Program-made: the position numbers and the translations under genes | Assembly (NCBI GenBank): GCA_041483135.1 | Contig: JBGPFE010000003.1 | Coordinates: forward strand, 6,035-70,034 | Origin: Gammaproteobacteria bacterium | Lineage (GTDB): Bacteria > Pseudomonadota > Gammaproteobacteria > Burkholderiales > SG8-41 | DNA length: 64,000 nt | Direction of reading: 5' to 3' | The notes under the pieces: model-generated | The model's database searches: none | Seen by the model: the letters and a program-made list of their open reading frames with translations, nothing else | What the model was told of the DNA's origin: nothing | In this document: positions 1-64,000 of the stretch, in pieces | How positions within the stretch are numbered: position 1 is the stretch's first letter | Layout: the number at the start of each line of letters is the position of its first letter

Positions 1-480
1 TTTGCGACCGTAGTCACCGATCTGCACAGCGGCGAGCCGGTGGTGTTCCGCACCGGCAACACAGGCATGGCGGTGCGCGCGTCGAGCAGCGTGCCCGGCG
101 TGTTTCAGCCGGTCACCATCAACGGGCGCGAATATGTCGATGGCGGCCTCGTCAGTCCGGTGCCTGTGCGCGCCGCGCGCGGCATGGGTGCCGATCTGGT
201 GATCGCGGTCTACATTTCGAACGATCCGCGCTTCGGCAAGACCAGGGACAGCTTCGACGTGATGCTGCAGACCTTCGCCATCATGGGGCAGAGCATTGCG
301 GGCTACGAGCTCGCCGAAGCCGACATCGTGATCCGTCCCGACACGGGCGCGATGCGCGGCACCGATTTCGACAACCGGCATCAGGCGATCATCGAAGGCG
401 AAAAAGCGGGGTTGGCGGCGATCGCTGCAATCAAGCAGAAGATCGCCGAGAAAACGGCGGCAGTAACGTTGACCAGATAA
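1..480 (+). CDS. patatin-like phospholipase family protein (C-terminal part, 5' end outside window)
   Basis: Frame 1 is open from base 1. The translation ...FATVVTDLHSGEPVVFRTGNTGMAVRASSSVPGVFQPVTINGREYVDGGLVSPVPV... matches the patatin/RssA block containing the catalytic-Asp DGG motif. Confidence 0.75.
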   Translation, partial: FATVVTDLHSGEPVVFRTGNTGMAVRASSSVPGVFQPVTINGREYVDGGLVSPVPVRAARGMGADLVIAVYISNDPRFGKTRDSFDVMLQTFAIMGQSIAGYELAEADIVIRPDTGAMRGTDFDNRHQAIIEGEKAGLAAIAAIKQKIAEKTAAVTLTR

Positions 481-550
481 CATGCCGCAGCGGGTCAGGC
501 GCATGGCAGATCGGGTAAACTGGTTCTGGTATCGGACCTTGACGCTAAAT

Positions 551-1453
551 ATGTTCAGGTTTTCTCCCGGATTGAGGCTGCTCGCGGTGCTGATCCTGCT
601 GTCGGCTTTGGCGCCGGTGCCGGCACGCGCCCAGAGCAGCGTGCTTGAGGTCATCCCGCTTAAATATCGTACCGTCGAGCAGGTGATCCCGGTGTTGAAG
701 CCGCTGCTCGACAAGGGCGGCACGCTGAGCGGCATGCAGAGTCAGCTCATTATTCGTACTACGCCGGCCAATCTTGCCGAAATCAAACAGGTGCTGGCAA
801 CGCTCGATGCAATGCCGCGCCGGCTGATGATCACGGTGCGGCAGGATGCCGACATCAACCGCGACAGGACCACCGCCGAAGTTTCAGGCCGCGTTTCCTC
901 AGGCAGTGCGTCTGTCATCATTCCGGGCAGCGGCACGAGCGGGGGTGTGGTCGAAGCCCGGCGCGGTGACGATGTGGTGCGCGGGCGCATCGAGAACACG
1001 CGTGCGGTCGACAACGACCGCAATACGCAGACGCTGCAGGTGCTGGAAGGCAATAGCGCGTTCATCCGCATCGGACTATCGGTGCCGCTGCCGCAGCGCC
1101 AGGTCATACGCACGATCGTCAATGGCCAGGTCGTCGAGCGTGTCATCAGTACGGCCGAATACCGCGACGTGACGACCGGGTTTTACGCGCTGCCGCGGCT
1201 CGCGGGCGACCGCGTAATGCTCGAGATCAGCCCGCAGCGGGATACGTTGCCGGGCCCGGAACAGAACCTGCCGCGCGGCAGCATCAGCGTGCAAAGCGCC
1301 GCGACCACGGTATCAGGCCGGCTTGGCGAATGGATGGAGATCGGCGGGGCGGTGCAGAGCATGGCCACCCAGCAGTCGGTGAACCTGGGGAACGTCACCG
1401 GCAGCAGCGGCGACAACCGCCGCATTCTGCTCAAGGTCGACGAAATCCGCTGA
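551..1453 (+). CDS. exported protein with secretin-N/STN-like short domain (no secretin barrel)
   Basis: Signal-like N-terminus MFRFSPGLRLLAVLILLSALAPVPARAQS. It is followed by VIPLKYRTVEQVIPVLKPLL...LIIRTTPANLAEIKQVLATLD, typical of secretin N-domains. Start taken at ATG 551 inside the longer 482 ORF. Confidence 0.5.
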   Translation: MFRFSPGLRLLAVLILLSALAPVPARAQSSVLEVIPLKYRTVEQVIPVLKPLLDKGGTLSGMQSQLIIRTTPANLAEIKQVLATLDAMPRRLMITVRQDADINRDRTTAEVSGRVSSGSASVIIPGSGTSGGVVEARRGDDVVRGRIENTRAVDNDRNTQTLQVLEGNSAFIRIGLSVPLPQRQVIRTIVNGQVVERVISTAEYRDVTTGFYALPRLAGDRVMLEISPQRDTLPGPEQNLPRGSISVQSAATTVSGRLGEWMEIGGAVQSMATQQSVNLGNVTGSSGDNRRILLKVDEIR

Positions 1454-1937
1454 CCGAGGGCTTGGGATTCTCCAGCGTGCGCAGTTGCGCCTGCACGCCG
1501 CCATCGGCAATTTCGAGTATGGCCAGCGATACCGGCAGGGTGAAGCGGCGCGGCCCGGCGCTGCCGGGGTTGATATAGAGCACACCGTCCCTGTCGTGGA
1601 TCGCCGGCCGGTGAGAATGACCCGAGATAACGACCCTGAAGCCGGCGGATTTCGGATCGAGGTCGATCTCGCCGAGATCGTGCAGGATGTATATCGATAC
1701 GCGGCCGATCTCGATGGCTTCGGCGGCGCGTATCGAATTCGCCCACGGACCCCGATCGTTGTTGCCGCGCACCGCGACGACCGGCGCGATTTCTCCCAGT
1801 TCATCCAGCACGCGGGGGCCGCAGATATCGCCGGCGTGAAGAATCCGGTCGACACCGGCGAGCGCGCGTTTCGCTTCCGGGCGCACGAGGTTGTGGGTGT
1901 CGGAGATAAGTCCGATTCTGATGAGAGTTCTGTTCAA
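1431..1937 (-). CDS. YfcE/MJ0936-family metallophosphoesterase
   Basis: Motifs IGLISDTHN, ILHAGDI, VRGNND, ISGHSHRP and INPGS. Start assigned to an in-frame TTG at 1937 just before the LIRIGLISDTH block. The upstream 88 codons of the 2201 ORF look non-coding. Confidence 0.8.
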   Translation of the reverse strand: MNRTLIRIGLISDTHNLVRPEAKRALAGVDRILHAGDICGPRVLDELGEIAPVVAVRGNNDRGPWANSIRAAEAIEIGRVSIYILHDLGEIDLDPKSAGFRVVISGHSHRPAIHDRDGVLYINPGSAGPRRFTLPVSLAILEIADGGVQAQLRTLENPKPSVSGFRRP

Positions 1938-2083
1938 GATTGAGTTGCGTCCAATACCCGATGCTTCTCCGCCACCCGCAAAAAGTACATTTGATATTGG
2001 GATGTTAATGCATTCATGCTCTATACTCACGCGCTTTAACAGGGGCGGCGGCGTCCGGCTGCTCCCTCGATCCTGGACCTCGA

Positions 2084-4045
2084 TTGCAAGATCTTGATTC
2101 GATATTCTCCGACCACGGTCCGCTCGCGCAGGCTGTGACCGGTTTCCGCGTGCGGGAAGGCCAGATCGAAATGGCGCGCGCCGTTGCCGATGCGATCGCA
2201 AACAACTCGGTATTGATCGCGGAGGCGGGCACCGGCACCGGCAAAACCTTTGCTTACCTCGCGCCCGCGCTGCTGTCCGGCGGCAAGGTCATTATCTCGA
2301 CCGGCACCAAGACGCTGCAGGACCAGTTGTTCGACCGCGATATCCGGGTCGTGCGCGATGCGCTCAAAGTGCCGGTCACGGTGGCGCTGCTCAAGGGGCG
2401 CGCCAACTATGTCTGTCATTACTACCTCGAGCGCGCGCAGCACGAAGGCCGGTTCCCGACCCGCGACGATGCGCGTTATCTTCCGCTGATCGCCAACTTC
2501 GCCCGCCACAGCGCGACCGGCGATAAAAGCGATCTGCCCACAGTGCCTGAAAACGCCGGCATCTGGTCGTACGTGACCTCCACGCGCGAGAACTGTCTCG
2601 GCTCCGAGTGCGCGCATTATTCGAAATGTTTTGTGATGGAAGCGCGCAAGCAGGCGCTGGCGGCGGATGTGGTGGTGGTCAATCATCACTTGTTTTTCGC
2701 CGACGTCGTGCTGCGCGACGAAGGCGTGTCCGAGTTATTGCCCGCTTCGAACACCATTATTTTCGACGAAGCGCATCAACTGCCCGAGACCGCGAGCCTG
2801 TTCTTCGGGCAGACGGTGTCGACTTCACAGTTGATCGAGCTTGCGCGCGACACGCGCATGGAGGCGGTCGCCGCGGCCAAGGATTTTGCGGCGCTGCCTG
2901 ACGCGGCGCAGGCGCTCGACAAAGCGGCGCGCGATATGCGGCTCGCGTTCAAGGAAGAAAGCGGGCGTTTTCCTTTTCAAGCGCTGGCACGCAACCGTGA
3001 TTTCGGGCCGGCACTCGTCGTAGTTTGCGACAAACTCGATGCGCTGGAATCGACACTCGAGTCGCAGGCCGAGCGCAGCGAAGGGCTTGAGAAATGCTGG
3101 CAGCGTACGCAGGTGCTGGCGGAGCAGCTCAAGCGCTGGCGCGATCACGACGACCCCGAGTACGTGCGCTGGCTGGAACTCTTCAACCACGCGCTGCACC
3201 TCAACGCGACACCGCTGTCGATCGCCGGGATATTCCAGGGCCAGATCAACGACCGCGCGCGGTCGTGGATTTTCACGTCCGCAACGCTGTCGGTCGGCGG
3301 CGATTTCAGTCACTACCGCGGCCAGATGGGGTTGGCCGAGGCGCATTCGCAGTCGTGGGAGAGCCCGTTCGACTTTGCAAGCCACGCCCTGCTTTACGTG
3401 CCGAAAGACATGCCCGAGCCGAATACGCCGGATTACACGCGGGCGGTGGTTGCGGCGGCGTTACCGGCTATCGAAGCGAGCGCCGGCCGCGCGTTCCTGC
3501 TCTTCACCAGCCTGCGTGCCATGCGCGAAGGCCATGAACTGCTCAAAGACGCGTTCGCGCGGCGCAAACTCGCATTTCCGTTGTTGATGCAGGGCGAAGG
3601 TTCGCGCACCGAACTGCTCGAGCGCTTCCGGCAGCTCGGCAACGCGGTGCTGATCGGCAGCCAATCATTCTGGGAAGGGGTCGACGTGCGGGGCGAAGCG
3701 CTGTCGCTGGTGGTGATCGACAAGCTGCCGTTCGCGCCGCCCGACGACCCGCTGCTGGCGGCGCGCATCGAGCGCATTAACCGCGAGGGGCGCAATGCAT
3801 TCGTCGAGTTCCAGTTGCCGCAGGCGGTGATTACCCTCAAGCAGGGTGCGGGACGGTTGATCCGCGACGAAACCGACCGCGGCGTGCTGATGATCTGCGA
3901 CCCGCGGTTGTTCAGCAAAGGTTACGGCCGCAGAATACTGAAGAGCCTGCCGCCGATGAAAGGCACGCGCGAGATTGAAGTCGTTATCGCCTTCTTCGAG
4001 CGGGCGGAGCCCGGCTATAAGCGAGTGCCTTTCGGCGCGGAATGA
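2084..4045 (+). CDS. dinG: ATP-dependent DNA helicase, DinG/YoaA (Rad3-like) family
   Basis: Walker A AEAGTGTGKTFAYL, DEAH box IIFDEAHQL, and C-terminal motifs SFWEGVD and QGAGRLIR. TTG start. Confidence 0.85.
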   Translation: MQDLDSIFSDHGPLAQAVTGFRVREGQIEMARAVADAIANNSVLIAEAGTGTGKTFAYLAPALLSGGKVIISTGTKTLQDQLFDRDIRVVRDALKVPVTVALLKGRANYVCHYYLERAQHEGRFPTRDDARYLPLIANFARHSATGDKSDLPTVPENAGIWSYVTSTRENCLGSECAHYSKCFVMEARKQALAADVVVVNHHLFFADVVLRDEGVSELLPASNTIIFDEAHQLPETASLFFGQTVSTSQLIELARDTRMEAVAAAKDFAALPDAAQALDKAARDMRLAFKEESGRFPFQALARNRDFGPALVVVCDKLDALESTLESQAERSEGLEKCWQRTQVLAEQLKRWRDHDDPEYVRWLELFNHALHLNATPLSIAGIFQGQINDRARSWIFTSATLSVGGDFSHYRGQMGLAEAHSQSWESPFDFASHALLYVPKDMPEPNTPDYTRAVVAAALPAIEASAGRAFLLFTSLRAMREGHELLKDAFARRKLAFPLLMQGEGSRTELLERFRQLGNAVLIGSQSFWEGVDVRGEALSLVVIDKLPFAPPDDPLLAARIERINREGRNAFVEFQLPQAVITLKQGAGRLIRDETDRGVLMICDPRLFSKGYGRRILKSLPPMKGTREIEVVIAFFERAEPGYKRVPFGAE

Positions 4046-4102
4046 TCGCTGCGGCGGAATGCTACCCCGGCTCAGGCAGGGTGCATTCCTTGCAGGGAAC
4101 CT

Positions 4103-4510
4103 TCAGCCGGCGCCCACCAGCTGCATTACGCTCGCGCCAAAGTATTTCCACAGCGCGGCGAAAAACAGCATCCATAGCATCATGATGACTACCGCGGCGG
4201 TGATGCTCTTCGGCGTGGGGCGGTGCTCGGCGACCCACACGGCCGCCTTGGCCCGGGACTCGGTCAGCACCGGCTCCGGCACCAGCTTCAGGATGAAATA
4301 AATGCTGATCGGCAGCAGAATCAGATCGTCGAGATAGCCGAGCACCGGGATGAAGTCCGGGATGAGGTCGATCGGGCTCAGGAAATAGGCTACTACTACC
4401 AGCGCAAGGATCTTGGGCAGCCAAGGCATTCCCGGGTGCCGGCAGCAGAACCACAATGTGAGCCCATCGTTTTCGAGCGTCCTTGCCCAGCGCTTGAGCC
4501 GGTCCCACAT
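4103..4510 (-). CDS. YkvA/DUF1232 family membrane protein
   Basis: Conserved SPIDLIPDFIPVLGYLDDLILLP signature. Its ATG overlaps the rimO stop by 1 nt (TGATG). Confidence 0.75.
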   Translation of the reverse strand: MWDRLKRWARTLENDGLTLWFCCRHPGMPWLPKILALVVVAYFLSPIDLIPDFIPVLGYLDDLILLPISIYFILKLVPEPVLTESRAKAAVWVAEHRPTPKSITAAVVIMMLWMLFFAALWKYFGASVMQLVGAG

Positions 4511-5889
4511 CAGGCCATCACACCCCTGAGATCGTGGGCATCCGATGCGACGATCTTCACGCGGGCGAACTCGCCGGCCTTGAGCCCGGCAGCGGGGGCG
4601 ACATGCACGACGCCGTCGATTTCGGGCGCATCGGCGCTGCTGCGCGCGATCGCGCCGGTGGCATTGACCTCGTCGACGAGCACGGTCAGCATGCGTCCGA
4701 CTTTCTTCTTCAGGCGTGCCGCGCTGATTTTTTCCTGCAGCTCCATGAAACGCGCTTTGCGCTCTTCTTTGATGTTCTCCGGCACGTGCCCGGGCAGCGC
4801 ATTGGCTTTGGCGCCATCGACAGGAGAGTAGGTAAAGCAGCCGACGCGGTCGAGTTGCGCTGCCTCCATGAATTCGAGCAATTGCGCGAAATCGTCTGCG
4901 GTTTCTCCCGGGAAGCCGACGATGAAGGTGCTGCGGATGGTGAGCTCCGGGCAGATCTCGCGCCAGCTTTGGATGCGCGCAAGGTTATTTTCGGAGCTCG
5001 CCGGGCGCTTCATCGCTTTCAGTATTTTCGGACTGGCGTGCTGGAACGGCACGTCGAGGTAAGGCAGGATTTGCCCCTCCGCCATGAGCGGAATGACCTC
5101 ATCGACATGTGGGTAGGGATAGACATAGTGCAGCCGTACCCACACGCCGCTGGCGGCGTCCTTGCCGGCGAAGCCGCCCAACGCGGTGGCGAGCTCGGTC
5201 ATGCGTGTCTTGAGCGGACGACCGCGCCAGAAGCCGGTGCGGTATTTGATGTCGACGCCGTAGGCGCTGGTGTCCTGCGAGATCACCAGCAGTTCCTTGA
5301 CGCCGGCATTGACCATGTTTTCGGCTTCCTGCATCACTTCGCCGATCGGGCGACTGACGAGGCCGCCGCGCATCGACGGGATGATGCAAAACGTGCAGCG
5401 GTGATTGCAGCCCTCGGCGATCTTGAGATACGCGTAGTGCCGCGGCGTGAGTTTTATACCCTGCGGCGGGACCAGGTCGGTGTAGGGATCGTGTGGCTGC
5501 GGCAGATGCGCATGCACCGCGTGCATCACCTCGTCGGTCGCGTGCGGGCCGGTGACGGCAAGCACGCGCGGGTGGGTGTCCTTGACGATATTGCCTTTGG
5601 CGCCAAGGCAGCCGGTGACTATCACTTTGCCGTTCTCGGCGAGCGCCTCGCCGATCGCAGCGAGCGATTCCGCGACCGCCGCATCTATGAAGCCGCAGGT
5701 ATTGACGACGACGAGGTCGGCATCCTCATAGCTCGGCGCGACGAGGTAACCCTCGGCGCGCAGCTGCGTCAGGATGCGCTCAGAATCAACCAGCGCCTTG
5801 GGGCAGCCCAGTGAGACGAAGCCAACCTTGGGTGCTGCTTGGGGGGTGCGGCGCGCCTGGTCAGGCGCCATCTTTGTTGCCGCCTTCAT
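4510..5889 (-). CDS. rimO: ribosomal protein S12 methylthiotransferase RimO
   Basis: [17 protein letters not shown] (MTTase N domain), radical-SAM CNHRCTFC, and a TRAM-like C-terminus. The start could instead be the ATG at 5871. Confidence 0.9.
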
Positions 5890-6496
5890 CCTTTGGCGTG
5901 GGGTTGCTGGGAGGGGTGCCTGCCGCGCTGTCGCGCGATTGGGTGAACGGATTGGGTGCGGCGAAATTGGGGAAGGGGAAGGTGCCGAACAGATTGCGCG
6001 TCTGTTTCTGCAGCTGCTGCTGCATATCGAGGAACGCGTTGGCGCTTTGCTCGAGATAACTGCCCATCAGGCCCTGGATCGCCGGGCCCTGCATCTTGAG
6101 AAACTCGCTCCATGCATCGGCGTTGGGCATCGCCGTGCCGCCGTAGATCGCGCTCGACTGCTCCTGCAGCTTTTTCTGGATCTCGATGAAAGTCTGGATA
6201 TTTTTGTCCAGGTAATTGCCCATCATTCCCTGCATCGCGTTGCCGTAGAAGCGGATGATCTTCGACAGCACGTCGCTCGAGAACATCGGGACGCCCTCGC
6301 CGCTTTCTTCCTCGAGTATGATCTGCAGCAGGATGCTGCGCGTCAGGTCTTCCTTGGTTTTGGCGTCCTCGATCTTGAACTCGGTATGGTCGAGCACCAG
6401 CTTTTTGACATCCTCCAGCGTGATATAACTGCTGGTGGCGGTGTCGTATAGCCGGCGATTCGGATACTTTTTAATTATCCTGATGCCCTCGCTCAT
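5861..6496 (-). CDS. phaR: polyhydroxyalkanoate synthesis repressor PhaR
   Basis: N-terminal [27 protein letters not shown] is the PhaR DNA-binding signature. The gene lies divergent from a phasin gene. Confidence 0.9.
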
Positions 6497-6644
6497 GACT
6501 GGCCTTTGGGGTGCATTGCCATAATAAGCATTATCCCAAAATCATTGCATTTATTCATTGTATTGCAGCAATTTTCTGACAAACGCCTGTAAATTTTGGC
6601 TGTAAAAGCAATGTTTGCCTGTATGCTGCATCGCAATAAAATGA

Positions 6645-6674
6645 TTGACGCTGCAACTTTGGAAGGGGTATTAT
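6645..6674 (+). promoter_or_regulatory. putative sigma70 promoter of phaP (TTGACG-18-TATTAT)
   Basis: TTGACG at 6645-6650 and TATTAT at 6669-6674, about 75 nt upstream of the phaP ATG. TGC-rich repeats lie in and around it. Confidence 0.4.
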
Positions 6675-6747
6675 TTTATTGTGCAGTGCAACATAACGGC
6701 GTGGCTGCGTAAATTAGCATCGGTCAGGCCAAAAGTTCAAGGAGAAG

Positions 6748-7296
6748 ATGATGGCCAAGATGCCGGAACACCTGGCGGATCTGAACAAGGGCTTGGTCGA
6801 GGCAGCGTTGAGCTTCGCTCAAGTTTCGATGGATGGCGCCGAGAAACTAATGCGCCTGCAGCTCGAGACGGCAAAGAAGTTTGTCGCCGAACAAGCCGCA
6901 ACTGCCAAAGCGCTGGCGGAAGCCAAAGACGCTGAAGCCATGATGGCATTGCGGGCGCGGCTCGCTGAACAGGCAGTCGACCGCGCGCTCGGTTATTCGC
7001 GCAACGTTTACGAAGTCGCAACACAGGCCCAGCAACAGCTGACCAAACTGGTCGAGCAGCGCTTTGCCGCGTATCAGCATGAAATGGCTGCGGCCATGGG
7101 GCAAATGATCAAGGCGGCGCCGGGCGGCTCCGATGCCGCAGCGGAAGCCGTCAGGTCGACTATCGCGGCGACGCAGGCGGCGATGGACAGCATGACCAAG
7201 GCCGCGAAGCAGGCAGCCGAGATGGCCGATGCCAACGTTAAAGCCGTGAGCGAAGCCGCGACTAGCGCTTTCAAAGGCGGCGCGAAAAAGAAATAA
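6748..7296 (+). CDS. phaP: phasin family protein (PHA granule-associated)
   Basis: Ala/Lys/Gln-rich helical protein with ...LNKGLVEAALSFAQVSMDGAEKLMRLQLETAKKF.... Good SD (AGGAGA). Sits in PHA gene context. Confidence 0.85.
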   Translation: MMAKMPEHLADLNKGLVEAALSFAQVSMDGAEKLMRLQLETAKKFVAEQAATAKALAEAKDAEAMMALRARLAEQAVDRALGYSRNVYEVATQAQQQLTKLVEQRFAAYQHEMAAAMGQMIKAAPGGSDAAAEAVRSTIAATQAAMDSMTKAAKQAAEMADANVKAVSEAATSAFKGGAKKK

Positions 7297-7333
7297 CGCG
7301 GCAACGGAAGATGCCCCGGCAGACAAGACGAGC

Positions 7334-7362
7334 CCCGGTGGTTATCCACCGGGTTTTTTTTC
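7334..7362 (+). terminator. rho-independent terminator after phaP
   Basis: CCCGGTGG-ttat-CCACCGGG followed by a T9 run. Confidence 0.75.
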
Positions 7363-7369
7363 GTCTTTA

Positions 7370-7465
7370 AGCGGTCAGCAATCAGCGGTCAGCAATCAGC
7401 GGTCAGCCAATGCAAGTAATCATATTTGTATCTAGCTGCATGCTGACTGCTGAGTGCTGACCGCT
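7370..7465. repeat. inverted array of 14-nt AGCGGTCAGCnnTC units (REP-like)
   Basis: Positions 7370-7407 carry AGCGGTCAGCAATC twice plus AGCGGTCAGCC. Positions 7442-7465 are the reverse complement (AGCGGTCAGCACTCAGCAGTCAGC). The arms are separated by a 34-nt AT-rich loop and lie between the convergent phaP and phaB genes. Confidence 0.7.
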
Positions 7466-7469
7466 GCAT

Positions 7470-8213
7470 CTACTGCATATGCTGGCCGCCGTTCATGGCA
7501 AGGTTGGCACCGGTGAAATAACCGGCGTCTTCCGAGCACAGGAAGGCGACCAGGGCGCCGACCTCCTCGGGCTTGCCGAGCCGCCCCAGCGGGATCTGGG
7601 GCAGAATCTTGGCGTCCATCACTTCCTTCGGCACCGCCAGCACCATCTTGGTGGCGATGTAGCCGGGCGAAATGGTGTTGACCGTGACTCCTTTGCGCGC
7701 GACTTCGAGCGCGAGCGCCTTGGTGAAGCCGTGCATGCCGGCCTTGGCGGCGGAATAGTTGGTCTGGCCGAACGCGCCTTTCTGGCCGTTCACCGAGGAT
7801 ACGTTGATGACGCGGCCCCAGCCGCGCTCGACCATGCCATCGCAAACCGGCTTGCTCATGTTGAACACGCTGTCGAGGTCGGTGCGCATCACGGCGTCCC
7901 AATCCGCCTTGCCCATCTTCTTGAAACTGGCGTCCTTGGTGATGCCGGCATTGTTGACCAGGATGTCGATGGGCCCGACTTCGGACTGCATCCTGGCGAC
8001 CGCCTTCTGGCACGAGTCAAAATCGGTAACGTCTACCTGGTAGGCGTGGAAAGTGTAACCCCTGGTCTTCATTGCGGCGAGCCATTCGCCGGACCTGGTG
8101 TTGCCGGGCGAATAGGTGGTGACTACCTTGTGGCCCGCAGCGGCGAGCTTCATGCAGATCGCTTCGCCGATGCCGCCCATGCCGCCGGTGACGACCGCTA
8201 CTCGTTGTGCCAT
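7470..8213 (-). CDS. phaB: acetoacetyl-CoA reductase
   Basis: MAQRVAVVTGGMGGIGEAI (SDR Rossmann motif) and the YSAAK catalytic motif. Strong SD GGAGGAG before the ATG at 8213. Adjacent to phaC. Confidence 0.9.
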   Translation of the reverse strand: MAQRVAVVTGGMGGIGEAICMKLAAAGHKVVTTYSPGNTRSGEWLAAMKTRGYTFHAYQVDVTDFDSCQKAVARMQSEVGPIDILVNNAGITKDASFKKMGKADWDAVMRTDLDSVFNMSKPVCDGMVERGWGRVINVSSVNGQKGAFGQTNYSAAKAGMHGFTKALALEVARKGVTVNTISPGYIATKMVLAVPKEVMDAKILPQIPLGRLGKPEEVGALVAFLCSEDAGYFTGANLAMNGGQHMQ

Positions 8214-8276
8214 TGGTGTTCTCCTCCACAAAAGACCGGATTCAGACTAACACGAAGTTGAAAAATCATGTTTTGA

Positions 8277-10031
8277 CTAATCGCAACGCTGGCGCACGTA
8301 GCGTCCGGGCGCCGGTTCGATCGCCGGGTAGTCCGAATTTCCAGCTTCAGCGCGCGCCGGGACGCTCACGCCGCCGCGCTCGGCGAGCCATCCGCTCCAA
8401 CGGCTCCACCAGCTGCCGGGATGCTGCTGCGCGCCGGCGAGCCAATCATCGGGATTCGCGGGCAGGTCCGGGTTTAACCAGTGATGCCGGCGATTTTGCG
8501 CTGGTGGATTGACCACCCCCGCGATATGTCCGCTTGCAGCGAGTACGAATTCGATGTCGCCGCCGACCAGCTGCGTGGTCCGGTAGGCGCTTTTCCACGG
8601 CACGATGTGGTCTTCACGCGAGGCGAGAACGAAGGTCGGCAGCCTGATTTGCGAAAGATCGACCTTGACGCCACAGTTGGTGAGCTTGCCCGGTACGCAC
8701 AGATTGTTTTCGAGATAAGTATTGCGCACATAGTAGACGAACATCGCGCCCGGCAGGTTGGTGCTGTCGCTGTTCCAGTAGAGCAGGTCGAAAGCACCGG
8801 GCTTGCAGCCCTTCAGATAATTGTTGACCACGTAATTCCAGATCAGGTCGTTGGGGCGCAGGCTCGAAAAAGTGAGCATGAGTTCCTTGCCGTGCAGCAC
8901 GCCTCCACGCGCGAAATCCTTTTCACGTTGCGAGACGTAGGCTTCATCGACGAATACCGAAATATCGCCGGGATCGCAGAAGTCGAGCATGGTGGTGAGG
9001 AAAGTGACGCTTGCCGCCGGGTTACTCTGCTTGGCGCGCAACAACGCAAGCGCGGCTGCGAGCAGCGTGCCACCGACGCAGAAGCCGAGTACATTGATCT
9101 GCTCAACGCCGCAGATTGCACGCGCGGCGTCGATTGCCCTGATCACGCCGTTTTCGAGATATTGATCCCACATGACGTGCCCCATGTCTTCCGGCACGTT
9201 GCGCCACGACACCATGAATACGGTGTGGCCCTGCGCTACCGCGTAACGCACGAACGAGTTCTCGGGCTGCAGATCGAGGATGTAATACTTGTTGATGCAC
9301 GGCGGCACCATCACGAGCGGTCGCTCATAGACGGTATCGGTGGTCGCTTGGTATTGGATCAGCTGGATCAGTTCGTTCTCGAACACGACGGCGCCGGGGG
9401 TGACAGCGAGATTGCGTCCGACCATGAACGCCGATTCGTCGGTTGTCGAGATGCGGCCCTTCCGGAGATCCTCGTTCAGGTTTTCGAGGCCGCGCCGCAG
9501 ACTGTCGCCATGGGTCTGGGACGCAAGTTTCATGACTTCGGGATTGGTTGCCGGAAAGTTGGCCGGTGCCGCTGCGTCGACCAGCTGACGGGTGAAAAAG
9601 CGCAGCTTGTGCTTGGACGGCGCGTCGAGTTGCGCCGCCTCGACGATTTCAGAAAGCCAGCGCGAATTGAGCAGGTAGGCCTGCTTCAGGTAATTGAAAA
9701 AAGGCAGTTGCTGCCATTCCGGAGAATGAAAACGGCGATCGCCCTTGTCCGGCGCAATGACGGGCGCCGGTGGGGCGCCTGCAGTATGCGCTTCGTCCCC
9801 GCGCGCGACGAGGGTCGTCCACAACTCAAGATGACGCCGGTAATAGCGTTGCTGGAGCTCGGCCCAGCGCTCCTGGTCATGCGACAGGCCTGCCGCGAGC
9901 GATTTGAAAATCTCCGCGCTTTCGAATTTTTGTCCGGCCGACAGCGACCCGAGCGCATCTTCGATGAATTTGCGGCTGGCGAGGCTCAGGTTTTCGTACA
10001 ACGCCTGCGCTGATGCGGGCGGTGAATTCAT
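8277..10031 (-). CDS. phaC: class I poly(R)-hydroxyalkanoate synthase
   Basis: 584 aa with the lipase-box-like GFCVGG. The conserved PhaC N-domain blocks RFHSPEW and NYLKQAYLL are present. Confidence 0.92.
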   Translation of the reverse strand: MNSPPASAQALYENLSLASRKFIEDALGSLSAGQKFESAEIFKSLAAGLSHDQERWAELQQRYYRRHLELWTTLVARGDEAHTAGAPPAPVIAPDKGDRRFHSPEWQQLPFFNYLKQAYLLNSRWLSEIVEAAQLDAPSKHKLRFFTRQLVDAAAPANFPATNPEVMKLASQTHGDSLRRGLENLNEDLRKGRISTTDESAFMVGRNLAVTPGAVVFENELIQLIQYQATTDTVYERPLVMVPPCINKYYILDLQPENSFVRYAVAQGHTVFMVSWRNVPEDMGHVMWDQYLENGVIRAIDAARAICGVEQINVLGFCVGGTLLAAALALLRAKQSNPAASVTFLTTMLDFCDPGDISVFVDEAYVSQREKDFARGGVLHGKELMLTFSSLRPNDLIWNYVVNNYLKGCKPGAFDLLYWNSDSTNLPGAMFVYYVRNTYLENNLCVPGKLTNCGVKVDLSQIRLPTFVLASREDHIVPWKSAYRTTQLVGGDIEFVLAASGHIAGVVNPPAQNRRHHWLNPDLPANPDDWLAGAQQHPGSWWSRWSGWLAERGGVSVPARAEAGNSDYPAIEPAPGRYVRQRCD

Positions 10032-10132
10032 GGGGCGGAACCGTCTAAGTGGGTTGTGAAACCGCGCGCGGAGGTATGCGGATGATTCTGCGTGGCGCTC
10101 ACAGGGGTGTCAAGCGCTCCGCGGCTGCACGG

Positions 10133-10900
10133 TCAGTGCAGAAGTGCGCCGACGCCCCAGATCGTACCTATGCCGGCTGCAATCAATGCAACCTGCTGCA
10201 CCGTATGATGAATTTCCGGACGGCGATGCAGGCCCGGGATCAGATCCGCGACCGCAACGTAAATCATGCTGGCGGCCGCGAGCGCGAGCAGCGGCGGTAT
10301 CCACTGCTGCATGGTTTGCAGCGCGAAATAGGCGAATGCGCCACCGACCATCATTGCCAGGCTCGACAATACGTTGAGCGCGAACGCGTAGTGCTTGCTG
10401 TAACCGGAATGCAACAACACCAGGAAATCGCCGACTTCCTGCGGTACCTCGTGCGCGATGATCGCGATCGCCGTCACCAGCCCGAGCTGCACGTCGGCGA
10501 GAAACGCGGCGGCGACCAGGATGCCATCGACGAAATTGTGAAACGTGTCGCCGATCATGATCATCATGCCGCTGCGGCCGTGGTCGTGTTGCTCCGGTTG
10601 CGCTTCGTGCGCTTCGCATTGTTCTTCGTGGCAATGACGCCACAGCACAAGTTTCTCGAGCACAAAGAAGAGCAGGATGCCGGCCAGTACCGTGCCGGTC
10701 ACGCGCACGGGGTCGGGCGTGATTTCGAACGCGTGCGGCAGTATTTCCAGAAACGCGGCGCCGAGCAGCGCGCCGACCGCGTAGCTGATCAGCATCGGCA
10801 CGTGTGCGGCGCGCGCACTGAAGGCGAACGTAGCGGCTGCGACCACGCTCAACACGCCGCCCGCGAAGCTCGCGAGTATGATCCAGGCCAGGACCGACAT
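10133..10900 (-). CDS. ZIP family metal transporter
   Basis: Polytopic membrane protein with a His-rich loop (HCHEEQCEAHEAQPEQHDH) and the ZIP signature HEVPQEVGDFLVLLHSG. Confidence 0.85.
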   Translation of the reverse strand: MSVLAWIILASFAGGVLSVVAAATFAFSARAAHVPMLISYAVGALLGAAFLEILPHAFEITPDPVRVTGTVLAGILLFFVLEKLVLWRHCHEEQCEAHEAQPEQHDHGRSGMMIMIGDTFHNFVDGILVAAAFLADVQLGLVTAIAIIAHEVPQEVGDFLVLLHSGYSKHYAFALNVLSSLAMMVGGAFAYFALQTMQQWIPPLLALAAASMIYVAVADLIPGLHRRPEIHHTVQQVALIAAGIGTIWGVGALLH

Positions 10901-10956
10901 GAGTTTCCGCTTGGAGGGAAACCGGGGATTATAAAGGACGTGTCAAGTACGGATCG

Positions 10957-11697
10957 CTATTTCGCGACCAGCCAGATCAGTGCCGCCATGCGGCCGGTCA
11001 CTTTGTCGCGGCGATAGGAATAAAAGCGCGCCGGATCCCGGTAAGTGCACAGCTCTTCGCCAAACACCCGACGCACTCCGCAGCGGGCGAGACGCTGGCG
11101 CGCGAGCCTGCATAGGTCAGCCAGCCATTTGCCCTCGCGATGGGGCTTGAATGCGTCAGCCGCGGCGGGCTCCGCAGCGAGAAACGCGTCGCGCACATCG
11201 CTGCCGACGACGAATGCGCCAGGACCGATCGCCGGGCCGAGATAGGCGAGCAGTTCACCGGGCGCGACATTCATTGCGCGCACGGTGTTTTCAATCACAC
11301 CTGAACTCAGGCCGCGCCAGCCGGCGTGCGCGATCCCGATCACGCCGCCGGCTTCATCACACAGCAGCACCGGCAGGCAGTCGGCGATCATGACCGCACA
11401 TACGGTGCCGGCGTGGCGTGAGATACTGGCATCAGCTTCGGGAATTTCAGCGAGGCCGTCGGCGCTAACCACGTTCGCTCCGTGCATCTGACGCAGCCAT
11501 TTCGGCTCCTGCGGCAGGCATGCGCGCAGTTCCCGCCGGTTGGCATGCACCGCGGCTTCGTCATCGCCCGTACGCAAGCCGAGGTTGAAGCTGGCGAACG
11601 CGCCGGCGCTGACGCCGCCGTTGCGCGTCGTGATCAGGCTGTGTACGCGTGGCGGCACTGGCCAGTCGGGGACTATCCAATCGTGCAGCGCGCTCAC
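10957..11697 (-). CDS. pgeF: peptidoglycan editing factor PgeF (YfiH/laccase-domain protein)
   Basis: HSLITTRNGGVS...FNLG, ADCLPVLL and HAGWRG motifs. The GTG start at 11697 overlaps the rluD stop (GTGA). The longer 11958 ORF overlaps rluD and was rejected. Confidence 0.85.
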   Translation of the reverse strand: MSALHDWIVPDWPVPPRVHSLITTRNGGVSAGAFASFNLGLRTGDDEAAVHANRRELRACLPQEPKWLRQMHGANVVSADGLAEIPEADASISRHAGTVCAVMIADCLPVLLCDEAGGVIGIAHAGWRGLSSGVIENTVRAMNVAPGELLAYLGPAIGPGAFVVGSDVRDAFLAAEPAAADAFKPHREGKWLADLCRLARQRLARCGVRRVFGEELCTYRDPARFYSYRRDKVTGRMAALIWLVAK

Positions 11698-12671
11698 GGC
11701 AGGCTTTCGGTTGCTTGCAGCGCCGCAATCAGCTCGCGCATGTCTGCGGGCGGCGCTACCTGCCACGCCACTGTTTCGCCGCTTGCAGGATGCTGGAATA
11801 CGAGCCGCTCGGCGTGCAGCGCCTGACGCGGAAACGCCGCAATCAAGGCATCCGGGCCGCGCCGGTGTTTGCCATAAACCGGATCGCCGACCAGCGGGTG
11901 GCCGAGCGATTGCATATGCACGCGGATCTGGTGCGTGCGGCCGGTCTCGAGCCGGCAACGCAGCAGCGTTACATGCGCTAAACGCCGCAATACCTGAAAG
12001 TGAGTGACGGCGGGCTTGCCGCGCGCGACGACTGCCATGCGCGTGCGCTGTACCGGATGCCGGCCAACCGGTGCCTCGACCTTGCCATCACGCATGACCC
12101 GGCCGTGTACCAGCGCCAGGTACTCCCGCTTGACCGTGCGCGCCTGCAGTTGGCGGACCAGGTTCGTCTGCGCCGCGAGCGTTTTCGCAACGACCAGCAG
12201 TCCACTGGTGTCCTTGTCGAGGCGATGCACAATGCCCGCGCGCGGCAATGCGGCGAGTTGCGGCGCGTGCGCGAGCAGCGCATTCAGCAGAGTGCCGCTC
12301 CAGTTGCCGCGACCGGGGTGCACGACCAGGCCGGCGGGCTTGGCGATCACCAGCACCGCTGCATCTTCGTGCACGATGTCGAGCGGGATCGCTTCCGGCG
12401 CCGCCGCGGTTGCCGTGGCATCAGGAACAGGGTGGAGCAGGACTTTCTCGCCACCCCACACCTTGGTCTTGGGCAGCGCCGGACGGCCATCGAGTTCGAC
12501 GCGCCGGGCGCGGATCCACTGCGCGAGCCGGCTGCGCGAGAATTCAGGCAACATCTGCGACAGCGCCTGGTCCAACCGTTGGCCGGCACATGCCGGCGGT
12601 AATATCAGTTCGAGCAGCTCTGCCGTCACCCCGGGTGCGTTATAATTTAGCGATTTCGGCACGGGACTCAT
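11694..12671 (-). CDS. rluD: 23S rRNA pseudouridine synthase RluD
   Basis: S4-like N-terminus (RLDQALSQMLPEFSRSRLAQWI). Catalytic HRLDKDTSGLLVVAK and RTHQIRVH motifs. Confidence 0.9.
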   Translation of the reverse strand: MSPVPKSLNYNAPGVTAELLELILPPACAGQRLDQALSQMLPEFSRSRLAQWIRARRVELDGRPALPKTKVWGGEKVLLHPVPDATATAAAPEAIPLDIVHEDAAVLVIAKPAGLVVHPGRGNWSGTLLNALLAHAPQLAALPRAGIVHRLDKDTSGLLVVAKTLAAQTNLVRQLQARTVKREYLALVHGRVMRDGKVEAPVGRHPVQRTRMAVVARGKPAVTHFQVLRRLAHVTLLRCRLETGRTHQIRVHMQSLGHPLVGDPVYGKHRRGPDALIAAFPRQALHAERLVFQHPASGETVAWQVAPPADMRELIAALQATESLP

Positions 12672-12675
12672 TTAT

Positions 12676-13482
12676 ATGCGGTTAAGTTTAGCTTTATTTC
12701 TGGCGCTGTGCCTGGCGGCGTGCGGGCTGCTGCCCGAACAGATCGATGAAACCAAAGGCTGGTCGGCGAACAAGCTCTATACGGAAGCGAAAACCAACCT
12801 CAACGACGCCTACTACGAGAAAGCCATCAAGCTGTACGAAAAGCTCGAGGCGCGTTATCCCTTTGGCCGTTACGCGCAGCAGGCGCAGCTTGAAATCGCG
12901 TACGCGTATTACAAGGACAAGGACATCCCGTCGTCAATCGCGGCGGCCGACCGCTTTATCAAGTTGCATCCGAATCATCCCAGCGTCGACTACGCCTACT
13001 ATTTGAAGGGGCTTGCCAACTTCAACGACGATATGGGTCTGCTCGGGAGGCTGGCCAGTTCGTTTACAGGCCAGGACATGAGCGAGCGGGACCCGAAAGC
13101 CGCGCGCGAGTCGTTCGAGGCGTTCAAGGACCTGGTTACGCGCTATCCTGCCAGCAAATACGCGCCGGACTCGATCCAGCGCATGAATTATCTGGTCAAC
13201 GCGCTCGCTTCGTACGAGATACACGTTGCGCGCTATTACATGAAGCGCAGCGCCTATGTTGCCGCGGCGAATCGTGCGCAATATTCGCTCAAGTCGTATC
13301 CGCAGGCGCCGGCCAACGAGGAGGGCCTGCTGATCCTGGTGCAGGCCTATGACAAGCTCGGCATGACCGATTTGCGCAACGATGCCGAACGCGTGATGAA
13401 AGCCAATTTTCCCGATAGCAAGTATCTGGCCGGCAAGGCCAAGAGCAGCAAGTCCTGGTGGCAGATCTGGAACCTCGATTAG
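12676..13482 (+). CDS. bamD: outer membrane protein assembly factor BamD
   Basis: Lipobox LAACG, TPR-like [34 protein letters not shown]. The divergent rluD neighbour is typical for this gene. Confidence 0.9.
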
Positions 13483-13781
13483 CGCGCGAATTTGCGCACC
13501 ACCTGCATTAATTCCCCGATCGCGCGCCCGCCGCGGTTGGAGCGTATCGCCGACTGCACGCATCCCCGGGTATGATTCTCGAGCAGCTGCAGCGCCACCG
13601 CATCGAGCGCGGCGCGCACCGCGGCGAGTTGGGTAATCACGTCCACGCAATAACGGTCGTCTTCGACCATGCGTGCGATGCCGCGAACCTGGCCTTCGAT
13701 CCGGTTCAGCCGTTTCAGCAGCGCCGGTTTGTGCGGCTGCACTACGTGTGTTGCCAGGCTGCCTGCGTCAAGCCGCTTCAT
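13479..13781 (-). CDS. csoR: CsoR/RcnR-family metal-sensing transcriptional repressor
   Basis: [31 protein letters not shown]...ENHTRGC carries the Cys/His/Cys ligand pattern. It is the last gene of the copA-copZ operon. The start is ATG 13781, or alternatively 13790. Confidence 0.8.
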
Positions 13782-13974
13782 AACCGGCATCCTCGATCGC
13801 GGTCTTGAACTGCGCGGGCCTGGCGCGTGTCGCGTCGTAGACGATGGTGGCCTGCGATTTTTCGAGTGACACGTCGACACCCTGCACGCCGTCGATTGCC
13901 GTCAGCACTTTCTTCACGCTGTTGACACATCCCGAGCAGGTCATGCCGTTGACTTTAAGAGTTGCGGTTTCCAT
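13768..13974 (-). CDS. copZ: heavy-metal-associated copper chaperone CopZ
   Basis: 68 aa containing GMTCSGC (the MxCxxC motif). Confidence 0.85.
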
Positions 13975-13988
13975 GGTTTCTCCTTGAG

Positions 13989-16178
13989 TTACGATTTGAT
14001 CGGCTGCCAGCGCTTGAGCAGCAGCGAATTGCTGACCACCGACACCGAGCTCAACGCCATCGCCGCGCCGGCGATCACCGGATTCAGCATGCCGATTGCC
14101 GCGAGTGGAATGCCGAGCACGTTGTAGATGAACGCGAAAAACAGGTTCTGACGGATTTTGCCGAGCGTGGCGCGCGACAGCGTGATCGCATCGACCACGC
14201 TCATGAGATCGTTGCGCATCAGGGTAATGTCGGCGGCGTGGATTGCGACATCGGAGCCGGCGCCGATCGCGAAGCTGACGTCGGCAGCCGCGAGCGCCGG
14301 CGCGTCGTTGACACCATCGCCTACCATGCCGACGATGCGCCCGCGGGCCTTGAGCGCCTCGACCTGCTGCGCCTTGTGCTGCGGCAGCACCTCAGCCGTG
14401 TAATGCTCAATGCCGGTGGCGCGGGCGATGGCCCGGGCCGTCGCGGCGTTGTCGCCGGTCAGCATGATCACCTCGATGCCGAGCGCCTTGAGGCCGGCGA
14501 CCGCGCGCGCCGAGGTTGCACGCAATGGATCGGCGATCGCAATCAGGCCGAGCGGACGGCCCGTCGCGGCGAGCGCAATTACGGTCTTGCCTTGCGCCAG
14601 CAGCGCTGCGAGCCGGGCTGCATCGGCAGTCGCAGCGTGTTCGGCAATAAAGGACGGCGAGCCGAGCCATAACTCAGTATCGCCGACCAATGAATGCACA
14701 CCTTTGCCGGGCGTCGCATTGAAGCCGGTCATCACGAGCGGAGCAAGGCCGAGTTGTGCGGCGTGCTCGCGAATGGCGAGCGCGAGCGGATGCCCGGAGC
14801 CCTGTTCCAGGGTCGCGGCCAGCTGCACGACTTCAGTCTCGCTGCGTGCGCCGAGCGCGACCACATCGGTGACGGCGGGGCGGCCCGCGGTCAGCGTGCC
14901 GGTCTTGTCGACCACCAGCACGTCGAGTTTCCCGGCCCGTTCGAGCGCGGTTGCGTTCTTGACCAGCACGCCGGCGCTGGCGCCGCGGCCGCTGCCGACC
15001 ATGATCGCAGTCGGCGTGGCAAGCCCGAGCGCGCACGGACATGCGATCACCAGCACGGCGACGGCGTTGATCAGAGCCGTGGTGAAATCACCGTGCCACG
15101 CCCACCATGCGGCAAAGGTGACCGCGCTGACTGCCACGACGATCGGCACGAAGATGCCGGCAATGGTGTCGGCCAGCCGCTGGATCGGCGCCTTCGAACC
15201 CTGCGCCTCTTCCACCAGGCGGACGATCGCCGCCAGCGCGGTAGCGGCGCCGACGCCGGTGGCGCGGCAGCGCAAGAGGCCGTTCTGGTTGATGGTGCCG
15301 GCAAATACTCTGGAGCCCGCAGTCTTGGCGACCGGCAGGCTTTCGCCAGTCAGCATCGCTTCATTGACGCTCGAATCGCCCGTCAGGACCACGCCATCGA
15401 CCGGGATGCCGGCGCCGGGGCGCAGGACGAAAATATCGCCGCTGACCAGCGCGGCGACGTCGGCCTCGGTCAACTTGCCGTCGCGCTCGATGAGCGCGGT
15501 TTTCGGCTGCAGCTTGATCAGCTCTTCGATGGCGGCCGAGGTCTTGCCCCTGGCGCGCGCTTCGAGCAGCTTGCCCATCAGAATCAGCGTGATAATGGCG
15601 GCGCTCGCTTCGAAGTACACATGCTGCGGCAATTGCCACAACGTGACCGCGGCGCTGAAGAAATACGCCATGCTGGTGCCGAGCGCGATCAGCACGTCCA
15701 TATTGGCGCCGCCGCCCCGCAGCGAATGCCAGGCGCCGGCATAGAAGCGGCGGCCGATCCAGAATTGCACCGGTGTTGCGAGCGCGAGCTGCAGCCAGCG
15801 CGCCAGCAATTCCTGGTGGCCGCCGGATAACATCGCGAGCATCTGGGCGAGCAGCGGCAGGGTCAGTAGCGCGGAAATCCAGAATCGGCGCAGTTCGTGC
15901 CGGTATTGCTCGGCGTGACGGATTTTTTCGGCACCCTTGTCGTCCCCGGTCAGTACCCGGGCGCCGTAGCCGGCCTTGCGTACCGCGCCGATCAGCGCCT
16001 CGGCGCCGATGTTGACGCCGAGCGTGACGTGCGCCTTTTCAGTGGCGAAGTTGACGCTCGCCGCGACGCCCGGGACGCGATTGAGCGTTTTCTCGATGCG
16101 GCTCGCGCACGCAGCGCAAGTCATGCCCTCAAGGGCGAGATCGAGCGTGCGGTGGACGGGCGGGACAGGGGACGGCAT
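13989..16178 (-). CDS. copA: copper-translocating P1B-type ATPase
   Basis: N-terminal GMTCAAC, transmembrane CPC (IACPCALG), phosphorylation site DKTGTLT, and GDGVNDAP. Confidence 0.93.
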   Translation of the reverse strand: MPSPVPPVHRTLDLALEGMTCAACASRIEKTLNRVPGVAASVNFATEKAHVTLGVNIGAEALIGAVRKAGYGARVLTGDDKGAEKIRHAEQYRHELRRFWISALLTLPLLAQMLAMLSGGHQELLARWLQLALATPVQFWIGRRFYAGAWHSLRGGGANMDVLIALGTSMAYFFSAAVTLWQLPQHVYFEASAAIITLILMGKLLEARARGKTSAAIEELIKLQPKTALIERDGKLTEADVAALVSGDIFVLRPGAGIPVDGVVLTGDSSVNEAMLTGESLPVAKTAGSRVFAGTINQNGLLRCRATGVGAATALAAIVRLVEEAQGSKAPIQRLADTIAGIFVPIVVAVSAVTFAAWWAWHGDFTTALINAVAVLVIACPCALGLATPTAIMVGSGRGASAGVLVKNATALERAGKLDVLVVDKTGTLTAGRPAVTDVVALGARSETEVVQLAATLEQGSGHPLALAIREHAAQLGLAPLVMTGFNATPGKGVHSLVGDTELWLGSPSFIAEHAATADAARLAALLAQGKTVIALAATGRPLGLIAIADPLRATSARAVAGLKALGIEVIMLTGDNAATARAIARATGIEHYTAEVLPQHKAQQVEALKARGRIVGMVGDGVNDAPALAAADVSFAIGAGSDVAIHAADITLMRNDLMSVVDAITLSRATLGKIRQNLFFAFIYNVLGIPLAAIGMLNPVIAGAAMALSSVSVVSNSLLLKRWQPIKS

Positions 16179-16207
16179 GACTGCACGGCGCGGATGATAG
16201 GCCGTGC

Positions 16208-16236
16208 AGTATAAACCCCTCCAGGGTATCCGTCAA
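16208..16236 (-). promoter_or_regulatory. copA promoter (TTGACG-17-TATACT)
   Basis: On the minus strand the -35 TTGACG is at 16236-16231 and the -10 TATACT is at 16213-16208, with a 17-nt spacer. It lies about 30 nt upstream of the copA ATG. Confidence 0.55.
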
Positions 16237-16252
16237 GATACCCTGGAGGGGT
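16215..16252. promoter_or_regulatory. 38-bp perfect palindrome with two CsoR-type boxes; may also terminate the upstream gene
   Basis: ACCCCTCCAGGGTATC-cgtcaa-GATACCCTGGAGGGGT has 16-bp perfect arms. Each arm with its flanks reads ATACCC-N4-GGGGTAT. The loop is the -35 element and one arm fills the promoter spacer. Confidence 0.5.
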
Positions 16253-16262
16253 ATTCAGGCAT

Positions 16263-16793
16263 TTAGTTGCGGACCAGCTTGCCGTCGACGAGCTTGACCC
16301 TCTCGCCTGTCTTGAGGCCGGGGTCAGTGTCGTAGCTGACGCTGCGCAGCGTGCCGTCGTCCATGCGCACGCTGATGTCGAAGCGGGTGCCTTTCTTGAG
16401 GTTTTTCTCGATCTGATGGCCGGCGTAGGCGCCGCCTGCCGCGCCGACGATGGTTGCCGCGGTATTGCCGCTGCCCCGGCCGATCTGATGGCCGAGCACG
16501 CCGCCGAGCACGCCGCCCGCGATCATGCCGGCGCCGCTGGCCTCACCGGCCTGCTCGATGACGCGGATCGAGTCGACGGTGCCGCAACTCGTGCATGGCG
16601 GTGCGGGTGCGACAGGCGCCGCCGGCTGCTGCGATTGCTGTACCGGTTGCTGTGGCGCGGATTGCGATTGCTGCGCAGTTTGGCGCGCCGGGTCATCGGC
16701 GCTCTGGTAGCGGTACTCGACTTGCGCCAGCGCGGGCAGCGCTGCCGCACAAGCGATGGTGCCGACGAATAACAGATGGCGATAGTCGTTCAT
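16263..16793 (-). CDS. glycine-zipper 2TM domain protein (Slp/17-kDa-antigen-like, exported)
   Basis: Signal peptide MNDYRHLLFVGTIACAAALPALAQ, a Q/P-rich linker, and the glycine zipper GAGMIAGGVLGGVLGHQIGRG...GAAGGAYAG. Confidence 0.7.
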   Translation of the reverse strand: MNDYRHLLFVGTIACAAALPALAQVEYRYQSADDPARQTAQQSQSAPQQPVQQSQQPAAPVAPAPPCTSCGTVDSIRVIEQAGEASGAGMIAGGVLGGVLGHQIGRGSGNTAATIVGAAGGAYAGHQIEKNLKKGTRFDISVRMDDGTLRSVSYDTDPGLKTGERVKLVDGKLVRN

Positions 16794-16873
16794 ATTGAAT
16801 TCTCCGTTGATGCAAGCAATTCTAATTATAAACCCGAAGCCAGCGTGAGTAGTGCCAACTTTGTCACAGTAAT

Positions 16874-18838
<1,965 letters not shown>

Positions 18839-18858
18839 GGCGGCTCGAATCTGTGCGG

Positions 18859-20361
18859 CTATTCCTGGCGCATGAGCGGGAACAGAATCACGTCCCTGAT
18901 GCTCGGACTGTCGGTGAGCAGCATGACCAGCCGGTCGATGCCGATGCCGGCGCCGGCGGTCGGGGGCAGACCGTATTCAAGCGCTCGAATGTAATCCGCG
19001 TCGTAATGCATCGCTTCCTGGTTGCCGGCCTCTTTCTGCCTGACTTGCTCCTTGAAGCGCGCCGCCTGGTCTTCGGGATCGTTCAACTCGGAGAAGCCAT
19101 TCGCGATCTCCCGGCCCGCCATGTACAGCTCGAAGCGCTCGGTGAAGTCCGGATCGACGTCGCTGCGACGCGCGAGCGGCGACACTTCGGCGGGATAGTG
19201 ATAGACGTAGGTCGGATCGAGCAGTTGCGACTCCACGGTGTTTTCGAACAGCGTGAGCTGCAGGCCGCCGATCCCGTCCTGCTCGCGGTACGCAATGCCG
19301 AGCTGCTTGAGCTTGGCGGTCAATGCATCGCGGCTCTTGAGCATGTCGTCGCTGAAATCCGGGTGGGATTTCTTGAGTGCATCGGCGATGGTTATCCGCG
19401 CGAAGGGTTTTTCCAGATCCATTTCGCGGCCCTGGTAGGTAATCTTCATGGTGCCAAGCACGGTATGCGCGACCGCGCGGACCATTTCCTCGATAAACGC
19501 CATCAGATAGCTGTAATTGCGATGGGCGCAGTAAAACTCGAGCATCGTGAATTCGGGATTGTGACGAGTGGAAATGCCCTCGTTGCGGAAACTGCGGTTG
19601 ATCTCGAACACCTTCTCGAAGCCGCCGATCACCAGCTGCTTCAGATACAGCTCGGGCGCGATGCGCAGGAAGAGCTGCATGTCGAGCGCGTTGTGATGGG
19701 TGACGAACGGGCGCGCCGCCGCGCCGCCGGGGATCGGGTGCATCATCGGCGTCTCGACTTCGAGATAGCGCTTGGCGAGGAAAAACTCGCGGATGGCCTG
19801 AATGATGCGGGAGCGCAACACGAACGTGAGCCGCGTCTCCTCGTTGGCGATCAAATCGAGATAGCGCTGGCGGTAGCGTTGCTCCTGGTCGGTCAGGCCG
19901 TGGAACTTTTCCGGCAACGGCCGCAGCGATTTGGTCAGCATCACGAGCTGCTTGACGCGCACGGTCAGCTCACCCGTCTTGGTTTTGAACAATACGCCGT
20001 CGGCGCCGATGATGTCGCCGACGTCATAATGCTTGAATTCCGCATGCTGCTCTTTGCCGGGGTAACTGTCGGTGATATAGAGCTGGATCGCGCCGCTCAT
20101 ATCCTGAATGGCCGCGAAGCTCGCCTTGCCCATCACGCGCTTCAACATCATGCGTCCCGATACCCTGACCACCACCGGGTTGAGGTCGAGCCAGTCGCGG
20201 TCGCTGTTCTCGTATTTTTCCAACAGGTCGCCGGCGAGATCGTCACGCTGAAACTTGTTCGGGAACGCAAAGCCTTTCCGGCGTATCTCCTTCAGTTTGG
20301 CGCGCCGTTCGGCGATGATCTGGTTCTCGTCGGGCTGCGGCGTGGTCGGTTGTTCGCTCAT
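18859..20361 (-). CDS. lysS: lysine--tRNA ligase
   Basis: 500 aa, class II LysRS. Motifs [32 protein letters not shown] and [12 protein letters not shown]. Confidence 0.95.
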
Positions 20362-20374
20362 TTTTCTTCCTCGG

Positions 20375-21479
20375 TCAGATTCCCTGTTTCAAGCTGGCCG
20401 TGATGAAGTCGTCCAGATTGCCGTCGAGCACGGATTGGGTATTGCCGATCTCGATGTTGGTGCGCAGATCCTTGATGCGGGACTGGTCGAGCACGTAGGA
20501 GCGGATCTGGTGGCCCCAGCCGATGTCGGTCTTGGTGTCCTCCATCGCCTGTTTTTCCTCGTTGCGTTTCCTGATCTCGAGTTCATACAGGCGCGCTTTC
20601 AGCATCGCCATCGCTTCGGCGCGGTTGCGGTGCTGCGAGCGGTCGTTCTGGCATTGCACGACGATGCCGCTGGGCGCGTGCGTGATGCGGATGGCGGAAT
20701 CGGTCTTGTTCACGTGCTGCCCGCCGGCGCCCGAAGCGCGGAAAGTATCGATGCGCAGGTCGGCCGGGTTGATCTCGATTTCGATCGTTTCGTCGATTTC
20801 GGGATAGACGAACACGCTGGCGAACGACGTATGGCGCCGGTTGTTGGAATCGAACGGCGACTTGCGCACCAGACGGTGAATGCCGGTTTCGGTGCGCAGA
20901 TGGCCGAACGCATAATCGCCGATGACTTTGAGCGCAACGCTTTTGATGCCGGCGACTTCGCCGGGCGATTCCTCGAGCAGTTCGACGCGAAAGCTCTTGC
21001 GCTCGCAGTAGCGCAGATACATGCGCTCGAGTATCTGCGCCCAATCCTGCGCTTCGGTGCCGCCGGAGCCGGCCTGGATGTCGACGAAGCAGTTGTTCGG
21101 GTCCATCGGGTTCGAGAACATGCGCCGGAATTCAATGTCGGCGACGGTTTTCTCGAGCGCGAGCGCATCGATATCGATGGTCTTGAGCGATGCATCGTCG
21201 TTGTCGGCGCGCGCCATCGTAAACAGCTCGCTCGCGTCGCGCAGATCACGGTCGAGCTTGTCCATGGTGACGACCAGCGTTTCGAGCATTTTGCGTTCGC
21301 GGCCCAGCTCCTGGGCGCGTTTGTTGTCGCTCCAGACCGACGGGTCTTCGGCTAGTTTGACGACTTCGGCGAGGCGCTTTTGCTTGGCCTCGAAGTCAAA
21401 GATACCTCCGCAGTTCGGCGTTGCGCTGGCCTAAATCCTGCAGCCGCCGTGCAATAGTGTTGAGTTGTTCCGCTTCCAT
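20375..21479 (-). CDS. prfB: peptide chain release factor 2 (programmed +1 frameshift)
   Basis: Frame 0 runs from ATG 21479 ([27 protein letters not shown]) to CTT TGA C at 21401-21395, preceded by an internal GGAGG. The +1 frame continues into the 304-aa ORF, which carries SPF and GGQHVNK. Confidence 0.93.
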
Positions 21480-21533
21480 CAAGGGCAGGTCCGGGAAAAC
21501 CTGAAATTATACACGAGGGTCCGGCCACAGCCG

Positions 21534-22799
21534 CTACCGCAGCAGGAGCGCGGTACCGATGCCGGCCGCGGTGAGCAGCAGGCCGGGCGCCGCGCGACGG
21601 CCGAGCAGCGTGCCGCCGATGACGAACACCAGCGCCGTCTTGAAGACGATGTTGGCAAGCATGGCGAGCCCGATGGTGGTAACGGCCTGCTCGGCGCCGA
21701 GTTTGCCGAGTTCGAACAGGCGCAGCGTGGAGAGCGTAATCGCATCGACGTCGGTCAGCCCGGAGACCAGCGCAACGGCATACAGCCCGCGCGGCCCCGC
21801 GACATCCGATAGCCACGCCCCAAGCAGCAGCACCACGCCGTAGATGGCGCCGAAACTAAGCGCAGTGCCGAGTTCGGTCGGATTCGCGATTTCGGGGACA
21901 GGCGGCTTGTCGCCGTCGCCGAGCGCCTGCCAGCGGTAAAGCGTGGCGGCCAGCCCGAGCACCAAGCCGCCCGCCAACACCGGCAGGAGCTTCGGCAGCA
22001 CAGCCAGCGAGACCACCGCGGTCAGCATCCCCACCCGCACCGGCAGCACCAGGTTGGCGAGCAGGATCACGACCACCGCGAGTTGAGCCATCTCGGCGTG
22101 AGCACGGCCGTTGCGCGCATAGACCAGCGTGGTCGCGGTGCTCGACACCAGCCCGCCGAATAGTCCCAGCAGCGGCGTGCCGTAGCGCTCGCCGACGATG
22201 CGCAAGGCAAGATAGCCGGCGAGGCTGACACCGGATATCAGCACGACCATGAGCCAGAGCTGGTGCGGATTGAACGCGTCGTAGGGGCCGAAATTCCGGT
22301 CCGGCAGGATCGGCAGGATGATGAACGACAGCACCGCGAACTGCAGCATCGACACCAGGTCGCGGCGCGTCAGGCTGCGCGTGACGCCGTGCAGTTCCGT
22401 CTTGAAGTAGAGCAGGATCGTGGTGACGATCGCGAGCATCACCGCGATGGTGCTGAAGCCGTACCACACGAGTGCGCCCAGGCCGTAGCACATCAGCAGC
22501 GCGGCGACCGTGGTGGTGCCGGGATCGCCGTCGTCGGGAGTGCCTTGCAGGTAGGCGGCGATGATCATTGCGCCGACGGCAAGCAGGCCGGCCGCGAGCA
22601 GCCACGGGGACGCGGCGCGTTCCGACACGAAAGCGGCGAGCGTGCCTAACATGGCGACCAGCGCGAACGTGCGCAGGCCGGCTTTGGCGGCCGGGCTGCG
22701 CTCGCGTTCGAGCCCGATCAGCAGGCCGATGCCGAGGCTGGTCAGAAAGCTCGCCAGCGGCTCGAGCCCGGCGCCTTCAAACAGGGTGTGGTCGATCAT
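21534..22799 (-). CDS. MgtC/SapB-family membrane protein with DUF4010-type C-terminal domain
   Basis: 421-aa polytopic protein. The N-terminal LGIGLLIGLERE block is typical of MgtC-like proteins. Confidence 0.7.
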   Translation of the reverse strand: MIDHTLFEGAGLEPLASFLTSLGIGLLIGLERERSPAAKAGLRTFALVAMLGTLAAFVSERAASPWLLAAGLLAVGAMIIAAYLQGTPDDGDPGTTTVAALLMCYGLGALVWYGFSTIAVMLAIVTTILLYFKTELHGVTRSLTRRDLVSMLQFAVLSFIILPILPDRNFGPYDAFNPHQLWLMVVLISGVSLAGYLALRIVGERYGTPLLGLFGGLVSSTATTLVYARNGRAHAEMAQLAVVVILLANLVLPVRVGMLTAVVSLAVLPKLLPVLAGGLVLGLAATLYRWQALGDGDKPPVPEIANPTELGTALSFGAIYGVVLLLGAWLSDVAGPRGLYAVALVSGLTDVDAITLSTLRLFELGKLGAEQAVTTIGLAMLANIVFKTALVFVIGGTLLGRRAAPGLLLTAAGIGTALLLR

Positions 22800-22802
22800 G
22801 CG

Positions 22803-24500
22803 TCATGCCTCTTGCCAGTGCTCTATTGTAAGTTGCAGCCGCTGTGCGCCGTTATATTCGTTGACGGCGAGGCGGTAGACCGCGTGTACGCGCCGCGGCA
22901 GCGGCGTCGCATGGGAAAACAGCATCGCCTCGAATTGGCCGCCGGGCCTGGCTAGGCGCAGCTTGAGATGGCGCTCGCCGACTATCCGTTGCTGCGCAAC
23001 TTCGAATTCGTCGTCGAACGTCGGCGGCGGAAACCCCTGTCCCCAGACTTGCTGCTCGAGTATCCGTGCCGATTCGAGCGTCAGGTGCTCGACCGGCAGC
23101 GCGCCGTCCGTTTCGATCATGCGCTCGAGATCGGCCGGCGTGAGCAGCGCCTGCGCGGTCGTTTCGAACGCCGCGCGGAAACGCTCGAGATCGGCTTCGC
23201 GCAGCGTAAGGCCGGCTGCTGCGGCGTGCCACCCGAAGCGAATGAGCAGCGCGGGTTCGCGCTTGGCCACCAGATCGAGCGCATCGCGCAGATGCAGCGC
23301 GGCTATCGAGCGCCCGGAGCCTTTGAGTTCGCCGCTCGCGCCGCGCGCGAATGCGATCACCGGCCGGTGAAAGCGCTCCTTGAGGCGCGAGGCGAGAATG
23401 CCGATCACGCCCTGGTGCCAGCCGGGATCGAACAGGCACAGGCTGTAGCTGTCCTGCGGCGAAATTTGATCCAGAATCGCGAGCGCGTTATCGTGCATGC
23501 CGGCTTCGATCGAGCGGCGCTCCCGGTTCAATCGATCGAGTTCGCGCGCGATGCGCTCTGCGGTGGCGGGGTCGTTGCCGATCAGGCATTCGATGCCGAC
23601 CGCCATGTCATCGAGCCGGCCCGCGGCGTTGAGCCGCGGGCCGAGCACGAAGCCGAGATCGTACGTCGTTGCCTTGGCCGGGTTGCGGCCGGCGACGCGC
23701 ATCAGCGCGGCGATTCCGGGCCACGTTTTGCCGGCGCGGATGTGCTGCAGCCCCTGCCGCACCAATATCCGGTTGTTGTCGTCGAGCCGCACCACGTCGG
23801 CAACCGTGCCGAGCGCGACCAGGTCGAGCAGCGCGGCCAGGTTGGGCTCCGTCTTGCCTTCGAATGCGCCGCGTTTTCTCAATTCTGCCCGCAGGGCGAG
23901 CATCAGGTAGAACATCACGCCGACGCCGGCGAGATTTTTGCTCGGGAAGCCGCATCCCGGCTGGTTCGGATTGATGATGCATAACGCGTCGGGCAACGTC
24001 GCGCCGGGCAGATGGTGATCGGTGATCAGCACGCGCATGCCGAGCTGGTTGGCGGCGGCGACCCCATCGACGCTCGCGATGCCGTTGTCGACCGTGATCA
24101 GGATGTCGGGGTTCTTGATCTGCTTGGCGAGCGCTACGATCTCAGGCGTCAGGCCGTATCCGTACTCGAAGCGATTCGGCACCAGGTAATCGACGACGGC
24201 GCCAAATTCGCGCAGCGCGCGCATGCCGACCGCACAGGCGGTTGCGCCGTCGGAATCGTAATCGGCGACGATCAGCAGTCGTTGCTGGGTGGCGATCGCG
24301 TCGGCGATGATCGCTGCCATGCGTTCGACGTTGTGCAGGCGATCCAGCGGCGCAAGGCCGCCGAGTCCGGTTGCAAGCTGCTGCATCGAGGTCACGCCGC
24401 GCGCGGCATAAATGCGCGCAAGCAATGGGTGCAAACCGGCTTCCGCCAATGTTGCGATCGACGCGGCGGGTGCGCTGCGGGTGGCGAGGCTAAGCGGCAT
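22803..24500 (-). CDS. recJ: single-stranded-DNA-specific exonuclease RecJ
   Basis: DHH motifs (IVADYDSDGATA, ITDHH), a DHHA1 region (GGHAAAAG-like GWHAAAAG), and 565 aa. Confidence 0.93.
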   Translation of the reverse strand: MPLSLATRSAPAASIATLAEAGLHPLLARIYAARGVTSMQQLATGLGGLAPLDRLHNVERMAAIIADAIATQQRLLIVADYDSDGATACAVGMRALREFGAVVDYLVPNRFEYGYGLTPEIVALAKQIKNPDILITVDNGIASVDGVAAANQLGMRVLITDHHLPGATLPDALCIINPNQPGCGFPSKNLAGVGVMFYLMLALRAELRKRGAFEGKTEPNLAALLDLVALGTVADVVRLDDNNRILVRQGLQHIRAGKTWPGIAALMRVAGRNPAKATTYDLGFVLGPRLNAAGRLDDMAVGIECLIGNDPATAERIARELDRLNRERRSIEAGMHDNALAILDQISPQDSYSLCLFDPGWHQGVIGILASRLKERFHRPVIAFARGASGELKGSGRSIAALHLRDALDLVAKREPALLIRFGWHAAAAGLTLREADLERFRAAFETTAQALLTPADLERMIETDGALPVEHLTLESARILEQQVWGQGFPPPTFDDEFEVAQQRIVGERHLKLRLARPGGQFEAMLFSHATPLPRRVHAVYRLAVNEYNGAQRLQLTIEHWQEA

Positions 24501-24506
24501 GGCTGG

Positions 24507-25541
24507 TCATACGGCGATTGCATAGTTCTCGAGCGGCCGCGCACGCCGCCAGAACCGCCACGATTGTGACCGCGTGAGCGTCGCTTCGAGCAAGTTCTCG
24601 CTATTGCATGCTGCGAGCGTGATGGCGGAAATCTTCCCTGTGCGCAGCGCCGCCAGCAAAGCGTTCATCCAATTGCGTTCAAGCAGCGCGAGTTGTTCTC
24701 GCCAGGCAGCGAGGTCGCCCGACTGCAGCGCGGCCGCCAACTGATCGAATACCAGCAGAGGGTTGCCGTCTTCGGCAGGCACTGTGGCGAGCCACGCAGC
24801 GCCGCCGGCGGGCAAATCGTGATGCGCAATGCCGGCCTTGGCGGCGAGTGAGCGCGCCAAAATATCGTCGCTCCACACTGCGGAGTAAGGCGAACGCGCT
24901 ACCGCCGGCGCCGTACCGCCGCCCCACAACCAGATGCTGTTGACCGTCGCTGCACCGCGCGTTTCGCGTACCGCATTCACCGCGTGCGCGTGCAGCACCA
25001 TTTGCGCCTCGTTGATTACGCGGTGCCAGGCGAGCGCGTCATCGCCCCGCGGCAGATGACGGTCTATGTCGTGGCGGGTTACGCGCGCAAGCGGCGTGGT
25101 GACGAGACCGGGTTCGCGTTCCGTGCGCAGGTACCAGCGTTGCGGGGAGGGTGCGAGCAAGGTGATGCCGTCGCCCCCGAAGTGCCGGTTGAGCGCTGCC
25201 ACCAGAGCATGCGCTTCGTCCGTGTCGAGATCTGCCACGCGGCCGGCCATCATCAACTGTCCGCGGTTGACGCGCAATTCGACCGGATCCGCGCGCAGCC
25301 AGTAATGAAGTTCAGGCTCGACGCCGTCCACTCTCAATGTCAACGCCGCGACCGGCCAGTCCTGCTGTTTCACGATTCCGAACGCACGGCACAACCATGC
25401 CTCGGGCCCGAGCGCGGGCTGCAATGCAACGCTCGCGCGCGCGAGCAAAGTTTCCAGCAGGGGCAGGCGCATATCCTGGTAGGGCTCGCCGCCCACCGCG
25501 GACGGCAGCAGCAAATCGGAAATCAGCAGAGTGCAGCGCAT
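24507..25541 (-). CDS. conserved hypothetical protein
   Basis: 344-aa ORF with coding-like composition, tightly packed 6 nt upstream of recJ. I do not recognise any domain. Confidence 0.5.
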   Translation of the reverse strand: MRCTLLISDLLLPSAVGGEPYQDMRLPLLETLLARASVALQPALGPEAWLCRAFGIVKQQDWPVAALTLRVDGVEPELHYWLRADPVELRVNRGQLMMAGRVADLDTDEAHALVAALNRHFGGDGITLLAPSPQRWYLRTEREPGLVTTPLARVTRHDIDRHLPRGDDALAWHRVINEAQMVLHAHAVNAVRETRGAATVNSIWLWGGGTAPAVARSPYSAVWSDDILARSLAAKAGIAHHDLPAGGAAWLATVPAEDGNPLLVFDQLAAALQSGDLAAWREQLALLERNWMNALLAALRTGKISAITLAACNSENLLEATLTRSQSWRFWRRARPLENYAIAV

Positions 25542-25650
25542 GGACCAGGCCGGGGAGTGTTTTGCAGTTTACCATTCACGCCGGCATGCGGCCGGCCGCT
25601 ATGTGCCGACGCGCCGGCATTGTGGCAAACTTGCGCTTTCGCCACGGGCG

Positions 25651-26901
25651 TTGATCTTGCAACCTTACGAGCTCTTCATCGGTTTGCGCTACACGCGCGC
25701 GCGGCAGCGCAGCCGTTTCATCTCGCTTATTTCGCTGGTATCGGTGATCGGCATCGCGCTCGGCATCACGGTGCTGATCACGGTGCTGTCGGTGATGAAC
25801 GGTTTTCAGCGCGAGGTGCGTACACGCATCTTGAGTGTGGCGTCTCATGTCCAGATTTCAGGCGCTGACAACACGCTTGCCGACTGGCGCGCCGTCGCGG
25901 CTGCCGCCGAAAAAAACGAGCAGGTGGTGGCGGCCGCGCCGTACGTGACGGCCCAGGGGCTGCTGTCGAGCGGCGGTTCGGTGCGCGGCGTTTATATACG
26001 CGGCATCATTCCGAATTACGAGGAAAAAGCCGCCGATCTCGCGCAGCACATGCAGGCCGGCAGCCTGACTGCGCTGAAACCGGGCGAATTCGGCATCGTG
26101 CTCGGCATCGAGCTCGCGCGCGCGCTCGGCGTGCTGGTCGGCGACAAGGTGGTGTTGATCGCGCCGCAGGGGCAGGTGACGCCGGCCGGCGTCCTGCCGC
26201 GGCTGCGGCAGTTCACCGTGGCCGGGATTTTCTTTGTCGACCATTACGAGTACGATTCCGGCCTGGCGCTCATCGAACTGGAAGACGCGCAGAAGCTCTA
26301 CCGCATGGGCACGCAGGTGAGCGGCGTGCGTCTGAAGCTCAAGGATCTGTTCCAGTCGGGCGCCGTGTCGCGCGATCTCGCGCGCAGTCTCGGGCCGGAC
26401 ACCATCATCACGGACTGGACGCGGCTCAACGCGAATTTCTTTCGTGCCGTCGACATCGAGAAGCGCATGATGTTCCTGATCGTGTTCCTGATCATCGCGG
26501 TCGCCGCGTTCAACATCGTCTCGAGTCTATTCATGGCGGTGAAGGACAAGCAGTCCGACATCGCGATCCTGCGCACGCTCGGCGCGAGCCCGGGCAGCGT
26601 GACGAAAATCTTCCTGATCCAGGGCACGTTGATCGGCTTGATGGGGACGCTCGCCGGCGTGATCGGCGGCGTCGCGTTAGCCGCCAATGTGGACGTGGTG
26701 GTGCCGTTTCTCGAACAGATGCTCGGCTTCAAGTTCCTTTCCAAGGACGTCTACCAGATCAGCGAGCTGCCCTCGGAGTTGCGCGCGTCCGATATCCTGC
26801 TGACGGCGTTTTTCTCCTTCGTGGTCAGCATGCTCGCGACGATTTATCCGAGCTGGCGCGCGGCCAAGATCAATCCCGCGGAGGCGCTGCGCTATGAATA
26901 G
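25651..26901 (+). CDS. lolC: lipoprotein-releasing ABC transporter permease LolC/E
   Basis: Begins (TTG) [24 protein letters not shown], the typical LolC/E N-terminus. MacB-like periplasmic domain plus FtsX domain. The 120 nt upstream of it in the listed ORF were rejected. Confidence 0.88.
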
Positions 26902-27601
26902 CGGTCAGCGCTCAGCGGTCAGCGTTCAGCCGGCGCTCGCGTGCCACGGCCTGCGCAAGATCTACTGGCAGGGTAAAGTCGAAGTGCCGGTGCTGCTCGG
27001 CGTGGATCTCACGGTAGCGAAAGGCGAGTTTGTCGCGATCGTCGGCGCTTCGGGTTCGGGCAAGAGCACGCTGCTGCATCTGCTCGGCGGGCTCGACGCC
27101 GCAAGCGGCGGCGAGGTCCTGATCGGCGGGCGCGATATCCAGTCGCTCGACGAGGCCGAGCGCGGCGAGCTGCGCAACCGCGCGCTCGGATTCGTTTACC
27201 AGTTCCATCATCTGCTGCCGGAATTCACCGCGGTCGAGAACGTCGCGATGCCGCTCCTGATCCGGCGCCTGGCGGATGCCGAAGCCGGGGCGCTCGCGGT
27301 CGGGATGTTGAAGCGGGTCGGGCTCGGCCATCGTTTGGCCCACGCGCCGTCCGAGCTGTCGGGCGGCGAGCGCCAGCGCGTTGCGCTTGCGCGCGCGCTG
27401 GTCACGAACCCGGCGTGCGTGCTGGCCGACGAGCCGACCGGCAACCTCGATCGTCAGACCGCGGGCGAGGTGTTCGAACTGATGCTCGAACTCAACCGCG
27501 GCTTCAACACCAGTCTCGTGATCGCGACTCACGACAGCGAAATCGCGTCGCGTGCCGGGCGCATCCTGAGATTGGTCGATGGGGTGCTGCGGACGGCTTG
27601 A
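26894..27601 (+). CDS. lolD: lipoprotein-releasing ABC transporter ATP-binding protein LolD
   Basis: Walker [10 protein letters not shown], signature LSGGERQR, Walker [11 protein letters not shown]. Overlaps the lolC stop by 8 nt. Confidence 0.92.
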
Positions 27602-27644
27602 GTTGACATTGTCCGGCGCACCTGTCCGGACAAGCTCAAGGTGA

Positions 27645-27986
27645 TCATTGGACCGGTTCCGGGCCGCACCCCTTGGTCTCGCGCAGATGCCGCAGCTGCA
27701 CGAGACGTGTATTTGCGCTTTGAAGAGCGTCGGTTTTTTCGAGATTGTTTCCCATTCCGAAGTCGCCCAGGACCGCGATTGCGTCGCGCCCGCTGAATTC
27801 ACTTTCTTTCTTCACGCGGTCGATAAACGCCCTGACTTTTGCCGTGTCGAGATCGATGTCCCGGCAGGTCATGGATTCTTTCTCCTTGTCCGTGAGTAAT
27901 GGTTGCCGGCCGTAAGTTTTGGTCGCACACCCCTGGACTGAAGCCAGCACGAGAACGGCAGCTGCGAGCAGCAACGCATGTTTCAT
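27645..27986 (-). CDS. hypothetical lipoprotein
   Basis: Signal peptide with lipobox MKHALLLAAAVLVLASVQGC. 113 aa, no recognised domain. Confidence 0.6.
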   Translation of the reverse strand: MKHALLLAAAVLVLASVQGCATKTYGRQPLLTDKEKESMTCRDIDLDTAKVRAFIDRVKKESEFSGRDAIAVLGDFGMGNNLEKTDALQSANTRLVQLRHLRETKGCGPEPVQ

Positions 27987-28013
27987 TGTTCCCTCATTCC
28001 TCGAAATTAAAAC

Positions 28014-28604
28014 TCATTTCCTTTCCATCAACCTGGCCAGGGCCGAATCGTTCTCGGACCCGGTCGCTACAAGTTTCGATACGACGGCGGCCCGATCGGC
28101 GGCAGACCGGTTTTGGCCAAGCTTGAATTTGCCTTGTATTTCCCTGATTCGGACTTCTATTCCTACAATGGCCCCCAGAAGTCCTTGATCGTACCCGGGC
28201 AGCCAGGGAGGCTTGTTATTGCGTTCATATTTCTCCGTGAGGCGCTCGACGATGCGCTTGATGCGGGACCGGTCATCCAGGGCTTGGGCGCTCCCATAAA
28301 CGTGGGCGACTGCGTAATTCCAGGTCGGCACGCCCGGGGCGAGGTACCACGAGGGAGATATGTAGGCATGCGGCCCCTGGAAGATGGCCATGACCTCCGC
28401 CCCATTTGAAAAGTGCTGCCACTGCGGATTGGCCCGCGCGACATGCCCAAGCAATACGTTCGCTTCCCGGTCGTAGATGAAAGGAATGTGGCTCGCAAAC
28501 GGACGGCCCTCGAATACCGTGACCAATACTCCAAATGCATTTTCATTGATGAATGCGGCCAGCTTGTCACCGTCGTCCTCGCCGAAGTGCTTGGGAACGT
28601 ACAT
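28014..28604 (-). CDS. FMN-binding negative transcriptional regulator (PaiB family)
   Basis: MYVPKHF...NAFGVLVT...PFASHIPF...GHVARANPQW...VPTWNY... matches the PaiB family pattern. Confidence 0.85.
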   Translation of the reverse strand: MYVPKHFGEDDGDKLAAFINENAFGVLVTVFEGRPFASHIPFIYDREANVLLGHVARANPQWQHFSNGAEVMAIFQGPHAYISPSWYLAPGVPTWNYAVAHVYGSAQALDDRSRIKRIVERLTEKYERNNKPPWLPGYDQGLLGAIVGIEVRIREIQGKFKLGQNRSAADRAAVVSKLVATGSENDSALARLMERK

Positions 28605-28756
28605 GGCGCGTAATGAGTTCTAACGAGCGGGCGCCGGAGCGCGAAGCGCTACGGGAACCCGACAGCGACGCTGTCGGGCGCTCCGCTCGAATGCGGGGTT
28701 AGGCGCAACGTTCGCTTGCCGGTCTTCAGTTCGGTCGCGCGGTGCCCGTAAGACGT

Positions 28757-28957
28757 TCATTCCAGCTTACTGATTAAGCGATAGATCGCGATTAAAATTC
28801 CGAATCCGATGTACATCCCCAATAACGCAACAAGCATTAGCATCGCCACCGCGAAGCTTATTATTTTCGCTTCCGACAGAAAAATAATCGTGCCAGCGAG
28901 ACCGATGAACGAAGCAGCGATGCCGGCAGCGACCTTTAGCGTTCTATTCTTTGGCAT
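28757..28957 (-). CDS. small two-TM membrane protein (hypothetical)
   Basis: 66-aa hydrophobic ORF in the AT-rich islet. Codon usage is atypical for this window. Confidence 0.4.
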   Translation of the reverse strand: MPKNRTLKVAAGIAASFIGLAGTIIFLSEAKIISFAVAMLMLVALLGMYIGFGILIAIYRLISKLE

Positions 28958-29128
28958 AGGTTATGCCGGCTCCCTCGACGACGCCTGAATGAATGAGCCT
29001 GAACATGGCGCCCAACATCTGACTTCATCGGCCTGCGCGGCTTTTTGTGCAGGTCCGGTGCAAGGATGGGTTGGCCACCCGAAAGGTAACATTCGCTAGC
29101 GCTGTATCTACAGGACGAGAAATGGCCC

Positions 29129-29455
29129 TCACTCCACAGATGAAAATCGATTTGGCTCTTTGGCTTCCTGTATAGCCCACACAATTAGGACAATCCATCC
29201 AATTATTGGAATGAACCAAAGCAGAAGAAACCACCCACTTCTATCTGTGTCGTGTAGCCGCCGCGCGCCAACTGCCAGGGACGGTAGCAAAACCCCCAGC
29301 GAAAAAAGCCCTGACAACATCTCGCTTACGATACCTGATGCCGCCGACGCCAAGAAAGTAAAAAGGAACCACCACCAATACTCCGACCGAGAGGCGCGCC
29401 CGTTAAACGCGGCATATTTTGAGAAACAGGTGCTAATGGATTCGCCGAATGTCAT
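29129..29455 (-). CDS. DUF805 domain-containing membrane protein
   Basis: FNGRASRSEYWWWFLF...ARRLHDTDRSGW is the DUF805 (YhaH/YhaI-like) signature. Confidence 0.75.
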   Translation of the reverse strand: MTFGESISTCFSKYAAFNGRASRSEYWWWFLFTFLASAASGIVSEMLSGLFSLGVLLPSLAVGARRLHDTDRSGWFLLLWFIPIIGWIVLIVWAIQEAKEPNRFSSVE

Positions 29456-29905
29456 GTGCTACCTCCTGATCTAAGTTTATCGGAACAACAAGATGTATTA
29501 GTTTTCAACAATCAAAAGAGAACAGATCATCGAGGTTGGGGCATCCAACGTGAATTAGGTGAAAAGATAGATGCTGATTTAGATGACATATTAGATGACA
29601 ATTTAGTTGGCACTCATCACTCTTTCATCGACTAGTACTTTTGTCATGGCCCGTCATCCTGTTGGCCCGTCTATACGTTACGCCGGATACTGTGCAATGA
29701 CAAACCAGTCTCAAAAAGGCGGGAAGCGCAAATGGCGGAGCATGGCAAGGGAATGGCGGTGGAACAGGTTGCACGGCCGCAGCTTCCGGATTTGGCGCGC
29801 GACGTTTCTTCGTCTCTCGATTTTCTCAGTGTCCCCTGTGGTCCCCTGTGGCCAAGGTCTTTGGCTCTTGGTCTTATCCGCGTTCATCGGCGGTTGCATC
29901 GGGTT

Positions 29906-30526
29906 CTAGTACTCGACCGGAACCGGATCTAGGCTCCGCCACATGTACCAGGTCGCGACCGAGCGCCACGGCAGCCAGCGCCTGGCGATCGAATTCATTT
30001 TGAGCTTCGACAGCGGCCGGCCATGGTTGTAATGCAGGCTCATGGCACGCTGCAGGCCGATGTCGTCGACCGGCAGCACGTCGGGGCGCGTCATGTAGAA
30101 AATGAGGAACATCTCGGCGGTCCAGCGGCCGATGCCGCGCACCTGCGTCAACTCGGCGATCAACTCATCGTCCGACATCTTGTCCCAGCGCTTGACGTCG
30201 AGCCGGTTCTCGACGAAATGACGCGCCAGATCCTGCATGTAAACGACCTTGCTGCGCGACAGCCCGCAACCGCGCAAGGCGTCGGCGTCGTGGCTGTGGA
30301 TGACCTCGGGCCGCATCGCCGGCACCGCGGTGATGAGTTTTTGCCATACGCTGGCGGCGGCCTTGACCGAGATCTGCTGGCCGACGATCGAGCGCGCGAG
30401 CGTGTTGAACGCATCGCCGCGTGAACGCAGCGTGAGGCCGTGTGATCTGGCGGCTATTTTTTTTATTACCGCATCGCGCTTCGCCAGCTCGCGGGTCGCC
30501 TGCTTCCAGTAGCTAGGGGTGGTCAT
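29906..30526 (-). CDS. DNA-3-methyladenine glycosylase II-like HhH-GPD protein
   Basis: QQISVKAAASVW, LTQVRGIGRWTAEMFLIF (HhH-GPD) and catalytic-Asp PVDDIGL. The ATG at 30526 overlaps the upstream gene's stop (ATGA). The 373-aa ORF extension was rejected. Confidence 0.8.
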   Translation of the reverse strand: MTTPSYWKQATRELAKRDAVIKKIAARSHGLTLRSRGDAFNTLARSIVGQQISVKAAASVWQKLITAVPAMRPEVIHSHDADALRGCGLSRSKVVYMQDLARHFVENRLDVKRWDKMSDDELIAELTQVRGIGRWTAEMFLIFYMTRPDVLPVDDIGLQRAMSLHYNHGRPLSKLKMNSIARRWLPWRSVATWYMWRSLDPVPVEY

Positions 30527-31095
30527 GATGCCGATGGGCTCCTGTTTATTCTGAGTTGCCGCCGACGGTGCCATGCGCGGCCGACATAGAGCCGCCACGC
30601 GCAATTGACTGCGACAAAGCCGGTGATCGCGAGGAGCGCGGCGAGCAGCGGCAATCCGATCAGGAGCGGCTTGCCGACCGACACGGCCCAGTCCAGCATC
30701 GCCGGCAGCCAGTCGCGCAGGCGCATGCCTTCGGTGTGGACGGCGAGCGCCGGCACGCTTTCGCCGGCGCGCAGCAGCGCGACTTGGCCGAGTTTGTAGG
30801 CGCAGTAATACAGCGGCACGATCGTGAACGGATTGGTGTAGAGCGTGGTAAACGCGGCGACCGGCAGGTTCACACGAAACAGTATGGCGCCGATTGCCGC
30901 CGCGAGAAATTGCACCGGATTGCTGCCCGGGATCAGGCCGGTGAACATGCCGACCGCGACGCCGCCCGCGACCGCACGCCGGTGCAAGTGCCACAGGTTG
31001 TGGTGCTTGAGCAGCGGGCCGAACCATCCGATGTAGCGATTCTCGAGGATCGTTGCATGGCTCGGCAGGTATTTCCTGAAAAACTTGCGGGGCAT
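30523..31095 (-). CDS. DUF2062 domain-containing membrane protein
   Basis: N-terminus MPRKFFRKYLPSHATILENRYIGWFGPLLKHHNLWHLHRRAVAGGVAVGMF matches the DUF2062 family pattern. Confidence 0.75.
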   Translation of the reverse strand: MPRKFFRKYLPSHATILENRYIGWFGPLLKHHNLWHLHRRAVAGGVAVGMFTGLIPGSNPVQFLAAAIGAILFRVNLPVAAFTTLYTNPFTIVPLYYCAYKLGQVALLRAGESVPALAVHTEGMRLRDWLPAMLDWAVSVGKPLLIGLPLLAALLAITGFVAVNCAWRLYVGRAWHRRRQLRINRSPSAS

Positions 31096-31172
31096 GGAGG
31101 GCCGGACTGAAAAGGGTAGATATTGTATCGAAAATCGTCTCTCAACCGGCCCGGTCGTGCGTTAAGCCATGA

Positions 31173-33593
31173 ATGTCTTTGCACAGCGGGTCGTTCATGC
31201 GTCTTAATGTTATTGGCTTCGCCGCCGGCGTGTGGTGGCTGCAGGTGCAGGCGCAATTGCCGTCGCCGCACTGGTACTGGCTCGCCGCGCCGCTCGCGTG
31301 CCTGGCGCTGCTGACGGCGCGGCCGTCGCTGCCGCCGCTGCGCATAACGCGGTGCGCGCTGGCGATGGCGTGCTGTATTGCGTGCGGGTTTTTGTGGGCG
31401 GCGTGGCTCGCCGGGCAGCGACTTGCCGATGCGCTGCCAGCGGAGTGGGAAGGGCCGGACATTCAACTCGCCGGTGTTATCGCCGTCCTGCCTCAGCCGT
31501 ACGAGCGCAGCCTGCGTTTCGAGTTCGATGTCGAGCGCGTGCTGACGCCCCAGGCCGTCGTTCCCGCGCATATCGCATTGTCGTGGTGGGGAAGCCCGGC
31601 GCGCGACGACCGGCCGGCGACGTTTCCCGAGTTGCATGCGGGCGAGCGCTGGCAGCTTACGGTGCGGCTGCGGCGACCGCACGGCACGCTCAATCCGCAC
31701 GGTTTCGATTACGAAGCATGGCTGCTCGAACGCAACATCCGCGCGACCGGTTACATCCGGCCCAGTGGTGGCAACCGGCGGCTGTCGACGCTGGTGATGC
31801 GGCCGCAATATCTCGTCGAGCGCGTGCGTGAAGCGGTCCGCGGCCGCATTCAGACCTCGCTTGCCGACGCGCCGTATGCCGGCGTGCTCGCGGCGCTCGC
31901 AATCGGCGACCAGCGCGCAATCACTCAAACGCAGTGGCAGACCTTCACGCGCACCGGCGTGAATCACCTGATGAGCATCTCGGGCCTGCACGTGACGATG
32001 ATTTCGGGCCTCGCGTTCGCGCTCGCCTATTACCTGTGGCGCTTGAGCGCGCGCCTGACGCTGTGGCTGCCGGCGCGCAAGGCAGCTGCGGTCGCGGGTC
32101 TTTCCGCCGCGTTTGTGTACGCCTGGCTTGCGGGATTCGAGGTGCCGGCGCAGCGCACCGTCTATATGCTGGCGGTGGTGGCGGCTGCGCTGTGGATGGG
32201 GCGCCTCACTTCGGCATCGGCGGTATTGAGCGCAGCGTTGCTCGCCGTGCTCGCGCTCGATCCATGGGCGGTGCTCGCGCCGGGGTTCTGGTTGTCGTTC
32301 GGCGCGGTGGCGCTGATACTGCTGGTGTCGACCGGCCGGATCGCGCCGCCGCACTGGCTGACGGCGTGGGCGCGCGTGCAATGGGCGGTGACGCTGGGGC
32401 TGATCCCGCTGCTGCTCGCGCTGTTCCAGCAGGTGTCGCTGGTTTCGCCGCTCGCCAACGCCGTCGCGATCCCGGTGGTGAGCCTGGTCGTCGTGCCGCT
32501 GACTTTGATCGGCGTGATGTTGCCGTTCGATCTCGTGCTGCAGCTCGCGCATGCGGTGATGGGAGCGTGCGGAGCGCTGTTGGAATGGATGAGCGCGCTG
32601 CCCGCCGCAGTCTGGCAGCAGCACGCGCCGCCCACGTGGACTGTGGCGGCGGCGATGTCCGGCGTGCTGTGGCTGTTGCTGCCGCGCGGTTTTCCGGCGC
32701 GCTGGATCGGTGCGGCAGCGCTGCTGCCGATATTTCTGGTCGAGCCGCCATTGCTGGCCGAAGGCGCCCTCAGGTTGAGCGTGCTCGACGTCGGGCAGGG
32801 GCTCGCGGTCGTTGCACAAACCCGCAACCACGCGTTGCTCTACGATGCCGGCCCCGCGTTCGGGCCGCAGATCGACAGCGGCAACCGCATCGTCGTGCCA
32901 TTTCTGCGTGCGGCCGGCGTGCGCACGCTGACGGGGATGGTGATAAGTCACAGCGACAACGACCATAGCGGCGGCGCAAGTTCGGTGCTGCAGGCATTGC
33001 CGGTCGACTGGTTATTGTCATCGCTGCCCGCTACGCATCCGCTGCTCGCGCAAGTTGCGTCGTCGCAACGATGCACGGCCGGCGAGCGCTGGGAGTGGGA
33101 TGGCGTCGAGTTCGATTTGCTGCACCCGAGGCCTGAGAGCTACGCGCGCGAAAAGCTGCGCGTGAACGACCGCGGCTGCGTGCTGCGCATCGGCACCGCG
33201 GGTGCGAGCGTGCTGCTCACTGCGGACATCGAGAGTAAATCGGAGCGCGAGCTGCTGGCGGCGGTCCCGGACCGGCTGCGCGCGCAGGTGCTGCTCGTGC
33301 CGCACCACGGCAGCCGCACCTCGTCATCGCCCGAGTTCATCGCGCAGGTCGACCCCGCCATTGCGCTCGTTGCCGCCGGCTACCGCAACCGGTTCGGGCA
33401 TCCGAAAGACGACGTGCTCGACCGCTACCGCGCGCTCGGCAGCCGCATCTATCGCACCGATCATGACGGTGCGCTGCTGCTCGACGTCGGCCGTGATGGC
33501 GCGATCAGCGTGCAGCGCTATCGCGGGCTGTACCGGCGCTACTGGCACGCGCCAACCGAAAATCCCGACCTGCCCGAGGATGAAGTGCCGTGA
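31173..33593 (+). CDS. comEC: DNA internalization-related competence protein ComEC/Rec2
   Basis: About 800-aa polytopic protein with the competence-domain block TGVNHLMSISGLHV. The C-terminal metallo-beta-lactamase domain has VISHSDNDHSGG...PHHGS. Confidence 0.9.
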   Translation: MSLHSGSFMRLNVIGFAAGVWWLQVQAQLPSPHWYWLAAPLACLALLTARPSLPPLRITRCALAMACCIACGFLWAAWLAGQRLADALPAEWEGPDIQLAGVIAVLPQPYERSLRFEFDVERVLTPQAVVPAHIALSWWGSPARDDRPATFPELHAGERWQLTVRLRRPHGTLNPHGFDYEAWLLERNIRATGYIRPSGGNRRLSTLVMRPQYLVERVREAVRGRIQTSLADAPYAGVLAALAIGDQRAITQTQWQTFTRTGVNHLMSISGLHVTMISGLAFALAYYLWRLSARLTLWLPARKAAAVAGLSAAFVYAWLAGFEVPAQRTVYMLAVVAAALWMGRLTSASAVLSAALLAVLALDPWAVLAPGFWLSFGAVALILLVSTGRIAPPHWLTAWARVQWAVTLGLIPLLLALFQQVSLVSPLANAVAIPVVSLVVVPLTLIGVMLPFDLVLQLAHAVMGACGALLEWMSALPAAVWQQHAPPTWTVAAAMSGVLWLLLPRGFPARWIGAAALLPIFLVEPPLLAEGALRLSVLDVGQGLAVVAQTRNHALLYDAGPAFGPQIDSGNRIVVPFLRAAGVRTLTGMVISHSDNDHSGGASSVLQALPVDWLLSSLPATHPLLAQVASSQRCTAGERWEWDGVEFDLLHPRPESYAREKLRVNDRGCVLRIGTAGASVLLTADIESKSERELLAAVPDRLRAQVLLVPHHGSRTSSSPEFIAQVDPAIALVAAGYRNRFGHPKDDVLDRYRALGSRIYRTDHDGALLLDVGRDGAISVQRYRGLYRRYWHAPTENPDLPEDEVP

Positions 33594-34379
33594 TCACAGG
33601 AAACCGATCAGCGCATCGAGTACCGCATCGGGCTGCTCGGCCATCAAGGCGTGCCCGCTGCCTTCGAGAGTGACGGTTTGCGCGTGCGGGAGACGCTTGA
33701 CGAATTCGTGCGTTGCGCGCGGCGGGATCATCTGATCGCGGCTGCCGACGATGACGAGCGCGGGACACTGAATACTCGCCGCCGCATCAGCCGCCACGTA
33801 ATCGTGGCACGCCTTGAAGTCGGCGTAGAGGACGCCCGACGCCTGGCGCTCCAGCAGCCGCAAATTCATGCCGAGCAGCCACAGGCCGGGCGCGGTGTTG
33901 CCGCCGATCTGCGCGCGGGGGCTAAACGACCAGACATTGATCATGTCGAGCGCCGCGTGATCGTCAGCCCGCGCAGCGTCGAGCAGCGGTTCGGCGACCG
34001 GCATCGGCACCGCCGTGCCGAGCAGGGCGATCTTCGCAATCCGCAACGGGTGATGCGCGGCGAGCTCGAGCGCCACCAGCGAACCCATGCTGTGGCCGAC
34101 GCTTGCCGCCCGCTTTACGCCGGCGCCGTCCAGCGCGGCGATCACCCAATCGGCCATCGCAGCGATCGATGCGAGCGCGGGTCCCTGTGAGCGGCCGTGG
34201 CCGGGCAGGTCGGGCGCGAGCACGTTGTACCGGTGGTAAGCGAAATAGCGGCTTTGCAGCACCCATGCGCTGTGGTCCTGTTCGCCGCCATGGATGAACA
34301 CCACCGTCGGCAGCGCCGGATCAATCGCGTGGCCGGCAGTGTAGACGTAGGCGCTTTTGCCCCGCACGTCGAGTTTCAT
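33594..34379 (-). CDS. alpha/beta-fold hydrolase
   Basis: VVFIHGG, nucleophile elbow GHSMGS, and C-terminal GSGHALMAEQP. Confidence 0.8.
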   Translation of the reverse strand: MKLDVRGKSAYVYTAGHAIDPALPTVVFIHGGEQDHSAWVLQSRYFAYHRYNVLAPDLPGHGRSQGPALASIAAMADWVIAALDGAGVKRAASVGHSMGSLVALELAAHHPLRIAKIALLGTAVPMPVAEPLLDAARADDHAALDMINVWSFSPRAQIGGNTAPGLWLLGMNLRLLERQASGVLYADFKACHDYVAADAAASIQCPALVIVGSRDQMIPPRATHEFVKRLPHAQTVTLEGSGHALMAEQPDAVLDALIGFL

Positions 34380-34385
34380 CGCGAC

Positions 34386-35681
34386 TTAGGCTTTCTGCGA
34401 TGCATGGAGCGCGCGGCTCAGATCTTCGATCAAATCGTCGGGGTCTTCGAGGCCGATCGACAGGCGGATCGTGCCTTCGCTGATGCCGGCAGCCCTGAGC
34501 GCCGCTTCGTCCATGCGGTAATGGGTGGTAGACGCGGGATGGATCACGAGGGATTTGGCGTCACCGACGTTGGCGAGATGCGAAAATACGCGCAAGGTGT
34601 CGATGAAACGCCGCCCGGCAGGACGCCCGCCGCGAATCGTGAAGCTGAATACCGCGCCGCACCCTTTGGGCAGCAGTTTTTGCGCGAGCGCGTGATCGGG
34701 ATGATCCGGCAGCTCGGGATAGATCACCGCTTCAACCGCTTCGTGGCCGGCGAGAAACGCGACGATCCTGCGCGTGTTCTCGACATGCCGCTGCATTCTG
34801 AGCGGCAGCGTCTCGATTCCCTGCAGGATGTGGAATGCGTTGGTCGGGCTCATGCAGGCGCCGAAATCGCGCAATCCCTCGCGCCGCGCGCGCAGCAGAA
34901 ATGCGGCGACGGTCGATTCCTCGTCGAACACCATGCCGTGGAAGCCGTCGTACGGCTCCGACAGCAGCGGAAATTTTTCCGAGGTTTCCCAGTCGAATTT
35001 GCCGCTGTCGACCAGCACACCGCCGATCGCAACGCCATGACCGCCGAGGAATTTGGTCGCCGAGTGATAGAGCAGGTCGGCGCCGAGCTCGAAGGGCCGC
35101 ATCAGATACGGCGTGGTAAACGTCGAGTCGACCAGCAGCGGCAGCCCTGCATCATGGGCGACCGCTGCCACGCGCGGCACGTCGAGCACATCAAGGCCGG
35201 GGTTGCCGAGCGTCTCGCCGAATACGAGCCGCGTATTGGGTCGAATTGCCGTGCGGAATGCGTCGACCTCGCGCGGATCGACGAACGTGGTTGCGATGCC
35301 GAAGCGCGGCAGCGTGTAATTCAGCAGGTTGTGCGAGCCGCCGTAGAGCGAGCGCGACGCGACGATGTGCGAACCCGCGCCCATCAGCGTCGCGATCGCG
35401 AGGTGCAGCGCGGCCTGGCCGCTCGCGGCGGCGATCGCGCCGATGCCGCCTTCGAGCGCGGCAACGCGTTCCTCGAGCACGGCACAGGTTGGATTCGAGA
35501 TGCGCGAGTAGACGTGGCCGGCGCGCTCCATGTTGAAGAGCGCCGCCGCCTGATCGGTGTCTTTGAAGACGAAGCTGGTGGTCTGGTAGATCGGGGTCGC
35601 GCGCGCGCCGTACAGCGGATCGGGCTGCTGGCCCGCGTGCAGGCTCAGCGTATCAAAACTAAAGGATTTTGGAACGGCCAT
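34386..35681 (-). CDS. metY: O-acetylhomoserine aminocarboxypropyltransferase/sulfhydrylase
   Basis: 431 aa. The PLP-enzyme block SATKFLGGHG carries the Lys, and the N-terminus is FDTLSLHAGQQPDP. Confidence 0.9.
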   Translation of the reverse strand: MAVPKSFSFDTLSLHAGQQPDPLYGARATPIYQTTSFVFKDTDQAAALFNMERAGHVYSRISNPTCAVLEERVAALEGGIGAIAAASGQAALHLAIATLMGAGSHIVASRSLYGGSHNLLNYTLPRFGIATTFVDPREVDAFRTAIRPNTRLVFGETLGNPGLDVLDVPRVAAVAHDAGLPLLVDSTFTTPYLMRPFELGADLLYHSATKFLGGHGVAIGGVLVDSGKFDWETSEKFPLLSEPYDGFHGMVFDEESTVAAFLLRARREGLRDFGACMSPTNAFHILQGIETLPLRMQRHVENTRRIVAFLAGHEAVEAVIYPELPDHPDHALAQKLLPKGCGAVFSFTIRGGRPAGRRFIDTLRVFSHLANVGDAKSLVIHPASTTHYRMDEAALRAAGISEGTIRLSIGLEDPDDLIEDLSRALHASQKA

Positions 35682-35780
35682 GGGACCTCCACTGGAGATC
35701 CCATTGTAACAAGGCGGGGGAGAGCGCCTGCGGACCTGACCGCGCCGTTAAGCGGCAGCCAGCGTGCCGGCGAATTTAAT

Positions 35781-35797
35781 CCGGCAGTTTCTGCCGG
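35781..35797 (-). terminator. possible intrinsic terminator after the 137-aa gene
   Basis: CCGGCAG-aaa-CTGCCGG lies 2 nt after the stop, followed by ATTAAATT, which is a weak U tract. Confidence 0.4.
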
Positions 35798-35799
35798 TA

Positions 35800-36213
35800 T
35801 TAAAACTTCTTGTGCAGCATGAAACCGGGCGCGCGCTTGGGTTGCAGGCCAAGACTGCTGCTCGGGCTCAATTCGACGGTGCTCGAGGAATTGATGTTGA
35901 GCCCGACGCCGACGCCCCATTCGTTTTTCTGGTCGAGCGGCACGACGAGGCCCTTCGCCTCGCGGTTGTAGTTGATACCGAACGGCAACTCGATTCCGTT
36001 GCTGGCAGCACTACCGGACTGAGGTTTGAGGCCAAGATGACTGGGCGTGAGCTTCGCGCGCAACGTGTCGGCGTCGAGCTGGATCGGCGGGTGCAGATCG
36101 GCGGGCGGCGACATCGTGGTAACTGCACTTTGCGCGAAGGAAACCGTTGCAATCGAGCCCGCGGCGAGCGTGGCAGCGGCAAGCAGCATAAGAGTACGCG
36201 GATGACCGGTCAT
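35800..36213 (-). CDS. hypothetical exported protein
   Basis: Signal peptide MTGHPRTLMLLAAATLAAGSIATVSFAQS. Ser/Gly/Leu-rich, ends in ...HKKF. No recognised domain. Confidence 0.5.
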   Translation of the reverse strand: MTGHPRTLMLLAAATLAAGSIATVSFAQSAVTTMSPPADLHPPIQLDADTLRAKLTPSHLGLKPQSGSAASNGIELPFGINYNREAKGLVVPLDQKNEWGVGVGLNINSSSTVELSPSSSLGLQPKRAPGFMLHKKF

Positions 36214-36631
36214 GGCGCCTTCTCCTGCTTAAGTGCTGAGAACCGGGCTGCTTGGGCAGTCTTATATCCGGGGGTAGCAATATTATCAACCCGAAAGTGT
36301 GACTTTTTCAACAGTTACTTGAACAGAACCCGGTCGGCTCGAGATTTCGTTTGTACTTTGTGAGTATATGGTAATCAATCGCTTATGTTATATTTCAGAG
36401 AATATGCATCATGTCAGCCGCGAGCGCGGGTCGAGCATTGGCTGCCAACGCCGGGTCCTGCAGCCCTGGACGCAGCGCCAGCGGCTCCGGCGCGTGGCAG
36501 GGGGTTCCAGACACGCACAATGCGCCGTGCCTCGGCTTCCTTGTCATTGCCCGGGATAATCGCTGACGATTTATGGTGCTGCAGGCGGTGCACAATAGTG
36601 CTTTGCTCATTTTGCAGCGGTCATATCCGCA

Positions 36632-37396
36632 ATGTATAAAAAATGTCCTGAATGCGGCTTTGAGCGCAAACCGGATGATCGGTCCGATCCCGGCGTTTGC
36701 CCGGCGTGCAGGCTGGTGTTTGCCAAATGGGTGAGCCGTACGCTCGGTAGCGGCGGCGCGAATCGCATAGCGGACGGCGATGAATCGCAGGGAGAAGGGC
36801 GGGTAGCGATGCTGGTCGCTCGCTTGACCTTCATTGAGCCGCACACGGACCCCACGGTATTTTGGGGACGCGTAGCGGTATACGTCGTGCTTTTTGCATG
36901 GGGCTGGTACTTCATCCTGCTCAATTTTCGCAGCTACGAAATCATGAGTTCGTTCATGCATCGGGTCGATCTGGTGTTCCATGAGGCGGGGCACGTGGTT
37001 TTCATTCCATTTGGCTCTTTCATGACGATACTCGGCGGAACTTTGGGCCAGTTGATCATGCCCATAGTTGTAATGGTGGCGCTGATCGTCACCGGTCACG
37101 ACAACTTCGGCGGCTCGGTCGGACTCTGGTGGCTGGGTCAAAGCCTCATGGACTGCGCGCCTTACATCGCCGATGCGCGGGCGTTGCAATTGCCGCTGCT
37201 CGGCGGCGGCACCGGCCAGGACCGGCCCGGTATGCACGACTGGGAAAATATCTTGCTCGACTTGAATATCATCCAGCACGATCTGCAAATCGGCGCGGCA
37301 GCCCATATTATGGGTGCAATCGTGATGCTGGCTGCATTCGCGTGGGGAGGCTACATATTGCTGCAGCAATACCGAAATCTCGAACGTCAGGATTGA
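36632..37396 (+). CDS. membrane protein with N-terminal zinc ribbon and HExxH motif (putative metalloprotease-like)
   Basis: CPECG...CPAC at the N-terminus, several TM segments, and VFHEAGHVVF inside or next to a TM segment. Confidence 0.6.
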   Translation: MYKKCPECGFERKPDDRSDPGVCPACRLVFAKWVSRTLGSGGANRIADGDESQGEGRVAMLVARLTFIEPHTDPTVFWGRVAVYVVLFAWGWYFILLNFRSYEIMSSFMHRVDLVFHEAGHVVFIPFGSFMTILGGTLGQLIMPIVVMVALIVTGHDNFGGSVGLWWLGQSLMDCAPYIADARALQLPLLGGGTGQDRPGMHDWENILLDLNIIQHDLQIGAAAHIMGAIVMLAAFAWGGYILLQQYRNLERQD

Positions 37397-37400
37397 TCAT

Positions 37401-39581
37401 ATGGTGGGAGCCATGCATTTGAAACTTGTGGCGCAGCCCGGTGACGAGCGCGCCACCGCCTGGCTGGCTGAGCTCGGCACTGATTACGCCGAGTCCGACA
37501 CAGTTCTGCTCAAGCGAGCGCTCGCATGGGTTACGCCGCGACTCGAGGGGCGCACCGTCAAGGGCGGCGAGCCGGCGCTCGCGCATGCGTTGAGCATGGC
37601 TTCCATTTTGCGCGAGATCAAGCTTGACGCCGAATGCCTGGCCGCGAGCCTGCTTGCACAGGTTGCCGATGCGCACGAAGCCGTGGTTGCGATACGCGAT
37701 CAGTTCGGCGCGCGTGCCGCTGAACTCGCCGAAGGCGTCGCGCGCATGGCGATGATCGAAAGCCTGAGCAGCCGCGCGTCGCGCGCCGGCGAACAAGCGG
37801 CGCAGTTCGAAGGCTTGCGCAAGATGTTGCTGGCGATGGCGCAGGACGTACGCGTGGTGCTGATCAAGCTCGCCGACCAGACCCAGACCATGCGCTTCGT
37901 GGTCAGGTGCGATGACGTGCAGTTGCGTCACGATATGGCGCGGCTCGCGCTCGACATCTTTGCGCCGCTCGCCAACCGGCTCGGCGTGTGGCAGCTCAAG
38001 TGGGAACTCGAAGACCTTGCGTTGCGCATCCTCGAGCCGGATACCTACAGACGCATCGCCAAACTGCTCGACGAAAAGCGCGGCGACCGCGAGCGCTATA
38101 TCGACACTATGATCGCGCGGCTGCGCGAGGAACTCGCGCATTCCGGCATCAAGGCCGAGATCAGCGGCCGGCCGAAGCACATCTACAGCATCTATAACAA
38201 GATGCGGCGCAAAGGCGTCGATTTCGATGCGCTCTACGACGTGCGCGCGGTGCGCGTGCTGGTCGATGACATCAAGGACTGCTATACCGCGCTCGGCATC
38301 GTGCACAGCCGGTGGACGCCGCTGCCGAAGGAGTTCGACGATTACATCGCCAAGCCGAAAAGCAACGATTACCGCTCGCTGCACACCGCGGTGACCGGGC
38401 CCGAAGGCAAGCCGCTCGAGATCCAGATCCGTACTTTCGAGATGCACCGGCACGCCGAGCTCGGCGTCGCCGCGCACTGGCGCTATAAGGAAGGCTTGCG
38501 CCGCGATTCGGGGTACGACGAGAGAATCGCCTGGCTCAGGCAGATCGTCGAGTGGAAGGACGAGGTTGCCGATGCCGGCGAGCTGGCTGCCCAATTCAGG
38601 AGTGAACTCTTCGCCGATACGATTTACGTGCTGACGCCGCAAGGCAGGGTTATCGACCTGCCGAAGGACGCGACGCCGATCGATTTTGCTTACCACGTGC
38701 ATACCGATCTCGGCCACCTCTGCCGCGGCGCCAAAGTCGATGGGGCGATGGTGCCGCTCAACACGCCGCTCAAGAACGGCCAGCAGGTTGAAGTTACGGC
38801 GGCGAAGCAGGGCGGCCCGAGCCGCGACTGGCTCAACCCCGCGCACGGATTTCTCAGGAGCGCCGGCGCGCGCGCCAAGGTCCGGCAGTGGTTCAACCGT
38901 CAGAACCATGAAGTATCGGTGGCGCAGGGTCGCGACATGGTCGAGAAGGAGCTGCAGCGCCACGGTATGACCGGCATCAACCTCGACAAGCTCGCGCGGC
39001 AATTCGAGTTCGACCAGCTGAACGATTTTCTCGCCGAGGTCGGCCGCGGTGAAATCGGGCCGCGCCAGCTGCAGAACGCATTGCGCGCCGATAAGGCGCC
39101 GCCCGCCGCGGCGGATGAGAAAGCGATCGTCAGAAAGCCGCGCGCGCAGCCGGGCGGCATATTGGTGGTCGGCGTCGACAAGCTGTTGACGGTGCCGGCC
39201 AAATGCTGCAAGCCGGTGCCGCCGGATCCTATTATCGGTTTCGTGTCGCGCGGCCGCGGTGTGACCATACACCGCAAGAGCTGCGGCAACGTGCGGCGCC
39301 TGGCGGCCGAACGGCTGGTCGCCGCGGACTGGGGCATGTCGGCGGACGCAACGTTCCCGGTCGATATCGTGATCGAGGCGAACGACCGCCCCGGCTTGCT
39401 GCGCGACATCACCGAAATCCTGTCGCGCGAGCGTATCAACGTAACCGCGACCCACAGCACGAGCCGCGACGCAGCAGCGCGCATGCTGTTGACAATCGAG
39501 ATCAATAATCTGGATCAGCTGAACCGCGTGCTGGCGTTGATCCGCGATGTGCCGGGCGTCGCGCGCGCGGCGCGCCGTTAG
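37401..39581 (+). CDS. relA: GTP pyrophosphokinase RelA ((p)ppGpp synthetase I)
   Basis: Synthetase block RPKHIYSIYNKMRRK...DVRAVRVLV...YRSLHTAV, plus TGS and ACT domains. The hydrolase HD motif is replaced (LLAQVADA), so this is RelA rather than SpoT. Confidence 0.9.
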   Translation: MVGAMHLKLVAQPGDERATAWLAELGTDYAESDTVLLKRALAWVTPRLEGRTVKGGEPALAHALSMASILREIKLDAECLAASLLAQVADAHEAVVAIRDQFGARAAELAEGVARMAMIESLSSRASRAGEQAAQFEGLRKMLLAMAQDVRVVLIKLADQTQTMRFVVRCDDVQLRHDMARLALDIFAPLANRLGVWQLKWELEDLALRILEPDTYRRIAKLLDEKRGDRERYIDTMIARLREELAHSGIKAEISGRPKHIYSIYNKMRRKGVDFDALYDVRAVRVLVDDIKDCYTALGIVHSRWTPLPKEFDDYIAKPKSNDYRSLHTAVTGPEGKPLEIQIRTFEMHRHAELGVAAHWRYKEGLRRDSGYDERIAWLRQIVEWKDEVADAGELAAQFRSELFADTIYVLTPQGRVIDLPKDATPIDFAYHVHTDLGHLCRGAKVDGAMVPLNTPLKNGQQVEVTAAKQGGPSRDWLNPAHGFLRSAGARAKVRQWFNRQNHEVSVAQGRDMVEKELQRHGMTGINLDKLARQFEFDQLNDFLAEVGRGEIGPRQLQNALRADKAPPAAADEKAIVRKPRAQPGGILVVGVDKLLTVPAKCCKPVPPDPIIGFVSRGRGVTIHRKSCGNVRRLAAERLVAADWGMSADATFPVDIVIEANDRPGLLRDITEILSRERINVTATHSTSRDAAARMLLTIEINNLDQLNRVLALIRDVPGVARAARR

Positions 39582-40420
39582 CTGGTAGTCGCCAGGGTAA
39601 GCGGCGCGACCGGCAGGCCGCCAATTTCGGAAGTCCAGGTCTCTCCGGCTTTGATCGACAGCGCCGCGGTCAGCGTTCCGGTGGTGATGATTTCGCCGGC
39701 GGCGAGCGCATCAAATTTCGGCTGCGTTGCAAGAACGTCGGCGAGAAACGCGAGCGCGAGCGCCGGGTGATCGAGCGCGTTACTGGCGACGCCGCGGTCT
39801 TTTACTTCACCGTTGCACTTCAACGTAGCCTGGCATTCGCGAAGCTGCTCGGGAAGTTTCATGATTTCGGCCGGCTTCAACGTATACGGCTCACCGACGA
39901 CCAGACGCCAATGAAACGATTGATCCGCGATCGAGTCGGCGGGTTGGAACTTCCAGTTCTCAAAATGGCAGTCGACAATTTCGAAGCTCGGTGCGAGCCA
40001 TTCGATAGAACCGAGAATTTTCACCGGATCTTTACAGCCGGTCGGCACCGCGCCGCACAGCTTGAACGCGGTTTCGGGTTCGATCCTGGGAGCGGCGGCG
40101 CCGGAAAGCGACAACGACGCCTTGTTGTCCTTGGCATGAATCAGCATGCTGTCGTAAACATGCGCCCAGATCGGTGCCGTCGCGCCGTACTCGGCCCAGA
40201 TGTTGCGATTGGTGAATCCGACCTTGCGGCCGACGCAGCGCTCACCGCGCGCACGGCGCAGCTTGACGATCTCCGCCGCGACATCATATGCAGCGTTCGA
40301 GTCGAATTGGGGGTTGCGTGCGGTAGGCAAGGTTGTCAGTCTGCCGTGATCGTAAGTATCGAGCAGCTGTAGCGCGATAGATCGGGTATCAGGCATGAAT
40401 TCCTGTTTCATGATTTTCAC
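39578..40420 (-). CDS. 2-keto-4-pentenoate hydratase-like (hydratase/decarboxylase family) protein
   Basis: AYDVAAEIVKLRRARGERCVGRKVGFTNRNIW... resembles the MhpD/hydratase family. The assignment rests on motif memory only. Confidence 0.6.
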   Translation of the reverse strand: MKIMKQEFMPDTRSIALQLLDTYDHGRLTTLPTARNPQFDSNAAYDVAAEIVKLRRARGERCVGRKVGFTNRNIWAEYGATAPIWAHVYDSMLIHAKDNKASLSLSGAAAPRIEPETAFKLCGAVPTGCKDPVKILGSIEWLAPSFEIVDCHFENWKFQPADSIADQSFHWRLVVGEPYTLKPAEIMKLPEQLRECQATLKCNGEVKDRGVASNALDHPALALAFLADVLATQPKFDALAAGEIITTGTLTAALSIKAGETWTSEIGGLPVAPLTLATTS

Positions 40421-40707
40421 GCAATACCTTCCACCACGATCATTTTGGTTTCGGCGGCGCGCTGGCGCTGGGCTTTGGCTGCGGTGTATTCACGCGAGCC
40501 CCACCATTGCTTTGCGCGCTCGCAAGACGGGAACTCCAATATCACGATGCGTTGCGGCTGCCAGCTGCCTTCCAGAGTTTCGCATTTCCCGCCACGCACC
40601 ACAAACTTCCCGTCGTATGCGGCAAGCGACGGCGGCACCTGCTTCTTGTAATCTTCATAACCGGCAGGGTCGGTAACTTCTACCTCAACTATGATATAGG
40701 CGGTCAT
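40417..40707 (-). CDS. DUF1330 domain-containing protein
   Basis: 96 aa, MTAYIIVEVEVTDPAGYEDYKKQVPPSLAAYDGKFVVRGG...ILEFPSCERAKQWW. Its stop overlaps the downstream hydratase ATG (ATGA). Confidence 0.8.
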   Translation of the reverse strand: MTAYIIVEVEVTDPAGYEDYKKQVPPSLAAYDGKFVVRGGKCETLEGSWQPQRIVILEFPSCERAKQWWGSREYTAAKAQRQRAAETKMIVVEGIA

Positions 40708-40830
40708 GTTTTCTCCACGGATATCGAGGGCGAATAAAGCGTGTGCTGATGCAAAGCATGGCACTATATTGATCGCCTGGATTGGCGGCAACCGAAGCCG
40801 CTGTGTGTGCAAGACAAGGCCATGATTTAT

Positions 40831-40859
40831 TTGAACCACCATGCTGAAACAGGTAGAAT
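40831..40859 (+). promoter_or_regulatory. sigma70 promoter of tRNA-Val (TTGAAC-17-TAGAAT)
   Basis: -35 at 40831-40836 and -10 at 40854-40859. The tRNA 5' end lies 12 nt downstream. Confidence 0.6.
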
Positions 40860-40870
40860 CCACCGCTTTC

Positions 40871-40947
40871 AGGCGCGTAGCTCAGCTGGTTAGAGCACCA
40901 CCTTGACATGGTGGGGGTCGTTGGTTCGAGTCCAATCGCGCCTACCA
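40871..40947 (+). tRNA. tRNA-Val (anticodon GAC)
   Basis: Manual cloverleaf: acceptor AGGCGCG/CGCGCCT, D stem GCTC/GAGC, anticodon stem CCACC/GGTGG with loop TTGACAT, T arm GTTGG-TTCGAGT-CCAAT, encoded CCA. Confidence 0.93.
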
Positions 40948-41023
40948 ACAGTTAATGCGGACACGGATGTGCCGCTTTAACTCTGCGCATACGAGCAGAC
41001 AAGTTTGCTGCTCAATGCGCAGC

Positions 41024-41048
41024 CCGGCCAGGAGCCGGTTTTATTTTT
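41024..41048 (+). terminator. rho-independent terminator after tRNA-Val
   Basis: CCGGC-caggA-GCCGG followed by TTTTATTTTT. Confidence 0.7.
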
Positions 41049-41194
41049 GCGCGTTGAATGGTTTGTGAAAATCCATTCGAACGCGCGGAATCAGTACCAA
41101 TCGGAACACGGAAAGCGAGAGTTATGACACCGCGAACTTGCATCTCGACGCCCCGATCCCGGTCGTGCTGATTTTTCCGTGGTTCAGAAAAAAG

Positions 41195-41217
41195 TGCGGC
41201 CAACCCGCATTTTTTTT
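41195..41217 (+). terminator. intrinsic terminator-like hairpin 28 nt upstream of thrS
   Basis: An A6 run, then TGCGG-ccaac-CCGCA, then T8. This has the shape of a bidirectional terminator. Confidence 0.65.
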
Positions 41218-41244
41218 CGCCTGTTGCGATGAACGGTTCTAAAC

Positions 41245-43161
41245 ATGGTTAACGTGAAACTTCCGGACGGCTCGGTCCGTCAGTTTGATAAACCGGTATC
41301 GGTCGCCGAAGTCGCGGCTGCGATCGGCCCGGGTCTCGCCAAGGCCGCGCTTGCCGGCAGGATCAACGGCAAGCTCGTCGATACCTCGTTCGTCATCGAC
41401 ACTGACAGCGACGTTGCCATCGTCACCGATAAGGATCCCGCGGGCCTCGAGTTGATCCGTCACTCGACCGCGCATCTGCTTGCCTATGCCGTGAAAGAAC
41501 TTTTTCCCGAGGCGCAGGTGACGATCGGGCCGGTGATCGAAAACGGCTTTTATTACGATTTTTCCTATCAGCGGCCGTTTACGCCCGAAGATCTCGCTGC
41601 GATCGAGAAGCGCATGGCCGAATTGGCGAAGCGCAATATTCCGGTCGCACGCGAAGTATGGCCGCGCGACAAGGCGGTCGGGTTTTTTAAATCCATAGGC
41701 GAGCATTACAAGGCCGAGATCATCGCGTCGATCCCGGCCGGCGAGGACGTGTCGCTGTATCGCGAGGGCGATTTCATCGACCTTTGCCGCGGTCCGCACG
41801 TGCCGTCGACCGGCAAGCTCAAGGTATTCAAGCTGATGAAAGTTGCGGGCGCCTACTGGCGCGGCGACTCGAAGAACGAAATGCTGCAGCGGATCTACGG
41901 CACCGCGTGGGCGAAGAAGGAGGACCAGGACGCTTATCTGCGCATGCTGGAAGAGGCGGAGAAACGCGACCACCGCCGGCTCGCCAGGCAACTCAATCTC
42001 TTCCATATGCAGGACGAGGCGCCGGGGCTGGTGTTCTGGCATCCGCATGGCTGGACGATCTGGCAGCAAGTCGAGCAATACATGCGCAAGATATATCAGG
42101 ACAATGGCTATCAGGAAGTGAAGTGCCCGCAGATTCTCGACCGCGTGCTGTGGGAGAAGTCCGGCCATTGGGACAATTTCAGGGAATTCATGTTCACCAC
42201 GTCGAGCGAGAACCGCGAGTACGCGATCAAGCCGATGAACTGCCCGGGACACGTGCAGATCTTCAATTCCGGGCTGCACAGCTACCGCGAGCTGCCGTTG
42301 CGCTATGGCGAATTCGGCGCGTGTCACCGCAACGAGCCGTCGGGCGCTCTGCACGGCATCATGCGCGTGCGCGGCTTTACGCAGGACGACGGACATATAT
42401 TTTGTACCGAAGCGCAGATCCAGGCCGAAGTGTCGCAATTCATCGACCTGCTGATCAGGGTCTACTGCGATTTCGGCTTCAACGACATCATATACAAGCT
42501 CTCCACTCGGCCGGCGAAGCGCGTTGGCTCCGACGAGACGTGGGACATCGCCGAAAAAGCGCTCGGGGATGCGCTGAACAGCAAAGGCATGCCGTGGGAA
42601 ACAGTACCCGGCGAGGGGGCATTTTACGGGCCCAAGGTCGAATTCTCATTGAAGGACTCGATCGGGCGCGTCTGGCAATGCGGCACGATGCAGGTCGACT
42701 TCTCGATGCCGGGACGGCTCGGCGCCGAATATGTGGCCGAAGACAACACGCGCAAGACCCCGGTGATGCTGCATCGCGCGATCGTCGGCTCGATGGAGCG
42801 CTTCATAGGTATTCTGATCGAAAACTACGCCGGCGCGTTTCCGGTATGGCTTGCGCCGGTGCAGGTGGTGGTAATGAATATCACCGCCAGCCAGGCTGCC
42901 TATGCCAGGGGCGTGCTGGGTGAACTCAAGCGCTCCGGGCTGCGCGCTGAAGCCGACTTGAGGAATGAGAAAATAACCTATAAAATTCGGGAACATAGTC
43001 TGCAAAAGCTGCCTTATCAGGTCATAGTCGGGGATAAAGAGATGGCGGCGCAGACAGTTGCCGTGCGGACCCGCCAAGGCGAAGACCTCGGCCAGATGCC
43101 GATTCAGGTCTTCATCGAGCGCTTGCTACACGAGGCGCATCAGCTCGGGCGCACGGCATAA
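41245..43161 (+). CDS. thrS: threonine--tRNA ligase
   Basis: 638 aa. TGS N-terminus [31 protein letters not shown], and the class II motifs. Confidence 0.96.
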
Positions 43162-43186
43162 CTTTTTGATATAGCGAGGTTTTTGT

Positions 43187-43792
43187 ATAGTTCAGGAAAA
43201 AGAGCCGCGCATTAACGGCGAAATTACCGCGCCCGAGGTCAGGCTGATCGGCGCCAATGGCGAACAGGTCGGCATCGTCAGCATCGCGATAGCCAATGCG
43301 CAGGCGGAAGCAGCGGAGCTCGATCTGGTCGAAATCGCACCGACGGCTGCGCCGCCGGTTTGCCGGATCATGGATTACGGCAAGTTCAAGTACCGCGAAA
43401 GCAAACGGCGGCACGAGGCGAAGCTCAAGCAGAAACAGATCATCGTCAAGGAGGTCAAGTTTCGTCCCGGCACCGACGAAGGCGACTACAAGATCAAACT
43501 GCGCAATCTGATCCGCTTCCTCGATGAAGGCGACAAGTGCAAGGTAACGCTGCGTTTCCGCGGCCGCGAGATGGCGCACCAGGAATTCGGCGTCAGGCTG
43601 ATCGAGCGCGTGAAGGTGGATCTCGATCCCTATAGTGTGATCGAGCAGTTTCCGAAAATGGAAGGGCGGCAGATGGTGATGGTGCTGTCGCCGAAGAAAA
43701 GCGTCAAATCGGTTGCGCATGCGGTGGCTAAAAAGAAGGCGGTAGCGAAGCCGGCTGCCGCGCCGGCGGTTGCTGAAGTCGAAAAAAAGTAG
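43187..43792 (+). CDS. infC: translation initiation factor IF-3 (non-AUG start)
   Basis: The in-frame region after stop 43172-43174 reads ..[26 protein letters not shown]...[19 protein letters not shown]. The only start candidates are ATA 43187, preceded by GAGG, or ATT 43211. Confidence 0.88.
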
Positions 43793-43874
43793 TTGCAGTC
43801 AGAAGTAGTAGTCCGGGTTCCCGAAGTCTTCCCGCTGGGAAGCACCCGGCGCTATGTTAAAAAATGGAGCAGTC

Positions 43875-44072
43875 ATGCCCAAGATGAAGACCAAGAGTGG
43901 CGCCAAGAAGCGCTTCAAGGTGTCCGCCAGCGGCCGTATCAAGCGCGGGGCCGCGTTCCGGCGCCACATCCTGACCAAGAAATCGACCAAGCGGAAGCGC
44001 CAATTGCGCGGCGTCACCGGCGTCCACGGCAGCGATACCCGCTCTGTGCGCATCATGCTTCCCTACGCGTAA
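43875..44072 (+). CDS. rpmI: 50S ribosomal protein L35
   Basis: [24 protein letters not shown]..., with SD GGAG 8 nt upstream. Confidence 0.93.
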
Positions 44073-44083
44073 GGAGATGAGCC

Positions 44084-44443
44084 ATGCCCAGAGTCAAACG
44101 TGGCGTGACTTCGCGCGCCAGCCATAAGAAAGTCATAGCGCGCGCCAAAGGTTTCCGCAGCCGCCGCAACAACGTTTTCCGCATCGCCAACGAAGCGGTG
44201 ATGCGCGCCGGGCAATATGCGTATCGCGACCGCCGCAACAGGAAGCGCGATTTTCGCAGCCTGTGGATTACCCGCATAAACGCGGCAGTGCGCGAGCACG
44301 GTTTGTCATATAGCATGTTCATGAACGGGCTGAAGAAGGCTGCAATCATGGTTGACCGCAAGGTGCTTGCCGATATCGCGGTGCTCGACAAGCCTGCGTT
44401 TAAGAAGTTTGTCGAAAAAGCCAAAGCCAGCCTCGGCGTCTAA
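44084..44443 (+). CDS. rplT: 50S ribosomal protein L20
   Basis: [28 protein letters not shown]..., 119 aa. Confidence 0.96.
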
Positions 44444-44529
44444 GCAGATTCGACGACAAAAAGGAGGCTGCACGCCGGAACGCGGAGCAGGGACCCGTTT
44501 ACGGGATGCGACCGTGTAGGCGTGCATAA

Positions 44530-45633
<1,104 letters not shown>

Positions 45634-45732
45634 AACGAATACAAAGAGCTGAACCGCCAAGGACGCCAAGTAAGGCTGCTTACACGGCATTTCTTCGCGA
45701 ATCTTTGCATCCGTTGCGGTGAAAAATATTTT

Positions 45733-48087
45733 ATGAAGTTTTCGGAAAACTGGCTGCGCACCTTCGTCAATCCACCGCTCGCGAGCAGGGAGCTTGCGGA
45801 CGCGGTGACGATGTCAGGCGTCGAGGTCGAACTGGTCGAGCCGGTTGCGCCCGCATTCGACAAGGTGGTCGTGGCGGAGGTGCTCGAGGTGCAGAAGCAC
45901 CCGGGCGCCGACCGCCTCACCGTGTGCCGCGTCAACGCCGGCGGCACACCGCTCCACGTCGTATGTGGCGCGCCCAACGTCCGTGCCGGCATACGCGTGC
46001 CGCTCGCGCTGGCCGGTGCCAGACTTCCAGGTATCGAGATCAAGCAGGCGAAAGTGCGTGGCGTCGAATCGAACGGCATGCTGTGCTCGGGCAAAGAACT
46101 CGGTATGGCTGACTATGCGGCGGGCCTGTTGATATTGCCCGTGGATGCACCCGTCGGCACCGATATCCGAAAATATCTCGAGCTCGACGATCAAATCTTC
46201 ACGATCAAGCCGACGCCGAACCGCGGCGATTGCCTGGGCGTGTTCGGCTTCGCACGTGAGGTTGCTGCTGTCACCGGCAGTGCGTTGACGCCAGTTGATA
46301 CGAGGGCAGTGCAGGCAACATCGTCCGACCGCATCGAAATCACGCTGGACGACAACGCTGCGTGCCCGCGCTATTGCGGCCGCATTGTGCGTGGCGTTAA
46401 TGCGCGCGCTGTATCCCCGCGCTGGTTGGCGCAGCGCCTCGAGCGCAGTGGGCAGCGCAGCATCAGCGCGATCGTCGATATCACCAATTACGTGATGCTC
46501 GAGCTTGGCCAGCCATTGCATGCATTCGACCTTGCGCGAATTAATGGCGGAATCCACGTGCGCTTCGGCCGCCAAGGCGAGAAGCTCAAGCTGCTCAATG
46601 AACAGGAGATCGTGCTGAATCCGGGATTTCTGGTGATTGCGGATAAAGTCAGGCCGCTCGCGCTCGCCGGCATCATGGGCGGCATGGACAGCGCGGTTAC
46701 ACCCGGCACCAGGGACATTATGCTCGAGAGTGCGTTTTTCGATCCGGCAGCGGTCGCCGGCAAGTCGCGCGTGCTGGGGTTCGGCTCCGATTCATCCTAT
46801 CGTTTCGAGCGCGGCGTGGATTTCGCCGCGACCGCGCAGGCAATCGAGCGCGCAACACAGCTCGTGCTCGAAATTTGCGGCGGCAAGGCGGGGCCGGTAT
46901 GCGAGGCCAAGTCAACGCTGCCAGAGCGCAAGCCGGTGCGGCTACGCCGGGCACGCATCCAGCGCTTGCTTGGCATAGAACTCGAAGACCGGCAGATTAC
47001 CGATGTGTTGCGCCGGCTTGGGTTGGTTTTTGCAACACGTGGCGATGAGTTTCTGGTGACACCGCCAAGCTATCGCTACGATCTCGCAATCGAAGAAGAT
47101 TTGATCGAGGAAGTCGCGCGCATTCACGGCTACGACCGGATACCCGCCAACCAGCCGACCGCGCCGGCCTCGATGCTGCCGGAGAGCGAGGCACGTGTCG
47201 GCGTCAAGACGTTGCGCACGCTAATGGTGGCTCGCGACTATCAGGAAATTATCAGCTACAGCTTCGTCGACCGACAATGGGAAGCCGATTATTGCGCGAA
47301 CAACGATCCGGTTGCGTTGGTTAATCCGATTGCCGCTCATATGAGCGTGATGCGTTCAAGCCTGGTTGGCAGCCTCGTTGACTGCCTCAAGTTGAATTTG
47401 AGCCGGCAGCAGGAGCGGGTGCGGCTGTTTGAAATCGGTCGCTGTTTTGGGCATGCCGAGTCCGGTCACAGCCAAGTGGTCATGCTCGGCGGGCTCGCCT
47501 ATGGAGGGGCAGTAGCGGAGCAATGGGGAGCTGCCAAACGGCATGTTGATTTTTACGATATGAAATCTGACATTGCAAGCTTGGTTTGGCCCGGCCGCTT
47601 TCGCTTTGCGGCAACGCAACACCCCGCTCTGCACCCTGGACGGGCCGCCAAACTGGTGCTGGACGGGGCAACGGCCGGATACTTGGGAGAATTGCATCCG
47701 CGCCTGCAGCAGAAGTATGATTTGCCTTTCGCACCAATGGTTTTTGAGCTAAACCTCGACGCGATTATAGGCCGCGAACCGGTCAGTTATCGGGAGATTT
47801 CGCGACAGCCATTGGTACGGCGCGACCTGTCGGTCGAGGTAGCCGATAACGTGAGCGCTCAAGCCATGTTGGATGCCCTGGAAATGCGGGCTCCGGCCAT
47901 CGTTTCAGAGGTCGCGCTGTTTGACGTATATCGCGGCAAAGGCATTGATTCAGATAAAAAAAGTGTTGCGTTCCGGATATTATTGCAAGATACTCATAAA
48001 ACGCTGACCGACGCTGAAGCTGAGGCCGCTACCCAGCATCTGCTTCAAGTGTTACAAGAACAATTTCAAGCAAAGCTCCGCAAATAA
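45733..48087 (+). CDS. pheT: phenylalanine--tRNA ligase beta subunit
   Basis: 784 aa, MKFSENWLRTFVNPP..., with tRNA-binding, B3/4, B5 and FDX-ACB domains in order. Confidence 0.95.
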   Translation: MKFSENWLRTFVNPPLASRELADAVTMSGVEVELVEPVAPAFDKVVVAEVLEVQKHPGADRLTVCRVNAGGTPLHVVCGAPNVRAGIRVPLALAGARLPGIEIKQAKVRGVESNGMLCSGKELGMADYAAGLLILPVDAPVGTDIRKYLELDDQIFTIKPTPNRGDCLGVFGFAREVAAVTGSALTPVDTRAVQATSSDRIEITLDDNAACPRYCGRIVRGVNARAVSPRWLAQRLERSGQRSISAIVDITNYVMLELGQPLHAFDLARINGGIHVRFGRQGEKLKLLNEQEIVLNPGFLVIADKVRPLALAGIMGGMDSAVTPGTRDIMLESAFFDPAAVAGKSRVLGFGSDSSYRFERGVDFAATAQAIERATQLVLEICGGKAGPVCEAKSTLPERKPVRLRRARIQRLLGIELEDRQITDVLRRLGLVFATRGDEFLVTPPSYRYDLAIEEDLIEEVARIHGYDRIPANQPTAPASMLPESEARVGVKTLRTLMVARDYQEIISYSFVDRQWEADYCANNDPVALVNPIAAHMSVMRSSLVGSLVDCLKLNLSRQQERVRLFEIGRCFGHAESGHSQVVMLGGLAYGGAVAEQWGAAKRHVDFYDMKSDIASLVWPGRFRFAATQHPALHPGRAAKLVLDGATAGYLGELHPRLQQKYDLPFAPMVFELNLDAIIGREPVSYREISRQPLVRRDLSVEVADNVSAQAMLDALEMRAPAIVSEVALFDVYRGKGIDSDKKSVAFRILLQDTHKTLTDAEAEAATQHLLQVLQEQFQAKLRK

Positions 48088-48096
48088 GGGGAAAAT

Positions 48097-48408
48097 ATGA
48101 CTTTAACCAAGGCCGAGTTGGCAGATTTGCTGTTTGAGAAGGTGGGTTTCAACAAGCGCGAGGCCAAAGACATGGTGGAGTCGTTTTTTGAGGAGGTCCG
48201 CTTGGCGCTAGAACATGGGGAGGGCGTGAAGCTTTCGGGATTCGGAAATTTTCAATTGCGTGACAAGCCGCAGCGGCCGGGCCGCAACCCCAAGACCGGC
48301 GAGGAGATACCGATCACCGCACGGCGCGTAGTGACGTTCCACGCCTCGCAGAAGCTGAAGGCGATGGTTGAACAAAACTATAACAATGGACACAAACCAC
48401 AGTCCTAA
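48097..48408 (+). CDS. ihfA: integration host factor subunit alpha
   Basis: [28 protein letters not shown]...[26 protein letters not shown]. Confidence 0.93.
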
Positions 48409-48760
48409 GGAAACGCTGCCACCGATACCTGCGAAGCGCTACTTCACGATCGGTGAGGTGAGCGAGCTGTGTGGCGTGAAGCCACACGTGCTGCGTTACT
48501 GGGAGCAGGAGTTTACGCAGCTCAAGCCAGTCAAACGCCGCGGCAACCGGCGCTATTACCAACACCACGAAGTGCTGCTGATCCGGCGCATCCGTGATTT
48601 GCTTTATGATCAGGGTTTCACGATCAGCGGCGCGCGCAATCGTCTCGACGAGATCGTTTCCGAGCCGGCCAAAGCCAGCCGTGCCAGCGCCGCCAGCAAA
48701 GCGAATCTCGCCGTTCTGCGCAAGGAAATCAAGCACGTCCTCGATATTCTGCGCCGGTAG
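48386..48760 (+). CDS. MerR family transcriptional regulator
   Basis: [25 protein letters not shown]...RRYY is the helix-turn-helix. This is the usual partner downstream of ihfA. The start could instead be 48368. Confidence 0.8.
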
Positions 48761-48818
48761 TGCAGCCTGTACTTGCTGCGCTATTTGGTGTAGTCCCATC
48801 TGCTATAATTCTGAGCCT

Positions 48819-48896
<78 letters not shown>

Positions 48897-48906
48897 CAAA
48901 TTCAAA

Positions 48907-48936
48907 GGGATCCGATCAGGAGCCCTTTTTCATTTT
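48907..48936 (+). terminator. probable terminator after tRNA-Pro
   Basis: GGGATCC-gatca-GGAGCCC (one mismatch) followed by TTTTTCATTTT. Confidence 0.55.
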
Positions 48937-48973
48937 CAGAATTTTGCCCGGAACTGTCTAAGGAAGAGGCAAC

Positions 48974-49225
48974 ATGAGCGGCAGAACATGCATTTTCCGT
49001 GCAGCGATTTCGGTGCTGGCTGCTGCCCCGGCATCTTTGATGGCGCAGGCAGTCATCAAAAATCCCCTGACCTCGGCGCAGTCACAGGTTATTACCCAGT
49101 GGCAAACGCCGGCGGTGAATGAATTTCCGTTCGAGTCGTCGCTGCAGCTCGGTCTCGCTCCGGAACTGGGCCCGGCGTCATTCACCGGGCTCATACTGAG
49201 CGATGGTAGTACTATTACCGGGTAG
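48974..49225 (+). CDS. hypothetical small secreted protein
   Basis: 83-aa ORF with the signal-like AAISVLAAAPASLMAQA. No recognised domain, so this is a weak call. Confidence 0.3.
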   Translation: MSGRTCIFRAAISVLAAAPASLMAQAVIKNPLTSAQSQVITQWQTPAVNEFPFESSLQLGLAPELGPASFTGLILSDGSTITG

Positions 49226-49325
49226 AGGGGTCCAAGACGACAGCTATGCCTCCAGCGAACATGAAACCCGGTGCTTATTCGTTGCTGCTGACGAGGCGAC
49301 CAGCACCATCCCCGGAGTACTTTTG

Positions 49326-49850
49326 ATGAAATATTTGCTTCGCTACATTTTGGTTATATTTGCGTTATCGGTAACTCATGCCGCCGCCCAGCCGCTCAAG
49401 ATCGGTTACGTGAACGGACTCCGCATTGAGAGGGAAGCGGCGATAACGATGCAGGCGCTCGAACAGGCGAAAAAGGAATTCGCGCCGCGCGAGCAGCAGA
49501 TACTTGACCTGCAGAAACAGGGCCAGGCAATGCAGAGCGAGCTCGAAAAAGAAGGACTGACAATGTCGGCTGCCGACAAGCAGGCCAAGGAGAAACGCCT
49601 GGCGGCGCTCTCGCAGCAGTTTGCTCAGATGCAGCGCAGTTACAACGAAGATTGGGAAGTGCGCAGACGCGAAGTGCATGCGCGTCTCGTGACGGAAGTC
49701 AACGCCGTCATAAAAAGCATTGCCGAGGCAGGCAAGTTCGACCTGATAGTCCAGCAGGCAATTTTCAACAGCCCGCAGATTGATCTCACCGAACTGGTGC
49801 TGAAGGAGTTGGCGAAACGCGCGGCGACTGCGGCAAATCCCGCCAGGTAA
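49326..49850 (+). CDS. OmpH/Skp-family periplasmic chaperone-like protein
   Basis: Signal peptide MKYLLRYILVIFALSVTHAAAQ, followed by a coiled-coil region rich in Q/E/K (LEQAKKEFAPREQQILDLQKQGQAMQSELEKE). Confidence 0.75.
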   Translation: MKYLLRYILVIFALSVTHAAAQPLKIGYVNGLRIEREAAITMQALEQAKKEFAPREQQILDLQKQGQAMQSELEKEGLTMSAADKQAKEKRLAALSQQFAQMQRSYNEDWEVRRREVHARLVTEVNAVIKSIAEAGKFDLIVQQAIFNSPQIDLTELVLKELAKRAATAANPAR

Positions 49851-50009
49851 TCCGATCCGAAGTTAAGCCTCGGTGTAGTTGTAAAGCATGGCCAACGCGC
49901 GAACGAAATGCGTTCGACCGGTGACCACCGACGCGTTTGATCTTGTTCACGCTGTCCGGATCGGCATCGTAGTGCTCGCGAATCCGGTCTTTTTACCGTA
50001 GCAGTCATC

Positions 50010-50855
50010 ATGGCAACGTTCAAGGCTGCCTGCGTGCAGCTCAACTCGGGCAACGATATGGCGGTTAATCTGCGCGCGGCAGGCACTGGTGTGCGCGCGG
50101 CGGCAGAGCAGGGCGCGCAGCTCATCATGCTGCCCGAATACGTTGCGCTGCTCGACGGCAGTGGCCGCGTGATGCGCGAAAACTCCTATACCGAAAGCGA
50201 ACATCCTGCGCTGCCTGTGTTCCAGGCGCTGGCCAGGGAAACACGGGCCTGGCTGCTGATCGGCTCGCTCACGATCAATTTCGACGACGAGCACATGGCG
50301 AACCGTTCGTATCTGCTGTCGGCTGATGGCGCAGTCGTCGCGCGGTACGACAAGATCCACATGTTCGACGTGACGTTGCCGAGCGGCAAGGTAATCCGCG
50401 AATCGAGCGCTTATCGCCCCGGCGATCGGGCGGTGATCGCAGCTACGCCGTGGGGGCCGCTCGGCATGACCGTATGCTATGACCTGCGTTTCCCGTATCT
50501 TTACCGCGCACTCGCGCAGTCCGGCGCGATGTTCCTGGCGGTGCCATCTTCGTTCCAGCGCGAAACCGGCGTTGCGCACTGGCACGCGTTGCTGCGCGCG
50601 AGGGCGATCGAAAATCTGAGCTACGTGTTTGCGCCGGCGATGTGCGGCGATCACCCCGGCAACCGCATGACTTACGGCCATTCGCTGATCATCGATCCCT
50701 GGGGCAGGATACTGGCCGAATTGGACGACGAACCGGGTGTGGCGGTCGCCGACATCAACGCCGACGAAGTCACGCGTGTGCGCGGGATGCTGCCTTCGCT
50801 CGTCCACGATCGCGAATTTCAGCTCCCGCATCCCGCCGCCGGCGATCTCCGCTGA
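50010..50855 (+). CDS. carbon-nitrogen hydrolase family protein (nitrilase/omega-amidase-like)
   Basis: FKAACVQL, LIMLPEY, KIHMFD and the catalytic Cys in GMTVCYDLRFP. Confidence 0.88.
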   Translation: MATFKAACVQLNSGNDMAVNLRAAGTGVRAAAEQGAQLIMLPEYVALLDGSGRVMRENSYTESEHPALPVFQALARETRAWLLIGSLTINFDDEHMANRSYLLSADGAVVARYDKIHMFDVTLPSGKVIRESSAYRPGDRAVIAATPWGPLGMTVCYDLRFPYLYRALAQSGAMFLAVPSSFQRETGVAHWHALLRARAIENLSYVFAPAMCGDHPGNRMTYGHSLIIDPWGRILAELDDEPGVAVADINADEVTRVRGMLPSLVHDREFQLPHPAAGDLR

Positions 50856-50863
50856 ATTTTCAT

Positions 50864-51766
50864 ATGGCGATTGTCCATAACCCGACCATCGCGGTTTTCA
50901 CCAAGAACAACACTAACCCGGCATACGCCGCGGCGCGGCTCGGCGCCGACCGCACCGCGCAGCGATTGGGCGCGCGCGCCCGGCATTACTTTCCGCGCAA
51001 ACCCGACGACGTCGATGAGCAGATTGCGTTGATAGACCAGGCGCTCTTGCAGCGACCCGATGCAATGGTGCTCGTTGCCGTGCATCCAACCGCGATCAAC
51101 CCTTCGATCCACAAAATCAACGCTGCCGGGATTCCGGTTGTGAGCTATATCAATCGCTTCACTGGCGGCGATTGCGTTACATACGTCGGTTCGGAGGATT
51201 ACCCGCTGGCAGTCAAAATCGCGACTTATCTTTGCGGGCAGCTCGCTGGGCGCGGCGACGTTGCGATCGTCGAGGGGCCGGGCGATTCGATCACCAGCCG
51301 CGAGCGGGTGCGCGGATTTCACGACGTGCTGAAGGGCTTTCCGGCTGTGCGTGTCGTCGCGTCGGTGTGCGGCGAATATCAGCGTGACCCGGCGCAGCGT
51401 GTGTTCGCGGAATTGCTGAAAACGATCCCGCGCATTGACGGCGTAATCGCGGCCAACGACATCATGGCGATCGGCGTCATCGAAGCGCTCGAGGCAGCAG
51501 GACGCACCAGCAGGGTTGTCGGCGTCAACGCGATACCCGAAGCGATAATTGCGATCAAGCACGGCAAAATGCTCGCAACCGCCGATTTCAATGCGATGAA
51601 AATGGGCTGCCTTGCGACCGAAGCCGCGCTGCGGCACCTGCGCGGCGAGGCGCTGCCGAAAGAAATCATCCTGCCGGTGCAGATAATCGATCGCGCCAAC
51701 TTTGCGGATTGGGACAGGCCGTTCGAGTTGCGCGAGTGCCCGCGGTGGAAAGATGTGGTGATGTGA
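50864..51766 (+). CDS. periplasmic-binding-protein type I (sugar-binding/LacI-core-like) domain protein without signal peptide or HTH
   Basis: IAVFTKNNTNPAY..., DAMVLVAV, GIPVVSYINRF, GPGDSITSRERVRGF and IAANDIMAIGVIEAL. Start taken at ATG 50864. The longer ORF overlaps the hydrolase gene. Confidence 0.7.
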   Translation: MAIVHNPTIAVFTKNNTNPAYAAARLGADRTAQRLGARARHYFPRKPDDVDEQIALIDQALLQRPDAMVLVAVHPTAINPSIHKINAAGIPVVSYINRFTGGDCVTYVGSEDYPLAVKIATYLCGQLAGRGDVAIVEGPGDSITSRERVRGFHDVLKGFPAVRVVASVCGEYQRDPAQRVFAELLKTIPRIDGVIAANDIMAIGVIEALEAAGRTSRVVGVNAIPEAIIAIKHGKMLATADFNAMKMGCLATEAALRHLRGEALPKEIILPVQIIDRANFADWDRPFELRECPRWKDVVM

Positions 51767-51822
51767 TCCCGAGGCCGGATTCGGCAAATGGCGAACCGAG
51801 ATACGTGGAAACGGAGCAGGCG

Positions 51823-52300
51823 ATGCGATTTTTCCCGATGTTGCTGTGCAGAGAGGCCGTATTTATCATATCCGGTATCGCGCAAGCGCAGGCGTCTTAC
51901 CCGTTTAGTCCGATACGACTGATCGTGCCATTCCCGCCCGGCGGCACCAGCGACGTTGCTCGGCCGCATCATCGCGCAGTGGCTGGGCGCTGACGGACCT
52001 CATGGGCGGGCAGATCCAGCTCATGTTCGAGAACGCGCCGACTGCGTTGTCCTATGTGCAGTCTGGCAGGCTGCGCTTGCTCGCGGTGACCAGCGACAAG
52101 CGTACACCGAGCTTTCCCGATCTGCCAACGATAGCCGAGGCGGGCGTGTCCGGCTACGCGGTGACCTCGTGGTTTACACGATGATAGTCTCTGTACCTGA
52201 CCGGCGAGTTGCGATCCCGGTGGCCGGGAGATTTCAACCGGGACGCAAGGAGTTGAACGCGGCAGTCATTGAAACTCTCCCCGCCCGAACGCCGGCACGA
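51823..52300 (+). pseudogene. eroded Bug/TctC-family tripartite tricarboxylate transporter substrate-binding gene
   Basis: Family blocks are scattered over three frames. These are MRFF...AQASYPFSPIRLIVPFPPGGTSDV, LGRIIAQWLGA in a shifted frame, TDLMGGQIQLMFENAPTALSYVQSGRLRLLAVTSDKRTPSFPDLPTIAEAGVSGYAVTSWF followed by stops, and ELNAAVIETL. The total is far shorter than an intact family member. Confidence 0.7.
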
Positions 52301-52308
52301 AGAAAGCG

Positions 52309-54090
52309 CTAGAAGAGCAGATAAGAGAGAGCGAAGTGTATCCCCGAGTCCTGCAGGTCATACGAATTCTGCAGGAAATGGCGGGTGGCCCTGGCCACGT
52401 AGAGCTGGGACTGGAACTGGCGGCCGTAGTCCCAAAGAAACCCCAGACCATAGCCCGCGATCGAATGCGGGGACGCCGGCGTCGCGTCCGAATTCCACGA
52501 GTTGCCGTAGTCGATGAAGGGCGCCAGCTGGAAGCGGCCTTTTCCCGGCTCGCCATCCGTGATCGGAATGCGGTACTCGACCGAAGCGATCACGCCGTTG
52601 TCGCGCAGCAACTGGTTCTCGCGGTAACCGCGCACGGTATTCATGCCGCCGAGGGCAATCTGCTCCAGCGACATGAGCGAATTCGGGGTGTACTGGACAT
52701 CGGTGCGGACGACGAGCTGATTGTTCTTGTACAGGCGTTTTGCCCACTGCACCTGGCCCAGCCAGGAAAAAAAATGCCGGCTCGGCCCGATGCTCGCCAT
52801 CTGCGGACCGGCGTTGGTCCAGCCGTTTGAGAACGTGGAGCGCAGCGCGAGCGCGTCCTCGGGACTGCGCCGCACCCAGTCCTGCGAAAAACGGATGACG
52901 TTGACTTGGCTGTGCCCGTCCGGCACGCCCGGCGTGAACGAGAAGGGTATGCCGAGCAACGAGGTCTGGTTCTCCCGGTACTCGTAGCGCAGCCCCAGCG
53001 AAATGGACTGGTTGATGGTGCGCCAGACCGGTTGCGTGAGTCCGGCCTGGTAGGTCCGCGCCCGGCTCTGGATATTGATTTGATCGAACGGCGTCTCCAG
53101 CACCTGCGAGTCCGTCTCGGTGACGCGCAGCGACAACGTGGTGTCGCGGGCGTTCAGCGGCAGCGCGTAGCCGATCTGATAATCGTCAACGCCATGGGTC
53201 AGGCCGTAACGGATGTCGAACGTATCGCCGCGGCCGGTCAGGTTGCGATTGCTGGCGAAAATCTCTCCGAGATAGGGACCGACGCTCGGCGGCCGCCGGT
53301 TGCTGAACGCCAATCCCACCTGGTAAGGCAGGGCTTCCTCGACGTTCGCTTTCAGCACGGCCTCCCCCGGGCGCGTACCCGGGGACAGTTCGGCATTGAT
53401 GCGCTCGATCAGCCCATCCTGCTGAAGAATCTGCAGGCGCTCCTGCAATTTGTTCCCATTCAATGGCGGGCCGGCGCCGAGCAGGATGCGGTCGATGATG
53501 TATCCGGATTTGAGCTGCTGGTTGCCGGTGATCTCGATTTGGCTGAGCTTGCCTTCGATGATTTCAAAGCGCACGACACCATCCTTGACCTGCTGGTCGG
53601 GAAGCAGTGCGCCGGAATTCAGGTAGCCTTTTTTGATGTAGGCGAGGGTGAGCTTGTTCCTGAGTTCCTGCAGGTCCTCGGAAGTGACGATGCGGTTTTC
53701 ATATTCCTTCGTGATGCCCGCCAGCTCCGCAGCCGGAATGACTTTGTTGCCGGTAATCACGACGCGCTTTACGAAAACACGCAGCCCGGGAACCAGCCTG
53801 CCCGGCTCAACCGGCGGGATAGGCGCGGGCGGCAGCGCGAAGGGGCTGGGTTGCGGCTCGCGAAACGGCGGCAGCAGCGGCCGGGTGTCGCTGGGCCGCT
53901 GCTCGAATGGCGCGGGCGCCGGCGGCACCTGCGCCAGGGCGGCCGCGGCGCAGCACAGCATCAGCGCGTACGCGCAAGCCCGCTGCACCGCCAAGTTACG
54001 CAAACGCCGCCGCTGACTGCAAAACTGCGCGTCGAGCCTGGCGCCGCTGTCACTCCCTGACACGTTTTTTTTCTGTTGTATGGTTGTCAA
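52309..54090 (-). CDS. ShlB/FhaC/HecB-family two-partner secretion transporter (TpsB)
   Basis: Signal region, Pro-rich linker, and POTRA region (VVITGNKVIPAAELAGITKEYENRIVTSEDLQELRNKLTLAYIKKGYLNS). Omp85-type barrel ending in ...HFALSYLLF. The TTG start at 54090 is uncertain. Confidence 0.9.
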   Translation of the reverse strand: MTTIQQKKNVSGSDSGARLDAQFCSQRRRLRNLAVQRACAYALMLCCAAAALAQVPPAPAPFEQRPSDTRPLLPPFREPQPSPFALPPAPIPPVEPGRLVPGLRVFVKRVVITGNKVIPAAELAGITKEYENRIVTSEDLQELRNKLTLAYIKKGYLNSGALLPDQQVKDGVVRFEIIEGKLSQIEITGNQQLKSGYIIDRILLGAGPPLNGNKLQERLQILQQDGLIERINAELSPGTRPGEAVLKANVEEALPYQVGLAFSNRRPPSVGPYLGEIFASNRNLTGRGDTFDIRYGLTHGVDDYQIGYALPLNARDTTLSLRVTETDSQVLETPFDQINIQSRARTYQAGLTQPVWRTINQSISLGLRYEYRENQTSLLGIPFSFTPGVPDGHSQVNVIRFSQDWVRRSPEDALALRSTFSNGWTNAGPQMASIGPSRHFFSWLGQVQWAKRLYKNNQLVVRTDVQYTPNSLMSLEQIALGGMNTVRGYRENQLLRDNGVIASVEYRIPITDGEPGKGRFQLAPFIDYGNSWNSDATPASPHSIAGYGLGFLWDYGRQFQSQLYVARATRHFLQNSYDLQDSGIHFALSYLLF

Positions 54091-54109
54091 TTACCGGCGA
54101 AGTTGTTTT

Positions 54110-57100
54110 TTATTTCGAACAGCCGAAATCGTTCTGCGCCAGCAGAAGAGACTGATTGCCGCTGCCGTTGGTTATGTCCGCTGCTGCAACCGCGGGCGAA
54201 TTCATCGAAGCGGAACTCGGCAGCAAGCCGGCCGGCTCCACCGGCATGCCGCCGCGACCCGCCAGCACGAAGCTGCTCGCCTTGCCGGCGAGGCGCGCGG
54301 CGCAGCGCTCCGCGAGCAAATTACTCACATCCAGATAGGCCGTGGGAAGAGTGACGAGATTGCTGGTCAGGTCGACAATCGGCGAGCTGATCGAAACCGT
54401 CCCGCTGACGCCAAGCTGCGAGGACGCCGAGATCACGCTGCCGGGCGATTCGAAGATGTTGCCAGCGGTGATGTTGATGTTGCCGCCGTTGCCGCCGAAG
54501 GCGTTGGCGATGATCTGGCTGCTTTGCAGCACCACGAAGGTGGGGTCGATGGTGATGTTGCCGCCGTTGCCGAGGCCGGCCCCCACCGTGGTGGTGATTT
54601 TGCTGTCCTGCAGGGAGACCAGCACCCCCGCATGAATGTCGATGTTGCCGCCGTCGGCGCGGATCGACTCGGTCGTGATCGCGCTGCCGCCCGTGAGCTG
54701 CAGCGAATTGCCCGCGTTCAGCACGATGTGCCCGGCGAGGCCGCTGCTGGTGGATTTGGCGCTGATGCTCGAGCCGCCATCGAGCAGGATATCGCCGGCG
54801 TTCACCGTGATCGTGCCGCCGCGCCCGCTCCAGTTGGTGCTGGTGTCGATGCGGCCGCCGGCGCTCAGCGCGAGCCGCCCGGCGTTGAGCGTGACGTCGC
54901 CGGCGTTGCCGGTGCCGTTGGTGTTCGACGCGATGCTGCGCCCGGCGACCGCGAGCACCGGGGCGGTGATCGTGATGCTGCCGCCGTCGCCCTGCGTGTT
55001 GATCAGGGTCGAGGTGTCGATCGCGGGCAGGAAGTGGTTCGTCGTGGGCATGATGGAAACCGATCCGCTCGCCGCGATATTGATGCTGCCGCCGCGGCTG
55101 GAGCCGAACAGCACGCTCGCGCCGATATTGGAATCGCCCTGCATCAGCAGGCTGCCCACGCTGAGCGAAATCACGCCGGCGTCGGCGCCGAAATTGGTGT
55201 TTGACTGGATCGAGCCGCCGTTCATCGTCAGCAGCGGCGTGGTGACCGTGATCGCGCCGCCGCGTCCGCCGAAATAAGTCGACGCATCGAGTCCGCCGAG
55301 TTGCGTCGGGCCCGCGGTGATCTCGATGCGGTCGCTGGCGTTGACGTTGAGATTGCCGCCGTCGCCGTTGCCGAGGTAGCTCGAGACCGAGAGCTGGCCG
55401 TCGCCCAGCAGCCGCAGCGTGCCGGTCGTCACGTTGATATTGCCCGCGCGCCCCTGGTCGTGGGTGATGGCGAGGATGGCCGCGCCGTCGACCACCAGCA
55501 ACGGCGTCGCGATCGTGATCGAGCCGCCGTTGCCAATGCTGTCGGCCTCGCTGCTGATTCCGGTCAATGCCGCGCCAAAAACCTGCAGCGACGAACTGGC
55601 GCGCAGGTCGATATCGGCGCCGGCGCCCGCGCCCCAGGTGGTGCTCCGTATCGGGCCTGCGACCGTGACATCGGCGCCCTGGATCAGGATGCCGCCGGTG
55701 GTGCCGCTGCTGTAATTGGTGGAATCCACGATGCCGTCCGTGATGCCGATCTGCGGCGCCGTGAGGGTGATGGCGCCGGCGCCGCCGGTGGTGGTCGCCA
55801 CCGAACTCACCGTGCCGCCGTTCGACAGATTCAAACTTTGCGCGGCCGTCAGCACGAGGTCGCCGCTGCGGCCGGCCGCATAGCTCGCAGAGGCCACCGC
55901 GGCGCCGTCGGCGATGCTGATGCTATTCGCCTGCACGCTGATGTTGCCCGAGTTTCCGGGGCCGAAGGTGGCGGTGGACAGGCCGCTCAACACGCTCGCG
56001 CTTTCGTTGCCAGCGATCGCCACGCTCCCCGTCGCGGTCAGCATGATGTCGCCGCCGCGTCCGCTGCCGTACGTTTCGGTGAGCACGCGGCCGCCGCTGT
56101 CGAACTGCGCCGAGCCGACGTTCAGGTTGATGCCGGCGCCATTGCCGCCGGCGGTGGCGAACGAGTAGATATTGCCGCCGGTGTCGATTGTCAATTGCGG
56201 CGCGGTCACCGCAATCGTGCCGGCGGACCCGGCGCCGTTGCTGCCGGCGTACAGCCCGCTGCGGTTGCCGGAGATGTCGGTGCCGGAGATCACCACCGGC
56301 GCGCTGCTCGTGATCGTTTGGTTGCCGCCCGCTCCGGTTCCGCTCACGGAGGTATCGAGAAACGAACCGCCGGTCAGCGCGACGCCGGCGGCCGTGAGCA
56401 GCAGATTGCCGCCGCTGCCCGCGCCGAGATTGCGCGCGGTGATGGCGCTGCCCGCGAGCGACGCCATTCCGCTCAGCGCCAGTTCGACGTTGCCGCCGGC
56501 GCCCGGTTGGTCGTGATCGGAAGTGAGCGCCGAGTTCGTCATGGTCAGCGTGCCGCCGCGGATGAAAATATTTCCCGCCGTGAGACCGGGCACGCTGTCG
56601 GTCTGCAGCAGCGATCCGCTGAAGGTCAGCAGCGAAGAGTTGGCGGCGACCGCCGCGCCGATGCCCGGCGCGGCGGGCAGCACTTCGCCGGGCGCGCTCA
56701 CGCCCGCGATGTCGATCTGCCCGCCGGCCGCGCGCAGCAGCGCGTTCGTCAGCGTGACGCCGCCGCCGAAGAGCGACAGCGTCTGGCCGTCGGGCATCTG
56801 CAGCGTCGACCCCGACACCGTCACTGGTGCCGGATTCGCGTTCAGGAACCCGAACGCCGAAGGCGGTGCGGAGGTCAATACGCTGTTGGCGGGCGTGGTG
56901 GCGTCAAAGCGCCCGTTGCTGCCGAGCTTCACGTAATCGGCGGTGCTCGCGTGAAACGAGCCGCTGATGTTGAGGCTCGCGTTGGGGCCGAAGGAAATCC
57001 CGAGCGGATCGATCAGGAAGAAGTTCGCGCCGCCTATCGTCGAAGCGATCTGGCCGTCGATGCTCGAGGCGCTGCCGGTGACGCGGGTGATGACGTTGGC

Positions 57101-57352
57101 AACCGGGGTGGTCGAGGAGAAGGTCGCGGTTTCGCTGGTGCCGATATTGAAGGTGCCGAAGCTGAAGAAGAGGTTGCCGCCGGCGCCGCCGACGATCTGG
57201 CCGTAGGTCTGGGTGATGGGGTAGTTGGGGCCGTTGATGGTGCGCACGGCGCCCAAGGTGTTGTCGGTGACCACGCTGCCGGCGGCGAACGCCGGAACTG
57301 CCTGCACCGCGAACAGCGCAAGCGCAAAGCGATACACTGCGGCTTCTCTCAC
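54110..57352 (-). CDS. TpsA-like filamentous-haemagglutinin N-terminal (TPS) domain protein, paralog 1
   Basis: Short signal peptide, then the TPS domain. Key blocks are VVTDNTLGAV, NLFFSFGTFNIG, VITRVTGSASSIDGQI and ANFFLIDPLGISFGPNA. A Gly/Ser/Thr/Asn-rich beta-helix-type repeat region follows. The conserved C-terminal module is ERCAARLAGKASSFVLAGRGGMPVEP...NDFGCSK. The GTG start at 57352 was chosen by alignment with paralog 2. The track ORF starts at TTG 57370. Confidence 0.85.
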   Translation of the reverse strand: MREAAVYRFALALFAVQAVPAFAAGSVVTDNTLGAVRTINGPNYPITQTYGQIVGGAGGNLFFSFGTFNIGTSETATFSSTTPVANVITRVTGSASSIDGQIASTIGGANFFLIDPLGISFGPNASLNISGSFHASTADYVKLGSNGRFDATTPANSVLTSAPPSAFGFLNANPAPVTVSGSTLQMPDGQTLSLFGGGVTLTNALLRAAGGQIDIAGVSAPGEVLPAAPGIGAAVAANSSLLTFSGSLLQTDSVPGLTAGNIFIRGGTLTMTNSALTSDHDQPGAGGNVELALSGMASLAGSAITARNLGAGSGGNLLLTAAGVALTGGSFLDTSVSGTGAGGNQTITSSAPVVISGTDISGNRSGLYAGSNGAGSAGTIAVTAPQLTIDTGGNIYSFATAGGNGAGINLNVGSAQFDSGGRVLTETYGSGRGGDIMLTATGSVAIAGNESASVLSGLSTATFGPGNSGNISVQANSISIADGAAVASASYAAGRSGDLVLTAAQSLNLSNGGTVSSVATTTGGAGAITLTAPQIGITDGIVDSTNYSSGTTGGILIQGADVTVAGPIRSTTWGAGAGADIDLRASSSLQVFGAALTGISSEADSIGNGGSITIATPLLVVDGAAILAITHDQGRAGNINVTTGTLRLLGDGQLSVSSYLGNGDGGNLNVNASDRIEITAGPTQLGGLDASTYFGGRGGAITVTTPLLTMNGGSIQSNTNFGADAGVISLSVGSLLMQGDSNIGASVLFGSSRGGSINIAASGSVSIMPTTNHFLPAIDTSTLINTQGDGGSITITAPVLAVAGRSIASNTNGTGNAGDVTLNAGRLALSAGGRIDTSTNWSGRGGTITVNAGDILLDGGSSISAKSTSSGLAGHIVLNAGNSLQLTGGSAITTESIRADGGNIDIHAGVLVSLQDSKITTTVGAGLGNGGNITIDPTFVVLQSSQIIANAFGGNGGNINITAGNIFESPGSVISASSQLGVSGTVSISSPIVDLTSNLVTLPTAYLDVSNLLAERCAARLAGKASSFVLAGRGGMPVEPAGLLPSSASMNSPAVAAADITNGSGNQSLLLAQNDFGCSK

Positions 57353-57498
57353 CCCAGCCTGCCTTTGCAACCGCGTGCCAACTTCACAGCCTGCGATGCC
57401 GAGGGCATCCGCATGCTGGTGGAATTGAACCGAGCATCCATCATATCGCCCCGTTCCCGCCCATGGAAATGTTCGCCGTCACACCGGCGAGGTCGTTT

Positions 57499-60400
57499 TT
57501 ATTTCGTGCAGCCGAAATCGTTCTGCGCCAGCAGAAGAGACTGATTGCCGCTGCCGCCGCCCACGCGCGCTGCAACCGCGGGCGGATGCAGCGCGGCGGA
57601 ACTGGGCAGCAAGCCGGCCGGCTCCACCGGCATGCCGCCGCGGCCCGCCATCACGAAACTGCTCGCTTTGCCGGCCAGGCGCGCGGCGCAGCGTTCCGCC
57701 AGCAGGGCGCTCACGTCAAGATAAGAGGTCGGCAGCGTCACGAGGCTGCTCGTGAGATCGACGATGGGCGAGGTGATGGTGACCGTGCCGCTGATGCCGA
57801 GCTGCGAGGATGCCGAGATCACGCTGTCAGGCGATTGGAAGATGTTGCCGGCGATGATATCGATATTGCCGCCGTTGCCAGCGACGGCGTTGGCGATGAT
57901 GCTGCTTCCGTTTAGAACCACGAAGGTGGGGTCGATTAAAATGTTGCCGCCGTTCCCCGCCCCGCCGCCGACGCTCGTCGTAATGCGGCTGCCATTGAGA
58001 GAGACCAGGTCGCTGGCAAAGATCTTGATATTGCCGCCGTCGGCGCTATCCGCTGCAGCCGTAATGGCGCTGTTATCCATGCGCAGGCTCGCGCCGGCAT
58101 TAATGATGATGTCTCCCGCATTACCTGATCCCGTACTCTTAGAGGTGATTTGAGCGCCGCTGTCAAGAGTTACTGATTGGCCGGCAGTAATGGAAATTTG
58201 CCCGCCGAGTCCCGAGCTTTCAGCAATTGCAGAAATTCCGCTGCTGTTTCCGGAGATGGAGATGTTGTTGGCTTTGACCGATATAAATCCGGCATTGCCT
58301 GAATCGGATGTGCTCGCCGATATTTGTCCGCCGCCCGTTAGAGTCAGGCCCTGCGTGGTAATCAGAACATCGCCGCCGTCGCCATTCGCGTAGACGTCAG
58401 AAGATATCCCGGTGAAGTTTGCGCTGGCAGACCCGTCGATGGCGATGTTGTTGGCGTCGACCGATATCAGCCCGCCTTTTCCCGAACCGGAGGTGTCTGC
58501 AATGATGAATCCGCCAGCGGCCACGCTCAGACTTTGGGTGGTGATCAGAATACCGCCGCCGTTGCCTGTGCTCCCTGTCTCAGCCGTTGCGAACAATCCG
58601 CTGCTGTTTCCGGAGATAGCGATGTTGTTGGCTTTGACCGATATTATTCCGGCATTCCCTGCATCAAACGTGCTCGCCGAAATTTGTCCGCCGCCGGTCA
58701 GGGCCAGGCTCTGCGTGGTTATCAGAATGCCGCCGCCGTCGCCATTCGCGTTGACGTCAGAAGATATCCCGGTGAAGTTTGCGCTGGCAGACCCGTCGAT
58801 GGTGATGTTGTCGGCGGTGACCGATATCACTCCCCCTTTTCCCGGGCCGGAGGTGTCTGCGGTGATCACCCCGGTATTTGTCAGGGTCAGACCCTGGGTG
58901 GTAATAAAAATACCGCCGCCATTGCCTGTGCTCCCCGTCTCAGCCGTTGCGAAAATTCCGCTGTTGCCCCCGCTGTTACTTCCCGAGATAGCGATGTTGT
59001 TGGCGGTGATCGATAAGAATCCAGCATTCCCTGCATTGTTCGTGCTCGCCGAAATTTGCCCGCCGCCGGTCAGGGCCAGGCCCTGCGTGGCAATTAGAAC
59101 ATCGCCGCCATTGCCATTCGCGAAGACATCGGAGGAAATCCCGGTAAAGAAACCCCCGCTGCCAGTCCCGTCAATGGTGATGTTGTTGGCGGTGACCGAT
59201 ATCAACCCGCCTTTTCCCGGGCCGTGGGTGTCCACTGTGATCTGCCCGGTATTTGTCAGGGTCAGGCCCTGGGTGGAAATAAAAATATCGCCGCCATTGC
59301 CATTCGCGAAGACATCGGAGGAAATCCCGGTAAAGAAACCCCCGCTGCCAGTCCCGTCGATGGTGATGTTGTCGGCGGTGACCGATATCACCCCGCCTTT
59401 TCCCGAACCGGAGGTGTCTGCATCGATCAATCCACCGGCGGCCACGGTCAGGCTCTGGGTGGAGATCAGAATATCGCCGCCATTGCCTGTGCTCCCCGAA
59501 TTAGCCGTTGCGAAAATTCCGCTGTTTTTTCCGGATATGGCGATGTTGCTGGCGTTTACAAGTGTCGTTCCTCCATTCCCGGCACCGCGGGTGGAGACTA
59601 TGAGCTCTCCACCACCCATCAAGTTTAGATTTTGCGTGGTAATTTGAATATCGCCGGCATTGCCTGTACTTCCTGCCCCAGCACTAGCAAAAATCGCGCT
59701 GGAAAATCCCCCGCCTGTGCCGGAGATGGTGATGTCGTTGGAGTTGACGGATACCGACCCTGCATTCCCTGAACCGTTGGTGAGGGCCTGGATCTGCGCG
59801 CCATTCAGCAGGTTTACTGTCTGGGCCTGAATATCAATGCCTTGGCCGTTCCCGGATTTGGTATCTGCATATAAAAAAGACTGGTCAAGAGTCAATTGAC
59901 CGCCGCGGATAAAAATCGAACCGCCGCCAGTTACTGAGCCGACTGGTTCGCTCGCATTGACGTAACTATTTCCGGCCAGCGAAATGGCGCCCAAGGCGGC
60001 GAAGGAACTTACGTCCACTCCCCCGGTGGTCAGTCCCGCTTCGCCGCCCGAGGCCACGCTCGCAAGATTGACGACGCCGGAGAGCGCTTGCAGGTGGGCG
60101 CCGTTGGTCAGGCTGATGTCGCCCGCGACTACGGACAGCGTCTGCCCCGCGGGGACCGACAGCTGGCTGCCGTTGAAACTGATGGACGCAGGCGTGGGCC
60201 CCAGGAACCCGAACGCCGAGGGCGCTGCGGAGGTCAATACGCTGTTGGCGGGCGTGGTGGCGTCAAAGCGCCCGTTGCTGCCGAGCTTCACGTAATCGGC
60301 GGTGGTCGCGTGAAACGAGCCGCTGATGTTGAGGCTCGCGTTGGGGCCGAAGGAAATCCCGAGCGGATCGATCAGAAAGAAGTTCGCGCCGCCTATCGTC

Positions 60401-60720
60401 GAAGCGATCTGGCCGTCGATGCTCGACGCGCTGCCGGTGACGCGGGTGATGACGTTAGAAACCGAGGTGGTCGAGGAGAAGGTCGCGGTCTCGCTGGTGC
60501 CGATATTGAAGGTGCCGAAGCTGAAGAAGAGATTGCCGCCGGCGCCGCCGACGATCTGGCCGTAAGTCTGGGTGATGGGGTAGTTGGGGCCGTTGATGGT
60601 GCGCACGGCGCCCAGGGTATTGTCGGTCACCACGCTGCCGGCGGCGAACGCCGAAACTACCTGCACCGCGAACAGGAGGAGTGCGAAGCGATACGTCACC
60701 GCTAGCAACGGATTTCTCAT
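57499..60720 (-). CDS. TpsA-like filamentous-haemagglutinin N-terminal (TPS) domain protein, paralog 2
   Basis: The TPS domain is nearly identical to paralog 1, the core consists of 58-63-aa tandem repeats, and the C-terminal module is the same (...GRGGMPVEP...NDFGCTK). The ATG at 60720 is preceded by AGGGG. The track ORF starts at 60765. Confidence 0.85.
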   Translation of the reverse strand: MRNPLLAVTYRFALLLFAVQVVSAFAAGSVVTDNTLGAVRTINGPNYPITQTYGQIVGGAGGNLFFSFGTFNIGTSETATFSSTTSVSNVITRVTGSASSIDGQIASTIGGANFFLIDPLGISFGPNASLNISGSFHATTADYVKLGSNGRFDATTPANSVLTSAAPSAFGFLGPTPASISFNGSQLSVPAGQTLSVVAGDISLTNGAHLQALSGVVNLASVASGGEAGLTTGGVDVSSFAALGAISLAGNSYVNASEPVGSVTGGGSIFIRGGQLTLDQSFLYADTKSGNGQGIDIQAQTVNLLNGAQIQALTNGSGNAGSVSVNSNDITISGTGGGFSSAIFASAGAGSTGNAGDIQITTQNLNLMGGGELIVSTRGAGNGGTTLVNASNIAISGKNSGIFATANSGSTGNGGDILISTQSLTVAAGGLIDADTSGSGKGGVISVTADNITIDGTGSGGFFTGISSDVFANGNGGDIFISTQGLTLTNTGQITVDTHGPGKGGLISVTANNITIDGTGSGGFFTGISSDVFANGNGGDVLIATQGLALTGGGQISASTNNAGNAGFLSITANNIAISGSNSGGNSGIFATAETGSTGNGGGIFITTQGLTLTNTGVITADTSGPGKGGVISVTADNITIDGSASANFTGISSDVNANGDGGGILITTQSLALTGGGQISASTFDAGNAGIISVKANNIAISGNSSGLFATAETGSTGNGGGILITTQSLSVAAGGFIIADTSGSGKGGLISVDANNIAIDGSASANFTGISSDVYANGDGGDVLITTQGLTLTGGGQISASTSDSGNAGFISVKANNISISGNSSGISAIAESSGLGGQISITAGQSVTLDSGAQITSKSTGSGNAGDIIINAGASLRMDNSAITAAADSADGGNIKIFASDLVSLNGSRITTSVGGGAGNGGNILIDPTFVVLNGSSIIANAVAGNGGNIDIIAGNIFQSPDSVISASSQLGISGTVTITSPIVDLTSSLVTLPTSYLDVSALLAERCAARLAGKASSFVMAGRGGMPVEPAGLLPSSAALHPPAVAARVGGGSGNQSLLLAQNDFGCTK
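58111..59769. repeat. in-frame tandem coding repeats (about 58-63 codons each, two alternating subtypes) inside tpsA2
   Basis: Residues about 333-885 of the 1088-aa ORF. Units start GKGG(V/L)ISV.. or GNAG(F/I).S... Adjacent units at 59101 and 59287 (offset 186 nt) share about 119 nt with 3 mismatches. Confidence 0.8.
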
Positions 60721-61120
60721 CTTTGGCCCCTGTGGTGGCGCCCCGAGCGCAGTCTGGTATGACAATTGCGTAGAAACATCACAACATACCTCTCCATGCC
60801 TGTCAATTTAGGTTGTGACTGCTCGATGCGCTGATGTAGTATCGGGCGCGTATCCTTCGATTCCAGCGGTAATACGTGCTTCGGCGATAGCTGCAGCGCA
60901 ATATGCCGGCAATGCCTTGAACATGGCAAGGCGAATCGTTCACGTATATGCCGTGAATATTTACGGGCCGAAGTTCGCCGGTTTTATTTACCATCCAGGG
61001 CATGGATCCAGTTGCGCCACGCGCTGGCTATGTAACTGCAATCCGCACGATCGCTGGTTTGAACGTGCGGGATTTTGCGGCCGCGAGATTTTCCCATCGA
61101 CCGTTTGAGGGGGGGCTGTA

Positions 61121-63436
61121 GTGGACTCCAAGCGTAGAGCAAATAGACTCCCGGTCATTTTCGCTGGTCTGGCCGCGGCAGTGTTGTTGCTTGCCTTGGG
61201 GATTGGCAACGCGGCTGAACCTTTGTCCGGTGCCGCATTGCGGGAACGCGTCGCGGCTGGCGACCGGCTTTTCCAGGCCGGGGATTTTGAACGCGCCCTG
61301 AACGAATGGGATCAGGCCTTGAAATCCTACAATCCCGACACGCAGCGCATGGAGCGGTCTGACGTATTATCGAAGATAGCCGACGCTTTCAGGGCGCTCG
61401 GTTATACCGAGCGCGCCGCCGTGACTCTGCAGCAGGCTGCCCAGTTATCAGCATCGGATGACGTTCGCACGGCCAGCATACTTTCGAACCTCGGCAGCGC
61501 CCTGCAGGCAGCGGGGCTGCTGAAGGAAGCGCGGCAGCAAATCGACACCAGCATCGTGCTTGCACAAAAAACCGGTCGCAGGGATATCGAGGCCGCGGCG
61601 CAGAACAATCGGGGCAATCTGCTCGCGGCTGCCAATGAAAACGATGCGGCAATCAGTGCCTATCAGCGCAGCATCGATCTCGCGGCCCAATCGGGCAACT
61701 CGCTGCTTCGAAGCCAGGCTCTCGTTAATGCGGCGCGCACGGCGGAGCGCACCGGCAAGCCTGACCAAGCTGTTGCGCTCGCGCAGGCGGCCGGCGAAGC
61801 CGCGACGGGGCTGCCGCCAAGTCATGACTCCGCCTATGCGTTGATCGCGGGGGGGCAGCTATACCTGCGACTGCAGAAGGCCACGCCGAGCCAGTCCTTG
61901 CTGGATGCCGCAGTCAGGGCGCTCAACGGGGCTCTGAAAATGGCGCGGGAAATCGGCGACCGCCGGGCCGAGTCGTATGCACTCGGCTACCTCGGTGAAC
62001 TCTACGAAAACGAAGGCCGTGTGGCCGACGCTCTTGATCTCACGCGGCGCGCCACGTTCGACGCGCAGCAGCTCAACGCGCCGGAGCTGCTCTACCGATG
62101 GAATTGGCAGACGGGCCGGCTGTTGAGGGCGCAAAACGATCCTGACGGCGCTATCGCGGCGTACCGGCAGGCGGTGGGCCAATTGCAATCGATCCGCAAT
62201 GATGTTCTGGTCAATTACACTTCGGGCCGGTCTTCATTTCGGGAGGTGTTCGCGCCGCTTTATTTTGAGCTCGCGGATTTGTTGTTACAGCAAGGGGCGA
62301 ATACCAAGGACCCTTCCCGCGTGCAACAGGCGCTGGTCGAAGCACGCGATACGATCGAGCGGTCCAAGTCGGCTGAGTTGCAGGACTACTTCCAGGATAA
62401 TTGCGTCACCGCGCTGCAGTCAAAGATTACGCAGGTCGAGAAGGTGGGGGCCAGGACCGCGGTTATCTATCCGATCCTGTTGCGCGACCGGCTCGAGTTG
62501 CTGGTCACTTTTTCCGACAGCATGCGGCAGTACAGGGTCGCCGTCGATGGGGCGTCTCTCGTCGAAGCAGTGAGAAATTTCCGCCTGCGGCTGGAGCGCC
62601 GCACCTCGCGCGAGTATCTGCCGCTGGCCCAGCAGCTCTACGGTTGGCTGGTGAAACCGTTTGAACCTGAACTCGTGTCCCGAAAAATCGATACTCTCGT
62701 GTTCGTGCCGGATGGCGCGCTGCGCACCATCCCGATTTCGGCGCTGCATGATGGCAAGCAGTATCTGATCAGCCGTTTTGCCGTCGCCACGACACCCGGC
62801 CTGACTCTGGTCGATCCCAGACCGCTTGAGGCTCACGCGAGCCAGGTGCTGCTCAGCGGCCTCACCGAACCCGTGCAGGGTTTTTCGGGCCTGCCCAACG
62901 TTGCGGCCGAACTGCAGGCGGTGCAGGAAATTGAAGGAGGAACACTTCTGAAGGACAAGGATTACGTCCTGCGCAACGTCGAGCAGGAATTTTCGCAAAA
63001 ATCATTTACCCTAGTTCATATTGCTTCGCATGGACATTTCAGCAGCGACCCGAAGCAGACTTTTCTGCTCACTTACGATGGCAAGCTGACGATGGATGGG
63101 CTCGAGAAGCTCATCGCTCCCAGCCGTTACCGTGATCAGCCGCTCGAGCTGCTGACGCTGAGCGCCTGCCAGACGGCCGCGGGCGACGACCGCGCGGCGC
63201 TTGGACTCGCCGGCGTGGCGGTAAAGGCGGGCGCGCGCAGCGCGCTGGCGTCCCTGTGGTTTATCAACGACCAGTCTTCCACTCTGCTCATTTCGGATTT
63301 CTATCGCTACCTCAAGCAGCCCGGCATGTCGAAAGCAAAAGCTCTGCAGCAAGCCCAGGTCAAAATGATCGGCGATAATCGTTTCGGTCATCCGGGCTAT
63401 TGGTCGCCGTTCCTTCTCATAGGGAATTGGCTTTAG
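61121..63436 (+). CDS. secreted TPR-repeat / CHAT-domain (caspase-like) protein
   Basis: GTG start after GAGGGGGGG, and signal-like LPVIFAGLAAAVLLLALGIGNAAEP. TPR-like repeats span residues about 40-400. The C-terminal CHAT domain has LVHIASHGHF (His637, 63029-63031) and LTLSACQTA (Cys683, 63167-63169). Confidence 0.88.
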   Translation: MDSKRRANRLPVIFAGLAAAVLLLALGIGNAAEPLSGAALRERVAAGDRLFQAGDFERALNEWDQALKSYNPDTQRMERSDVLSKIADAFRALGYTERAAVTLQQAAQLSASDDVRTASILSNLGSALQAAGLLKEARQQIDTSIVLAQKTGRRDIEAAAQNNRGNLLAAANENDAAISAYQRSIDLAAQSGNSLLRSQALVNAARTAERTGKPDQAVALAQAAGEAATGLPPSHDSAYALIAGGQLYLRLQKATPSQSLLDAAVRALNGALKMAREIGDRRAESYALGYLGELYENEGRVADALDLTRRATFDAQQLNAPELLYRWNWQTGRLLRAQNDPDGAIAAYRQAVGQLQSIRNDVLVNYTSGRSSFREVFAPLYFELADLLLQQGANTKDPSRVQQALVEARDTIERSKSAELQDYFQDNCVTALQSKITQVEKVGARTAVIYPILLRDRLELLVTFSDSMRQYRVAVDGASLVEAVRNFRLRLERRTSREYLPLAQQLYGWLVKPFEPELVSRKIDTLVFVPDGALRTIPISALHDGKQYLISRFAVATTPGLTLVDPRPLEAHASQVLLSGLTEPVQGFSGLPNVAAELQAVQEIEGGTLLKDKDYVLRNVEQEFSQKSFTLVHIASHGHFSSDPKQTFLLTYDGKLTMDGLEKLIAPSRYRDQPLELLTLSACQTAAGDDRAALGLAGVAVKAGARSALASLWFINDQSSTLLISDFYRYLKQPGMSKAKALQQAQVKMIGDNRFGHPGYWSPFLLIGNWL

Positions 63437-63444
63437 GACCGTTG

Positions 63445-64000
63445 GTGGAAAGGCTCCGCGAAGCGCTGCAGCAGCCAGCCGTGATCTGTTTCATCCTGGC
63501 GAACGTCGTCTTCCTGCTGCTGCTTGCCGCTCGTCACGGTGGCGCACTCGTGCCGCTCGAGCTGATTTCCTACGATCAGATGCTGCGGTCGCGGCCCGAC
63601 GCTGCCGCTGATTCCCGTATCGTGCTCATCGAAGAGACCGAAGAGGACATCCATCGCTACGGATACCCGCTATCCGATGAAAAACTGGCCGCCGCGCTCG
63701 AGCGACTGACCGCATACCACGCGCGCGCGATTGGCGTTGACATCTATCGCGACATACCGGTGGCGCCGGGTGAAGCCCGCCTCGCATCCATACTGAAGCG
63801 AAACCCGAACATCATATGGGTAAGCAAGTTCAGCGGCGACCAGCGCGCCGTGGCGCCACCCAGGGTTCTCGTCGGCACCGAGCAAGTCGGCTTTAATGAC
63901 CTGATCGACGATCCGGGTGGAATCGTCCGCAGAGGGATGTTGTTCCTCGATGACGGCAAAACCACGGCTTACTCACTGCCGCTGCGCCTGGCGTTGCATT
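63445..64000 (+). CDS. CHASE2 sensor domain protein (N-terminal part, continues beyond window)
   Basis: This frame is open with no stop from 63442 to 64000 and is absent from the ORF track. A TTG at 63442 or GTG at 63445 starts it, followed by the TM helix PAVICFILANVVFLLLLAA. The sequence then reads IVLIEETEEDIHRYGYPLSDEKLAAALERLTAYHARAIGVDIYRD...VGFNDLIDDPGGIVRRG, which is typical of a CHASE2 N-terminus. Confidence 0.8.
   Translation, partial: MERLREALQQPAVICFILANVVFLLLLAARHGGALVPLELISYDQMLRSRPDAAADSRIVLIEETEEDIHRYGYPLSDEKLAAALERLTAYHARAIGVDIYRDIPVAPGEARLASILKRNPNIIWVSKFSGDQRAVAPPRVLVGTEQVGFNDLIDDPGGIVRRGMLFLDDGKTTAYSLPLRLALH

Follow-up and report, generated by a model that had tools for sequence, protein, structure and literature searches.

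The right-hand end of the window (the whole stretch of 64,000 nucleotides analysed, from a gammaproteobacterium of the lineage SG8-41) carries a gene cluster that is real, shared by many phyla and, apparently, hitherto unstudied. We read it, with a confidence that falls a little short of even, as a conserved six-gene type Vb (two-partner) secretion module in which the surface fibre is anchored by its C-terminal tail, or signals through it, and a TPR-CHAT protein acts on that tail. The cluster looks like a new mode of surface-fibre control or sensing.

Open reading frame and Pfam calls place five genes, with their domains, at the coordinates given by an earlier note on this DNA (Table 1), and the profile searches proposed there matched TPS, ShlB, POTRA_2, TPR, CHAT and CHASE2. 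The note had described a five-gene cluster; its five genes stand and its count does not, since the public contig L004, which is 100% identical to window positions 47499-64000 and shows the sequence past the window end, contains the rest of the CHASE2 gene and then a sixth gene encoding a DUF928 protein. The gaps of 19 nt between tpsB and tpsA1, 400 nt between tpsA2 and the CHAT gene, and 5-8 nt between the CHAT gene and the CHASE2 ORF (start at 63442, TTG, or 63445, GTG) are as noted earlier, and that between tpsA1 and tpsA2 is 128-161 nt, depending on the tpsA1 start chosen (longest ORF 54110-57370, minus strand). The 400-nt divergent region presumably holds the promoters of both directions; a promoter and terminator scan, this region included, returned nothing above shuffled expectation. 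A Shine-Dalgarno-like run, GAGGGGGG, lies 6 nt upstream of the GTG of the CHAT gene. Below tpsB, the gene calls on L004 are ordinary housekeeping genes.

Table 1. Features of the cluster, in window coordinates unless contig L004 is named
Feature	Coordinates	Strand	Remarks
tpsB	52309..54090	-	TpsB transporter, Omp85 family, 593 aa from TTG start
tpsA1	54110..57337	-	TpsA fibre, 1075 aa by public gene call
tpsA1 C-terminal tail	54113..54370	-	residues 990-1075; disorder prediction, motif, Cys pair
tpsA2	57499..60720	-	TpsA paralogue, 1073 aa from ATG
tpsA2 C-terminal tail	57502..57759	-	motif as in tpsA1 tail
Tandem repeat within tpsA2	58233..59301	-	period 360 nt, 2.9 copies, 83% matches
Divergent intergenic region, tpsA2/CHAT gene	60721..61120	.	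400 nt
TPR-CHAT gene	61121..63436	+	771 aa; Pfam CHAT, invariant columns, hydrophobic N-terminus
CHASE2-adenylyl cyclase gene, 5' part	63442..64000	+	186 codons; continues past window end
CHASE2 gene, full	L004 5351-7279		642 aa; beyond window in part
DUF928 gene	L004 4612-5322		236 aa; wholly beyond window

The same neighbourhood recurs around CHAT relatives elsewhere. Among 29 loci from many phyla with at least 8 kb on each side of the CHAT gene, TpsA is encoded in 26, TpsB and DUF928 in 25 each, and a CHASE2-cyclase in 15, the hosts being Nitrospira, Verrucomicrobiota, Competibacter, Desulfonema, Scalindua, Entotheonella, Terriglobia and alpha-, beta- and gamma-proteobacteria. Sampling from the TpsA side gave the same picture, five of six family members adjoining both TpsB and CHAT. 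Because this recurrence spans phyla, the arrangement lies far beyond chance, and the linkage, kept from either side, supports the earlier proposal that the cluster is one functional unit. CHAT relatives are encoded in at least 566 of 600 candidate stretches, drawn from a collection with one genome per species. Similar neighbourhoods had also been expected in cyanobacteria; they exist there on plasmids, which carry the TpsA-TpsB-CHAT trio. DUF928 is a core gene, more constant across loci than CHASE2, and is absent from some loci (Geobacter, Desulfonema, Nostoc). With CHASE2 at only about half of the loci, and DUF928 not at all of them, the core may consist of TpsA, TpsB and CHAT only. In agreement with the earlier note, which knew of no published account of this gene combination, none of the papers in the literature searched joins TpsA/TpsB, CHAT, DUF928 and CHASE2 components.

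TpsB is predicted from its sequence to export TpsA. It matches ShlB (8.5e-26) and POTRA_2 (2.4e-18) in Pfam and CdiB (6wim, 3.8e-15) and FhaC (4ql0, 7.5e-10) in the PDB, and it combines a signal peptide, POTRA domains, an Omp85-type barrel of the 16-strand type with the VRGY motif of loop 6 ('NTVRGYRENQ'), a C-terminal Phe (the sequence ends 'LLF') and a tpsA neighbour at 19 nt, as type Vb transporters do. One NCBI call for tpsB begins 43 codons downstream of the TTG start.

Both TpsA proteins have the type Vb order of a Sec signal peptide (ending '...AFA-AG') followed by a TPS domain with NPxG-type motifs (Pfam TPS, 5.6e-30 for TpsA1 and 9.6e-31 for TpsA2; TIGR01901 'adhes_NPXG', 5.4e-16 and 3.5e-17), and they have 'IDPLGISFGPNA' at the site of the family consensus 'INPxGxxFGPNA'. 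The AF2 model of TpsA1 (pLDDT 89.4) is a continuous right-handed beta-helix to about residue 988, and in Foldseek this model is related to solved TpsA structures (EtpA 4.1e-11, HxuA 9.3e-07, the HMW1 secretion domain 1.3e-05 with TMt 0.69, and also HpmA). The subfamily is very large, comprising about 7,800 clusters (E<=1e-10). TpsA1 and TpsA2 share 48% amino acid identity overall. Their genes are 95.5% identical in the first 493 nt and 83% in the last 463 nt, and the centres are without match; that of tpsA2 is repetitive, its tandem repeat encoding repeated beta-helix coils at a G+C content of 56-57%, against 65-69% in tpsA1. That the paralogues keep similar ends but have unrelated centres implies shared partners for both ends.

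Throughout the family, a C-terminal tail of about 85 residues, predicted to be disordered, comes after the beta-helix (in TpsA1, AF2 pLDDT is <50 at residues 992-1004 and 1006-1075), which we place on the periplasmic side, as an inference. The TpsA1 tail carries the motif 'ERCAARLAGKASSFVLAGRGGMPVEP'; the motif consensus, C-x8-12-SSF-x-V-x-G-[R/K/H]-G-G-[L/M]-P-x-x-P with a further Cys 2-3 residues before the C-terminus, is kept across phyla, Nostoc included. Each fibre protein of the window has only two Cys, both in the tail: Cys1012 (54302-54304) and Cys1073 (54119-54121) in TpsA1, Cys1011 (57688-57690) and Cys1071 (57508-57510) in TpsA2. The last 130 residues contain Cys in 213/213 family members, with exactly two in 166; of the 213, 142 have their last Cys at most six residues from the end and 150 are free of Cys elsewhere; Cys frequency is 0.0140 in the tail and 0.00068 in the body (n=213), a 20-fold enrichment. 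This tail-confined pair is a candidate counterpart of the cysteine hook of CdrA. About 20% of the family have a single tail Cys, so that a disulfide hook could not be universal. We also considered a CHAT cut after an invariant Arg shared by the tail 'GRGG' and a DUF928 'SRG'. This idea was weakened by the many tails with H, Q, Y or K in place of Arg, and with the basic position so variable a simple Arg-P1 site is unsupported.

These properties of the tail bear on whether the locus simply encodes a conventional TPS adhesin, haemolysin or CDI system next to unrelated CHAT and CHASE2 genes. The three minus-strand genes are annotated with TPS and ShlB domains only, and, as in CdiA-CdiB, a beta-helical TpsA would be exported by a transporter whose closest sequence match is CdiB. 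However, the polymorphic C-terminal toxin and the immunity gene of CDI are absent: the TpsA C-terminus is conserved across phyla without polymorphism and is the most conserved part after the TPS domain, Pfam gave no domain other than TPS in TpsA1 and TpsA2 (pretoxin, toxin and haemolysin-type domains were not found), and there is no immunity ORF, tpsB following tpsA1 after just 19 nt. The earlier judgement that the locus is neither CDI- nor haemolysin-like thus holds. Unless the sampled loci are unrepresentative, the linkage across phyla, tested from both directions, refutes a chance neighbourhood, which we regard as scarcely credible.

In the TPR-CHAT protein, TPRs lie between residues about 40 and 350 and the CHAT domain, which belongs to the clan CD caspase-fold Cys proteases, at residues 501-769 (Pfam 5.8e-57, 288/289 model positions). 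All 19 aligned homologues, at about 50% identity, keep His637 (HIASHG, 63029-63031) and Cys683 (LSACQTA, 63167-63169), in agreement with the catalytic role assigned to Cys683 from the outset; a second Cys, Cys428 (62402-62404), is invariant in this alignment too. The signal peptide that the protein was thought to carry is found, as a signal peptide or anchor at residues about 1-32 (61121-61216), and by the same hydropathy heuristic 78 of 80 homologues have an N-terminal hydrophobic export signal. Two apparent gene fusions were discarded. A TpsB-CHAT fusion at one locus (L053), which would have provided Rosetta-stone evidence of a link, is an artefact in which an N masks the stop codon, the CHAT part having its own Met and signal peptide. 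A supposed CHAT-CHASE2 fusion in Scalindua (L019) is a separate cytoplasmic protein without CHASE2; it consists of a CHAT-like N-terminus, a class III cyclase and a STAND/TPR part.

The precedent for a periplasmic TPR-CHAT protein is DdvA, the only one characterised (PMC11506125), which shares the separase/craspase-type architecture and the His-Cys dyad. In DdvA a TM helix provides the anchor to a zinc anti-sigma domain in the cytoplasm, and self-cleavage is proposed, whereas the protein here is stand-alone and exported; DdvA further lacks a three-helix motif and a TPS partner and occurs in Myxococcota only. As proposed for DdvA, CHAT domains may rest inactive or act on themselves (PMC11506125). 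For the protein here, a single-sequence search of the PDB matched TPR proteins throughout and no solved CHAT protein, and the best 60 of 155 matches of a profile search were likewise TPR proteins, solved CHAT structures being absent among them.

The CHASE2 match in the window (Pfam 3.5e-29) spans model positions 2-138 of 257 because the window end cuts the domain. The full protein on L004 matches CHASE2 at 3.4e-59 and Guanylate_cyc at 1.8e-21, and the downstream sequence that the earlier note had called for thus identifies the output domain as a class III adenylyl cyclase. A TM helix (residues 12-30) is followed by the periplasmic CHASE2 domain, three TM helices (328-392) and the cyclase domain, which is encoded past the window end, on L004. 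Its best PDB match is the adenylyl cyclase CyaB (3r5g, 1.9e-31); both metal-binding Asp, the Lys (DKYIGD), the Asn and the Arg are kept in the alignment, and judged by these residues the cyclase looks active. The DUF928 protein (PF06051, Pfam 9.1e-41) is secreted; we know of no function for its family. Its AF2 model (pLDDT 86.7) consists of an Ig-like sandwich and a helical bundle, preceded by a disordered Gly/Arg-rich N-terminal motif, and a fold search of the PDB gave generic Ig/FN3 matches only (TM <0.32). With export signals on TpsA, TpsB, DUF928 and the CHAT protein, all products of the cluster are predicted to be exported over the inner membrane or to face the periplasm.

In the mechanism we propose, TpsB would export two paralogous beta-helical TpsA fibres with a common TPS domain and tail. 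The disordered tail, closed by a disulfide into a 'hook', would stay behind at the periplasmic face of TpsB and so retain the fibre on the cell. The Sec-exported TPR-CHAT Cys protease would bind the tail through its TPRs and, we infer, cleave it, leading to release or maturation of the fibre. DUF928 could act as a periplasmic cofactor, inhibitor or second substrate, and the CHASE2-adenylyl cyclase, where present, would sense the periplasmic state of the system and convert it into cAMP.

By analogy, the cluster may work like CdrA-LapG, yet it is no member of that system. In Pseudomonas aeruginosa, a cysteine hook at the C-terminus of CdrA retains it in CdrB until the periplasmic Cys protease LapG frees it (PMC7616799, PMC4694147). 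CdrA-CdrB/LapG/LapD and the present cluster both combine a type Vb fibre with an inner-membrane protein of cyclic-nucleotide signalling (LapD there, the CHASE2-cyclase here); retention in TpsB by a C-terminal Cys hook and release by a periplasmic Cys protease are proposed for the present fibre. The protease here is a caspase-fold TPR-CHAT protein rather than a transglutaminase-like LapG, its gene lies inside the locus, and DUF928 is extra. Furthermore, a CHASE2 sensor would make cAMP (outside-in) here, whereas there a c-di-GMP receptor sequesters the protease (inside-out). The motif of the TpsA tail has no relation to the site cut by LapG, and no LapG or LapD homologues were found at the locus.

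Several proteases remove the periplasmic C-terminal prodomain of Bordetella FhaB, unrelated serine proteases among them carrying out this processing. The tail could similarly be a pro-segment required for folding or for the timing of secretion and always removed by CHAT, with DUF928 as chaperone and neither regulated release nor signalling. A tail both disordered and conserved, a dedicated protease co-encoded with TpsA, and the removal of a large C-terminal FhaB prodomain during secretion (PMC4542190) are consistent with such constitutive maturation, and FhaB-FhaC resembles the present pair in its TPS domain and beta-helix shaft and in the match of TpsB to FhaC. However, the tail, at about 85 residues with two Cys, is far below the size of the FhaB prodomain (a preproprotein of roughly 370 kDa becomes about 250 kDa), and CHAT, DUF928 and CHASE2 are not involved there. 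The TPR-CHAT proteases studied to date are switched rather than constitutive, craspase by RNA and separase by securin, and DdvA rests inactive (PMC11506125); the frequent CHASE2 sensor likewise speaks for regulation. We consider unregulated maturation quite improbable.

A sensing role would instead make the fibre chiefly an antenna rather than an adhesin whose release is controlled: contact, load or a ligand at the exposed beta-helix would alter the periplasmic tail, CHAT with DUF928 would cut the tail or a partner, and the product or complex would be the CHASE2 ligand that raises cAMP. CHASE2 is a sensor with cytoplasmic output, which implies inward information flow, and its cyclase, with catalytic residues kept, adjoins the CHAT gene in the 15 loci counted above. 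The variable centres and constant ends of the paralogous fibres fit exposed, diversifying receptor surfaces. On the other hand, a nearby CHASE2 gene is lacking at about half of the loci, so that CHASE2 signalling cannot be the core function; and to our knowledge no CHASE2 domain has a structurally defined ligand. Overall we think this role somewhat unlikely. The more specific chain, a trans-envelope device running from fibre contact or load through the Cys-bracketed tail and the caspase-like protease to a product, or DUF928 itself, as CHASE2 ligand and thence to cAMP, we hold to be unlikely. A comparable arrangement exists in Sinorhizobium meliloti, where the outer-membrane beta-barrel NsrA together with inner-membrane CHASE2 cyclases (CyaK, CyaD1/D2) perceives an extracellular protein signal and cAMP rises (PMC13001267, PMC7529298); a TpsA fibre, a CHAT protease and DUF928 are unreported there.

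The periplasmic TPR-CHAT might also serve envelope surveillance or defence, sensing an invader- or damage-derived molecule, as DdvA has been proposed to do, with the fibre as decoy or receptor. DdvA, a defence regulator, is a precedent (PMC11506125), the fibre centres are variable, and some relatives lie on cyanobacterial plasmids amid transposases, NB-ARC or kinase genes. PADLOC, however, found no specific defence system at the cluster, its hits being generic TPR and class III cyclase homology and weak BovA matches to the CHAT domain (E 0.0024 and 0.0095). Moreover, the cluster encodes no effector or toxin, and its neighbours in the window and in most loci are housekeeping genes. A defence function therefore seems very improbable.

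Two-partner secretion counts as the simplest of the secretion pathways, and few accessory factors are known for it. In thousands of cases here, TpsA proteins of environmental phyla, among them nitrite oxidisers, anammox bacteria, sulfate reducers and cyanobacteria, are accompanied by an exported caspase-like protease of their own and by a DUF928 protein. They make up a large, so far unstudied branch of type V secretion, for which the short conserved tail and its Cys pair offer a testable handle. The proposed mode of action would give DUF928 a function and periplasmic CHAT proteases a physiological role, and may show what CHASE2 domains sense. If the trans-envelope device were true, it would be a bacterial extracytoplasmic caspase-type cascade and provide the first defined class of CHASE2 ligand. 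Since several hosts, Nitrospira, Competibacter and Scalindua among them, form flocs and biofilms in wastewater plants, control of a surface fibre there would also be of practical interest.

The five ORFs placed by the earlier note at the 3′ end of the window are all present, and Pfam searches bore out every domain assigned to them: ShlB (8.5e-26) and POTRA_2 (2.4e-18) in TpsB, the TPS domain in TpsA1 (5.6e-30) and TpsA2 (9.6e-31), CHAT (5.8e-57) plus TPRs in the divergent protein, and CHASE2 (3.5e-29) in the in-window part of the last ORF, where the domain is cut. Both TpsA proteins also carry the NCBIfam 'adhes_NPXG' domain, and tpsB, tpsA1 and tpsA2 show every testable trait of type Vb secretion. 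The best protein matches of the window's proteins are betaproteobacterial (for example Gallionella, Sulfuricellaceae, Burkholderiales), the source being a MAG. Two public contigs extend past the window: L004, a JGI metagenome contig 100% identical to window positions 47499-64000 (16,502 nt), and L005, an NCBI MAG contig (GCA_041496085.1) with a single-base difference. On these, the full CHASE2 protein is 642 aa long, with a class III cyclase domain at its C-terminus (CHASE2 3.4e-59, Guanylate_cyc 1.8e-21), which supplies the output domain hidden from the earlier note, and a DUF928 gene follows directly. The unit therefore comprises six genes over ~16 kb, and the earlier description of a five-gene cluster holds for the ORFs but not for their number. 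The cluster is flanked on both sides by housekeeping genes: one flank has an acyl-CoA dehydrogenase gene, and the other carries genes for a periplasmic binding protein, a nitrilase-type hydrolase, Skp/OmpH, IHF and pheT. The Skp/OmpH gene lies 2.5 kb from tpsB, beside the IHF, MerR and pheT genes; in the gene calls of nine loci elsewhere, it falls outside the conserved neighbourhood.

Features of the cluster and its surroundings (window positions unless another contig is named)
Feature	Position	Strand	Description
Skp/OmpH-type periplasmic chaperone gene	49203-49850		Pfam OmpH 3.8e-23
tpsB	52309-54090	-	593 aa
tpsA1	54110-57337	-	1075 aa per public gene call; longest ORF up to 57370
tpsA2	57499-60720	-	1073 aa
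tpsA2 central tandem repeats	58233-59301 (also 59063-59487)		360-nt (and 186-nt) units, 83-94% identity
Divergent spacer, tpsA2 to TPR-CHAT gene			400 nt
TPR-CHAT gene	61121-63436	+	771 aa
CHASE2 ORF	start 5-8 nt past TPR-CHAT gene	+	leaves window unfinished
DUF928 gene	L004 4612-5322		past window end, directly after CHASE2-cyclase; 236 aa, DUF928 9.1e-41, signal peptide

The linkage is conserved in relatives, on which the earlier proposal depended. The TPR-CHAT proteins form a tight family (>120 clusters at ~50% identity over the full length), and a profile of 19 homologues (A1), searched against one genome per species, detected a relative in at least 566 of 600 candidate stretches. The 80 loci with the best-scoring relatives were kept, a Nitrospira-rich sample (Ca. 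N. defluvii, a complete genome, among them) that also covers Verrucomicrobiota, Competibacter, Desulfonema magnum, Desulfobacter latus, Scalindua, Entotheonella, Terriglobia, Gemmatimonadota, and alpha-, beta- and gamma-proteobacteria. Neighbours were counted by translating all ORFs and running iterated searches seeded by the window proteins, with our own profiles rather than Pfam. In the 29 loci where at least 8 kb of sequence lies to each side of the CHAT gene, its neighbours include TpsA in 26, TpsB in 25, DUF928 in 25 and the CHASE2-cyclase in 15; the gene set is constant and its order varies. Starting from TpsA instead, five of the six family members sampled adjoin TpsB and CHAT (P0036, whose wastewater host has complete genomes; P0064, from Geobacter sp. 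OR-1; P0004, P0086 and P0006), the sixth being a distant orphan with a P_proprotein domain. Similar neighbourhoods also occur in cyanobacteria, as the earlier note had believed: the nearest plasmid-borne TpsB relatives are cyanobacterial, many overlap or abut a 'CHAT domain-containing protein' gene, and TpsA, TpsB and CHAT are consecutive on Nostoc punctiforme pNPUN02. The core is TpsA, TpsB and CHAT, nearly always with DUF928, and the CHASE2-cyclase is a frequent accessory; that these genes are neighbours by coincidence is extremely improbable.

Individual loci show further variations. In the wastewater organism of P0036 (contigs L001-L003), a HicB-like antitoxin gene lies between tpsA and tpsB (13859-14251) and a DUF6901 gene between CHAT and DUF928 (18591-19422). 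Two loci without DUF928 have a gene for a small secreted protein after CHAT, namely a DUF4384 protein in Geobacter sp. OR-1 (contig L087, 16939-18521) and a Cys-rich 339-aa protein on pNPUN02 (L086, 15934-16953), for which the sequence points to a beta-rich middle and a helical C-terminal part; both may be functional substitutes of DUF928. Beside the cluster of a Scalindua MAG (L019, 1248-5792), a 1514-aa cytoplasmic protein has a CHAT-like N-terminal domain together with a class III cyclase domain and a STAND/TPR region, a second, different CHAT-cyclase pairing. An apparent 1366-aa TpsB-CHAT 'fusion' ORF on MAG contig L053 is false, the tpsB stop codon being hidden by N at ~3400-3500.

In two-partner secretion, the C-terminus passes TpsB last. 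The AF2 model of TpsA1 (pLDDT 89.4, built on 59 homologues) forms a single unbroken beta-helix spanning about residues 20-988, and every one of its best structural matches is a TpsA protein (EtpA, HxuA, HMW1, HpmA and FHA). A tail follows, with pLDDT below 50 at residues 992-1004 and 1006-1075. This disordered tail is the best-conserved TpsA region besides the TPS domain. Its consensus across phyla, '...LL..RC(A/S)AR..G..SSF.V.G(R/K/H)GG(L/M)P..P..', gives way to variable sequence, which in most members carries a Cys two or three residues before the C-terminus; the Nostoc TpsA has an identical layout. Of the family members, 213 are at least 600 aa long, and all of these have Cys within the last 130 residues (exactly two in 166); the last Cys is at most six residues from the C-terminus in 142, and 150 have no other Cys. 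Cys is 20 times commoner in the tail than in the body. The only Cys are Cys1012 and Cys1073 in TpsA1, and Cys1011 and Cys1071 in TpsA2. When the last 190 residues of TpsA1 were searched against 1.84 billion representative proteins, 7,802 clusters matched at E<=1e-10, and among the best 150 of these only P0386 and P0479 match elsewhere than at or near the C-terminus. Judged from these sequence matches, tail-bearing TpsA proteins are a very large subfamily. Constitutive removal of a pro-segment is an unlikely account of the system.

DNA identity between the two tpsA genes is 95.5% over the first 493 nt, the TPS end (56843-57335 versus 60202-60694), and 83% over the last 463 nt, the tail end (54110-54572 versus 57499-57957), whereas DNA similarity is undetectable across the central 2.3 kb. 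Thus, the ends are held constant and the exposed shaft is free to vary, presumably reflecting the shared TpsB and shared tail partners. This mosaic points to a history in which either the ends underwent gene conversion or the shaft was swapped in cassette-like fashion. The centre of tpsA2 has a G+C content of 56-57%, compared with 65-69% in tpsA1, and its repeat number could vary among strains.

In TPR-CHAT, His637 ('HIASHG') and Cys683 ('LSACQTA') are both invariant in A1. So is Cys428 (window 62402-62404; motif 'AELQDYFQDxCV'), the sole non-catalytic Cys of the mature protein, which lies upstream of the Pfam CHAT domain and could pair in the periplasm with the invariant TpsA tail Cys. The N-terminus (KRRANR, a 19-residue hydrophobic stretch, then 'GNA-AE') resembles a signal peptide or signal anchor, and a hydrophobic segment precedes the first TPR in 78 of 80 homologues. 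Judged from hydropathy, the export signal claimed in the earlier note is therefore borne out as an export-type N-terminus, peptide or anchor, and in either case the body is predicted to face the periplasm. The only characterised periplasmic TPR-CHAT protein is DdvA of M. xanthus (PMC11506125). DUF928 has a signal peptide, likewise judged from hydropathy, and a disordered segment with an invariant 'Y.PP.RG.P..R.GGG.RG'; residues 65-167 then form an Ig-like sandwich, and a five-helix bundle with 'G.WYDA' comes after it. The DUF928 model is confident (pLDDT 86.7), but against the PDB it gave generic beta-sandwich matches only. The Gly/Arg/Pro-rich motif of DUF928 resembles 'G(R)GG(L/M)P..P' of the TpsA tail, and one partner may recognise both.

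The CHASE2-cyclase consists of a TM helix (12-30), CHASE2, three TM helices (328-392) and the cyclase. The best alignment of the cyclase is to CyaB, an adenylyl cyclase from P. aeruginosa (3r5g, 1.9e-31); the two metal-binding Asp residues are retained, as are the Lys in 'DKYIGD' and the Asn and Arg in 'VNTAFRLES'. By similarity, it would be an active adenylyl cyclase. The main rival reading leaves the parts unchanged and makes outside-in signalling their purpose. It is supported by a precedent in S. meliloti, whose CHASE2 cyclases depend on a barrel protein of the outer membrane for sensing an external protein (PMC13001267, PMC7529298). It is weakened because CHASE2 is absent at half of the loci, and we regard it as rather unlikely.

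The closest parallel is the CdrA-CdrB-LapG system, in which a cysteine hook keeps the CdrA C-terminus in the CdrB pore and LapG, a periplasmic Cys protease, cuts it (PMC7616799, PMC4694147). The cluster likewise has a disordered, Cys-bracketed TpsA tail, an exported Cys protease that is encoded in the locus and has a peptide-binding TPR array, and an inner-membrane cyclic-nucleotide enzyme, but it uses different parts. LapG and LapD are absent, which rules out a LapG-type system; a haemolysin or CDI locus, which the earlier note had also disfavoured, is ruled out by the conserved C-terminus and the absence of a toxin/immunity pair. An envelope defence sensor is very unlikely. Because of the logic shared with CdrA-LapG, we favour tail retention and CHAT-dependent cleavage: the tail, on the periplasmic side, would retain the TpsA fibre, TPR-CHAT would cut it for fibre release or maturation, DUF928 would serve as cofactor, inhibitor or second substrate, and CHASE2 would translate the state of the periplasm into cAMP. 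We infer the periplasmic tail, its cleavage and both roles, and give the whole scheme slightly less than an even chance.

A full-text literature search did not join CHAT to TPS, TpsB, haemagglutinin, CHASE2 or DUF928, and returned DUF928 in one paper only, on an unrelated subject; annotation of the cluster proteins in the sources is generic. On sequence grounds, we rate the cluster as an uncharacterised and widespread system, in which type Vb secretion would be joined to a dedicated periplasmic caspase-fold protease module.

What the first reader, a model, noticed from the sequence alone, without database searches (positions are those of the whole stretch)
54110..54424. Conserved two-cysteine C-terminal module instead of a toxin or adhesin tip
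Both TpsA paralogs end with the same module of about 104 aa. The second copy lies at 57499-57810. Its sequence reads SSQLG(V/I)SGTV.I.SPIVDLTS.LVTLPT.YLDVS.LLAERCAARLAGKASSFV(L/M)AGRGGMPVEPAGLLPSS...GSGNQSLLLAQNDFGC(S/T)K.

The module contains exactly two Cys residues (ERC... and ...FGC) and a GRGGMP motif. No VENN or pre-toxin motif is visible, no polymorphic tip, and no small immunity-like ORF follows either gene.

Inference: this is a conserved functional handle. It could be a periplasmic retention or plug element, a disulfide-locked domain, or the recognition or cleavage site for the neighbouring CHAT protease.
Basis: partly seen in the sequence, partly recalled or inferred. Interest (0 to 1): 0.6.

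Follow-up and report, generated by a model that had tools for sequence, protein, structure and literature searches.

The report
Conserved periplasmic handle on secreted filaments
Two neighbouring secreted filament proteins end in the same conserved, flexible tail with an invariant cysteine, a tail shared by thousands of related proteins whose genes usually sit beside, or are fused to, an exported caspase-like protease, which suggests a tether-and-release handle that has not been studied.

Summary
Both TpsA paralogs end in the quoted sequence (87 of 104 residues identical), and each whole protein has exactly two cysteines, both in this tail.

It is not one folded domain. It consists of the last beta-helix rung, a 53-residue (58-position family profile) conserved linear motif that AlphaFold2 leaves at low confidence, and a variable tail ending Cys-x-x. 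The motif cysteine is present in 239 of 241 aligned motif stretches. Between the paralogs the motif has dN 0.044 against dS 0.87.

No Pfam, NCBIfam or PDB family matches it. No toxin motif is present and there is no room for an immunity gene.

It marks a very large TpsA subfamily. In 27 of 32 fully flanked loci an exported TPR-CHAT protease gene lies within 10 kb. None of 36 TPS-domain hits without the module has one nearby. In four protein clusters the mature TPR-CHAT is fused directly behind the motif in place of the tail.

Best reading: a periplasmic retention and processing handle, working like the CdrA cysteine hook with LapG but built from unrelated parts. Retention, the disulfide and cleavage are inferred. 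This scan had already noted the gene cluster in other genomes.

The parts
54110..57370 (-). TpsA paralog 1. Longest ORF is 1086 aa; the database version P0003 starts 11 codons later.
   Evidence: PF05860 TPS domain, E 5.6e-30; ORF listing; 100% match to P0003.
54374..54673 (-).
   Evidence: AF2 pLDDT about 80-95 with beta strands; conserved GGNI and ASSxLG columns.
54215..54373 (-). TpsA1 residues 1000-1052: conserved linear motif DLTS..LP..YLD...LL...CAAR...SSFV.AGRGG.P..P.G.LPS.
   Evidence: pLDDT about 47-54 alone and 32-56 in a natural fusion; column counts; dN 0.044 against dS 0.87 between the paralogs.
54302..54304 (-). Cys1023 of TpsA1, the invariant motif cysteine (C1).
   Evidence: 30/30 in alignment A1; 239/241 aligned motif stretches; present in every tail class.
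54113..54214 (-). TpsA1 residues 1053-1086: variable tail ending in Cys1084-Ser-Lys (Cys codon 54119-54121).
   Evidence: Tails of 11-200 aa in 180/240 homologs, 153 with a Cys in the last 6 residues. The Cys is followed by exactly 2 residues in 94 of these 153.
57499..60765 (-). TpsA paralog 2 (1088 aa).
   Evidence: PF05860, E 9.6e-31; 48% identical overall to paralog 1, with near-identical ends.
57601..57759 (-). TpsA2 residues 1003-1055: the same linear motif (Cys1026 at 57688-57690).
57502..57600 (-). TpsA2 residues 1056-1088: tail ending Cys1086-Thr-Lys (Cys codon 57508-57510).
52309..54090 (-). TpsB transporter (593 aa), directly downstream of TpsA1.
   Evidence: ShlB, POTRA_2 and Omp85 domains. 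There is no Cys after the signal peptide (read directly).
61121..63436 (+). Divergently transcribed exported TPR-CHAT protease (771 aa). Signal peptide is about residues 1-32. Catalytic His637 is at 63029-63031 and catalytic Cys683 at 63167-63169. The invariant non-catalytic Cys428 is at 62402-62404.
   Evidence: CHAT E 5.8e-57 plus TPR; N-terminal sequence; invariant H637, C683 and C428 in 40/40 homologs; only two Cys in the protein; 36/40 homologs have a signal-peptide-like N-terminus.
63400..64000 (+). Start of the CHASE2 adenylate/guanylate cyclase gene (656 aa; it continues beyond the window and is followed by an exported DUF928 gene).
   Evidence: CHASE2; full protein CHASE2 + Guanylate_cyc, with DUF928 next to it, in L002.

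Best explanation
The shared C-terminus is the signature handle of a very large subfamily of two-partner-secreted filament proteins that are encoded with an exported TPR-CHAT protease.

It has three parts: the last rungs of the beta-helix, a 53-residue (58-position family profile) conserved linear motif of low predicted order with an invariant Cys, and a variable tail of about 30-60 residues that ends Cys-x-x.

Proposed mechanism (inferred):
1. TpsB threads the beta-helix out of the cell.
2. The motif and tail stay in the TpsB pore and periplasm.
3. The Cys1023-Cys1084 loop acts as a stopper, like the cysteine hook of CdrA and the disulfide anchor of HMW1/HxuA.
4. The periplasmic TPR-CHAT protease acts on this handle, most likely by cleaving within the motif.
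5. Cleavage releases the filament and leaves a periplasmic fragment that the neighbouring CHASE2 cyclase and DUF928 protein could sense.

Shown here: the anatomy, purifying selection, absence of any known domain, the family's size, gene linkage to CHAT, TpsB, DUF928 and CHASE2, fusion of mature TPR-CHAT exactly where the tail would be, and a predicted export signal on CHAT.

Inferred: periplasmic retention, the disulfide, cleavage by CHAT, and signalling.
For: Anatomy:
- AF2 gives high confidence for residues 1-100 of the 187-aa piece (beta-helix) and pLDDT about 47-54 for the rest.
- Each window protein has just two Cys, both in this tail.
- The motif Cys is found in 239/241 aligned motif stretches; G42 in 211, R43 in 189 (plus 13 H and 9 K), P47 in 206 and P50 in 224.

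Selection: between the paralogs the motif has dN 0.044 and dS 0.87.

No known domain: Pfam and NCBIfam give nothing beyond one chance-level row. A PDB profile search gives one chance hit at E 0.23. Foldseek gives nothing at E<=1e-3.

Family size:
- 15114 representatives at E<=1e-3 and 6477 at E<=1e-30. These counts are inflated because the profile includes beta-helix rungs.

Linkage, in 78 loci carrying seven phylum-level labels:
- All loci: CHAT in 53/78, TpsB 65/78, DUF928 41/78, CHASE2 36/78.
- The 32 loci with at least 8 kb on both sides: CHAT 27, TpsB 28, DUF928 22, CHASE2 18.

Control:
- In the window's own genome the module occurs only in the two window genes. The three other TPS genes lie on contigs without any of the three CHAT genes.
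- In a 61-genome class sample, 3/3 genomes with the module have CHAT, against 4/58 without it.
- None of 36 TPS-domain hits without the module (15 genomes) has CHAT nearby.

Fusions: TPS, beta-helix, motif, TPR and CHAT in one protein in P0068 (an 11-member cluster; the same protein as the L008 ORF), P0129, P0130 and P0138. P0132 is cut off within the TPR part. In each, the CHAT part starts 15-20 residues after the motif and aligns from about residue 44 (about 87 in P0068; later still in the more divergent P0138) of the window's CHAT protein, that is, behind its signal peptide.

CHAT is predicted to be active and exported: His637 and Cys683 are invariant in 40/40 homologs, the window protein has a signal peptide, and 36/40 homologs have a signal-peptide-like N-terminus.

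Precedents, read as passages: the disulfide anchor that locks the HMW1/HxuA C-terminus in the TpsB pore (PMC5422565); the CdrA cysteine hook and its cleavage by periplasmic LapG (PMC13405001; PMC4694147; PMC5422565).
Against: No experiment or direct evidence of topology, disulfide or cleavage exists here.

- AF2 of the natural fusion keeps the motif at pLDDT 32-56 while TPR-CHAT is above 90. No stable docking of the motif on the protease is predicted.
- The second Cys is absent in 55/240 homologs that end just after the motif, and in the fusions. The first Cys is still invariant there, and in 16 of the 55 it is the only Cys after residue 40. An intramolecular hook therefore cannot be the universal mechanism.
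- 5 of 32 fully flanked loci have no CHAT within 10 kb (L017, L018, L041, L073, L080).
- In genome G020, none of the nine contigs with a module hit (eight also carry a TPS-domain hit) carries one of that genome's seven CHAT hits. The assembly has 360 contigs, so adjacency cannot be judged there.
- The basic residue in GRGG is only 88% conserved, and it is His in the P0068 fusion.
- The profile shows no sequence similarity to any PDB chain.
Confidence: 0.5

Rival explanations
1. Pure anchor. The motif and the Cys loop only lock the filament in its TpsB pore, as in HMW1/HxuA. The CHAT protease acts on something else in the cluster, such as DUF928 or the CHASE2 receptor, and not on the TpsA tail.
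For: - The disulfide anchor precedent (PMC5422565 passages).
- No docking of the motif on TPR-CHAT is predicted in the fusion model.
- DUF928 is exported and carries its own conserved Gly/Arg/Pro-rich N-terminal motif, so it could be the substrate.
Against: - The fusions replace the tail with mature TPR-CHAT directly behind the motif.
- The module tracks CHAT far more closely than TPS genes in general do: 27/32 against 0/36.
- 55/240 homologs have no second Cys to form a stopper.
Confidence: 0.2
2. Mixed-disulfide tether. The invariant motif Cys pairs with the invariant non-catalytic Cys428 of the exported CHAT protein, so the protease itself becomes the periplasmic stopper in trans. The fusions do the same in cis. 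The tail Cys would then be a removable internal partner.
For: - The motif Cys is kept in 55/55 tail-less and 5/5 fused forms.
- The window's CHAT protein has only two Cys: the catalytic one and Cys428, which is invariant in 40/40 homologs.
- P0068 has exactly three Cys after its signal peptide: the motif Cys, the Cys428 equivalent and the catalytic Cys.
Against: This rests on counting alone. No structural or covariation support was obtained. Cys428 may be buried or serve catalysis. 30 of 40 CHAT homologs have additional Cys.
Confidence: 0.1
3. Extracellular end-piece. The whole C-terminus is secreted and forms the distal tip or a self-association element of the filament, stabilised by a disulfide. 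CHAT linkage would reflect regulation only.
For: - Some TpsA proteins are released completely (PMC5422565).
- The tail-less variants have no obvious stopper.
Against: - The motif is predicted to be unstructured, not a folded tip.
- In the fusions a folded TPR-CHAT of about 700 aa follows the motif, and it is unlikely to pass through a TpsB pore (inference).
- No adhesin or toxin domain is detected.
Confidence: 0.1
4. No special function. The similarity reflects only recent duplication or gene conversion between two adjacent paralogs.
For: The N-terminal TPS regions are 93% identical with dS of only 0.15, which suggests homogenisation at that end.
Against: In the motif dS is 0.87 while dN is 0.044. 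The motif also recurs in thousands of proteins from seven phylum-level labels.
Confidence: 0.02

Closest known systems
CdrA C-terminal retention module (cysteine hook plus LapG site) with CdrB, LapG and LapD in Pseudomonas aeruginosa
   Same: A TpsA filament held in its TpsB pore by a C-terminal Cys-containing element in the periplasm. A dedicated periplasmic cysteine protease cuts it loose, and the process is tied to a cyclic-nucleotide signalling protein (passages of PMC13405001, PMC4694147 and PMC5422565).
   Different: - The protease here is a clan-CD TPR-CHAT, not a LapG-type peptidase. Family PF06035 was not found in this genome.
- The motif has CAAR, not the TAAG site.
- The protease gene is adjacent to the TpsA gene or fused to it.
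- The signalling partner is a CHASE2 cyclase with a periplasmic sensor (outside-in), rather than the c-di-GMP receptor LapD (inside-out).
- Homology to CdrA could not be tested with these tools.
HMW1 and HxuA C-terminal disulfide anchor domain (Haemophilus influenzae)
   Same: A short C-terminal region with two Cys, expected to stay in the periplasm and lock the TpsA in its TpsB pore. The last 66 residues of HxuA are not seen in the electron density map (PMC5422565 passages).
   Different: - The A1 profile matches no PDB chain.
- Here a motif of about 55 residues is conserved across phyla and precedes the loop.
- The Cys residues are a median of 68 residues apart.
- A protease gene is linked.
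FhaB prodomain of Bordetella
   Same: The C-terminal part of a TpsA that stays inside the cell envelope and is removed by proteolysis during maturation (PMC5422565 passages and reference titles).
   Different: - The prodomain is very large (abstract of PMC4542190 in the listing: about 370 kDa precursor against 250 kDa mature protein).
- Its proteases are encoded elsewhere.
- Here the retained part is about 85 residues and the protease gene is adjacent.
Csx29 (TPR-CHAT of type III-E Craspase), DdvA anti-sigma factor and separase: relatives of the partner protease
   Same: The TPR-CHAT part of the fusion model matches Csx29 (8eey_B, E 2e-16), DdvA (8rw5, E 1.8e-13) and separase by fold. The catalytic His and Cys are conserved.
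   Different: The protease here has a signal peptide and sits next to a secretion pair. No CRISPR or sigma-factor context is present in the window.
CHAT-DUF928-CHASE2-TpsA/TpsB gene cluster noted earlier by this scan in other genomes
   Same: The same five-gene set, described as widespread and unstudied.
   Different: As listed, those notes concern the cluster as a whole. The dissection of the TpsA C-terminus, its invariant Cys, the tail classes and the fusion junction was done here.

Membership tests
TpsA passenger of two-partner (type Vb) secretion | N-terminal TPS secretion domain | tested here: met
   PF05860, E 5.6e-30 and 9.6e-31; TIGR01901.
TpsA passenger of two-partner (type Vb) secretion | Adjacent TpsB with POTRA domains and an Omp85/ShlB barrel | tested here: met
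   ORF 52309-54090(-): ShlB, POTRA_2 and Omp85.
TpsA passenger of two-partner (type Vb) secretion | Beta-helical repeat body | tested here: met
   AF2 gives beta-helix rungs at pLDDT 80-95 for residues 900-1000. The profile matches 6 and 8 repeated stretches in the window's own two proteins (P0003, P0004).
CdrA/LapG-type retention module | C-terminal pair of cysteines (cysteine hook) | tested here: met
   Cys1023/1084 and Cys1026/1086 are the only Cys in each protein. Whether they form a disulfide is not testable here.
CdrA/LapG-type retention module | LapG cleavage motif TAAG (consensus recalled as (T/A/P)AA(G/V)) | tested here: not met
   The motif has C-A-A-R. The position after AA is R in 174/241 stretches and G in 10/241.
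CdrA/LapG-type retention module | LapG-family protease (Peptidase_C93) in the genome | tested here: not met
   PF06035 was not found in the 98.5%-complete genome.
HMW1/HxuA disulfide anchor domain | Sequence relationship to the HxuA/HMW1 C-terminus | tested here: inconclusive
   The A1 profile against all PDB chain sequences gives only one chance hit (E 0.23, a solute-binding protein). I did not verify that the deposited HxuA chains include the C-terminal 66 residues.
HMW1/HxuA disulfide anchor domain | C-terminus retained in the periplasm by a disulfide loop | not testable with these tools
   Needs topology mapping and thiol-trapping experiments.
CdiA-type polymorphic toxin C-terminus | VENN or pre-toxin motif, variable toxin domain, downstream immunity gene | tested here: not met
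   No VENN. No Pfam domain beyond TPS. Only 19-nt and 128-nt gaps follow the two genes. The C-terminus is conserved, not polymorphic.
FhaB-type prodomain | Large C-terminal prodomain removed on maturation | tested here: not met
   Only about 85 residues follow the beta-helix.

The most novel reading that the evidence does not exclude
The handle is the signal-generating substrate of a periplasmic proteolytic relay. An event at the surface filament lets the exported TPR-CHAT protease cut the conserved motif. The C-terminal fragment released into the periplasm (the disulfide loop, or the new chain end) is then the long-sought ligand of the adjacent CHASE2 cyclase, with DUF928 as co-receptor. A surface event would thereby become a cyclic-nucleotide signal.

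As a variant, the protease may first be tethered to the invariant motif Cys through its own invariant Cys428.
Probability: 0.15. Interest if true: 0.85.

Novelty: new variant of a known kind. Interest (0 to 1): 0.55.

Why it matters
C-terminal retention elements are known for only a few TpsA proteins (CdrA, HMW1, HxuA).

This handle defines a far larger, phylum-spanning TpsA subfamily, and no Pfam or NCBIfam model covers it. It is tied to an exported caspase-like protease, to the point of gene fusion.

If it works as proposed, it gives:
- a defined substrate and test system for periplasmic CHAT proteases;
- a general release mechanism for environmental surface filaments;
- a concrete candidate input for CHASE2 receptors.

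A profile of the 58-position motif would also let annotators separate this subfamily from toxin-tipped and adhesin TpsA proteins.

Tried and rejected
**Complex prediction**
- The first job (mature TPR-CHAT, A2 residues 33-771, with the handle, A1 residues 98-187) never entered the queue. That pair was not tested.
The job was accepted, failed uncounted, was accepted again after further queue refusals and returned "no answer" with score 0.02. That result counts neither for nor against binding.

**Structure and family searches**
- Foldseek of the 187-aa model against the PDB gave only weak generic solenoid rows (best E 0.11).
- The PDB sequence-profile search gave nothing.
- Pfam and NCBIfam on the tail gave nothing beyond one chance-level Pfam row (PF17477, E 0.084, below cut-off).
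- The protein Atlas returned only unnamed clusters, commonest in Cyanobacteriota.
- AF2 of the natural fusion was run to see whether the motif gains confidence next to TPR-CHAT. It did not.

**Tree of CHAT parts**
On an unfinished quick tree the fusions fall in three places, but the supported branches do not exclude a single origin. I make no claim of independent fusion events.

**Literature**
- No paper held at least two of "CHAT domain", CHASE2 and "two-partner secretion".
- In the 25 best-ranked of 104 papers holding at least two of "CHAT domain", "filamentous hemagglutinin", CHASE2, ShlB and TpsA, "CHAT domain" and CHASE2 each occur 0 times.
- The DUF928/PF06051 search returned one unrelated paper.
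- The Pfam-accession search returned nothing relevant.
- PMC8195603 mentions caspase-CHASE2 fusions but has no occurrence of hemagglutinin, FhaB, two-partner or POTRA.
- PMC2853523 lists a metacaspase-CHASE2 fusion only.

**Rejected readings**
- Toxin tip, FhaB-like prodomain and paralog-only similarity: see Membership tests and Rival explanations.
- C-terminal sorting signals (an outer-membrane beta-signal, or a signal with a transmembrane helix): judged by eye, the tail ends GCSK and has no hydrophobic stretch.
- A CRP-like site in the divergent promoter region 60766-61120: looked for by eye, none convincing.
Full report
**Observation**

The quoted module is real but lies on the minus strand. 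Plus-strand translations of the given coordinates are meaningless.

Both proteins carry an N-terminal TPS secretion domain and no other Pfam domain. They are 48% identical overall, with near-identical ends and a divergent repeat body. The two 104/103-aa end pieces are 87/104 identical. Each whole protein has just two cysteines, both in this tail, and no VENN motif.

A TpsB gene starts 19 nt after the TpsA1 stop codon, and only 128 nt separate the two tpsA genes. No immunity-like ORF fits.

**Anatomy**

AlphaFold2, run on an alignment of 30 C-termini (A1), gives confident beta-helix rungs for residues 1-100 of the 187-aa piece. It gives pLDDT of about 47-54 for everything after.

- the last beta-helix rung (SSQLGxSGTVxIxSP);
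- a conserved linear motif, TpsA1 residues 1000-1052;
- a variable 34-aa tail ending Cys-Ser-Lys.

I built a 58-position profile of the motif and ran it over the 245 stored homologs longer than 250 aa. These are the top hits, so they are module-rich by construction. The profile found the motif in 240 of them.

Column counts over the 241 aligned motif stretches:

| Position | Count |
|---|---|
| Motif Cys | 239/241 |
| Gly before the Arg | 211 |
| Arg of GRGG | 189 (plus 13 His, 9 Lys) |
| First Pro | 206 |
| Second Pro | 224 |

Tails fall into classes:

- 180 are 11-200 aa long. Of these, 153 have a Cys in the last six residues, and in 94 of those 153 it is followed by exactly two residues. 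The median spacing from the motif Cys is 68 residues.
- 55 end within 10 residues of the motif and have no terminal Cys.
- 5 continue for more than 200 residues.

The motif Cys is present in 152/153, 55/55, 27/27 and 5/5 proteins of the four classes scored (tail with terminal Cys, tail-less, tail without a Cys in the last six residues, and fusion). In 16 of the 55 tail-less proteins it is the only Cys after residue 40.

**Selection**

Between the two window paralogs the motif is 92.5% identical in protein, with dS 0.87 and dN 0.044. That is purifying selection on the protein, not recent gene conversion. The TPS region, by contrast, has dS of only 0.15. The 33-codon tail has dN = dS = 0.195.

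**Not a known domain**

- Pfam and NCBIfam find nothing in the last 160 aa beyond one chance-level Pfam row (PF17477, E 0.084).
- The A1 profile hits no PDB chain except one chance match at E 0.23.
- Foldseek of the model finds nothing at E<=1e-3.
- The protein Atlas returns only unnamed clusters, commonest in Cyanobacteriota.

**Family size and spread**

Of the 120 listed, 112 carry PF05860.

A full HMMER search with the A1 profile gave 15114 representatives at E<=1e-3 and 6477 at E<=1e-30. These counts are inflated because the first 100 profile positions are beta-helix rungs, which match several times per protein.

A scan of one genome per species found 288 relatives, of which 78 loci were kept. 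Their record titles name alpha-, beta- and gammaproteobacteria, Magnetococcales, Nitrospirota, Geobacter/Desulfobacula-type bacteria, Acidobacteriota, Gemmatimonadales, Verrucomicrobia and Muiribacteriota.

**Neighbours**

Beyond the window edge, the CHASE2 gene continues as a 656-aa CHASE2 adenylate/guanylate cyclase and is followed by an exported DUF928 protein.

The divergent gene at 61121-63436 encodes a TPR-CHAT protein with a Sec-type signal peptide. Among 40 homologs, the catalytic His637 and Cys683 and a further Cys428 are invariant. 36 of the 40 have a signal-peptide-like N-terminus. The window protein has only those two Cys.

I searched the six-frame ORFs of the 78 loci with the window's proteins and one profile iteration:

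| Neighbour | All 78 loci | 32 loci with at least 8 kb on both sides |
|---|---|---|
| CHAT | 53 | 27 |
| TpsB | 65 | 28 |
| DUF928 | 41 | 22 |
| CHASE2 | 36 | 18 |

Many of the 78 loci are cut by contig ends. The five fully flanked loci without CHAT are L017, L018, L041, L073 and L080.

**Control**

In the window's own genome the module occurs only in the two window genes. The three other TPS genes lie on contigs that hold none of the genome's three CHAT genes.

In an evenly drawn sample of 61 genomes of the same class:

- The module (E<=1e-10) is in 3 genomes, and all 3 have CHAT.
- Of the 58 genomes without the module, 4 have CHAT. One of these is G037, which is flagged unpublished.
- The 36 TPS-domain hits without the module, in 15 genomes, have no CHAT nearby. 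The only such genome outside the window's own that has CHAT keeps it more than 0.9 Mb away.
- In G012 the module and CHAT lie 3.3 kb apart on one contig.

Against strict adjacency stands G020. It has nine module hits and seven CHAT hits, and none of the module-bearing contigs carries CHAT. Its assembly has 360 contigs, so adjacency cannot be judged there.

**Fusions**

P0068 (1803 aa, a cluster of 11 members) is the same protein as the L008 ORF from a Methyloversatilis-labelled MAG. P0068, P0129 (2658 aa), P0130 (2732 aa) and P0138 (1864 aa) each read TPS domain, beta-helix, motif, TPR, CHAT in a single protein. P0132 is the same but cut off within the TPR part.

In each, the TPR-CHAT part begins 15-20 residues after the motif's LPSP-like end. 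It aligns from about residue 44 (about 87 in P0068; later still in the more divergent P0138) of the window's CHAT protein, that is, behind its signal peptide. The tail and its Cys are gone, while the motif and its Cys remain. The CHAT parts of P0068, the P0129/P0130 pair and P0138 are 28-39% identical to one another.

On an unfinished quick tree the fusions sit in three places, but the supported branches do not exclude one origin.

In AF2 of the L008 fusion (875 aa, alignment A3) TPR-CHAT is above pLDDT 90, but the motif stays at 32-56. No stable docking in cis is predicted. The TPR-CHAT part matches Csx29, the DdvA anti-sigma factor and separase by fold.

**Mechanism**

All parts of the system face the periplasm or the cell surface. 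A folded TPR-CHAT fused behind the motif is unlikely to pass through a TpsB pore, so the motif marks the boundary between the secreted helix and a periplasmic remainder (inference).

Two precedents were read as passages:

[quoted passage not shown] I therefore read the handle as a retention and processing element that works like the CdrA/LapG pair but uses other parts. The Cys1023-Cys1084 loop (or TPR-CHAT itself in the fused forms) would act as stopper, the conserved motif as the pore-spanning and protease-addressed segment, and TPR-CHAT as the releasing protease. LapG's family was not found in this genome.

The topology, the disulfide, the cleavage and any signal to the CHASE2 cyclase are all inferred.

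The invariance of the motif Cys in forms that lack a second Cys is not explained by a simple hook. It leaves room for a mixed disulfide with CHAT Cys428.

**Comparison and novelty**

By the tests made here the handle is not a member of the CdrA/LapG, HMW1/HxuA, CdiA-toxin or FhaB-prodomain types (see Membership tests). It resembles the first two in proposed function.

I found no paper on TpsA-CHAT linkage or on this motif in the searches. Papers in subscription journals are not covered by that library.

This scan had already noted the CHAT-DUF928-CHASE2-TpsA/TpsB cluster on other DNA. I reached the same cluster independently before reading those notes. What is added here is the dissection of the handle, the tail classes, the control and the fusion junction.

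**Verdict**

This is a new variant of a known kind of element (TpsA C-terminal retention modules). Interest 0.55.

Noticed in passing
L002:2434-3144 (+), just beyond the window end: The exported DUF928 protein carries a conserved motif, YKPPxRGAPxxRVGGGTRG, right after its signal peptide in 33 aligned homologs. Its Arg/Gly/Pro-rich character loosely recalls the GRGGxPxxP part of the TpsA handle. It could be a second address for the same protease or TPR domain.
   Followed up: partly
window 62402-62404 (+), Cys428 of the TPR-CHAT protein: A non-catalytic Cys in the motif ELxDYFQDxC is invariant in 40/40 homologs. Besides the catalytic Cys683, it is the only other Cys in the window protein.
   Followed up: partly
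window 56800-57300 and 60200-60700 (-): The TPS-domain regions of the two paralogs are 93% identical with dS of only 0.15, while the C-terminal motif has dS 0.87. This suggests recent gene conversion confined to the 5' ends.
   Followed up: partly
window 55301-57544 (+) and other long ORFs antisense to the tpsA genes: Long open frames (up to 747 aa) run antisense to the tpsA genes. Their Arg/Ala/Gly-rich translations look like by-products of GC-rich repeats, not genes.
   Followed up: no
Genome G020 of the class sample: One genome holds at least nine module-bearing tpsA genes and seven CHAT hits, which is a strong local expansion of the system. The assembly is too fragmented to pair them.
   Followed up: no
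Stored proteins P0249, P0128, P0192: Some homologs have a different, longer tail with a shared IVEAQGW-type motif before their last Cys. This may be a second tail family.
   Followed up: no
G000 contigs C19 and C62: The genome has two further large CHAT proteins (open frames of 1038 and 1092 aa) on contigs that carry no TPS-domain hit. Their context was not examined.
   Followed up: no
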